Shown here in pieces: positions 1 to 64,000 of a DNA stretch of 64,000 nucleotides. The notes below the pieces were generated by a model that saw only the letters and a program-made list of their open reading frames with translations, was not told the DNA's origin and did no database searches. The stretch lies in assembly GCA_002269645.1 (NCBI GenBank), contig NIVC01003859.1, positions 9,441 through 73,440 on the forward strand, in the 5' to 3' direction. The position numbers were made by a program, and so were the translations under genes. This DNA comes from Macrostomum lignano (taxonomy: Eukaryota). The stretch's first letter is position 1; each line of letters starts with the position of its first letter.

Positions 1-1023
1 GAATCGCTGAAACGTTTGACCTGCATTACGAAGACCAAATGGCATGCGGATCCACTCGTAAAGACCGAACGGTGTGATGATTGCTGTCTTCGGTATGTCC
101 TCTTCGGCGATTGGAATTTGATGATAGGCTCGCACCAGATCCAGCTTGGAGAAAACCTTGGCACCGTGGAGATACCGTGTGAAACACTGGATATGAGGCA
201 CGGGATAATGATCCGGCTGGGTGATCTTGTTTAGCTGTCGATAGTCTCCGCAGGGTCGCCACTTACCATTGGGTTTGCCGTCGTCCTTCTTAGGAGCCAT
301 GTGCAGCGGTGATGCCCAAGAGCTCGACGACGGCCGGAGGTACCCGGCTTCCAAGAGTTGCCGAAACTCTTCTCGGGCGATGGCGAGCTTCTCCGGATGC
401 AGCTGTCGGGCTTTGGCGTGCGTCGGTGGTCTATCGCTCGTGATGATGTGGTGCTTCGTGTCATGTTTAACTTCGGTGGCCGGAGGTAGCCTCCCTCCTT
501 CGACGCACGTGAAGGTGCTGCGGTAACGATCGATGAGTGCGCGTACACGAGGATCGCAGTGGTCTGGATACGCCAGCGACACGGCGAGTTCATCGAGGTC
601 CACTGCGGTAACCGGCAGAGATGGCGTATGTAGTCTCGTTGTAGGGTCAACTAGTCGACGCCCCTTGCAGTCGACGATCAATTCGAAATGACTGAGGAAG
701 TCGTACCCCAGGATAGGTTGTACGACGGATGCGACCAGGAACGTCCAGCGGAATTCACGACGGAGTCCTCGGATGTTGACGTCGAGCGAGATCTCTCCAG
801 CGACCGGTATCGATGCACCGGTGGCGGTGGTCAGGCGAAATCCGGTCTCCTGAAGGTCCCGGTGGAATTGCTTCTGCGGAATTATCGACACTGCTGCGCC
901 GGTATCGACCAGGAACGGGTAGTACTTGCTGTCTATCTTGATATCCACCACCAGGAATTTCTTGCTCGCCGCCGGGGATGATGCACTGCTCACTGCGGCA
1001 AGTTGGGCAGTGCCCTCTAGTTT
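1..1023 (-). CDS. pol: Pol N-terminus (aspartic protease plus N-terminal RT) in the -1 frame relative to gag; absent from the ORF track
   Basis: Manual translation is open for 341 codons to base 1: [12 protein letters not shown] (protease), [59 protein letters not shown] (RT). Confidence 0.92.
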
Positions 1024-1916
1024 GACGGCTGACGTGTCGGAGAGGCTGACCTGGACTGTGCAGGTGTCTTTTCGTGAGTACTCAGAATTCGCGGCCGCCT
1101 ACCACCCAAGGCGGACGGGAAACGACACCACGGTCGGCAGGTAAGCGCGCGTTCACCGTAGTAGATGTGGGCCCGGCAGACGACCGGACGCTGTCCTGGC
1201 TTGAACGGGGTGACGCTTGTCTGTGGCTGCAGTTGTCGGCGTGGCAGTTCGTCCCGTCTGGAGTTGATGGTCGGCGGTGGCGTCGGCTGTACAGCGCTGA
1301 CTGAGCTCGCCGAGCTCTGGTAGCTGACCATGAAATCAGCGATTTCAGCGAGCTTCTCTGGCGATTCCTGCTGGAAGCCTGATAGTGCGACTCGTAGCTC
1401 ACTGGGCAGGCAGCGGATGAGAGTCGCCTTGAGCATGTCGGAGCAGGAGCCCATGCCGCACTGAGCCATCTTGGCGCTGAGCTTCTTGACGAAGATTGAA
1501 GGCTTGTCGCCACCTAGATCGGACGTGGCCAGGATCTCGTTGATCTTCTCCTGCTGACTCTTCTGCAGAAGGTTGGAGATGGCGGCTTCAAGCGGCTCGT
1601 ACTGTCGAGGCGTTGATGTCGTGATCAGCATCGACGAGATATCCTCCGGCAGGTGCGCAACCAAGTAGTGGTACTTGGTCTCGTCCGAAGTTATGCGCGC
1701 TAGGTGGAATTGCGACTCTAGGGTCCGGAACCAAGCTTCCGAATTGTTCCGGTACAGCGGCGGAACCTTAACGGACACGGCGGACACGCTTGGCTCAAGT
1801 ATCGGTGGTGTATGTTGAACAGGTAGCTGCCCAGTGGGGTTGAGCACCGGGGCCTGGTTGTTGTCGGCGGCTGCTGCGGCCTGCTGCGATAGCTGCGGAT
1901 CGCTTTCGTCGGCCAT
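1017..1916 (-). CDS. gag: Gag (299 aa) of the CsRn1-type Gypsy element
   Basis: Open ORF with [21 protein letters not shown] capsid-like N-terminus, LGGDKPS motif and C-terminal CHCC knuckle. Confidence 0.9.
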
Positions 1917-1929
1917 GACGACTCACCGG

Positions 1930-2102
1930 ACCAGTTCTATAACGTATGATGAAGTAAACATCATACGTTATAGAACTTTCGCAAAGGTCACTACAGTAGT
2001 ATCAACAAGTTTTATTCTACATTTAAATTCATTTCTTATCTTGCTTTATTGTCGAACTACTTTCGGTACGTCATTTTCATTTACCTAGTTGGTGCACTTA
2101 CA
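1930..2102 (-). repeat. Probable 5' LTR (~170 bp) of the CsRn1-type element
   Basis: Begins TGTAAG, contains AATAAA and is followed by TGG(T) at a PBS-like position just before the gag ATG. No canonical CA end; the partner LTR is outside the window. Confidence 0.55.
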
Positions 2103-2280
2103 GAAAACATAGAAACATTAAATGCCGTTTCTTGTCCTCAATAAACGTTGGAAAAAGTGAGCAGCAGACTAGTTGCAGAATTTTATAGCCGGACATGGCA
2201 TATTTGACAATTTGCAGCTGCTCTGGCTTGTTTACTGCCTTTTCATAAATCAACAGCAATGGTGAAAGTGAATCTAATCC

Positions 2281-2305
2281 TTCTCTCTCTCTCTCTCTCT
2301 CTCTC
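2281..2305. repeat. (CT)n microsatellite
   Basis: About 12 CT units. Confidence 0.9.
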
Positions 2306-4706
2306 CCATAATGTTAATGTTTGATTTGTTGTTAATATGGACTTTTAAAATCCCCCGTGTCTTAAATAAAAAAACGAATAATTTTTTAAGTTATGATTTC
2401 CATCAAAATGCAATTAATTAATGTTTTAAAAACATTTAAACTCAATAAATTATTTATTCTCTTATCAAATAGAATCCAACTCTAGAATATTTTTCAAGGA
2501 AGGAATACTAACTATCCTTAATATTCAATATGCATGATAATAAAGCAGTGCATTACTTTTTCAATTTAGAGAATCTAACAAGGAAATAAATATAATTTAG
2601 TACAGTACCATTGTAAGCAAAAAACCATAAGCTTACAGGTACAATTTTTTGTAAAGATAGATACAGCTGAAAAATTAAAATTTGACAAAAGAATACCACA
2701 AACACTAAAAATGGGGAGAAAAAGTATAACAAACATTGGCATTAATAAAAAAGTAATAAATATTGCAGTTGAGCAAATGAAATTAGCAATTAAACAATGC
2801 AATGAGTTAAATGATAAATAACAAAGAAATGCTAAATAACATCTAGCAATGTATATTAAAGCAATTGAAGTGCACTCTGAGTTGAAAGGCTTACAACTCA
2901 TAAAGTACAGTTTAAATGCAATGTAACTTTTTATTTATTTGTAACTTTATAACAATAGAAATCATTACCATAAGCAATTGTATGAAAAGTTGCTATTAAT
3001 AGTCTTATGTACTTTATCTCTACTCTAAGAGCTAACTTTCTATAAATATATATGATTCCTTGTATAAAATTAGGGATTCTTTAAAAAATTCATGCTGCAA
3101 TATGCATATATCACACTCTTGACCCAAGAAAATTATTGAAAGTGGTCAACCAATTAGCACAAAAAAATTATAGACAGGGCTGTAATGGTGCAAGTGGTGT
3201 TTCGGCACACCACTTAAATTTAAATTTAAATTTTTGGAGCAGTTACACTAAAGAAAATTATTATTTTATAAAATTAAGAGAGGCTAATAAAATTAGTAGG
3301 GCTTGAATTGAATAATATGCTGTGAAGACTCAAACTTGTAAGCCAAGAAGGCTAGAATTAGGGTTAGCAATTAGGCAATTAGGCAAACTATAGACATTAA
3401 GGAATGTGTAGGTATTAAATAAATAAATCATGCAGGTGCTAATAGTAGCTTAAAACCTATCACTTGGTCCCTTAGAATGCCATAATTCTGGACATTAGAA
3501 TTAAAAAATAGTGTTTTACTGATTGGAAACTTGTTCTTATTGGAAAACTTCTCATAAATATAGAAATATTACTATAAACAATACTAATAAATTTGCCTAT
3601 TAAAACTTTGTGGCATTTGTAGGATTTTAGAAGAAGGAAGTATACCCTGCAACATATGTGCAGAATATTTATGTGCTAAAGGATTTTGGTCTGAAATAAA
3701 TGACAATAATTGTTATGTGAAGATGGTTTATATGTTGTTTATTCAAAGCATCACATACAACTTTTCAGTAAAAAGACTTCTTGGTCTGTAAGGTAGATTT
3801 TTTACTTATATGCTTGCATTTTTTAACTCATAATTTAAATGATTAGCACAATTTCTTAAATATCAAGACTTGGCAAATTATTCATAATAATAAAGGTTTT
3901 CTTAAAAGGATTGTATATAAAGAAGAGACTGTAATTTGAACTTTCACTGAGTAGCTATTCCTTTTTTGTTGGTTGAAATCATACAAAAAGTAATTAAACT
4001 AATAAAAGAAGAAGCTTGGAAATTATTAATTTAATCATCATCTTACAAAGTAAAAAAAACTTTTTGGGTGCAATTTTTTCATCAAATAATCTGCCAATGT
4101 ATTAACTTTTTTAATATAGAAATACTTGCTTGCAAATTTGAAATATCCAAAGTTCGTTCTTCATGAAGTAATCCTAACAAAATAAGTTGTGGTTTTTTTA
4201 TAAAAGCAGAATGCTTCATCATTTTATGGAAAATTGAGTTCTGACTATTAGTTTGATCATTTCATATATCAGGCATATTTAGCATTAAATCGGTACGCCT
4301 GTAGTACAGAACCTTCGGGGTAGTAAAATCACAGTGTAATAGCATTGCAAGCTGCAGTTTTTGCATGTGCGATTATTTTAAAAAATCGAATGCCAAATTC
4401 AGGACATGTACAAAAAACGATAATACAAAGAATATTTAACAAATCATCTATCACGAAAGCAAGGATGTCATTTCTATTATTATCAATTTTTTAAAATTAT
4501 TTAAAAGTAACTCCGCAGGTTTATTCTGCATTTTCATAACTAATTTTGTTATAAAAAAGGGTGTCCAATGTATCCAATGTGCCAGCTTTTATACACACCC
4601 GTTAAATGGGTTAAATTAAATTATTTTGACATAAAATTTGAAACAAACAAACAAAAGCAAGTTTATTAAAGATTTAAAATGAGTCTTAGGTCTTAAAGGG
4701 AGTATT

Positions 4707-4809
4707 ACACCACATTGTAATATGTCAACCAGTACAGAAAGTTGCTAAAGCTCTCTTTTTGGATAGAGTTAGTGCCAGAAAAACTCGCCGAGGTGGAAAC
4801 CCGTCAAAA
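4707..4809 (-). pseudogene. Continuation of the Merlin transposase fragment beyond the inserted TIR element
   Basis: After a 1-nt shift it reads FHLGEFFWH*, resembling the Merlin YLxEFxWR motif that follows HTNTIE. Confidence 0.5.
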
Positions 4810-7800
4810 GGGTGATTCTCATCGAGAGGTTTCGGAGGTTTTGAGGTTTTTCAGAGGTTTCATTTCAAACAAATATTTTCGCGCAAAATTTTTAATTCTG
4901 CACAAAATTTGAAAGGTTACTAAAATTTAGTAATGAATACAATTTTTCTTTAGAAAATAGCTCGAAGGTTTCGGATTCTTTTCAATTTTGCTTGTGATAG
5001 GTACGCGCGGAAATTATTTAACTATTTTTATACAGTGTTTTTAAAAATACACTACACACGACACTGTTAATGTCCTCGTTCCCATTGGCTTTCGCCATTC
5101 ACTATTTAATGTGCATGAATAAAATAAAAAACTTAGACAAAGGCGCTGCTTGAAATCTCATAAAACATAGACAGCTGTTTCACCCATTTTTCCGTTTTTA
5201 CTTTTGAATGCTGCCATTTTGTATTCGAATTATGTTATGACATTGACGTACTGCATGCATACTACACACATAAGTAAATAGCAGCAGTATTGCTGTCTCA
5301 ATGTTTTTTTATAAATATCTAAGTGCCTGGAATTACAAATATGCTTCTTCTAGCAAAGCATTTTACTTTTAATGATAAAATTTATTTTAATTACTAAAAA
5401 CTGTTAGATTTTCTCTTATAAATAACACTAGTTACCTTGCACAACTGTTCCTGCTGACCAAAGCGCTAACACTTTAAAATTAGTTCTTTTACAAACAAAA
5501 TGTTTGCAGTAAGACTTTGTATTTTGTACATGCATTGCACCACCTTTGTTCGATGCTAATCTATTTTGAGCAATAAGCTAGATAGCTGATACCAGTAGTT
5601 TTATTAGAGTTAAAACTAAAAAGTCATCAGACATAGTTTTTGGCATTATTTATTCGAAAATAATATAATAATATAATATAATTTAATATAATATAATATA
5701 ATTTCTTAAATTTTTAATGTGTTTTCTTCTTTAAAGATTGCAAGAGCAAATGCACAGGAAAATCATTGTTTATTAACATTTAAAATTGTTTATGAAAAGT
5801 TATAGATGAAAGTATTCAATACCTTTTATTTCAACATGATTTGTTTCTGCTGCCAGCACCAAAGCCTAAACTACTACTTGCCTGGTCTCCTGCCTGCATT
5901 CTGAGCCTATTTACTAAGCTGTGTACAGGCCAACAATGCTTCATGTTTGTCTAACCTAATAACAGGCATTATGGCATTCCATGTCCTATACCCACTTGTC
6001 GCAACTCGGTGCACCTAGCTCGCCACCCTTAGAGTTGTGGCAGACTGGTTGCTTTTGAGGTGGCAATTGGTTTGGTTATCAGCATACAGAAGATGGCTGT
6101 GCTAACCACAGCCTAGAGGCTAATCTACTGCGAACTGCCTTCAAGATGAGTGACCGAAGTTCTTCAACTGCTTGCTGGCCAACACAGGTGCTCCAGCCTT
6201 TGTTTTTGCAGGCATCGTCTTTCATATGCATTAACTCCCAAATTTAAGAACTTCACTTTCATCTGAGTAAATAAAAAGACAAGTCTTATATTCTCTCATG
6301 TACAGATTGGAAATGTGAACTTTTAAAGTGTTTTGATTTGTGTTTTGTGTTTTGATTAGTGTATAGTGTATTTATGCAATGTAACAGCAATGTATGGATA
6401 AATTTTGTATACATACTGATATTTAAAATAGAAAATGCTCCTTTGTTTTTGAAATGCATTCTTGTAATGTTCAATGTTTTAAAAAATGTAAGGCCTGAAA
6501 AAATAAGGCAAGGCCAAATTGGCAACCACCATGATGCTCATCAGCTTGGATCAAGCTTGCGCAGTTGGCCTACGCTGACTGACATTTGGATTATCTATCA
6601 GACTCAGAGTCTCGCCGCACTAAACCCTTCAAAAAACGTTAGCCAGCCTTTTTGAGATGCAGCATAGCATTCCAGGTTCAATGGGCATGTCTATGAAAAT
6701 TGCATCATAAATTGTCAAGACCACCAAGGTGAGACCTCAATATTAGGCTGAGGAACATGGGCGATGCTTCTCAGTGCGCGATTTCCGTTAAGGTCAGCAA
6801 AGTGCAATCGGGCAGCCGCATTATGTCAGTTGTAGTGAGTTCCATTTGGATGAGTAACACTTAGCTGTTGCTGCTGCTGCTGGACAAAAATGATTGGCGC
6901 GAGTTCTCTTGGCACAATTCCCGCAGGGCAATCAGGTGGGCTCTAAATTCCTCTCCAAGCTTGGCACCAGCATGCCTGACATTGCTTTTCATGGCCTCCA
7001 ATTGAGACTATCGAAACAGTTGATGCTGGAAGCCCAAAAATTCGACAATGGGACTTGGGTGCTGCAATGATGAGCAACAATGCTGAAGTTGAGCCGCATC
7101 AAAATGTCCTGTAGTTATGGGTAATAGTGAAATGAGGAATTTTATCTGTCTAATCATTGGAATGAACTTCCCTGAAAGGTCATGCTATAACTTTTGCTGA
7201 AAATTGCGCCATTAGGAATTTAGGGACACTAGCCATGTAACATGTAAGAATGTCATCACTTGCCTCAACCATTGGCTACCCTTGATCCTCACATATTGGA
7301 AAGATAGCATTATTTAGAAAATTTACTCACTTGGTGCAGTCAAGTGTAGTGAAGACCTTGGGGTGTCAAGAAAGACATTTGGTGGATTAATTTAATTGGC
7401 CTCTAGAAGCATATCATATTGTGCAATGGCGTTTTAGCAGGCCAATGCTTAGCACAAATTCCCATAGAGTTTGATGGGCTCTGGGAAGATGGCATGATTG
7501 ATCAAATAAAATACAATGTTAGTCTTATATACAAGCAAGTACTAAGCATCACAAGAAAATCTAAATATTTATAGCCTTCTCCCTAACATGGTTTGAATAA
7601 AGCATTTCATTGGCATGATAATTACTGAAGTACATGTAAATAATAAGATAATATATTGGTTTAATATTAAAACAGTTAACTTATAAAATAATAAAATTAT
7701 TATTGAATAAAAATGTGATAACTAGGCATACATAAGTAGGAGCTACTATATAATATGAATATTTGCATTAAAAGACAAAGACTAAAACAAGTTACTAAAA

Positions 7801-8683
7801 TATAAGATAATTAGAAATTTTACTCACCTATAACAATGTAAATTATAACTGAATATAAATAGCTATTAATAAACTATATTTAAAATTTAAATTGTAAAAA
7901 ATTCAGATCATTAGAGCCTTCAATTTTATAGGTAGAGGTAGAGCAGTAAAATGAATAAATTTTGCCACTTTCAAAGTTTTGTGAAGGAGATTTTCCCTAG
8001 GATTAGAGACCTAGGTAATAAAGATTTTTATGCTATGTGCAGTGTGTTAGGATTTAGGATAATGATGTAAAAATAAAAAATATGCTTGTAAAGTAAAATG
8101 TAAAATAATAATATTAAATAATTGAAATATATTAAAATATAAAATTATTATACATTCTAGATGACTAGTTAAATGGTTAGGGCTTTTTTATGACTAGGTC
8201 TATATTATTAGTAGGGCTGGCTTAAAAATTGATAGCTTTCTAACCAAAGACTAAGTCAAAAACAATATGAAATTTGTATAGGTAAATAGTGTCTGTATTT
8301 AATCACATGGACAGGTCTAGTAAAAATTAAAATTAGGATAGTTACGAATATGCATTGAAAAGGAACAACACACATTTGCGAGTATTCGCAACTTTGGGCT
8401 AATGAAATGAAAAGAAAACAATATGAAAATAATGCATAAAATGACATTACTAAGTCTTCCCTTAAAAACAGTTAAATAATTTCCGCGCGTACCTATCACA
8501 AGCAAAATTGAAAAGAATCCGAAACCTTCGAGCTATTTTCTAAAGTAAAATTGTATTCATTACTAAATTTTAGTAACCTTTCAAATTTTGTGCAGAATTA
8601 AAAATTTTGCGCGAAAATATTTGTTCGAAATGAAACCTCTAAAAAACCTCAAAACCTCCGAAACCTCTCGATGAGAATCACCC
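4810..8683. mobile_element. 3.87-kb non-autonomous long-TIR DNA transposon (Mutator/MULE-like)
   Basis: ~213-bp TIRs (4810-5023 and 8470-8683; about 3 mismatches seen) starting GGGTGATTCTC. 9-bp flanks CCGTCAAAA and AAGTCAAAA match at 7/9. No recognisable transposase inside. Confidence 0.7.
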
Positions 8684-8790
8684 AAGTCAAAATGGTTGTC
8701 ACTGGTACCATGCTGACTACAAAACTTTGCCTTCATGTGGGCCCAGGTGCCTTCAATGGTATTTGTGTGCACAGTTGGGTCTGAGTTGAC
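8684..8790 (-). pseudogene. Merlin/IS1595-like DDE transposase C-terminal fragment (upstream piece)
   Basis: DPTVHTNTIEGTWAHMKAKFCSQHGTSDNHFD matches the HTNTIExxW motif of Merlin/ISXO2 transposases and stops exactly at the TIR. Confidence 0.7.
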
Positions 8791-9128
8791 TATTAAATGA
8801 TAGGTTGTCAGCCAATACATAGTCGACTCAGCATCAACTATTAACAGCACCAGATTGCATGGTGACTGATCTCAAGGTCACAGGTCAGCCAATGGCTGCA
8901 AATTGGTAGAAGGTACAATATTATAAGCACTTGAGGTCATCTGGCCATGATTTACGCTGAATATAATGAAAATCGGGTCAAAATAATTTTACATGAGAAA
9001 CTAAGACATTGCCTAAATGTTAAATATGAGTATAACTATAATTGTAGTATTTGACTAAAATTTAACAACTTTGTGGTATAGACAGTTGTATACCATACCA
9101 TGCATGCAGTTATTCCAATATGGTGTAA

Positions 9129-9736
9129 GACCAAGATGGCCACACACCAAGATGGCCACACACCAAGATGGCCACAACATTGAATATTTATTATATCTAC
9201 TCTCTTTTTCTATCTATCATTAATTAGCAATATAATAGGCCTATATTAAATTATTTTTGTTTAATCAATTATATTCATAAATACTGATACAATAATAGAT
9301 TTGAAACTAATTAGGCCTACTTATAATACAAAACCTTTAATCTTTTTAGTGTCTGTGCCAATTTATTCTCTATCATCACATCTATCAAATCTATCATGAT
9401 CTGTTTATTAAGAAACTATTGCTAATGGTAATGCTAGCTATGCAAATAATTAGGATAAATATGTGAATGTCATAGGGTATTTATTTTGTGCTAGGTTACT
9501 ACTCTCTTCATATAGTAGATAAATAGATAGGCCTCTATAGGTCAGGCTACAATAAAAGCTAGGCTTAAGTCCAAAGGAAATGATTATATTTATAATACAA
9601 TTCTAGATATAATAATATCTATTTTCCTAATTACTAGGCTAAAAAAGGAAAGGAGTTAAATATATGTATCTAGTCTTATTATTATCTATTTAGACATTTA
9701 GAGCTATGGCCATCTTGGTATGTGGCCATCTTGGTC
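9129..9736. mobile_element. MITE-like segment bounded by inverted ACCAAGATGGCCAC repeats
   Basis: Three direct 16-bp copies at 9130-9176 and two inverted copies at 9707-9736, with AT-rich interior. No clear TSD. Confidence 0.45.
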
Positions 9737-11366
9737 ATGCAGCCATTAGACTAAAGCACAATTAATATCATTTGGTAAAGGAATAGTGAAAATCAGTTCA
9801 GCTTTTTGGCCTTGAAAGATAACCAGGCCCAACTACAAATGTAAGCAAGATTTTGGTGTATTAGACTAGGCCCTAGCTAAGGGAAATAGTTTGCTAGTAA
9901 ATAAAAAGTAATTATTTCTTACCTCTTATACTAACTGATGCTTTTCTTCTATTGTTATAAACTCCCATGGTGCCACTAAGTTGTTGCAGGTTTAATTTGT
10001 TTTTTTTGCTTAAGAGAATTCTGCAGATGTCACAAATGATATTTAATGCATAATACCTAATATCCTACTAATCTTGGCCTCTCTAGTCTTTGTATATTCT
10101 TACTTAGGTCTCTCAACCTCAATGTCAAGGATCTTCAGAGACTACTATAACAATAACTAAGTCTTGCAAAGAAATTTTCAACCTTAGAAAATTTTCTTTC
10201 TTAAACAGATGACTATAGACTATAGAGTAAGAGAACTCAAGTGATTAAAACAAAAAACAGTAATAGAAATGGTATATTTAATTTTTTGGCCAGGTAGGGC
10301 CTTTGTATACATTTTAGGGTTATACACTATTGGCTACAGTAAGTTTAAACAAATTTGATGATTAAAAAAAAATTCTTGTATTTTAAACAAAATTTTTGAC
10401 TGTTTCTGATTGGTTTAAAATATTAAAGAAAACTTTGGCTCTTAGTAAAGCCTACCTACTTAAAGTAGAAACAAATGAGCATATGAGTAAAAATGCCCCT
10501 ATTACTTTCATAATTATTATGCAATTGTTATGCAATTTAAAGCAAATATTTATCTTGGTATCCACAGCTATTTTCTTATCAGTTAATTGGCTCTGCTCTG
10601 ATGCATTGGTTATGAGTCTCCTTTGTGTGTATATTGAACAATAAAATCTGGCTTAGATCAAATTAAATTCAAAAAGCTAGTTTAACATATTTTTTCAAAT
10701 ATTTGATCTCTTTAGCAATGATTTAGAGATTATTAAAAATATGTAGGCCAATTTGGGCACATTTGACATCTATTGAGCCATTCTTTAAGGAATTCTTAAA
10801 GGAAGGAAAGGTAAAGGAATGGTGAAAATCAATTGATTCATTCTTTAGATAATTAATTACAAACATATAAGCAAACAAGCAAGATTTTCATTTTTTGTAT
10901 ATTAGATTAGAAGAAAAAGATGTGTGTATATTTATATAAGCTTATGTTTTATTATATGTATTACACCCTATTGCAGCCAACGGGCATTGTTATAGATAGC
11001 ATTTGGCACAGATTGGCCCTAGTAATGTAGGCATAGTCTGGTTTAGGGAAGGGGGTATCTAGTGTGGTTTAGACTTGGCTACAATAGGGGTATGACACAT
11101 TGGCATTAAAGTTGCATTTGAAGGACCTGCAAACCATTGCTTCTTCTTTAAAATCTCTGTTTAACTTCAGTTACTTTAGCAACAGGGTTCGATTCCAAGT
11201 TCAGTTGCATTAATTTGGGGCTAAATTGGTCTCTTGAAATTGCTTATTGCCTGTTTCATTATTAGAAAATCACAAGATGATAACTTTTGCTCTGCTTCTG
11301 TTCAATTATTCTCAATTTACCATATACTACACTCATAAATTTCTAACAAACTTTGTGCATGCACTC

Positions 11367-14300
11367 ATGAACAAAATTCTAAGCTGTGCTTGTCGACCTA
11401 AGAAGTCGGTGGAGATCCGCACACTTGACTTCCGAAATCAGCACCTAGCGGAGGTTCCCGCAGATGCCTTCAAAAACGAAGCAACGCTCGAGGTCTTGCT
11501 GCTTGATCACAACAAGCTGACAGAACTGAGAAAGGTTGGACTCCAGTTTAAATTTTGGCAGCTTGTAGTTTATCATGTAGCATGTTTGTAATCCATTGAC
11601 GAAATTCTCTGAGTCCGTTTTTTCCACAGGAGCTGTTCTGCTGCCGCAGTCTGTTCAAGCTGTCTCTTTCCAACAATTGCCTCCAGTGCCTGCCCCCAAG
11701 CATTGGGAGCTTGTGCAACCTTGGCGAGTTGAGTCTGAAGAACAACAGTAAGTTGAACTAGACTGCCTTAGGTGAGATAGCATCAGTGAATTTTGCCACC
11801 TACTGTGTTCATTTCAGGCTTGGTGGAGCTGCCGGATGAAATCAAGGCCTGCAAATACCTGCACACTTTAGATCTAAGCGGTAACTTGTTTGAAGTGTAA
11901 GTCATGGCCAATGAGTGCAAGTTCAGCATATTGCTCAAAGCATTGTGACCTAAATACCAGCCTATATATTGTAAGAGCCGAGAATTTAGAGTAAGTTTAC
12001 GAAGTATATTTTGATGCACGATAATTTACGAGCGATTAAATAGTCAGCGATGATAGATCGATTAAAGTGACTCACCCAACTGGGGTGGTGGGCATGTACA
12101 GAGAAGAAAGCGAGATGCAAGTACATATACTAATAGAGCAGCCCCCACCCCGACGGCCCAAACCAAACGCAACCCTACATCACTCTCCCCCAAGAAAAAT
12201 ACATGGGATAAAAAAACGGGATAAAACAAAAGCAAACAAAAAAAGTTCATGCAACGCGAAAAAAGTCCCGATCAGAAAAAAGCACGTCAACAGGTCGCCG
12301 TGTAAAAATCCGGCCGCCGGCGCTGCCTGCCCGACCGGCGCACCGTGTTGCCGGGTTCAGCCGCGTCCAGGTTGCGCAGCGGCTCCCAGGCGTCCGGGCC
12401 GGCCAGCTGGCCCGCGGCGTCCTCGACGCTCTGACAGTCGTCCTCGGTGGCCGGCTTGGCTGGCGGCCTGCCGCTCAGATTCGGTCGGTCGATAAAGCGC
12501 TTCAAGCGGTCGTGGTGGACCAGCAAGCGGCGCCTGCCGTTCACAGCCTGCAGCCGGTAGTTCACAGGGCTGACCTTCTTAAGGACGATGAACGGGCCGG
12601 ACCACCGGCTCGACAGCGACTTGCACTGGCCGCGCTTCATCGCATGGTGCGTCAGCATCACTCGGTCACCGGTCTTGAAGTCGGTAGTCTCTGCCCCTAG
12701 GTTGTAGAACTCGTGCTGCGATTTCTGGGCCGTGTGCAGGTGCGCCCGCACTACCTGAAAGCCGCGCCTGATTCTCGCCTGCAGGTCCGCGCAGTCCTGC
12801 GGCTGGTCGCGCTGCCCACCGAGTGCCAAGTCGACCGGCAGTCTGGGCTCGATGCCGCGTAGCACTTTGAACGGCGACTCGCCCGTGGAGCTGTGCTCAG
12901 AGCTGCTGTAGGCCCACACGACATAGGGCAGCAGGGCGTCCCAGCTGGCCTGATTCTCTGAGCAGAATGCGGAGAGCATGTTGCCCAGCGTCCTATTGAA
13001 CCTCTCGACGTTCCCGTTGCCGCTGGGGTGAAACGGTGAGGTCCTCGATTTTTCTGCTCCGAGCAGCGCGCAGGTCTGCTTGAAAACTTCGGCCTCAAAC
13101 TGGCGACCTTGGTCCGAGTGCACGACCCCCGGAACTCCGTGCCGCAGCACCACACAGGTCACCAGAGCCTCGGCTACCGTCGTGGCGTCGATCTGGCTGA
13201 GGGCCGCCGCCTCCACCCACTTTGAAAATGGGTCGACAAAGCAGATGATGTAGCGCTTGCCAGACTCGGTGACTGGCAGTGGCCCTTGATGTCGAGTTGC
13301 ATGACAGCCCACGGCTTGGCCGGTAGCGGCTGCCGCACCAGCTCAGCGCGCGCTCGCTTTGGCGCTCCCTTGCGTCGTTGGCAGACCAGGCAGCTCCGCA
13401 CCCAGTCCCGCACGTCCTCGCGCATGTCCGGCCACCAGGAACGCTCGCGCAGAGCCCGCAGCACCCGCCGCTGACCGAGGTGACCCGCGCTCGGCCGGTC
13501 GTGCGCCTGTTGCAGCAGCTCCGCTCTCATGTGCTGGGGGATCACCGGCAACCCGTTGTGGAGCAGTGCGCCGTCCGGTGACAGCGTCAGACAGGGCAGC
13601 AGCTTCAGGACCGATGCACTCACCGCCGCCGGAACTTGAAAGTTGGGCTGGAGCATCGCGTGCCGAACCGCGTGCAGAACCTGGTCCTGGTCCTGCTCGT
13701 CAGGCAGATTAGCGATCTGGAACTGCACCGCCGCTGCTCGGCTGAGGGTGTCTGGCACGATGTTCTCCTTGCCGGGCCGGTACAGGATTTCCAGGGGGAA
13801 CTCCTGAATGAGCTGTAGCCAACGTGCCAGCCGACCGGTTGGCTCCTTCGCGTTGAGCAGCCCAGTGATCGGCTTGTGGTCGGTGAACACCTGGATCTTG
13901 CAGCTGTTGCTCAGGTACATGCGGAACTGCTTGAGGCTCCAAACAATCGCGAGCAGCTCCCGGTCCGTGGTGCTGTAGTTGCGCTCTGCCTTGCTCAGCG
14001 TCCGGGAAGCGTAGGCCACTGGCAGCTCCTGGCCGTCGCGCTCCTGGCTGAGCACCGCTCCCAAGGCCACAGCACTGCTGTCACAGCTGATGACGATAGG
14101 CCGGCTGAAGTCGGGCAGCTGGAGCACCGGGGCCTGGGTCAGCGCGTCCTTCAACTTGTTCAGCACCGCAGCATGCTCTGACGTCCACACGAAGCCGCCG
14201 CCCGCGCCTTTCTGAGCCAGGTGATGCAGCGGTTTGGCAATGTCAGAGAAGTTGGGCACGAACCTGCGGTAGAAGCTGAGCATGCCGATGATGCGTCGAA

Positions 14301-17300
14301 CATCCTCCTCAGACTGCGGCTCCGGCATCCGCCTGATCGCCTCGACCTTCTCCGCGGCAGGTGCGATGCCGCTCTCAGAGACTTGGTGACCTAGGTACGT
14401 GACGCTCCGGTAGGCAAAGAAGCTCTTGCCTGGGTTCAGCTTCAGCTTGGCAGACCGCAGTCGATGCAGCACCTTGGACAGTGACTGAACGTGGTTCTCA
14501 AAGTCCCTGTTGAAGATGATCAGGTCATCAATGTACGCGATGACCTCCTCCCAGCTCAGGCCGGTCATGATGAGCTCCATCATTCGCTGGTACGTCGCAG
14601 GCGCGTTGCACATGCCGAATCCCATTTTGCGGAATTGCATCAGGCCGCTCGGAGTGTAGAACGCTGTCAACGGCCGATCCTCCTCTCTGACCTCCACCTG
14701 AAGGAAGCCTTGGCGCATGTCGATCGTAGAGAACCACGAGCAGCCAGCCAAGGAGTCGAGCGCTTGGTGCAAATGCGGCAGCGGGTGGGCGTCCTTCACT
14801 GTGAGGTTGTTCAGCGCCCGCCAGTCTACACAGACTCGGATGTCATTATTCTTCTTTCTGACGATTATCAGGTTGCTCGCCCACGGGCTGGTGGAGGGCT
14901 CGATGACGCCGTGTTGTCGCATCTGCTCCAGCTTCTCGTCCACTTGCCTCCTGAAGGCGTGAGGCACCCGCCGAGGCCGTTGGCGAATCGGGCGAGCGCC
15001 GTCGTCCAGCTCAATCTTGTGCTGCGCTGCGCTGCTCGTACCAACGTCGAACTCATGGACTGAGACCACGTCGGCAAATGCCCTCAGCAGCATTGCTAAA
15101 CGGTTGCTGTCCTCCTCCGGCAGCTCCGGATTGATGTTGAACTGGTCTGCGGGGCCTCGCCACTCGTGCACGTCCTCGTCCTCGTCGATAACCTCCGCGC
15201 TCTCGAAGGTGCCGATGCTCTGGTTGGAGAACAGCGTGACCGGGCTGCAGCTGAGGTTGCACACCTGAACCGGAATCTTGCCGCTTTCTGAAGACACCGC
15301 GAACACGCGGCCGGGCAGCACTCCGATTCTATCGATGAACTCCTGTGACGGCTCGAAGATGCCATGTGCCTGCTTGGTCTCGGTCGTCACGTCCACCACT
15401 TTAACTGACCTTGGCGGTACCACGACGGCGCCCTGAACTCTGGCGATGATCACTGTGGGTACCAAGCAACAAGACAGCGGGCCATCTTGCTTGGAATCGC
15501 AGTCACTGAACGGAACCGCCTCACCATCGAATGCGACTGTCTTGGCACCCTGGTCGATGCTGAACTGCGATCTGGCCGCCTTGCTCACGAAATCCATCCC
15601 CAGGATGAAGTTTGGGCGAATCCCTCTGACCACCAGCACGTCCATTTGTCTGCGCAGCTGATGACTGAGTCGCACCGTAATGCTCACGCTTCCTAACAGC
15701 TCGAGAACGGAGCCGTCCACGGACACAGGCCTGACATCTGCCGGCTTCAGCTCGCAGCGACCGTCTAGCTCTCTCAAAGCAACGTCGCTGATCAGCGAGG
15801 TCTGCGCTCCGGTGTCCAGCAGCCAGCGGCACGGCTTGCCGTTTGCCTCTCCAGGTATAAAAATAGCATGAAGCACGGGATTGCTCCTTGGGGTTGGTGT
15901 GGGTCCCGCACCCGTTGCACCAACCCTTAAAAGTTTCCCGGAGCCTTCGATGGGCAGACAGAGGCCTTGTGCCCCCGCCCAGAGCACTTGTGGCAGATGA
16001 TCGGACCCGGCTGTTTCTCTCGCTGCTGACATTGCGCTGCACGGTGTCCGAGCTGGCCGCAGTTGAAGCAGCCGCCTCCTCGCTGTTGACGGCGACGCCG
16101 AGTGTCAGTACCCGACTGTACGCTGACCCTCGCGATGAGCTCCTCCATGCGTTTCTCCAGTCGGTCCAGGCGGTCCTCGCTTGGTTCTGCCGATGATGTA
16201 GCGCTGACGGCTGCGACTGCCGCCACCGACTGTCGCCCAGCCAGCTCCTCCAGCCGAGCCGCCCGCTGCAGCAGAGTCTCCAGGCTGCAGGTCTCTGCGT
16301 CCTCTGCCTTAAGCAGGTTGTCACGAATGTCGGCCTTGAGCAGCTGCAGAAGCTTGAAGCGCACATCTCGGTCTCGCTGAGCAATTGAGTCCTCCGGTCT
16401 GGCTTTCTGGTGTAGCAGCTTCAGGTTAAAGCAGAGCTCACGCAGTGTCTCGGCATCTCCACGTTTTTTCGCGTAGAAGTCGCTCATGGCCTTAAAGCTG
16501 TCGGCTTCGCCTCCATAAAACTTTGTGAGGTCCTCCTTTATACTTTTAAAACTCTTTTGTCTTGTCTCGGCCAGGTCCCAGACGACAAGTTGGGCTTCTC
16601 CCGTGAGCAGCAGCTTCACCTTCGACGCTGAGGTCGCGTCGTCCCATTTCGCATCGTTGGCGAATTCCTCAAAGATGCGCAGCCACTTTCTCACGTCAGT
16701 GCCGTCTGTTCCACTGAACTTTGGCGGTAGAAGGGTGTTCTGGGCCATGAGTGCACTTGCACTGGGTTCTCGCTGCCACCAATGTAAGAGCCGAGAATTT
16801 AGAGTAAGTTTACGAAGTATATTTTGATGCACGATAATTTACGAGCGATTAAATAGTCAGCGATGATAGATCGATTAAAGTGACTCACCCAACTGGGGTG
16901 GTGGGCATGTACAGAGAAGAAAGCGAGATGCAAGTACATATACTAATAGAGCAGCCCCCACCCCGACGGCCCAAACCAAACGCAACCCTACATCACTCTC
17001 CCCCAAGAAAAATACATGGGATAAAAAAACGGGATAAAACAAAAGCAAACAAAAAAAGTTCATGCAACGCGAAAAAAGTCCCGATCAGAAAAAAGCACGT
17101 CAACAGGTCGCCGTGTAAAAATCCGGCCGCCGGCGCTGCCTGCCCGACCGGCGCACCGTGTTGCCGGGTTCAGCCGCGTCCAGGTTGCGCAGCGGCTCCC
17201 AGGCGTCCGGGCCGGCCAGCTGGCCCGCGGCGTCCTCGACGCTCTGACAGTCGTCCTCGGTGGCCGGCTTGGCTGGCGGCCTGCCGCTCAGATTCGGTCG

Positions 17301-20300
17301 GTCGATAAAGCGCTTCAAGCGGTCGTGGTGGACCAGCAAGCGGCGCCTGCCGTTCACAGCCTGCAGCCGGTAGTTCACAGGGCTGACCTTCTTAAGGACG
17401 ATGAACGGGCCGGACCACCGGCTCGACAGCGACTTGCACTGGCCGCGCTTCATCGCATGGTGCGTCAGCATCACTCGGTCACCGGTCTTGAAGTCGGTAG
17501 TCTCTGCCCCTAGGTTGTAGAACTCGTGCTGCGATTTCTGGGCCGTGTGCAGGTGCGCCCGCACTACCTGAAAGCCGCGCCTGATTCTCGCCTGCAGGTC
17601 CGCGCAGTCCTGCGGCTGGTCGCGCTGCCCACCGAGTGCCAAGTCGACCGGCAGTCTGGGCTCGATGCCGCGTAGCACTTTGAACGGCGACTCGCCCGTG
17701 GAGCTGTGCTCAGAGCTGCTGTAGGCCCACACGACATAGGGCAGCAGGGCGTCCCAGCTGGCCTGATTCTCTGAGCAGAATGCGGAGAGCATGTTGCCCA
17801 GCGTCCTATTGAACCTCTCGACGTTCCCGTTGCCGCTGGGGTGAAACGGTGAGGTCCTCGATTTTTCTGCTCCGAGCAGCGCGCAGGTCTGCTTGAAAAC
17901 TTCGGCCTCAAACTGGCGACCTTGGTCCGAGTGCACGACCCCCGGAACTCCGTGCCGCAGCACCACACAGGTCACCAGAGCCTCGGCTACCGTCGTGGCG
18001 TCGATCTGGCTGAGGGCCGCCGCCTCCACCCACTTTGAAAATGGGTCGACAAAGCAGATGATGTAGCGCTTGCCAGACTCGGTGACTGGCAGTGGGCCCT
18101 TGATGTCGAGTTGCATGACAGCCCACGGCTTGGCCGGTAGCGGCTGCCGCACCAGCTCAGCGCGCGCTCGCTTTGGCGCTCCCTTGCGTCGTTGGCAGAC
18201 CAGGCAGCTCCGCACCCAGTCCCGCACGTCCTCGCGCATGTCCGGCCACCAGGAACGCTCGCGCAGAGCCCGCAGCACCCGCCGCTGACCGAGGTGACCC
18301 GCGCTCGGCCGGTCGTGCGCCTGTTGCAGCAGCTCCGCTCTCATGTGCTGGGGGATCACCGGCAACCCGTTGTGGAGCAGTGCGCCGTCCGGTGACAGCG
18401 TCAGACAGGGCAGCAGCTTCAGGACCGATGCACTCACCGCCGCCGGAACTTGAAAGTTGGGCTGGAGCATCGCGTGCCGAACCGCGTGCAGAACCTGGTC
18501 CTGGTCCTGCTCGTCAGGCAGATTAGCGATCTGGAACTGCACCGCCGCTGCTCGGCTGAGGGTGTCTGGCACGATGTTCTCCTTGCCGGGCCGGTACAGG
18601 ATTTCCAGGGGGAACTCCTGAATGAGCTGTAGCCAACGTGCCAGCCGACCGGTTGGCTCCTTCGCGTTGAGCAGCCCAGTGATCGGCTTGTGGTCGGTGA
18701 ACACCTGGATCTTGCAGCTGTTGCTCAGGTACATGCGGAACTGCTTGAGGCTCCAAACAATCGCGAGCAGCTCCCGGTCCGTGGTGCTGTAGTTGCGCTC
18801 TGCCTTGCTCAGCGTCCGGGAAGCGTAGGCCACTGGCAGCTCCTGGCCGTCGCGCTCCTGGCTGAGCACCGCTCCCAAGGCCACAGCACTGCTGTCACAG
18901 CTGATGACGATAGGCCGGCTGAAGTCGGGCAGCTGGAGCACCGGGGCCTGGGTCAGCGCGTCCTTCAACTTGTTCAGCACCGCAGCATGCTCTGACGTCC
19001 ACACGAAGCCGCCGCCCGCGCCTTTCTGAGCCAGGTGATGCAGCGGTTTGGCAATGTCAGAGAAGTTGGGCACGAACCTGCGGTAGAAGCTGAGCATGCC
19101 GATGATGCGTCGAACATCCTCCTCAGACTGCGGCTCCGGCATCCGCCTGATCGCCTCGACCTTCTCCGCGGCAGGTGCGATGCCGCTCTCAGAGACTTGG
19201 TGACCTAGGTACGTGACGCTCCGGTAGGCAAAGAAGCTCTTGCCTGGGTTCAGCTTCAGCTTGGCAGACCGCAGTCGATGCAGCACCTTGGACAGTGACT
19301 GAACGTGGTTCTCAAAGTCCCTGTTGAAGATGATCAGGTCATCAATGTACGCGATGACCTCCTCCCAGCTCAGGCCGGTCATGATGAGCTCCATCATTCG
19401 CTGGTACGTCGCAGGCGCGTTGCACATGCCGAATCCCATTTTGCGGAATTGCATCAGGCCGCTCGGAGTGTAGAACGCTGTCAACGGCCGATCCTCCTCT
19501 CTGACCTCCACCTGAAGGAAGCCTTGGCGCATGTCGATCGTAGAGAACCATGAGCAGCCAGCCAAGGAGTCGAGCGCTTGGTGCAAATGCGGCAGCGGGT
19601 GGGCGTCCTTCACTGTGAGGTTGTTCAGCGCCCGCCAGTCTACACAGACTCGGATGTCATTATTCTTCTTTCTGACGATTATCAGGTTGCTCGCCCACGG
19701 GCTGGTGGAGGGCTCGATGACGCCGTGTTGTCGCATCTGCTCCAGCTTCTCGTCCACTTGCCTCCTGAAGGCGTGAGGCACCCGCCGAGGCCGTTGGCGA
19801 ATCGGGCGAGCGCCGTCGTCCAGCTCAATCTTGTGCTGCGCTGCGCTGCTCGTACCAACGTCGAACTCATGGACTGAGACCACGTCGGCAAATGCCCTCA
19901 GCAGCATTGCTAAACGGTTGCTGTCCTCCTCCGGCAGCTCCGGATTGATGTTGAACTGGTCTGCGGGGCCTCGCCACTCGTGCACGTCCTCGTCCTCGTC
20001 GATAACCTCCGCGCTCTCGAAGGTGCCGATGCTCTGGTTGGAGAACAGCGTGACCGGGCTGCAGCTGAGGTTGCACACCTGAACCGGAATCTTGCCGCTT
20101 TCTGAAGACACCGCGAACACGCGGCCGGGCAGCACTCCGATTCTATCGATGAACTCCTGTGACGGCTCGAAGATGCCATGTGCCTGCTTGGTCTCGGTCG
20201 TCACGTCCACCACTTTAACTGACCTTGGCGGTACCACGACGGCGCCCTGAACTCTGGCGATGATCACTGTGGGTACCAAGCAACAAGACAGCGGGCCATC

Positions 20301-23300
20301 TTGCTTGGAATCGCAGTCACTGAACGGAACCGCCTCACCATCGAATGCGACTGTCTTGGCACCCTGGTCGATGCTGAACTGCGATCTGGCCGCCTTGCTC
20401 ACGAAATCCATCCCCAGGATGAAGTTTGGGCGAATCCCTCTGACCACCAGCACGTCCATTTGTCTGCGCAGCTGATGACTGAGTCGCACCGTAATGCTCA
20501 CGCTTCCTAACAGCTCGAGAACGGAGCCGTCCACGGACACAGGCCTGACATCTGCCGGCTTCAGCTCGCAGCGACCGTCTAGCTCTCTCAAAGCAACGTC
20601 GCTGATCAGCGAGGTCTGCGCTCCGGTGTCCAGCAGCCAGCGGCACGGCTTGCCGTTTGCCTCTCCAGGTATAAAAATAGCATGAAGCACGGGATTGCTC
20701 CTTGGGGTTGGTGTGGGTCCCGCACCCGTTGCACCAACCCTTAAAAGTTTCCCGGAGCCTTCGATGGGCAGACAGAGGCCTTGTGCCCCCGCCCAGAGCA
20801 CTTGTGGCAGATGATCGGACCCGGCTGTTTCTCTCGCTGCTGACATTGCGCTGCACGGTGTCCGAGCTGGCCGCAGTTGAAGCAGCCGCCTCCTCGCTGT
20901 TGACGGCGACGCCGAGTGTCAGTACCCGACTGTACGCTGACCCTCGCGATGAGCTCCTCCATGCGTTTCTCCAGTCGGTCCAGGCGGTCCTCGCTTGGTT
21001 CTGCCGATGATGTAGCGCTGACGGCTGCGACTGCCGCCACCGACTGTCGCCCAGCCAGCTCCTCCAGCCGAGCCGCCCGCTGCAGCAGAGTCTCCAGGCT
21101 GCAGGTCTCTGCGTCCTCTGCCTTAAGCAGGTTGTCACGAATGTCGGCCTTGAGCAGCTGCAGAAGCTTGAAGCGCACATCTCGGTCTCGCTGAGCAATT
21201 GAGTCCTCCGGTCTGGCTTTCTGGTGTAGCAGCTTCAGGTTAAAGCAGAGCTCACGCAGTGTCTCGGCATCTCCACGTTTCCTCGCATAGAAGTCGCTCA
21301 TGGCCTTAAAGCTGTCGGCTTCGCCTCCATAAAACTTTGTGAGGTCCTCCTTTATACTTTTAAAACTCTTTTGTCTTGTCTCGGCCAGGTCCCAGACGAC
21401 AAGTTGGGCTTCTCCCGTGAGCAGCAACTTCACCTTCGACGCTGAGGTCGCGTCGTCCCATTTCGCATCGTTGGCGAATTCCTCAAAGATGCGCAGCCAC
21501 TTTCTCACGTCAGTGCCGTCTGTTCCACTGAACTTTGGCGGTAGAAGGGTGTTCTGGGCCATGAGTGCACTTGCACTGGGTTCTCGCTGCCACCAATGTA
21601 AGAGCCGAGAATTTAGAGTAAGTTTACGAAGTATATTTTGATGCACGATAATTTACGAGCGATTAAATAGTCAGCGATGATAGATCGATTAAAGTGACTC
21701 ACCCAACTGGGGTGGTGGGCATGTACAGAGAAGAAAGCGAGATGCAAGTACATATACTAATAGAGCAGCCCCCACCCCGACGGCCCAAACCAAACGCAAC
21801 CCTACAATATTTTATATTCAGTAAACTTAGTATGAATATAGAAAGTGCAAAAATAGGCGAAATTTGCAGAATTTGATTGGTTTTGTCGTAACCAGCTTTG
21901 TTTTGTATTTCATGCGATTTTGCTGTCTTCACGCTGGCTATTCTCTCTCCCTTTAAACGAAAAATCCAGGCTAATTTATATTTACACTAATGCTTGTCTT
22001 CTGTCGTCTGTCCTATTTCTATAAAAAGTTCGTTTCTCATGGCGGGTGGGTTTCACAAACGCGAAATTTTGTTACCGCTAGAAGCAGTTGCTTTCATAAC
22101 CGCGAAACTTTCATTTAGCTATTGTGAAGTTTCGCGGTTGTTAAAGTAGGTAACATTTAGCGGTTTTGAAGTTTCGCGTTTGTAAATTACAACAAAAATT
22201 TAGCGGTTGTGAAGTCTCGCGTCTATGAAATTTAGCGCTTATAAAGTAGGTGATTTAGCGGTTGTAAAATTTTGCGTTTGTGAAAGCAACCCCTCATGGC
22301 TACTACTTGGTACTTTGTTCTTTTATATGTGCCGGGCATTCAACGCCTAAAATATTATTAAAAAACACAGTAAGCACTGCAGTAAATTTATTTAATCAAA
22401 GAACACCGGCTGTTTGCAGGGCCGTAGCGTGGCGCTCTTGTGTGCCAGGCTCGATTCCCAATTGCAGTCATTAATTTGGGGCAACATTGGAATCTCAGCT
22501 TGGGTCTGCTCGTGCAATTAACGCCCTTGAAGGCCAACCCCAAAGCATAGTGAAGTGTACATGCCTAACGATAGATAAAGTTAGGGCCGCTGTACACTCC
22601 TGTGTAGTGTGCCTGTGTGTGACTGCGTACTTATCCGCGCGCTTGTGTGCCTGTTCATGGAAGTCGGTGGAATGGGCAGCAATGCCTCTCGTTTAAAGTG
22701 CGCCAGAGTGCACACAGCCTCTAATAAAAAATATACCGGCTGTGTGCAGTAAAATATTTCTCTACCTAGTTCAATAACTAATGAAAAGTTAATTTGTTTT
22801 TTTTAGAAAGTTCTTGTTTAATACATTTATCCTCTAAAAATTCAATGCGTACTTTTATCTTTTTATGCTTCTGGGCAATGCAGCAGTTTCTGATTTGCTA
22901 CGTTTCATTTTCCTTAAACACACATTCAATGCATTCCAGGTGCTAGCGATTTAAAAATGTGATCTTATTGATACGTTTCAGATTGCCAGAGGACATCAGC
23001 AGCCTCAGCCACCTTGCCAATCTTACACTTAACGAATGCTCACTAAGGAAGCTGCCAAATACTCTCGGCAGGTGAGCTTTCTTATTGGCTTATGCTGAAT
23101 TCGCGTATATCTCGGTAGTACTGCTCATGCGCTCTTGTACCGAAATCAGCTTGTCAAGAACTTTTATGGACCAAAATTGTTATTACTATGTGTCTTATTA
23201 TGATTATGTATTATTTTGACACCTCCGAGTGCAAGGCCCCGTCACTCCAATGCTGTTATTTTTAAGACTGGGCAGCCTCTGTGTGCTGGAGGTCCGGGGC

Positions 23301-26030
23301 AACAAGCTCAGGTCGCTTCCTGCCTGCATCGGTCGTCTGAAGAGCCTGGAACGGCTGGATGCTGGTGAAAACGAGCTAGAATTGCTAGTAAGTACCTTCC
23401 GATTTTTGCTTAGTGCAGCACTATAGAAATAAAACTATCCAGGAATTTTTGTATTTTCGGCTAGTTTCTACTGTTCATACTGTTCAATTAATTGCTTTGT
23501 CCATTTCATGACAGTGACCAGCAACTTTTGTCCTCCCTTTTGACACCCAGCCAGAATCCTTTGGCGAGCTGCAAAGCCTGTGTGACTGCTGGCTGGACAA
23601 GAACCGCCTGTCTTGCCTGCCCGCGTCTATCGGCCAGCTGACCAGCCTCAGCTTCTTCGACTTGTCTGGAAACCGCATCGAGACCCTGCCGCACGAACTG
23701 GGCCTCTGCGCCGCCCTGTGTGATCTCAACTTGAGCGCCAATCTGCTGCGCTGCCTGCCAGACACCGTGGACGGACTGACTGGCCTGGCTGGCCTCCGGC
23801 TCGATGCCAACCGGCTGCTGCAGCTGCCGCAGAGCATCGGCCGTCTGTCCGCTCTATGTGACCTAAACATCAGCAGCAACCTGCTGGCCTGTCTGCCACC
23901 CACCATTGGCCTGCTGCGCCAGCTGCAAACTCTGCATGCCGACTGCAACCGGCTGACGGAGCTGCCCTCCAGCATCGGAAGCTGCTCCAGCCTCACAATT
24001 CTGTCTCTGCGAGCCAACCTGCTGAGGTTCGTGCCGGACGAGATCGGCCACCTGCAGGAGCTGCGGGTTCTGAACCTGAGTGCCAACAGGCTCGACTGCC
24101 TGCCAATCTCCATGCTGCGGCTGCCCGACCTGCAGGCTCTGTGGCTCAGCGACAACCAGACCGAACCGCTGCCCCGTCTGCAGCCCGAAGATGTCCTTGC
24201 AGGCAAGGCCGTTTTGCGGGTTCTCACTTGCTACCTGCTGCCCCAGCTGCCAGTTCCGCTGGCCACTCTCAGGGAGGAAGACGAGCTCGATGACTTCAAC
24301 TCCATGGAGAGGCAGCGCACCGTTCAGTTCGCTGTGGACGGCGGCGAATCACCCAGCGATGCCGCTGAGGACCGCCACCTGCCCAAGGATCTGCCCGACG
24401 GACGGCGGCGGGTCTGGGCCGCCTGCGTCCCCACATCCACGGAGCGAGTGGGCCTGGTATGTACCGAGTGGGATGCGTTGTCCATGTTTAAGCAGTTGAT
24501 CGAGTGTATTTGGCAGGGAGTTAGACAACTTCAGGCCTTAAAAATAAATTCCTAGTTGTATAGCTGCTCTAATTGCTTCTTTGCTGTGCCTAATAAAGTT
24601 TTTTTTTACCTTGGCTACTGTTGAGCGACAGTCATTTTATTCACGCTTGTGCCTGCTAACCGAGTATTTAATCTCATTACATCTAACCTCTAAAGTAATA
24701 CCAGCTAATTCGTGCCAACTAACTATAATCCCACTGAGCAGTCAACGGCTCTGGGTGTTCAGGCCAGCTGCCTGCGCCGGTGCTTGCCCTGCGTGACGTC
24801 AAATTCGAGCAGCGCCGAGTCTGCAGCCCATTATCTGCCTCACCTTCCAACTCTGGGGAATCCAGATGGAGTCACCACCGAGGTCGCCAACTCCCCGAGC
24901 GATGATGCTGCAAAAACGACTACTGCAGCCTCCCGGCAAAACCCGTTGGACCTGGTCAGCCCGCTGTCGACTTCGTCACCTCTAAGCGGCCACCAAGCAG
25001 TGAGCAATGGCTCAGATCCCAATAATAACAACAATGGAACTTCGGATGCGTACGAGATGGTTTTGCTGCAAGTACGAATGAAACTCATTTCGATTGGCTC
25101 AACTTATTTTTTAATTTAGGTGTGACGTTTGGCTTGAATTCCTAACCAATAATGGTTCGTTTTATTGTCGTTTTTCATTTATGTCACTATAAATTCCATT
25201 TAATGAAACTGCCCCTGCAGGATGCGACTCCCGTTGCCACAATCCGCATCAGACCTGGCGACCACTCGCACTCGCACCTCCGCCAGCACTACGGCTACGA
25301 CTCTGACGGGGGCTTGCCCGCCGCTCGTGTGCGCTCCCTACCCGCCACGGTCGCCCCGTTGTCAAGGCGCGGAAGCCATCCTGGCTCGCAGCTGCCGCCT
25401 ATCGCCCAGTCAGAGTCTGCGCTAACACCGCCGCTTCATCAGCCGCCGCCGCCGCCACCACCGCCGCCGCGTGGCCCTCACTGGCCCACCGCACCCTCCG
25501 GCCCCGCCGCCCCGATTGCAGTTCCTGAGGACTCCGCGAGCAGCGACAGCGGCTACGGTGGCCGCCGACCAGCCCCAGCGCCACCTCCCGCCAGGTCGCC
25601 GCCGCCACCCCCGCCTCAAATTCACAACCTGCCGCCTTCCAGCGGAATTCGCGTCCCACCAGTTCGCACTTCCACTGCCAGCGTTGCCGTTCTACCTGAT
25701 GCCGACTTTAGAAGTGGCGGCAGCTCAAGCGAGTTCAGTGTCCCAGTTGCCGCCGCTGCTAGCACTCTGCTGCTGTGGGTGACGATCGACCGCGGCCCGA
25801 CTCTCGGCTTCAGCGTGTCCGGTGGCGCCGACACTGCCGAAGGTGGCGTATTCGTATCCCGCCTCCTGCCCAACTGCCCCGCCTCGGACCTGCTGAGGTT
25901 TGGGGATCGAATCCTGCAGGTGAACGAAATGCCATTTGGCGGTCTGAGCCACTCTGAGGCAGTGCAGTTCTTGAAGGCACAGGGCAGAGTGCGGCTGCTA
26001 ATCCAGCGCTCTGTATCATCAGAGCCGTGA
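11367..26030 (+). CDS. LAP-family scaffold (Erbin/Densin-180/Lap1-like): LRR array, LAPSD and a single C-terminal PDZ; 8 coding exons
   Basis: Phase-compatible GT-AG exons: 11367-11534, 11630-11747, 11818-11896, 22982-23071, 23267-23387, 23551-24456, ~24742/24763-25071, 25221-26030. Motifs: LEVLLLDHNKLTELRK, ALWLSDNQTEPLPRLQ...LTCYLLPQ (LAPSD), LGFSVSGG...GDRILQVN (PDZ). Exon 7 boundaries are uncertain. Confidence 0.9.
11970..12179 (-). repeat. LTR 1 (3' LTR)
   Basis: 210 bp, TGTA...TACA ends, appears identical to the other two copies. Confidence 0.95.
12287..15939 (-). pseudogene. pol: Pol of unit 1 (PR-RT-RNase H-IN), split by a 1-nt deletion
   Basis: GG at 13281-13282 versus GGG at 18094-18096 in unit 2 splits it into the 952-aa and 341-aa ORFs. 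Confidence 0.9.
15927..16748 (-). CDS. gag: Gag of unit 1 (273 aa from MAQNTLLPPKF)
   Basis: Two CCHC knuckles, CFNCGQLGHRAAQC and CHKCSGRGHKASVC. ATG lies just after the PBS. Confidence 0.93.
   Translation of the reverse strand: MAQNTLLPPKFSGTDGTDVRKWLRIFEEFANDAKWDDATSASKVKLLLTGEAQLVVWDLAETRQKSFKSIKEDLTKFYGGEADSFKAMSDFYAKKRGDAETLRELCFNLKLLHQKARPEDSIAQRDRDVRFKLLQLLKADIRDNLLKAEDAETCSLETLLQRAARLEELAGRQSVAAVAAVSATSSAEPSEDRLDRLEKRMEELIARVSVQSGTDTRRRRQQRGGGCFNCGQLGHRAAQCQQREKQPGPIICHKCSGRGHKASVCPSKAPGNF
16783..16992 (-). repeat. LTR 2 (shared central LTR)
   Basis: On the minus strand it is preceded by the PPT of one unit and followed by the PBS of the next. Confidence 0.95.
17100..20753 (-). CDS. 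pol: Intact Pol of unit 2 (PR-RT-RNase H-IN), expressed by -1 frameshift
   Basis: LLDTGAQTS protease, YIDD RT, DSS...TDRELLAI RNase H, HHCC plus DDE integrase and a GPF tail. ORF 17100-20846 is uninterrupted. Confidence 0.95.
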   Translation of the reverse strand, partial: GKLLRVGATGAGPTPTPRSNPVLHAIFIPGEANGKPCRWLLDTGAQTSLISDVALRELDGRCELKPADVRPVSVDGSVLELLGSVSITVRLSHQLRRQMDVLVVRGIRPNFILGMDFVSKAARSQFSIDQGAKTVAFDGEAVPFSDCDSKQDGPLSCCLVPTVIIARVQGAVVVPPRSVKVVDVTTETKQAHGIFEPSQEFIDRIGVLPGRVFAVSSESGKIPVQVCNLSCSPVTLFSNQSIGTFESAEVIDEDEDVHEWRGPADQFNINPELPEEDSNRLAMLLRAFADVVSVHEFDVGTSSAAQHKIELDDGARPIRQRPRRVPHAFRRQVDEKLEQMRQHGVIEPSTSPWASNLIIVRKKNNDIRVCVDWRALNNLTVKDAHPLPHLHQALDSLAGCSWFSTIDMRQGFLQVEVREEDRPLTAFYTPSGLMQFRKMGFGMCNAPATYQRMMELIMTGLSWEEVIAYIDDLIIFNRDFENHVQSLSKVLHRLRSAKLKLNPGKSFFAYRSVTYLGHQVSESGIAPAAEKVEAIRRMPEPQSEEDVRRIIGMLSFYRRFVPNFSDIAKPLHHLAQKGAGGGFVWTSEHAAVLNKLKDALTQAPVLQLPDFSRPIVISCDSSAVALGAVLSQERDGQELPVAYASRTLSKAERNYSTTDRELLAIVWSLKQFRMYLSNSCKIQVFTDHKPITGLLNAKEPTGRLARWLQLIQEFPLEILYRPGKENIVPDTLSRAAAVQFQIANLPDEQDQDQVLHAVRHAMLQPNFQVPAAVSASVLKLLPCLTLSPDGALLHNGLPVIPQHMRAELLQQAHDRPSAGHLGQRRVLRALRERSWWPDMREDVRDWVRSCLVCQRRKGAPKRARAELVRQPLPAKPWAVMQLDIKGPLPVTESGKRYIICFVDPFSKWVEAAALSQIDATTVAEALVTCVVLRHGVPGVVHSDQGRQFEAEVFKQTCALLGAEKSRTSPFHPSGNGNVERFNRTLGNMLSAFCSENQASWDALLPYVVWAYSSSEHSSTGESPFKVLRGIEPRLPVDLALGGQRDQPQDCADLQARIRRGFQVVRAHLHTAQKSQHEFYNLGAETTDFKTGDRVMLTHHAMKRGQCKSLSSRWSGPFIVLKKVSPVNYRLQAVNGRRRLLVHHDRLKRFIDRPNLSGRPPAKPATEDDCQSVEDAAGQLAGPDAWEPLRNLDAAEPGNTVRRSGRQRRRPDFYTATC
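20741..21562 (-). CDS. gag: Gag of unit 2
   Basis: Same as unit 1 except one K-to-R change. Confidence 0.93.
   Translation of the reverse strand: MAQNTLLPPKFSGTDGTDVRKWLRIFEEFANDAKWDDATSASKVKLLLTGEAQLVVWDLAETRQKSFKSIKEDLTKFYGGEADSFKAMSDFYARKRGDAETLRELCFNLKLLHQKARPEDSIAQRDRDVRFKLLQLLKADIRDNLLKAEDAETCSLETLLQRAARLEELAGRQSVAAVAAVSATSSAEPSEDRLDRLEKRMEELIARVSVQSGTDTRRRRQQRGGGCFNCGQLGHRAAQCQQREKQPGPIICHKCSGRGHKASVCPSKAPGNF
21597..21806 (-). repeat. LTR 3 (5' LTR)
   Basis: 210 bp, followed by the PBS; TSD ATAT lies outside it. Confidence 0.95.
22044..22292. mobile_element. 249-bp MITE with GG-starting TIRs and 8-bp TSD (Merlin-like signature)
   Basis: TSD CTCATGGC at 22036-22043 and 22293-22300. 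Imperfect ~26-bp TIR (GGGTGGGTTTCACAAACGC / GCGTTTGTGAAAGCAACCC) and internal GAAGTTTCGCG-type repeats. Confidence 0.75.
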
Positions 26031-27696
26031 GATTTTTGTCCGATTGGCAATCAGCTGATTTTATCGCATCATTCCGACGAGTATTCTAGATTTATCAGCT
26101 CGTTCAGTCTCTTCGGTGCCAAGCCTGTTTAACATTCTGTTGATTCGTTTAGTGCATTGCATGCGATTCGTTTGCATTGCAGTCACCTTGCATTTTATAC
26201 ACGTGCTTGTAGTTTTAGTAGTGCTTATGTTGAATGGTTTCGCTACGATGTTCTCTTGCTTTATCTATATAATCTACGCATATTCTGCCATGTGCTTGAG
26301 TGAGTATTCGTAAAATAGTGATAAATGTTGTTATATAATTTCGACGACTGGTTCCAGTAGGCCCAAAGTCGCTACTAATCAATAACAGTGCATTTTAAGT
26401 CCGTCCCTTCTAACCTTTTTCAAAGTACTCACTTGTGCCTGCCTTCTCCCTGTTGTTTTTACTTGATACCAAACAGCAAGTCGCACCACAGGATCTGCTT
26501 TGCACTACTCATCTCATGGGGCGGCCGAAAGCGCATTTGTAGGTGACGAGTGAGAGTGCGCGGGGAGAGTGTGTGGGTGAGAGTGCATGATGGGTGAGAG
26601 TTCATGATGGGTGAACTGGGTGCATGGATGAGATGGGTGAGGGCTATTGTAATTTTCTAATTTGCGGGCCATCATTGTTTATTTTGATAAACTTGGCCTT
26701 GGCTTTTTCAGCCGCTTTTTAGCTTAATTTATTTACACTGTCGTTCCGTTAGCTGATAAATCCTGTGCATTTTCTGGTATAAATTTATTGGGTGCATCAT
26801 TGCGTTAAATTATTTATTTTTTCTAGACACTTGCTGCTCAACGGCTACTGTGTAGCGACCTCGATATTTATAATTGATTCGCAGAGTTTACCGAGTTGTC
26901 CCTTCAGATGCTATATATACTGTACGGATTTATATAGAAAACGAGTCAAAAACATTGATGCCACAAAATTTTCTTTGTAATAACTTCGGTGCTAAATATT
27001 ACCTGTAATCTGCTTGCGCTCCAATTAATGCGCTATTTTGTTCTGGCTTTCAGACAAAATTGTTTACTTCCCATCAATCGTCAGTTATTTTTGGCTGAGA
27101 TTTTAAAATCAGCACTGTTATTTGCATGATTCAGTCTAATGCAAACTTTGCATTGCATCTCGAGTCTGGTCGAGAAAAGCCATTTTTGAGTTTAGTTGGC
27201 CTGTGGAACTGCAGTATACTTTGTTAACTGATGAGGAGGCGCACCTAGCTGGTCTGAGGCGTGAGCCAAGGTTGACTGAATTAACTAAAGGCACCACCGT
27301 ACATTCCATTTCTTCAAATAGGCTGCACGTCTTAACTGCTCAAACCTGTCTAATTAATTCAGTAGCTATATGTATATCCGGTTGGCACTCGCGGTAAACA
27401 CAGTGTCTTAATCTTCAAGCTTCAAAAAAATGTTCTCATTTCATCACAAATATCATAAGCCCAGTATCGCTACCTATATGCCAAATACAATGTATATTTT
27501 ATAACTAAATCTGCGACATTAACTAAATCCATGTGTATTCAACTTCAAGACGGCTTCGATATCTGTTGGCGATTCTCAAATTTCTAGTGTGATGTTTCAA
27601 AGCTGAGCTTGTGTTCTATTACGTGTAGCTTATAAAAATTCTACTTAACTGAATTATTGCCTTGGCTTCGCAGCTTGCTAAATTGCATAGTGCACC

Positions 27697-28426
27697 TGTT
27701 GTGCACTGTTGTGCTGCAGCTGCTCAGGCCGACTCAAGAACAACTGCCGAGCGACGACGACCTGCGCGACAGCATCGCACAGAGGCAAGCTAAGAACGCC
27801 GACTACACCAACAAGCGAAGGCGAGCTCGAGACTCAGCAGTCGAGGCCGGAGACTGGGTCTGGCAGCAGGTGCCGCACCGGGCGCACAAGCTGGCAACCC
27901 GACTAAAGGAGCCGCTCAAGATCGCCTCCCAAGCAGGGCGCAACACCTTCGTGCTGTCCGACGGTACGAAGTGGCACGCGAGCCGCCTGATCAAGTGCAA
28001 CGACCCGACAGCACACAGTGGCGCAGCTGACCGAGCGGACGAGCTGTTCGAGGCGCTCCTGCTGCCTGAGCCGGTGGCCAGGGCGGCTACGGTGCCGCCA
28101 CCACCGCCTGGCGAGCCGCTACCCGAGGCGGCGCTCCAAAGGTCGACTCGAGCTCGACGGCAACCGGCGCGTTATCCTCTTCCGGAAGGGGGGAGAATGT
28201 TGTGATTAGCAATGCTCGCGCAATGAACTGACTACTGACAATGAACTATTGGCCTTATTGAATGCGTGGGCGTATACTGTACTCAGACTAGAATGAGTAG
28301 GAGATTGCAACGTGCAACGTGCAAGTAGGAGTTTGATCTCTATAAATATATTGTGAGCGAGATGTGTATCTCTGAGCTCAAAAGCTTCAATCAAACGAAA
28401 CTCTCTGTGTCAATTAGAACACAACA
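27697..28426 (+). mobile_element. Internally deleted Gypsy element: 7 bp of 5' LTR, integrase C-terminal tail, PPT and a full 229-bp 3' LTR (28198-28426)
   Basis: TSD GCACC at 27692-27696 and 28427-28431. LTR ends TGTTGTG...CACAACA, PPT GGAAGGGGGGAGAA, integrase tail ...GDWVW...QRSTRARRQPARY. Confidence 0.8.
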
Positions 28427-28555
28427 GCACCCTCACTAAAAACAGTAATAAAAGCTACAAGACAAGCTTCTTCATCTACGATGAGTGTAATATAGAGCTA
28501 GAGCTAGCCTTTTCTAGCTCTCAGAAATTTGATAACGGATGATAACATGCATGCT

Positions 28556-28620
28556 TTTGGCATCCATCTGGCAGACTTTTTGGACAGACCAAGATCCTCG
28601 TGCAGAATATTGAATGCTGT
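28556..28620 (-). pseudogene. Short mariner transposase relic
   Basis: ILHEDLGLSKKSARWMPK matches the mariner ILHxxLGxRKxxARWVP motif; the flanks are unrecognisable. Confidence 0.5.
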
Positions 28621-29737
28621 CCCTTGTGTCATAAGCTCCGCTCCCACATCTGTAACAATCACGAAAAGTTTGCTGAGAGACTGAAAATTTTTCCGGAGGT
28701 ATTGTTTGTTGATGAAAGTGTCACTCTGATGTTCGATTTGCGTTGTAAATTCTCGCCATTGAAGACGGAAACGGTGAAAATGAGGTTGTTGTGTTTTGTT
28801 CCTGGAATCAGAGACCAAATGCGCGATAACTGCTGTCGTCGACAAACAATGCAGCTAGGAGCCCTGGTCACTGCCGGCGGTGCGCGGCCTACGCTTAGCG
28901 CCCAGGCCCTGAAACACGCCCTGTTAGGTGTGACATTGCATGTCACAAGCATGACTGGCTGACAACGTATATTTTGTAGTTATTGAACTAAGAACTCTGT
29001 ACGAGTACAATACATATTACGTACATTAATTAATATTCAACAATTGAGCAATTTAAAAACTCTCTGGCGTGAAAAAAATAATTGTGAAATCTCGATTCAA
29101 GTATTACAGAATGTGTAAAGAATATACATACATGTAGGTTGTATGTAATAATGTAATATGAATGATAATATTCGGCTCGTACGTAACTATTAGATGCACA
29201 TGTACATCTACTACGAGCTACATGTCTATATATTTATAGTTATTGATGGGTTTTGGCCTTTTCGGCTCCCTTGCGGGAAGCTTTCGGCAGGTCTCAGAAA
29301 TAAATCAATTAGAGTCCCGGCCTCCCACTCCAGTCAGATTGGTCTGTGGCGTCCCGCAAGGGAGTCCGCAATGGTCAGCCCCATGGTAGCTTGATCTGTG
29401 GCGAGCAGTCTAGGTCCTATATAGCTAAGAGAGGGACAGCGAGAGACAATTGCAGGGAGAATTTTGAAGGTAGAGATCAGCTAATCCACAGATTAACTAT
29501 AACCCGCTGCCACCAGCCCGTGCGAGATCGAAATTCGACTTTCGAAATCGGGCTTCCGCCTAGAAGGGGCTTAGCGCTTACCTTGCCAACTAGTGTCTTT
29601 TTGCTGTCAATCTCGAAGTCATAGCCGATGTTAATTGGGACACTGCTGGGACTTGATCGCATTGGCCATGAAGGTACAGAGGGGACTCGTTCAGGGGATT
29701 CTTGCAGTGGCGGGACTATATGGGATAGCTACATGTA

Positions 29738-30777
29738 TGATGGGTTCGGCCTTTTTAAGCCTCGCTGTAGCTTCGGGCCTCAGAACTCAGAAATGAACTT
29801 AAAGCTCTGGCCTCTCACTCCTGTCAGATGGTCAGCCCCGTGGTAGCTAGATTGTGGGCGAGCAGCAAGGTCCTATAGCTAAGAGAAGACAGCGAGACAA
29901 GCAGCGGAGAATTTGAAAGGTAGAGATTAGCTAATCCACAGATTAACTATCCCGCTGCCACCAGTCCGTGCGCTCCGGCTCGCCAATTAACCGGAGCTAT
30001 CGAAATCGGACTTCCAACTAGAGGGGCACTGCACTTACCTGCCATCTAGTGTCTTTTAGCTGTTTATATCTCGAAGTCATAGCCGAATGGAAGGGACGCT
30101 GCTGGGACTAGGATCGCATTGGCCATGCAGGGACGAGAGGACTTTTGCAGGGGGTTCTTGCGCTGGCGAGCCTTTATACACTACTAAATGTACTGAAGTG
30201 ATCTTAATTTAAGCATGTTATGCCCAATGTTATTTTTTAGTCTAATGCGAACTTCAGAAGGTTTTTCTATCAGGAAAGTACAGCACATGCTTGTGCGCCA
30301 GTAAAGATCCTATTGCGTGAAGCGAACACCAATGAAATGCGTTATAGAAATCTATATATACTAGCGTTCAGTGAGAATGAAGCCTCTCCCCAGTTTTTCC
30401 CGGTTCTCGGCTCTCCGCCTCTTTGCCTCCTCAACTGCTCCGCTAGCTTGCCCCAACAATCGGGCCTGAACTCTAATATCCCGATTTAACAGAGGTAAAT
30501 CCGGACAAACGTCAATTCGTGCAACAATATCGATAAGTAGCCTGTGGCTCCATTTTCACTGAATTGCTTAACAAATTTGCGTAATTGCGTGATCAATATC
30601 CTATTAGGAATTGCTACTAACATTGATTAGTAATAAACATCTTATTGAAGGTTAGAGATCGAGAGAAACAAATCGAACCTCCGACTTATTTGATTCAACA
30701 GAAACATCAACGATCATAGTCATCGCATCGAAGCAAAATGTGCGGTTTTAAGATTGAAAAAAGATGCGTCCTCATCA
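29738..30777 (-). mobile_element. Related 1040-bp solo LTR inserted in the host LTR
   Basis: Starts TGATGGG and ends CCTCATCA like the host. TSD TGTA (29734-29737 and 30778-30781). The first ~440 bp are a diverged copy of 29244-29733. Confidence 0.8.
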
Positions 30778-31263
30778 TGTACTATTAAATTGCTAAATAC
30801 GAGGAATTGTACTTTTGGCCTTCAACGCGCCAACCAGCCTCTCGTAGCGCTGATATGATAGGCTAACTCGAACATCAGAGACCGCATGATTCACTACCCG
30901 AGCCGCTTGGCGAATCTAAGGTGCACAGAAGTACATCTCTAGCGCCGATACTGCACTATTGGCAACCTTGCTAACTGATTTGATAGATTGATCGATTGAG
31001 AACTGCCTTGCCATTGGTCCACTATGACCGGCGCCTACTAGTTTAGCCACTCATCCGAGCCATCGGCGAACAAAGCAATAAAACTGATAAAAAACACTGC
31101 CAGATTTAACCTACTCTCTAAATCACTTCACACCTCAGATTGAATTGGAGTAATCAGACTACTATCAGTATTGAATGATTTCCGCCTCGATAACAGCACT
31201 GCTGAACAAAATGAGCAAAAGTGTGCGCCTAATCCAGCTACTGAAACAGAGGACAGATAAGGA

Positions 31264-31683
31264 AGTAGAAGGCATGAGGGGGCTTTTGGGACAAAATTTT
31301 TCACGTCCTCCATAATCCACCTAAATCCATCCATATTATCCCTGACAGAATCAGAAAAAAAGGGGGGTCGCACTCGCTCACAAAACGTCCTCCATAATCC
31401 CATTAAATCCATCCATATTATCCCTGACAGAATCATGAAAAAGGGGAGGGGCCGCACTTGCTCTGAAAACTTCGAACATAATCCTATTAAATCCATCCAT
31501 ATTATCCCCGACAGAATCAGACAGTGGACACCTGTTATACTCACTGACACTGACATAATCCACTAACATCCACCCAGAAACAATCAGAAAATAATCTGCA
31601 TTCTTCTCCCCACATTCAATCCGCAACGTGCTACCAGATCCCTAAGACTTTAAATTATCAGCGCAGGGTCCTTACCCTTTGAA
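31264..31683 (+). repeat. Left TIR of the Polinton
   Basis: Inverse of 45100-45559; three internal ATCCATCCATATTATCCCYGACAGAATCA repeats. Confidence 0.93.
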
Positions 31684-31705
31684 AAAAATTAAATTTTCTC
31701 TAAAA

Positions 31706-31948
31706 ATGTTTCCAGTTGTCTCTCCAGGTTCCTATTATACTCAGCCTCATCCATTGTACAAATCCAAGTACCGATGCAAACTTGAATGCAGCGAGTACAT
31801 GAGAAAATATTGGCCCGACGTTGATATCAATGTCCCTAATATTAATCTAGCTCTCCAAAGACACTGGTTTCATAAGTATGGAGTAACCTATGTAAAAGAT
31901 TACGACAGCTACTATAACTTTGCAGAAATCATTAAGCAATTGCGTTAA
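31706..31948 (+). CDS. Small Polinton ORF (80 aa), unknown function
   Basis: AAAAATG start context like the other Polinton genes; no recognised motif. Confidence 0.45.
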   Translation: MFPVVSPGSYYTQPHPLYKSKYRCKLECSEYMRKYWPDVDINVPNINLALQRHWFHKYGVTYVKDYDSYYNFAEIIKQLR

Positions 31949-32247
31949 AAAACCGAAAGGCCAAAAGGCCAAAAGGCCAAAAGGCCAAAACCCTTTTCAT
32001 TTTGGCCTTGCGCGAGGCCGAAATCGTTTGCATTCTGGCCTTCACTCGAGACGGAATTCTTCCTCGGCTGGGCTCAGTTAAAGTGAAAATCTCTCTCCCC
32101 CCACGCGCGCTGCGCCCACACACATACACTCCCCTCTCTCCCACGCACGCGAGGCCCACGCCCTCATTTGAGTACACATAGTAAGTTCTCTTCATACCAC
32201 TCTATTTTCGGTAAGCATACGAGCTACTTAAAAGGGAACGCATTTTC

Positions 32248-33111
32248 TCACATTCTCTCAATGTTCAACGTCAATACAAACTCTTCACCGTTGAAATCAA
32301 CACCCATCCCATCTTCAGTCTCAAACTGTAGCACAATCTCGTGAATCTCCTTATTACTCAATACAACTCTTTTCACTGGATTTGGTTTCTCTACCACCAT
32401 CTGTCCTCCAGCTACAGAGTTGGAGATGTTGTACAAAATATTAGTTCGCTTTCCCTTAAATACCCAATCAAGACTGAGATTAGTTCTGATTAGAATATTC
32501 AAACCCTTTACAATGTCTGCTATATTGGGTGCTAAGAACAAACCGCGTACACTTTCCCGGGCCATGATAACAGCCCCCGTCGCTTGAGTGGCGGTCCGCG
32601 CCGCGGATTCTGCCTTATAAACTTTCTTCTCGAATCCCAGTTCCCTATACCAAGTGTCATCTTTAAACTCAACCTCCGCATCTTTGTGAACTTGCATGAC
32701 CACTCTCATTACAGTGAGATCATAGGTTAGTTTGACAGGGAACAGTTTTTTCTCTGGCTTACTCATATCAGGTGTCTCAAAATGGCCTCTTTTAGTAAAG
32801 ACGTTTTCTAGAAAGTAATTGTAGGTATCCACACTTTGCGTGCTCACAGGGAATACCACAGGTTCTGCTGCTGCACCTTTCCATTTGTAATAAAACTTAT
32901 TATTTGCTGCCGTCACATTGGGAACGTTTGACCAACCAGTGAAGTCGTTAAGATAGACATGGTAATTAGCACCTGGATCCAGGCGAATCGCCTGCTCTAA
33001 TTTTTGAATAAATATCCCGTTTGAGTCATTAATTCGCCCAGTTATTGTAATAGGAATGCTCTCCTTGGAGTGCGAAATAATATTATTTAGTCTTTCAGCA
33101 ATCGCTTCCAT
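32248..33111 (-). CDS. Minor capsid protein (penton, single jelly-roll)
   Basis: Directly downstream of the MCP. Motifs WSNVPNVTAANNKFYY and C-terminal EIHEIVLQFETEDGMGVDFNGE resemble Polinton pentons. Confidence 0.8.
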   Translation of the reverse strand: MEAIAERLNNIISHSKESIPITITGRINDSNGIFIQKLEQAIRLDPGANYHVYLNDFTGWSNVPNVTAANNKFYYKWKGAAAEPVVFPVSTQSVDTYNYFLENVFTKRGHFETPDMSKPEKKLFPVKLTYDLTVMRVVMQVHKDAEVEFKDDTWYRELGFEKKVYKAESAARTATQATGAVIMARESVRGLFLAPNIADIVKGLNILIRTNLSLDWVFKGKRTNILYNISNSVAGGQMVVEKPNPVKRVVLSNKEIHEIVLQFETEDGMGVDFNGEEFVLTLNIERM

Positions 33112-33132
33112 TTTTTCACCCACAAAAAATAT

Positions 33133-43294: not shown

Positions 43295-43815
43295 TTCTCT
43301 CTCCACTTGTGTGGAGCGAAAAGAAGCGAAGGCCAAAAGGCCAGAACGCAAAGGATTTTGGCCTCGAGTAAGGCCAAATTTTATCGCAAACTGGCCTTTT
43401 GGCCTTCGCTTCGCTTTTCTCCACACAAGTGTACAGTCTTGAGCACACTGGTTTCGGCTACAATCTCTCTTTCCACCATGCTTCTCCTTCATGCTCCTCA
43501 CCTCCTCACCCTATGCTTTGTCTATAGAGAAGTCTCACCCCTCACATTCACACACCTCATGTTCTCTCGTACACTGAGCTATATCGATTGTTTTTCCCTG
43601 CTTGACTCCAAGATTGTACAGTCTGGAATTTTCTAGAATTTTCTACGGCTAGCTGTATTTAAGCAAACACAGAAACACTCGGGCTGCTTCTCCCCACATA
43701 TGCCCTCAACTGCTACTGATAAACGGCGACTGCGAACTTAAATTCGCCCACGCTGAAAGTGATCTAAGAAATCGTCCGCCAAACTAGAAGATTAGAAGAC
43801 AAGAAGATTTAGAAA

Positions 43816-44493
43816 ATGGAAGTCGAGTGGAATCTTCATTTGACAGATAAGCAAGGCCTTTGTGCCATGCTACAAAGAGTTTTACAGTATATTCCGTCGC
43901 ATCTACAAGCAAGAAGAAGGGAGGAACTAACCACCTTTTTCGGTCTAGAAACTGGCGACCTACCAATCGAGTTTTTCGCCATGGCCCCTGATGATATCGC
44001 CGCAGCGAATGAAGCGCAAAATGTGAGTAGCGAAGAGAAGAAGGCGGCGGCTCTGCAGAAGAAGATGGCGGATCTGCAGATATTCAGGGAGAAGTTGTAC
44101 GCATCCCGCGTAACACTAGCTGATCAGCTGATGGACGTTGTTGATCACCAGCTTCCATCTGGCGAGCAGAACATCATCACTAGGGTGAAGGCGGCTCTAG
44201 CAAAATACAAGAAGACTCAAATTGGAGGTCTACATTGGATTCTCGAAGTTGGGCGGCTGCTAAAAACTTATCGCACCGAGAACTTTGGACAAGATGTTAA
44301 AGTGCGGTTCGCCCATTTGTGTAAAAATGTAAACATCCAGGAATCAACTGGCTATTTGTACATTCGTCTGTACAAACTGTCTGTTACCTACCCAGGCTTG
44401 AGACAGGTGTCAATGCCAATTAGGGAACTAAACTCTAAGATGAAGTTTCTAGAAGAAATTTTGGCCAGTGATCCTGCGTGGAAAGTTGTGTAA
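43816..44493 (+). CDS. Polinton ORF (225 aa), unknown; C-terminus is helix-turn-helix-like
   Basis: Open ORF with ordinary composition. ILEVGRLL...STGYLYIRLY loosely resembles DUF3102-type domains (unverified). Confidence 0.6.
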   Translation: MEVEWNLHLTDKQGLCAMLQRVLQYIPSHLQARRREELTTFFGLETGDLPIEFFAMAPDDIAAANEAQNVSSEEKKAAALQKKMADLQIFREKLYASRVTLADQLMDVVDHQLPSGEQNIITRVKAALAKYKKTQIGGLHWILEVGRLLKTYRTENFGQDVKVRFAHLCKNVNIQESTGYLYIRLYKLSVTYPGLRQVSMPIRELNSKMKFLEEILASDPAWKVV

Positions 44494-45099
44494 TTTTTAA
44501 ATTCAGTTCATTTAGAATTTTTCTAACGCGTTATATTTTAGAATTTCAAAGAGAAGATTCAACAACTGGAGACAGCCGATTGGTTAAGTAGAGGAGGGTA
44601 GCAATTTTCTCAGTACTGTGTGCAACTCAGTCAATGGGTTTTAAATTCTAACGCTGCTAGAAATTTCTATGTGAAAAGTTTCCCGCAAGATAAGCTTGGG
44701 CACACCAAATTTTCACATAGAAAATTCTAACGCGTTAGAGAATCTAGCTGCTGGCTCAAAGAAACGCTAGGCTGGCTCTGTATGGTTAAATAGAGGGGGG
44801 TAGAAATTTTCTAACGCCGTTAGAATTTTCTATGTGAAAAGCTTCCCGCAAGATAAGCTTGGGCACACCAAATTTTCACATAGAAAATTCTAACGCGTTA
44901 GAGAATCTAGCTGCTGGCTCAAAGGAACGCTAGGCTGGCTCTGTATGTTGTTGAAGAATTCTAACTCAGATCCTACATAGTGTCTGTTTTTTCTACCATT
45001 TTTGATAATCTTGTAATAGTTGATACATATCCTATCAGCTGTGCAACTGTTAATAAATATATAATTCTTACTAATGAATAATAAAATTATTTATATTTC

Positions 45100-45559
45100 T
45101 TCAATGGGTAAGGACCCTGCGCTGATAATTTAAAGTCTTAGGGATCTGGTAGCACGTTGCGAATTGAATGTGGGGAGAAGAATGCAGATTATTTTCTGAT
45201 TGTTTTAGAAATGTTATGGGTAGATGTCGGTGGATGATGTCAGTGTCAGTGAGCATAACAGGTGTCCACAGTGAGCATAACAGGTATCAGTTGACACCTG
45301 CTCTGATTCTGTCAGGGATAATATGGATGGATTTAATGGGATTATGTTCGAAGTTTTCGGAGCAAGTGCGGCCCCTCCCCTTTTTCATGATTCTGTCAGG
45401 GATAATATGGATGGATTTAATGGGATTATGGAGGACGTTTTGTGAGCGAGTGCGACCCCCCTTTTTTTCTGATTCTGTCAGGGATAATATGGATGGATTT
45501 AGGTGGATTATGGAGGACGTGAAAAATTTTGTCCCAAAAGCCCCTTCATGCCTTCTACT
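45100..45559 (-). repeat. Right TIR of the Polinton
   Basis: Inverse of the left TIR with scattered substitutions and a ~35-bp local duplication near 45250-45300. Confidence 0.93.
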
Positions 45560-45815
45560 TAAGGAATCACCCAATCAAGCAAGTCTAGGTAGCCTCTCAC
45601 CCAACCAATCAGAAACTCCACAGCCGGATTCCAGGTAATCCACAGTGACCGATTCGGCTTAGTACTTCGCAGCAGTAGGTCCGGGATGATGCTGTCACAA
45701 CCTTCGCAAATAGCTAGCAGGTGTTGATCTTATCCTTGATGATCGTTGCTGTTTACCAGGGGAAATTCGTCCTTGATGATGATGGGGGGTAGTCGCGATC
45801 CGGGGATCAAGACAC

Positions 45816-48521
45816 TGATGAGGATGCACTTTTCCCAAATTCCACGCTAGCGCATGGGCTCTAAACTTGCTAGCCTACTAACAGCAGGTTATGGGCATTT
45901 TTCTCCTTTTTTCGTAATTTTTCTAGAATTCATACTAGTAGGACTTTTGTAGCTATATGAATCTGCCATACTTGTAGTTATAATAACATAGGCGCGGTTT
46001 TTTTGCTACCTTTGGGGTCATAAATCATTGCTTTTGAGCTGGTCTGACAGCCACCTGCGCCTCACTCAGTGTTGAGACTGGCGCCAGATGGTCTGAGAGG
46101 ATGTGAGCGGTAGCTTTTTTCTCATCATTTTGACAGGCCATCAAAATATATGAGGTCAGGGCCTATTGTTCGTGTTCACTCAAGCGTTTGACAGCTTTGA
46201 CAGCTATGCGTTTTACCCCTAAAAGTACTTTGGGATTAGCGATTAGCAATTTCTCTTCATTATCTTCACTTTCTGCCTAATAAGAGCTTTCTAATGTATA
46301 TTTTTTCATTAACTCATTTTAAGCTCATTTTAACAAATCGGCTCAGCCAATCAGAATCGACGTGTTCCATTATAACAAACTGCGGTCCAGTTGGCGGCTA
46401 TTTAAACCGGTGTTTTTGGCCCGCTCGCACTTCAACCTGCGGTTACCCTGGTACCGGTTCAACCACTGCAAACCCTTTCTGGAGACCGGCCAGGAACTTG
46501 CTCTATCTGACCGTCGTTTCTTGATCCCCGGATTGCAACTCCCCCCACCATCATCAAGGACGAATTCCCCCGGTCATCAGCAGTGAACATCAAAGTCGAG
46601 AGCATCACCTGCTAGCTATCTGCGAAGGTTGTGACATCAGCATCATCCCGGGTCTACAGCTACGAAGCACTAAGCCGATTCGGTCACTGTGGATTACCCG
46701 GTCTCCGGCTGTTGAGTTTCTGATTGTGATGAGGACGCACTTTTTTCCAAACCCCGCGCTAGCACATGGGCTCTAAACTTACTAGCCTACTAACAGTGGG
46801 CAATGGGCATTTTTATCCTTTTTCTGCGAATTTTCATAGAATCTATACTAGATATAATGTCTGGTCATACTATGTAGTCATAATAACATAGGCGCAGCTT
46901 TTTGGGTCATAAATCATCGCTTTCGAAGCTGGTCTGACAGCCACCTGCGCCTCCCTCAGTGTTGAGGCGGGCGCCAGATGGTCTGAGAGGATGCGGGCGG
47001 TAGCTTTTTCTCATCATTTTGACAGGCCATCAAGATTTATGAGGTCAGAGCCTATTGTTCGTGTTCACTCAAGCGTGTGACAGCTTTGACAGCTATGCGT
47101 TTTACCCCTAAAAGTACCTTGGGATTAGCGATTAGTGATTTCTCTTCATTATCTTCACTTTCTATTTAATAAGAGCTTTCTAATGTATATATTTTTTCAT
47201 TAATTTCTGTCAATCCTACGCGAAAAGTCATAAATCATTTTGTTGCGATTTTTTTTGATTTATGGCCGCACCTGTCATCTTTTTACGACCCTGTGGGAAC
47301 TGATAGGATCTCCCGGTCACGTGATTCTGGGTGGCAACAAGCTTAGCCAATCAGAAAATTCGGCGCTCATTTTAACAAATCGGCTCAGCCAATCAGAATC
47401 GACGTGTTCCATTATAACAAACTGCGGTCCAGTTGGCGGCTATTTCCGTAGCATCATCCCGGGTCTACAGCTGCGAAGCACTAAGCCGATTCGGTCACTG
47501 TGGATTACCTGGTCTCCGGCTGTTGAGTTTCTGATTGGTTGGGTGAGAGGCTATCTAGACTTGCTTGATTGGGTGATTCCCTGTCTGTCCCCTGCTTCAG
47601 TAGCTGGATTAGGCGCACACTTTTGCTCTTTTTGTTCAGTAGTGCTGTTGCTGAGGCAGAAGTCATTCAATAATACTGCTAGTAGTCTAAACTCCAATTC
47701 AATCTGAAGTGTGAAGTGATCTAAGGAGAAGGTTAAATCTAACAGTTATTTTTATCGGTTTTATTTCTTTGTTCGCCGATGGCTCGGATGAGTGGCTAAG
47801 CTAGTAGGCGCCGGTCATAGTGGACCAATGGCAAGGCAGTTCTCAGTCGATCAATCTATCAAATCAGTTAGCAAAATTGCCAGTAGTGCAGTATCGGCGC
47901 CAGAGATGTATTTTGTGCACTCTAGGTTCGCCAAGCGGCTCGGGTAATGAATCATGCGGTCTCTGAAGTTCGAGTTAGTCTATCATCAGCGCTATGAGAG
48001 GCTAGTTGGCGCGTTGAAGGCCAAAAATGCAATTCTTCGTATTTAGCAATGTGATAGTACATGTAACTACCCCATAGTCTCGCAACTGCAAGAATCCCCT
48101 GCACAAGTCCCCTCTGTACCTCATGGCCAATGCGATCTAGTCCAAGCAGTGTCCCAATTAACATTGGCTATGACTTCGAGATTGACAGCAAAAAGACACT
48201 AGTTGGCAGGTAAGTGCAAAGCCCCTTCTAGTCGGAAGCCCGATTTCGAGAGTCCCGGTGTGGTGAGCCAGGATCCGTACGGGTTGGTGGCAGCGAGTTA
48301 GCTAACCTACGGGTTAACTAATTTCTACCTTCAAAATTCTCCCTGCTTGTCTCTCGCTGTCCCTCTCTTAGCTATAGGACCTAGACTGCTCGCCACAGAT
48401 CAAGCTACCATGGGGCTGACCATCTGACAGGAGTGGGGGGCCAGGACTCTAATTGATTTATTTCTGAGACCTGACGCCCGAAGGCTTCCCCACAAGGGGG
48501 CCATAAGTTCGAAACCCATCA
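45816..48521 (+). mobile_element. Same-family LTR insertion in the opposite orientation: partial LTR (45816-46726) plus near-full LTR (46727-48521)
   Basis: Starts TGATGAGG, ends CCCATCA, TSD ACAC (45812-45815 and 48522-48525). A second TGATGAGG start lies at 46727. Confidence 0.85.
46347..46406 (+). promoter_or_regulatory. LTR promoter (CCAAT box plus TATA-like element)
   Basis: CCAAT at 46347 and TATTTAAA at 46399. The homologous host-LTR site on the minus strand reads TATATAAA (48603-48610) with two CCAAT boxes. Confidence 0.55.
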
Positions 48522-49329
48522 ACACGACGGTCGAGCTCCGGGAACTAGAAGTTGCGTGCTGGGTCCGAGCAGGTTGAGGTCCGAGCGGGCCGAGAACACT
48601 GGTTTATATAGCCGCCAACTGGACCGCAATTTGTTAGAATGAAACACCTCGACGCTGATTGGCTGAGCCGATTTGTTATAACTGACGTCGAATTTTCTGA
48701 TTGGCTGAGCTTGTTGCCGCCTAAACTCACGTGACCAGAAGATCCTATCAGTTCCCTCGGGGCCATAAAAATACGTACGCCAGGTGTTGTCGTAAATCAC
48801 TCAAAATCATTGCATATGGCCTGTCAAAAATGATGAGAAAAAAGCTACCGCCCGCATCCTCTCAGACCATCTGGCGCCCAGCCTCAACACTGAGTGAGGC
48901 GCAGGTGGCTGTCAGACCAGCTCAAAAGCAATGATTTATGACCCCAAAAGTAGCAAAAACTGCACCTATAGTATTATAACTACAAGTATGGCAAAATCAT
49001 ATAGTTAAAAAGATTATGAATTCTAGAAAAATTACATAAAAAGGAGAAAAATACCCATGTTAGTAGGCTAGCAAGTTTGGAGCCCATGTGCGAGCGTGAA
49101 ATTTGGAAAAAAGTGCGTCCTCATCATTATACTTTAATACTTTTACACAAAATATCTATTAAACGAAGACGGTGACATCAATTAGTTATCATCAAAATGT
49201 GTAAGTTGCACGCATACTGTATGAATTCGCGTGATATTACGGTTTTTTAATGCTTGCTAGCCCAGTTGCTTATTTTGCTAATGATGAGTATTTATACTCA
49301 TTTACATGTACATACTATGGTTCGTGCAG

Positions 49330-49600
49330 CGTACGCCGCGGGTGGCAGCGAGACGACCGACTCCCTGTACCAGCGAGCGCGCCTGACACGGCCTTCTGTC
49401 CTGCTGAGTAAGCGGCGTCTGCAGCTTGCAGGGCATGTCGAAGCCTAGCTACTGCCCAGAACCGCTACAGGACGTCCTACTGTGGACTCCCCAGGGACCA
49501 CGCAGGCGCGTACAGGTACGATCTAGCGGCTCGCTACATCGACCGTCTTTTCGATGAAGACGGCGTGAAGCACGTCCAAGACCTTGCCCTGAAGCGCGCG
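49330..49600 (+). pseudogene. 3' fragment of an RTE-like non-LTR retrotransposon ORF
   Basis: RRLQLAGHV...DVLLWTPQGPRRR...RYID resembles the RRLxWAGHV...W.P.G.R tail of RTE-type ORFs; disrupted. Confidence 0.6.
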
Positions 49601-49860
49601 ATTTGACGCTCCCCCCCTTTGGCCACTTATGGTCCAGCCGTACAAATAACATTTGTTAAATATACGGCCGAGCCATCTGTAGACTGATGATGTAGTTACT
49701 GGGTTATATCGACGGCTCAGCCCTAAAAATACCCACTGCCGAATTACATCTCTGCAATATATATATATGCGTACTCGTACTAAATCTATAAGATCTGACC
49801 GGTATTTCGATCCGCAGCCTGAATGTCTGAACAGGCTTTTTTCAAACTTGCTTTATTTAA

Positions 49861-52248
49861 CCATTTGGAAGCCAAAGGCCTGCACTGCAGGCCATACCGA
49901 AACGGCTCAAAAACCCAGAGATTGAAAAATGTCTATGGCATGAAAAACCATCCCCCAGTCACTAAAGCAAGTGCCCAATATGGCCTGCTGTGCAGGTCAT
50001 GATTAATTTAAAGAAGCCCTGCATAATGCATTTCCGTTATGTTTTCACTCAAATGTTAAATGTGAAATAAGCGTGCACAGTGAAAACATGAGGTGATGCA
50101 CAAATTTATGGTCGTATTAAATTTTAATCTCCTCACTACTGACCTACGAGTATTAGTATTAGTATTAGTATAGTATTAGTATTAGTATAACTAGTTTTAA
50201 ACAAATACAAAATTTAACTGCATGGTTCCAAACAAAACAAGGACATGAAAAGAAAAGTGTAACAGGGTTCAAGTTAGGAGACGCCAATGCAGGATCGCTC
50301 GTGGGACTTCAATGTGTCTCGTGCCAGATCCTGAAGCATGGATCTGGACAGAGACCAGGATTTCCGGGACAGTGGCTGCAGCAAAATACTGTCTTCTTAG
50401 CTGGAACGTCAGGTTTCAAAGAGCACATTCGGCATCGTTTGCTTGGGCGAGCCTGGGCTTCCGTTGCTGGGAGTCTCATCGGTGAATGAATTGGACGGTT
50501 AGCCTGCATCGGGGCTGGAACCTGAGTCGGTGGCCGAGCGCGTCCCGGTCCTGAGTTGCGGATCAGCGTCTTGATACTATTCTCTAGGAAAGTCAAAAAT
50601 TTGGCTGTCCCACCACATTTCTTGTACAGCGTCCAAGCGTTTCGTACAAGCGTGAGAATCAGGTGAAACGCGACTTTCTGGAACCATTTGTAGGACTTAC
50701 GATTTGGATGGTAGAGATGCACGGACGCATCAAGTCGATCAACACCGCCCATGTTGCGATTGTACTGGATGACAGCCGTTGGCTTCGGAATTTGATCAAC
50801 TTGACCACCGCGACGAACTCTGCGAACATCAGTGCAAGCGGCAGGCATGCTTGTGTCCAGAAGGTAGACAACCTTTGTTCCCGAGGCCTTTCTGTCTGCT
50901 AGCTTGATAGCGAGTGTCTGATTGCACCTCATGAAGCCCTGACCCGGAGCAACCACTAATTTTTCTTGCAATTCTCTCGGGATTCCACGATCCTTTTGAA
51001 CAGTCCCGGTGAGCAAGGCCTTTTTTTCAAACAAGTAGATAGCCAATCTGTGTGATGTAAACCAACTATCCGTGTATATGTGGTATCCTTCACCCAGTAG
51101 TTCGCGGCTAAGCTCAACAACGACTCGTTCGCTCATGGAGAGCTCATCGCATTGGAGACCGGCACCGAAGGTTGCGTGTTCGGCCTCAACAGAATGCAGC
51201 AGGAAATTCCACAGGTATCCCGTCGTGGACTCAGTCAGACAATACAGTTTGATGCCGTACTTTGCCTTCTTGCTTGGAATATACTGCTTCAGCAGAAGTC
51301 TCCCCTTGTATAGAATCAGCGTCTCATCGATGGCGACATCCTGCTCTGGTCGATAGGTTTCGCGACAAATTCGGCTAATCAAGTCCAGAAAAGGCCTTAC
51401 TTTGCACAGTGGGTCGTTGATATCGAACTCTCGGCAGTCGTAGCACCGGAAGTAGGCCAGTAGCTGAGGAAATCGCCAACGGGGAAGGCTCTCGGCTTGC
51501 TGAAAATATGGATTCCGATACATGACGTCTGTGGACCAGTAGTGGCGTATGGTCGGCTTGCTGTTGATGCCCATGAAGAGCACCATGCCCAGAAACTTTT
51601 TCATCTCGGCCACACAGCATGGTTTAAGAGCAGACAGTCCAGCAGGCAACTCTTCCTCGCCAGTTTCTGCACTCTCCTGCTGAAACTCCCTGACTGACAA
51701 CCACATTCTCTCATTGGTCCATGTGACAAGACTGGTGAGAAACGCTTCAGTCAGGAAGATTGATAAAAATTCCGCCATACTTTCGTCTGGATTTTCTGGC
51801 AGATCGATGCTTGGATTGATGGTCGAAAACCCTCGGAATTCCGGCACCCGGTCGTGGTCAAACGAGTTGTCACTTCCAGGGGCTACTTCAACCCATTCCG
51901 CGGCCGCCTCATCTTGGCTCTGATCAGTTTCTGGATCCATGCTTTCCGACTCCGTTTCTGACTCAAAAACCGTCGACTCATCGCTTGATAAAGCGTCATC
52001 CGAATCGGAATCGAGTCCCAGTCTGCGCAATGCGTCACTTTTAGCTGTCCTTTTCGGGCGCGTAGAAGCCATTTGTGAGTAGGAAGGTTTGAACAGGAGC
52101 TGGCAGAAAAACTCTGTGGTATACTTTACTTCTGGGCTTTTAGGGTGTGCACTCGATTCAGAAAAAAAGACAAATTTGTCTATGGACTGCTCTGCAGGCC
52201 TTTGGGCTTTTAAGCGATCTTACAGAACCAAGCTTGGGCGCGAAGTGG
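49861..52248 (-). mobile_element. piggyBac DNA transposon, 2388 bp, apparently complete
   Basis: TTAA at 49857-49860 and 52249-52252, both ends TTAA-CCA. Subterminal inverted motif CCAAAGGCCTGCA at ~49872 and ~52205. Confidence 0.9.
50309..52072 (-). CDS. piggyBac transposase, 587 aa
   Basis: Acidic N-terminus, DDD triad (VAIDETL, YTDSWFTS, MGGVDRLD) and C-terminal Cys-rich domain CRMC...CSHC...CPDPC...H. Confidence 0.95.
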   Translation of the reverse strand: MASTRPKRTAKSDALRRLGLDSDSDDALSSDESTVFESETESESMDPETDQSQDEAAAEWVEVAPGSDNSFDHDRVPEFRGFSTINPSIDLPENPDESMAEFLSIFLTEAFLTSLVTWTNERMWLSVREFQQESAETGEEELPAGLSALKPCCVAEMKKFLGMVLFMGINSKPTIRHYWSTDVMYRNPYFQQAESLPRWRFPQLLAYFRCYDCREFDINDPLCKVRPFLDLISRICRETYRPEQDVAIDETLILYKGRLLLKQYIPSKKAKYGIKLYCLTESTTGYLWNFLLHSVEAEHATFGAGLQCDELSMSERVVVELSRELLGEGYHIYTDSWFTSHRLAIYLFEKKALLTGTVQKDRGIPRELQEKLVVAPGQGFMRCNQTLAIKLADRKASGTKVVYLLDTSMPAACTDVRRVRRGGQVDQIPKPTAVIQYNRNMGGVDRLDASVHLYHPNRKSYKWFQKVAFHLILTLVRNAWTLYKKCGGTAKFLTFLENSIKTLIRNSGPGRARPPTQVPAPMQANRPIHSPMRLPATEAQARPSKRCRMCSLKPDVPAKKTVFCCSHCPGNPGLCPDPCFRIWHETH

Positions 52249-53277
52249 TTAAATGGAAATTCTTGTGAATAACTTTCTGTTATTTGTTTCTTGATTGTTT
52301 CATCCGTCGAAGTTTTTTGTCATTGTTATTCCAAGGTGGGATATGTTTGGGAATTAGGCTAGCTTATTGATTTTATTTGAACTGCGTGATTATAAGTGTT
52401 TATTATTCAGTTCGCTGTGTGCACTGATCTAGCCCGATTAGTGTTTCACCCACCTCTTATATGTATACTCTGCATGGTTTGTTAGTCCGGTACTGACTGC
52501 AAATAAATGTCATCGTAATTGGGCACGCCAGCCCTGCTTTCGGTTTGGTCTTCTCGTCTAGCTTGAGCCTCAGCTCCAAACAGTTTGGTCTCTTCATTTC
52601 TACAGTACAGGCACCACAAAGACGCGGCCCACCCCCACTGACCCACTCAGTGATCAGTTTCTGATCCAATTCGCCCATTTCGGTTTCTTTGGGAACGTGT
52701 TGAAATTATTGCTGGGCGCAAACCGAATGGCTATGAGCGCTCTGTGACTGATGACTGTGACGTCAGAACTGATCGCTAAGCGTTAAACTATACTTGATCA
52801 AGCCTATTATGGCAGCTGAATGTAGCGATCAAATTGGTGTCGGTGCTGCGCACGAGTGCTTGTTGGCATCAACGTTAAGTATTAGAGTTGACAAAAAGCA
52901 ACAAAAATCATTAAAGCTTAAATTTAATAATAAAAACGGATTGCAATAAATTATTACAGCATATTATTTTATATAGACTAGAAGATAGCAAATAATAATA
53001 CGAACAAAACACTGTATTTTGCATTCAGTATAAAATATTGCTAATCAAACCCAGCACACAAACTGCATAAAATTTAAAAATACTCGTAGAAGCTGGTGTG
53101 TAAAATACTAGATAATGTCCAATAAGAACGGAGCAAGTAGGCAATAAGCAATTGAACTAATTAAAAAGATTCCTAGTAAAACAAGCTCACTAAAAATTTT
53201 ACTACTGTAGACTAGTCAACAGCTAAAATTGCTATAGGCTAGTGAAACATTTACTGGTTAAAAAATTATTTCTCCAT

Positions 53278-54525
53278 TCACTCACAGTTCGAGCAGACTT
53301 CGGATGCAGCAGCTCCGGTCAGCTTTGCCCGCCACTTACGGCAGCGGTGCAGGCAGTAGCGGCACATCTGGCAGAAGAACACGGCGCCCAGTAGCCACAT
53401 GACGGCCGCACCCAGACGGCCCAGCAGATCGGTGCGCGGGTTCAACCAGTAGGACACTGCCAGGCAGCTACCCAGACAGAGCCGCAGGATGCCGAATGTA
53501 CTGAAGAAGGCGAGCTCAACTGCCAGTAGCTGCCATGTATGCGACTGGCCCCGCTCCCGCATGAACCAGCGCAGCTGCAGGAGCGGGTTGGTCAGCTCTG
53601 AGCCTCCAACAGTGGCTGCCAGCTCTGGACCCCATTTTCCTGCAGCCAGAGCCACTGAGAGACCAAGAATGCTGGCGCAGTGATGGAACAACATTACCAG
53701 GCCTTCAGTGTCGAAGTACAGACACCAGAGCAGGTCGAACAGAAAGTAGCCAAGGCATGCAATAAAGAGGACTCTTTCGAGTAGCGTTTGGGCCAAACCT
53801 ATAATGTATATAATGTAAACATTATAGGCAAAATAAGTCTGCAATCTAGGACACAATGCACTTCTCAACTTTTCCCTATGCTGTTAATTTATATTTTAAG
53901 TTAGGAATTTCCTCAGCGTTCCTTGCCTTGAAATTTTCTCAGACCTTCATCCCCCGTATTCCAAACCTTTAGTGTATGCCACTGCCGCGTCTGAAGACAT
54001 TCAGTAGGTGCTCATTCATGTATGGGGGCAAACTTGGACTTACCTAGCTGTTTGAACTGGCAACTACTGGTGACTGGTGATTTTGTACTGGTGAGTAGCT
54101 ATCGGATGAGAGCAGTCCCTTAACTGCTCCGTCCAATAGCGACCTAAATGTGAATCTGAGCTTCAGTATTTCAGAGGGTTTCGCTTCCAACTACTTACAG
54201 TAGGTGCCCCTCCCTAGTCTTACTACCAAACAGTTAAGCAAGACGCACCTTGATACTTGTGATAAAACGCGTTTCTCCCTGTCACAAAGGTGTCAAACAA
54301 GGCTAGCCCTGAGACCAGGAAGGCGTGGGCCACAGTCACTAGACGGCAGTGCCACTCGTACCTGTGCTTTGGCAGGGAGTAGCACAGGAACATGTAAACT
54401 GAACACCACAGCAGGAACGCTCCCAGCACCTGCACAATCAGCCAACTGTACTGCACAGAGCAGCGGTCGCCATGGAAACTGGCAAGGGTTTCCCTAAAAA
54501 GCCAGGCAACTAAAGCACTAGCCAT
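53278..54525 (-). CDS. TLCD5: TLC-domain membrane protein TLCD5/TMEM136 orthologue, 2 coding exons
   Basis: Exons 54525-54249 and 53798-53278 joined by a phase-1 GT-AG intron. Motifs YEWHCRLVT, GYFLFDLLWC, EGLVMLFHH and GSELTNPLLQLRWF match TMEM136. The start codon is uncertain. Confidence 0.88.
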
Positions 54526-55519
54526 CCAAGAAGATGGGTGACGTTTTGCCGAGCTGAAATATGTGAATTACAACGAGAAGATATTAAAGGTAGGGAGGGG
54601 CTATGTGCACCATGGTACACCTTAAGCAACATTGTCACATAATCACCAGCAGCACAGCAAGAGACATTACTGCCCATTCTGCCAACCCACCTGAGCAGGC
54701 ACACAAGCACATGCATATAGATACATATGCAGTCATACGCATAGGCACATAGGAATTGAGCCTGGGCTGCTGACGCATCAGCTGCTGCTTTTTCTAGAAA
54801 TTCTGCTGGCATTGGCCACTAGGCTACATCCCCCAATGGCACAAGCATACTTTAGCATGCTATGTACTCTACGATTTGCTTCTATTAAATTAAATGTTTG
54901 CTTATAAAAAGTACTCTCCTTCATTGAACTGAACACTGTTTGGTATTCAGTTGATTATAGTCTCTGCACCATAGACTATGGAAAATTTGAGACAAAATTT
55001 CATTTATTGATTCCCTAAAAATGTGTTGTTACTTTGGAAAAGTTTTTTATAATGACATAAAACTAATAATATTGTTACTGTAAGAAAAGTCTAGTATAGA
55101 AAACAGATGAAAAGAGAGTAATATGACTCCTCCAATGGATACAATTGAAAAAGCCAATATAGTACTATACATTGTAGGCTGTACCTATAAAAATATTCCA
55201 CATATATTAATAGTTTCCAAAACTGCCTAAGTATCTATTTTCTGAAATATCAGCCCCTTATTCTTTCAATACAAAACTTTTATAGATTGCCTTTCACTAA
55301 GTACACTATCCATAGCAAACAACAAAATATTTACAAAGATAGAGTTCCTATTTTTGCCAAAATGGTAAAGTGTATGCAGATTAGCAAATTTGATGCATTG
55401 ATCATTGAAATAGCTTTATAGAATAGACCTCTAGTGTGATGTTGCCAGTCATCGATTTTAGAGCTATAAGGGCTGCATGCATGTACATTGCCCTTCTATT
55501 TAATCTTTTGCTGCCTACG

Positions 55520-57170
55520 TGCACACTCAGCATGCACTTCTCAGCATGCAATGAGGGCTGGTCGGCTCTGGATCGGTACAGCTGCAACTCTGGCACGGTC
55601 CGCTCAGGCCAGTTGCCGACCTCCGTGAAGCGCAGCGCCTTCGACAGGATCGGATCAGTTCGGGTCTAGGCTCGAATGTCGCCGGCGGTCACTGGCCCTT
55701 CGCCCAGCATGTCCATGACCAGGACAATAATGTCCGCAGGTGTTGGAGCCTTCGTCGGTCTTTCAGGTAGTGGCAGTCGGCTCAGTGCCTCCGCACACAG
55801 GGTAGTGATTTGCCAGATCGGTGTTCCATCGAGTAGCTATAGCCCGCCAGGATGAGCGCCCACCTCTGAATTCTTACGGACGCCATGGCGGGAATCGGCT
55901 TAGACTCATGCAGGAGTCCTAGCAATGGCTTGTGGTCGCTAACGAGGGTGAATTTCCGGCCGTAAAGGTAGGAGTGAAATCGTTTTACCCCGAAAACGAT
56001 CGCCAGAGCTTCTTTGTCCAGCTGAGAGTACTTCGCCTCGGCATCGTGCAGGAACGCGAAGCGAAAGCGATCGGCCGATCGCAACCGTCAATCCGATGAC
56101 TGATAACGGCGCCGATGCCGTACGGAGAGGCGTCGCACTCCAGCACCAGCGTGCCAGCTTTGCAAAAAGCTCCTCGATTCGCGGCAAGGGGTACATATCC
56201 GGCTCCACGGCGAGGTTGACGGTCTGCTTAAAGTCGGCACAGATGCGCACGGTGCCTTCTGACTTCAGAACGGAAACAATCGGCGATACATAATCTGAGC
56301 TGCTGACTGGTTTGAGTACGCCCTGCTTAATCTCCTTTTCGAGTTGAGCCTCCACCTTAGCCTTAAGCGCAAATGGAACGTTGCGAGCTTTGAATAAACG
56401 AGGCTTGGCATCAGGCTTCAAATGTAGTTGCACGGGTGGACCGTTGTTCTGACCCAGTCCGGGCTCGAAAACAGCTGCATACTTTTCCAGCAAGGCTCGG
56501 ATTCTGGGGTGCTCACCATCTTTTTGCACCTGCTTGATGCTTCTCCAGTCAAGCGGCAAGTCGGCCAGCCAGTCCCGGCCGATCAGATTCGATCCGGAGT
56601 CCTTGACGACGAGTAGCGGGAGCTCCTTGGAGATCTCCGATACGCACGCAGACGTTGATTTGGCGAGGTAGAGGAACCGGCTCCCCTGAATACGTACGAG
56701 CGTACGTAGCTGTGCGTTAGACGGCTCCAGCTTAAGCAGCCCACGGAGCTCAGAGCAAAAAGTATCCGATGAGATAAGCGAGACGGATGCACCAGTGTCA
56801 ATCTCCATTCGAACAGGCGTCTCCTCGATGATGATAGTCGTCTCAATCGCATGCAGCGTATCGCATGCACATGCAGCGTATGTGCCTCCTCTTGGTCTAC
56901 TTCCACCTCTCTAATGGCCTGGTCCGTGCGACGATTGGCAGCTGCTGGCGACTTGCAGGCCGCAGCTGTGTGGCCCACCTTCGAGCTCAGTCGAAACACT
57001 TCTTTTCCAGAAAGGGACACTTGCTTGCCACGTCGCTGGAAGAGGCATCTGAAACAGCGCTTTGATTGATCAGGAAGGCCTCTTGGCTAGCGGATTTCTT
57101 CACAAGCGAGTTGCCTTCAGCAGCCAATGCCTGAGCCTGTGCCAGGGTCAATGCAATGTCAAGCGTCAAA
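55520..57170 (-). pseudogene. Decayed Mag-type Gypsy gag-pol fragment with most of RT deleted
   Basis: Frameshifted Cys knuckles, MEIDTGASVS protease, LIGRDWL and RICADFKQTVN. It jumps at ~56160 to RNase H (ECDASPYGIG, YSQLDKEALAIVFG, IQRWALIL). Confidence 0.85.
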
Positions 57171-59215
57171 TTGCATACAATATTATGTATTTAAAAATAA
57201 AAGATTTAAAATGAAATGAAAGAAACAAAAGAAATTAACAAAATGAATAATTTTTAGCATATAGTAAGCTATGCCTATATAGCAATTTAATTCAAAAAAT
57301 TTCCTATAGAGATGGTATTAAAAAAGCTAAAAATATATTAATTTGCAAGTAAATTTAAAAATATTTAAAAGAACTTTAAAGTATATTAACTAGTAACTCA
57401 TTATTTCCTTAAAGAGATACTATTGTCAATATAATTATATTTTGAAATGCAATCTTAGGTATCCTCAGAAGAAAAAAGGCAATCTCTAATTGTTTGCCTT
57501 AATGCCTTTATTAAATTGTCTAGCTAAGATTATATTTGTATATCTTATATTCCTATTAAACATAACCACTATCTATTTCTGTCTTTACTTTTTGGGGTTT
57601 CTCCTAGGCCCTAAGGTCCCTAGAAACATGTTCAAATAGCAAAAAAATTAAAGACAATCATCAAGGCTTTGTTTTTATTTCTTTTGCTAGTTTTCTTAAT
57701 TTTGCTTGTTTTTCAATACAACAATAGTACACAAATAAGCTACACTGAATTTAACCAATGAATATGAGCAAAATGGATTAATTATTGTTTCTTTCATGAA
57801 AAAACTGTTATCTTATTATTTAAATATTTTTCACTCATATTTAGGCTGTAAGGGGCCTACCTAGGCTAGATTGCACTTCTCTACTTGGAGTTCTCTACTT
57901 CTCTACTCTACTCTATCTTTTTACAGGACATGAAGTGTTTTGTAGCCATTTTTTCTTTTTTATGATTTATCTTATTGTTTGTCAAAATAACTTATAACTG
58001 ATAATTGAAGTCACAAAAAGCAAAAAAAATATAGAATATAATTCAAGAATTAAGACAATACAGACTTGACAAGACAGTCCCTCGTTATTTGCATGCTAAC
58101 TGCATGTCGTTTTTTTACACGGTAACTAAAATAAATGGTTACCATGCTTTTCCGTGCTTTTTGGTTACTTTTCGCTACGCGCATCCCAACTTGCTTTTTG
58201 GTGCCCCAATCTATGAGGCCTTACTTCAAAAGTTTTCTCATAGCATATAATCTATGCTGTATAATAGTCTTATGCAGCAACCTATTAACCTAACCTAACA
58301 AAAGCAATATTGATTTTGTTAAAGTGGCGCTCTATTTTTATTTTGGAAAATCTTCTGCTTGATCAAGCATTAGTTCTGTACAAGACGGTAGCAAAGCAAA
58401 TCATACGTATGAAAAGGAAATAAAATCAGGAATTAAAAAACTTTTCGCACCGAATTTCATTTTAATTCGAGACTTTTAACATTTCAAAAAGTACACGTAC
58501 GTCGTCGGCTCACCAAGATATAAATTAAGGACGACTTAAGTGGACTTATACTTAAAGTCGTCCTTGATATAAATTGAAATCAAATTTGAACCAGACAGAC
58601 AAAAAATAAGATAGAAAAAGTTAAAACAAAAGGAGACACTGGGAAAAAACAATACAATCAAAATATATAATTTTTTGATGCTTTTAAAATTAATTTGAAA
58701 ATAAATCCTGAATCATATTAGAGAACTGATCGAATTAACAACAGCGACGACTTTATAGATCGAAGAAAAGAGAAGATAGTAAGCATGTGTGCATCAGTTG
58801 ACGAATTCACTGTTAGTTATTTATTGGTGAGATGTTATCACTTAAAGCGTTAGGTAGTCTGTTGTCTAAAAATATAATAAAGTAAAAAGTTTGATATATT
58901 AAATTTGTTATTTTTTACTTAAAATAATTCTAATTATTTTGGAAACATAATTCAGTTTTTTCTATTATTTATATTTTAGTCTTATAGCTGTTGGTTAAGT
59001 AAATTTTCAAATACCCAGGTTCTGTAGACAGTAGACCCAGTTTTTTTGCAATACTACTAGATGGCCTATTCTAATGTCATGTGATTCTAGACTTATTGTC
59101 CTTGTTCTAGTTCCACTTGGTCTCATTTCTATTCTTTTTAATAATGGCATATTGATTGTTCAAAATCTCAATCTCTTGCCTAGTGTCTGGTGATTCCTTT
59201 CCAATCCACATATAT

Positions 59216-59716
59216 GCACAACCTTGGGAATCACCTGGCGGTTTCTATTGGCAACACACACATGTAAGTCGCTATTGGCTGAGAGCAGTCACGTGACTAC
59301 TATTCTGTCTGTGACGTTGTCACTTTAAGTAGCCCCGCAAGTGCCGTTTTGACATACGGTACCAATCTTTAATATTACTAGTTCCGTTCTCTCACGTTTG
59401 CTTAAAGTAGTGCCCTAAGAATTTTAATCAGCTGCGTACATTTGTAAAGTCTGCGTACAGCGCGCGATCGATAATTTCTGTTCCTGTTTTTCTCAGCCGG
59501 CCAATAGAAAAACCAAGCCTGCAGCCATTGATTGCATTAACATTAACTTTAACTGATATTACGGCCAAGTGCTACCGCTACAAATTTGCCTCTGCCGCAT
59601 TCATTTGCCTCGCTTATTCTCGAGGCCGCCACACTAGTATCGTCACACTGTCCAATAGCAACAATTACATGTGTGTGTTGCCAATAGAAACGACCAGGTG
59701 AATCCCTAGGTTGCGC
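59216..59716. mobile_element. ~500-bp MITE-like element with ~60-bp TIRs
   Basis: CAACCTTGGGAATCACCTGGCGGTTTCTATTGGCAACACACACATGTAA is mirrored at ~59655-59713. Confidence 0.65.
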
Positions 59717-61632
59717 CCAAGCATACCAATCCAGATACATGTAAATGAGACAGAGGCTTGTGGGCAGCATAGGTTTAAAATCCCTCTGAGCTATTACTCA
59801 TTGCTAGTAAACTTGTTGGAGCTGCTTGTTCAAGTGCCCGGAGCAGCTAGTGGTTGGAGCATTAGGCTGGATGCTGTGCATTCTAGCTCAGTATAGCGAC
59901 TGCTTTGCACTGTTTCTCTACAGATATTCTGTATTGAGCTAGAGCTGCACTAGTAGTACTGTACACGTGCACAGTGCAAAATCTGAAATCATATGGCTAG
60001 CTCTAAAGCTGCTCCTACACCAGAGAAATTTGGAGACCGCATGGTCCATCCTCCATTGGCACCAACCTGAGCTTCTGCGCTAGCTGACTATGTGGGATTC
60101 CCAGGCATTTAGACTGCCTGCCTCTTACATGTAGTAGGTCTACAGTGTGGGGTCAGGGAACCATACTACCTCTACAACCTGGGTGTGTTCAAGTACAAGT
60201 TGGAGACCCACATGGCCTTGTGCAGCAGTGTGCCAGTACTGTACGCCCATGGTTTAGATTGCACTGTGGCAACCATCCAGCACAATGCCAAAGAGACCTA
60301 GATCGATGTTGAAGGCCTTAACATGTGCTGGATGAGAGAGTCTTGCGTTTTCGATCTCTTTCTCATGGCGGCCCAACCCACTGTCCCCATAGGTAGATCC
60401 ACTTGGTTGGCATGACCCCGCTGCTGCCGCTGTTCGCGCAGGCTACCACCAGAGCAGGTGGAACTTTCAGGATGAGGCCAATCCACCACAGTTGGTGACG
60501 AATTTGATGGGAATCTGACTCCCAATCTTAATCCCAGTCAGCCTGGAACCCCAGCTTACCGAGTCCTGACCCCGAAGCTACTGGCCCAAATCCCCAGAGC
60601 TGATGAGTCCCGATCCTGAAATAGCCAGTTTAAATTTTATGAACTCCGCCGCAATTCTGTATCGTTCATACGTATACCTTACCTCGTGGCCTACTGGTAT
60701 AAATTATGATCCCGCACAAGCTCTCGCACAACACAAATGGAAAATGTGCTTCAGGTGGGATATGGCCGAGTTTCCAATCCTCAGCGCCTCATCAACCTGT
60801 TGGAGGAGTGGCCGCGGAGACGATCGTCCATCCGCATGTGAAGGTTGGCGCCTGGTCTGTCTACCAGGAGGTCAGGGACCGCAGTTGGGCGGTGAAACGT
60901 CCCAATGGTGAAGCTTTCGAAGGCTGTTGTTGGCCTAGCACCTTTGCATGGCCCGACTTTCAGAGCCGGTGTGCGCTGGTGAATGTTATGCAGATGCAGT
61001 TTTGTGGCTTGACTTGCACTGTGCTGATGTGCGTACGTGAATGTCGCTGGGCGCCTCTCCGGTGTTCATGCGTGCTGGCTCCATTGTGCCCAGGCGCAGT
61101 TGGCGCCAGGCAGTTCGTCGCTGTACTTGAACGATGGCCACAGCCTGAGTTGCGACGGCAGCCAAAGCGACTCCATCCTGCTAGATTTTAGCTTCTCGGG
61201 CGGGACGCTGACCAGCCGCGGCAGCGTGGCGGGCTTTATCTCCAATATCGCCTTTGTGGGCGTCCTTGGCCGCTTGCCGGCGTCCGCCTCCTCCGGGCTT
61301 GGCGTCACAAACTGCGGATCTCCGACACGATGCCCAACACCGAGTGACCGTGACCATTTCGCAGGCTCAGGAACGCGGCTGCTTCCCGGCGGGCCTCCCA
61401 GGAGCTGGGACGAGCTGTGAAGAGCAGGCGCCCTTTTTGCACTTGGCAGTCCTGTATTTTTGGGAATTTCTGTTGCATTCGATCCTCATTACCATCTTCT
61501 TACAATACTTGTATGCCTATTTATTTAGCATATCATTCATACCAAGATATTTATTTTTGTTTTGCTATTGTCTACTAGTATTGTCTATTATTTGGTTTGA
61601 ATTAAACATAATAATCGTACCCTTTATCTCAG

Positions 61633-62330
61633 CATGATAGTGGTAGCGCGTTGATGCACTGGCGGGTTGTGCATGATTGTTGTAGAGAGGTGATGCACTG
61701 GCGGGTTGTGCATGGTTGCAGAGAGGTGATGCACTGGCGGGTTGTGCATAGTTGTAGAGAGGTGATGCACTGGCGGGTTGTGCATAGTGGTAGAGAGGTG
61801 ATGCACTGGCTGGTTGTGCATGATTGTTGTAGAGAGGTGATTGTTGTAGAGCACTGGCTGGTTGTGCATGATTGTTGTAGAGAGGTGATGCACTGGCGGG
61901 TTGTGCATAGTTGTTGTAGAGAGGTGATGCACTGGCTGGTTGTGCATGATTGTTGCAGAGAGGTGATGCACTGGCGGGTTGTGCATAATTGTTGTAGAGA
62001 GGTGATGCACTGGCGGGTTGTGCATGATTGTTGTAGAGAGGTGATGCACTGGCGGGTTGTGCATTATTGTTGCAGAGTGGTGATGCACTGGCGGGTTGTG
62101 CATAGTTGTAGAGAGGTGATGCACTGGCGGGTGGTGCATAATTGTTGCAGAGAGGTGATGCACTGGCGGGTTGTGCATAGTTGTAGAGAGGTGATGCACT
62201 GGCGGGTGGTGCATAATTGTTGCAGAGAGGTGATGCGCTGGCGGGTTGTGCATAGTGGTAGAGAGGTGATGCACTGGTGGTTGTGCAAATTGTTGTAGAG
62301 AGTTGATGAACTGACGAGCATGCAGTGATG
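61633..62330. repeat. Minisatellite, ~19 units of mostly 33/36 bp (GAGAGGTGATGCACTGGCGGGTTGTGCAT...)
   Basis: Read directly; gives open frames on both strands. Confidence 0.95.
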
Positions 62331-62444
62331 CAGCAACAAAGGCTTGCATTTCACCTGATTGCACCTGAGCGGGTGATCCCTTTTAGTTTTGTGCAAAATG
62401 CAAATTCAATTAACGTTTGTGGTCATGGTCTGATAAGAGTCTTC

Positions 62445-62572
62445 TTTGCTTAGTGGTCATGTTCTTCTTTGCTGAGTTTATTTCGTTGCCTTTCCCAGGA
62501 ATAAAAGGTTTGCTTAGTGGTCATGTTCTTCTTTGCTGAGTTTATTTCGTTGCCTTTCCCAGGAATAAAAGG
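62445..62572. repeat. Perfect 64-bp tandem duplication
   Basis: Copies start at 62445 and 62509. Confidence 0.9.
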
Positions 62573-62894
62573 TATCCTTATTTAGCTAAAACACGCAAAT
62601 TAGCTTCCATGAATTTTGGATTTTTAGATTTTTGGATTTTTGACTTTTATCAATTTTATCAACCTTATGCCTCAACCTACGAGTGTGCAGGCTTAAATTT
62701 AGTTTTGAGCTCTTATAAATCTTAATAGCCAAGGTTTAAAAGGGCTGCTTGCCCTTTACCGGGCAAGCACTTTGCTATTTACCGGTGGTTCTGTGGTAGC
62801 CGGTATGCAAAAATTTCGTTCTCAATTTATGCTTGTTAACCCTAGCGGTGCAATAAGAACGGGCTTTAATGGAGCATTGAAAACATTAGTTTAA

Positions 62895-64000
<1,106 letters not shown>

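Follow-up and report, generated by a model that had tools for sequence, protein, structure and literature searches.

The nested structure at 29244..49126 of the analysed window, a 64,000-nucleotide stretch of Macrostomum lignano DNA, is real, and the repeat at its base belongs to a family that is a true LTR retroelement. A host solo LTR, which is 1,827 bp long after subtraction of its inserts, has taken up kin LTRs, an LTR of another family and a Polinton. On balance, we favour that this old solo LTR lies in an insertion-absorbing gap in which a regional insertion preference combines with a local sink, the kin excess being the extreme tail. For the most part, the nest represents ordinary transposon nesting taken to an extreme; the presence of three kin guests in one host is an unexplained outlier.

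Layers of the nest

The boundaries of the host and of three inserts agree letter for letter with the original prediction. TTAT bounds the host (29240..29243 and 49127-49130), and TGTA flanks a kin LTR (guest 1; 29738..30777), TAAGGA a Polinton (guest 3; 31264..45559) and ACAC a block of kin LTRs (45816..48521). The pieces of the host (subfamily A, minus strand) are collinear with 2.0-kb natural copies of the family. Its 3' end (29244..29737) corresponds to ~1996-1537 of the natural copy L049 and terminates in the first TGTA, the middle piece (30782..31263) to ~1542-1056, terminating in the first TAAGGA, and a further piece (45566..45815) to ~1055-810, terminating in the first ACAC. The 5' part, with U3 (48526..49126), lacks ~190-210 bp compared with full copies and contains CCAAT boxes at 48700-48704 and 48658-48662 and a TATA-like element at 48603-48611.

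Guest 1 (subfamily B, minus strand) retains only positions 1-54 and ~1552-2007. Inside it lies an insertion that was overlooked in the first reading, an LTR of the unrelated family C (guest 2; 30194..30723, plus strand). It begins with TGAAGTG and lacks its last ~45 bp, the second TSD having gone along with this terminal deletion; copies at 98-99% elsewhere are often paired 12.8 kb apart. The LTRs of the ACAC block lie opposite to the host, as the description of an insert in reverse implied; based on promoter, PBS and PPT, it is the host and guest 1 that are on the minus strand and the LTRs of the block that are on the plus strand.

This block had also been read as doubled. Its halves, B1 and B2, are only 85% alike in their 5' 500 bp, and the subfamilies that they match differ, arguing that B2 is a further insertion at the ATTG of B1 and not a doubling. 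B1 (guest 4; 45816..46726, plus strand, subfamily A) is a 5' part comprising positions 1-1014, with 476-636 missing, terminates in ATTG and has best relatives at 93%. B2 (guest 5; 46727..48521, plus strand) is a younger kin LTR in the same orientation, with a 5' part at 97-98% to its best relatives and positions 718-926 missing, which removes part of the TATA box. Its 3' part is probably a B2/B1 hybrid closed by the ACAC of B1, and no second ATTG is present at its end. Tandem duplication or gene conversion was considered for the two halves; however, the supporting 100% block of 81 bp is uninformative because it is a conserved promoter core (≥97% in 72/152 matches). We suggest instead that recombination of B2 with its host's own 3' part, in the same orientation, would have removed the second TSD and left "one and a half LTR", a design that recurs at C130/C2067. 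With one TSD copy lost from each of guests 2 and 5, both copies are kept in only four of the six insertion events, and the claim that every TSD is preserved does not hold.

The Polinton and the intergenic gap

Guest 3 is 14,296 bp long, with AGTAG...CTACT ends and TIRs of ~430-470 bp, and the predicted gene content was confirmed. It encodes an rve integrase (41818..42831, minus strand; PF00665), a packaging ATPase (36082..37068, plus strand; PF04665, above the cut-off), which is split by a 5.7-kb LINE in contig C2023, and a truncated pPolB (38334..40832, minus strand; PF03175) matching positions 10-315 of 468 of the model only. Other Polinton copies diverge from the pPolB region at 38423/38424 and 40832-40842. 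The major capsid-like ORF (33133..34422, minus strand) matches a DJR capsid under the curated cut-off (PF21738, E 6e-5), and an ORF of 294 aa (32248..33132, minus strand; no Pfam match) would be the minor capsid, judging from its size and position. Two ORFs carry a PLA2-like (42836..43294, plus strand; PF08398) and an adenovirus pX-like domain (41343..41804, minus strand; PF05829). The element thus has the TIRs, the TSD of 5-8 bp, the size of 13-25 kb and the pPolB (truncated) and rve integrase that define Polintons/Mavericks, together with the ATPase and the capsid genes, the capsid match being sub-cut-off and the minor capsid without a match. As described in the accessible parts of the sources (PMC8502044; 10.1101/2023.08.22.554363), Polintons and adintoviruses have TIRs, 6-bp TSDs, sizes of 13-25 kb, pPolB, rve integrase, ATPase, capsid-like ORFs and PLA2 and pX domains; the window's copy shares the TIRs, TSD length, size and gene set. 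It differs from the elements described there in its truncated pPolB, in that no protease match, adenain or other, was found among 13 ORFs scanned, and in having PLA2 and pX split between two ORFs of opposite strand rather than joined in one PLA2X gene.

The nest sits in a gap, otherwise ~5 kb long, on which two flanking genes converge with their 3' ends. The host, guest 1, the guest 2 stub and B1/B2 are common to both haplotype groups, the same LTR layers being present in four contigs, and the Polinton, Gypsy, LINE and piggyBac layers are not. Other contigs of the locus lack the Polinton and have an unrelated Gypsy or a LINE instead; the empty site, with a single TAAGGA, is found in C3378 and C4568. 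The gap contains two more polymorphic insertions beyond the LTR, a piggyBac at 49861-52248 and, in C3378, an insert of 11 kb at 28324. Counted across alleles, kin make up 3/7 guests of the nest and non-kin 4/7.

The LTR family

The family has 879 5' ends genome-wide. Among 68 long loci, 30 are copies of 1.9-2.1 kb with TG...CA ends and an exact 4-bp TSD, and the predicted TGATG...CATCA termini were confirmed; a guessed 3'-end pattern gave 9 matches only. Paired direct LTRs surround an interior, with the TSD outside, in C847 (TTTC/TTTC) and C380 (CTTA/CTTA), and are 99.7% and 99.5% identical, respectively. The same PBS occurs in 19/33 matches, and its complement terminates tRNA-Leu genes in two of the four stretches scanned; a PPT, AAATAG(G)nCATA, precedes the 3' LTR in C847, C380 and C151. 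Since most copies stand alone, a non-autonomous DNA transposon with short TIRs and a 4-bp TSD was considered; this reading was rejected because of the PBS, the PPT and the paired LTRs, which likewise support the LTR identity of the host and its kin. Solo LTRs (~879 ends) outnumber PBS-bearing elements (at least 19). Promoter motifs are conserved among copies, with at least two CCAAT boxes in 27/30 and a TATA-like element in 21/30.

Three interiors read end to end encode gag and, in a second frame, a protease; no RT, RNase H or integrase follows the protease in them, and the frame stops after the protease in the best 14 matches, the tblastn having had no positive control. We infer that the family is non-autonomous, of a gag-protease type, and Ty3/Gypsy-like; leads on the superfamily are weak (PNMA, E 0.009; gag-asp protease, E 5e-4; Atlas gag clusters, 0.86-0.88). 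Among proteins of similar length, no homolog of gag was found at E 0.001, and an Rfam search of L237 gave no match. The search for the autonomous element presupposed by the original prediction gave none; in the next-closest gag-protease family (40% identity), the frame likewise ends after the protease. Non-autonomous LTR retrotransposons of the TR-GAG kind have LTRs, PBS, PPT and gag, are without RT and integrase and require a helper. The family follows the same plan; it differs in its 2-kb LTRs, its interior of 5.5-9 kb with a 2.5-kb leader, the retained protease in a second frame, the dominance of solo LTRs and its animal host. A search mostly outside subscription journals found no description of this gag-protease family or of a self-targeting animal LTR family.

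Insertion pattern and its explanation

The idea that the family targets its own LTRs is weakly supported by an enrichment of ~3-4-fold inside kin LTRs, as estimated from pair counts; however, this does not exceed the 3-5-fold clustering of family copies within 15 kb, and the excess just outside is greater. Based on flanks, 2/110 sampled copies lie within a kin LTR (0.13-0.32 expected). Kin-in-kin pairs number three at contig level and two independent against 0.77 expected (P 0.04 and 0.18), and six copies lie just outside kin LTRs against 0.39 expected, compared with three inside. In the two orientations, 5' ends number 6 and 8 at 0-4 kb (1.55 expected for each), 14 and 17 at 4-15 kb (4.25) and 15 and 18 at 15-50 kb (13.5). 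These bins leave out the focal contigs and tally C3095 as a nest; the pair counts were revised without it, the 412 bp between its copies having matched no family sequence, which makes it a neighbour. C3/C4281 (a fold-back pair), C666 (a segment in tandem) and C2038 (its second end follows a PPT) were removed from the nest and neighbour counts. Ten close pairs comprised one true nest and six neighbours within 500 bp, and three further nests lie beyond the focal locus (C1046, C130/C2067 and C87). The counts are small and inflated by haplotype copies, and they do not extend to the inspection of pairs 4-15 kb apart, which may conceal additional nests in hosts that have themselves grown.

A hotspot, the alternative, agrees better with the data, although the property would lie more in the place than in the LTR sequence. 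Family LTRs contain 11 non-family inserts, in 9/68 loci, against one kin insert. Target flanks have 35% GC compared with 47% in the LTR, locally AT-rich sites being preferred, and neither a tRNA gene nor a shared host repeat was found in 110 upstream and 30 downstream insertion flanks. In the parts of the human study available (PMC2836564), insertion of one element into another is common and uneven, with hotspots at fixed target positions; in M. lignano, no position recurs among six kin sites mapped. The accessible text of a plant study (PMC6911290) describes "autoinsertion" of some Ty3/Gypsy families into older copies of their own, for which shared niches and expansion waves were proposed, and reports that LTRs are rarely targeted in intact elements; the term "solo LTR" is absent from that text. 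Nesting in the own family is shared with the plant families as described there, whereas in the animal M. lignano it is solo LTRs of 2 kb that serve as hosts, and the excess next to the LTR equals the one within it.

In the scheme that we favour, an integrase borrowed from an autonomous helper would insert repeatedly into favoured regions, every insert would enlarge a neutral target, and LTR-LTR recombination would reduce kin guests to solo LTRs. The kin excess at the focal nest would then be the extreme tail of a regional preference, selected by a scan for striking windows. Several counts speak against this scheme: kin guests are 3/7 in the focal nest against 1/12 elsewhere (P 0.016), 0.0002-0.016 loci with three kin guests in one host are expected among ~600 under any uniform rate measured, which makes the focal nest very unlikely, and insertions inside or within 500 bp of kin LTRs exceed even a raised regional rate, as detailed below.

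A less probable explanation, to which we would give perhaps a minor share, is that the LTR promoter (CCAAT, TATA), through the factors that it binds or the chromatin that these open, attracts family insertions into the LTR or to within ~0.5 kb of it, mainly on the U3 side. The conserved promoter motifs and the short-range spacing are consistent with this: the six neighbours lie at 131-412 bp and one more at 456 bp (C38), with only one gap of 500-2000 bp. Empty alleles place the later copy 131 bp (C1880) and 165 bp (C250) upstream of the older 5' end, and identity ranks suggest the same order at C799 and C1637. However, C3095 and C3758 lie on the 3' side of the kin LTR, the gaps between neighbour pairs have 21-52% GC, such that both copies may have struck the same small AT-rich patch, and the numbers are small, the nine insertions inside or within 500 bp (1.16 expected) exceeding a 3.5-fold regional rate at borderline significance (P 0.02; 0.055 without C250). 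Tethered integration of Ty1/Ty3, Ty5 and Tf1 would put new copies no more than a few hundred bases away from a bound site. The neighbour pairs are alike in spacing, whereas the flanks contain no tRNA gene and a tether would be putative. It is a tentative proposal that promoter-bound factors draw this gag-protease family inside or 130-460 bp upstream of the U3 of its own LTRs, with solo LTRs seeding self-growing nests of which the focal locus would be an end product.

Rather doubtful, judging from sequence, is a post-insertion effect in which a silenced, low-recombination or piRNA-cluster-like trap would retain inserts of active families. Ten insertions across alleles in the ~5-kb gap and the loss of promoter or coding parts from most guests could be accounted for in this way; on the other hand, guests of both orientations are present, the gap is bordered, at 3-4 kb, by genes whose open frames are long, and deletions and recombination clearly occur at the locus. 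Sequence-specific self-targeting, in which an integrase recognises a site in the family LTR as a safe haven, is largely refuted and very improbable. The three kin guests and the three further nests speak for it, but 108/110 sampled ends lie outside family sequence, most copies are not at a recurrent site within it, insert positions within hosts do not recur (~177, 454, 810, 1014, 1540 and 1805), 30 TSDs comprise 26 different words without a shared site or motif, and per base more insertions lie beside than inside (2/8 inside against two thirds expected, P 0.02). An assembly artefact of collapsed or chimeric repeats is the least credible reading: none of the listed contigs covers the nest from end to end, and the four contigs are all of one assembly, but the four TSD pairs, the empty Polinton allele, the divergence of the B1/B2 halves, the LTR layers shared between haplotype groups and three junctions bridged by short-read contigs all argue against it.

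Altogether, the locus is a clean, datable example of an intergenic gap of ~5 kb that grew as one insertion followed another, both filled and empty alleles being present in a single assembly. The LTR family is large and RT-less, and would escape annotation that starts from RT. Should a full count uphold the short-range excess next to kin LTRs, the family would provide an animal retroelement in which guidance by its own old promoters can be tested and, if true, such guidance would bear on the origin of transposon-dense islands.

Structure and alleles of the nest

The host of the nest is a solo LTR of subfamily A (29244-49126, minus strand, TSD TTAT), which is 1,827 bp long once the inserts are removed and whose pieces are collinear with natural copies of 2.0 kb. 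Its guests include an LTR of the same family, hereafter kin (guest 1; 29738-30777, minus strand, TSD TGTA), a Polinton (31264-45559, TSD TAAGGA), and a further kin insert (45816-48521, TSD ACAC). Promoter motifs, PBS, and PPT give the LTR reading direction as TGATGAGG...AACCCATCA and, therefore, place the host and guest 1 on the minus strand. The last insert, originally predicted to be doubled, consists of two different elements: B1 (45816-46726) is the 5' portion of a kin LTR up to ATTG, and B2 (from 46727) is a separate kin LTR. The two are 85% alike over the first 500 bp, resemble different subfamilies, and have best relatives at 93% (B1) and 97-98% (B2). B2 starts directly after ATTG, at position 1014 of B1, and the second TSD is absent; B2 probably inserted into B1 in the same orientation, followed by recombination between both 3' parts. 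The B1/B2-like design recurs in contigs C130 and C2067: in C130 (L099), and with equal spacing in C2067, in a second "part LTR plus whole LTR", a copy of subfamily B has entered an A copy at +177, and the TSD of the host closes the structure.

The segment at 30194-30723 within guest 1 matches no host-family copy but has 98-99% copies elsewhere that are often paired 12.8 kb apart; its ends are LTR-like, and a PPT and PBS-like flank accompany it. It is an LTR of an unrelated family (C), overlooked in the original prediction; this guest 2 inserted and was afterwards partly deleted together with 1.5 kb of its host. Family C (L238, L239, and L240) has LTRs of ~575 bp in pairs 12.8 kb apart and a PPT resembling that of the host family; its PBS presumably resembles tRNA-Asp. 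While all four TSD pairs named in the prediction are present, not every TSD is preserved: four of six pairs survive, because B2 and guest 2 are extra insertions with one TSD copy missing each.

Flanked by a 6-bp TSD, the Polinton has TIRs, an integrase, an ATPase, an ORF that is capsid-like, and PLA2 and pX domains, matching descriptions in PMC8502044 and 10.1101/2023.08.22.554363. Its pPolB match covers model positions 10-315 of 468, other copies diverge from it at 38423/38424 and 40832-40842, and a search of the element for a protease found none; it is a defective member of a multi-copy family. The region at 43207-45207, with a 226-aa orphan frame, a 163-bp repeat, and a summed contig depth far below that of the remainder, is probably present in few copies.

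The locus occurs four times in assembly G000. C2023 (99.6-100% identity) lacks the piggyBac and 47533-47619; its Polinton carries, inside the ATPase gene, a 5.7-kb LINE (L012 5784 to L013 1531; endonuclease, RT, and RNase H; 13-bp TSD). C3378 and C4568 (99.2-99.5% identity) have one TAAGGA each. In C3378, an unrelated Gypsy enters at 30205 and 30206-30904 is lost; coverage in C4568 comprises the right junction only. Because both allele groups have the kin layers in common, these layers predate the Polinton, Gypsy, and LINE. Over all alleles there are seven guests, of which three are kin.

The nest lies in a gap on which LRR and PDZ exons (23518-26030, plus strand), which we take to be Scribble/Erbin-like, and a TLC-domain gene (53278-53883, minus strand) converge. 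Also in the window are an AT-rich element (4810-8683) with 221-bp inverted ends that are 98% alike; a piggyBac-like element (49861-52248; TTAA TSD, 636-aa transposase frame) without counterpart in C2023, C3378, and C4568; and a tandem Gypsy (11970-21806; TSD ATAT) with three LTRs of 210 bp and two interiors that share 99.9% identity. The left unit of the latter has a broken pol frame (976 vs 1272 aa), and the tandem may be a true dimer or else an assembly duplication. At 28324, C3378 has an 11-kb insert (L015 5428 to L016 6704) with minisatellites and repeated ends, the latter presumably Helitron-like by motif.

Insertion relative to kin LTRs

The 5'-end pattern of the host family has 879 exact matches (control, 0). 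In a sample of 110 distinct 5' ends, drawn in the order of listing and including 107 independent ones, two lie within family sequence (expected 0.13-0.32; P 0.007-0.04; 95% range 0.2-6.4%) and two have a family piece ≤500 bp upstream. Using the 769 of 879 ends listed, with the four focal contigs excluded and pair counts edge-uncorrected, we found 6 opposite- and 8 same-strand pairs at 0-4 kb (1.55 expected each), 14 and 17 at 4-15 kb (4.25 expected; the same-strand count contains the LTR pairs of whole elements), and 15 and 18 at 15-50 kb (13.5 expected). Inspection of ten close pairs gave one nest (C1046, TSD GTAG), six side-by-side neighbours at 131-412 bp, and one pair at 1.8 kb; two were dropped. 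Nests with both ends listed, C130/C2067 included, amount to three contigs (two loci) against 0.77 expected, and neighbours to 6 against 0.39.

Target positions are not recurrent: inserts lie at ~177, 454, 810, 1014, 1540, and 1805 of host LTRs. Non-family inserts number 11, in nine of 68 loci, and kin inserts one. At the two central positions of the TSD, A or T occurs in 84% and 89%; local GC is 35% at insertion sites vs 47% in the LTR, and neither a tRNA gene nor a common repeat was found in the insertion flanks. Sequence-specific self-targeting fails on these tests.

We consider it reasonably probable that the nest reflects a regional insertion preference plus a local sink, which would account for the mixture of guests, for the presence of two further insertions next to the host, and for the 3-5-fold clustering. 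However, hosts with three kin guests are rare whichever of the measured uniform rates is applied (0.0002-0.016 expected loci), and inside-or-adjacent cases (9 vs 1.16) exceed even a 3.5-fold regional rate (P 0.02-0.055). Because of this close-range excess, with one case at gaps of 500-2000 bp, the three-kin rarity, and empty alleles in which a later copy inserted upstream of an older 5' end, at distances of 131 and 165 bp, a short-range pull of new insertions towards existing LTRs is still viable, if unlikely. A retention trap at the nest locus is more doubtful still. That the nest is an assembly artefact is very improbable; the left end is bridged by short-read contigs of run X1 (possibly the source sample), the host/B1 junction by those of X1 and X3, and the B2/host junction by those of X3. 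Among the pieces listed, none spans the whole nest. Altogether, the nest is real and its earlier description partly wrong.

Same-family nesting is known from plants, where niche sharing and waves of expansion are given as causes (PMC6911290), and hotspots of nested insertion are described for human TEs (PMC2836564). No description of the host LTR family, or of self-targeting in animals, was found in the main texts searched.

The host family and RT-less elements

Full copies of 1.9-2.1 kb with an exact 4-bp TSD make up 30 of 68 long loci and fall into two subfamilies. The same PBS lies 3' of the LTR end in 19 of 33 matches from a TGG search, and its complement is the end of tRNA-Leu genes (two of four stretches called). 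Whole elements in C847 and C380 have a PPT and TSD, with LTR pairs 99.7% and 99.5% alike. Read end to end, three interiors contain gag and protease together with a leader of 2.5 kb; neither RT nor integrase was found in them by Pfam or by tblastn run without a positive control. The family works like a non-autonomous element, putatively a Ty3/Gypsy derivative; a search for a helper, i.e., an autonomous element supplying the missing enzymes, found none. The published Macrostomum LTR survey, which takes RT as the starting point (PMC12801592), would overlook this family.

In the C847 element, a 372-aa frame without Pfam match follows the protease (L151 3022-4137). A second gag-protease family (L183-L196; protease identity 40%), whose frame likewise ends after the protease, occupies at least ~45 places among the matches listed. 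RT-less gag-protease elements may thus form a broader group in the Macrostomum lignano genome. Finally, a splice-donor-like CAGGTAAGT 3' of the TATA box (position 1683 in L049, a natural full LTR) is conserved in 26 of 30 full LTRs and in both subfamilies; with this motif, solo LTRs could initiate chimeric host transcripts.
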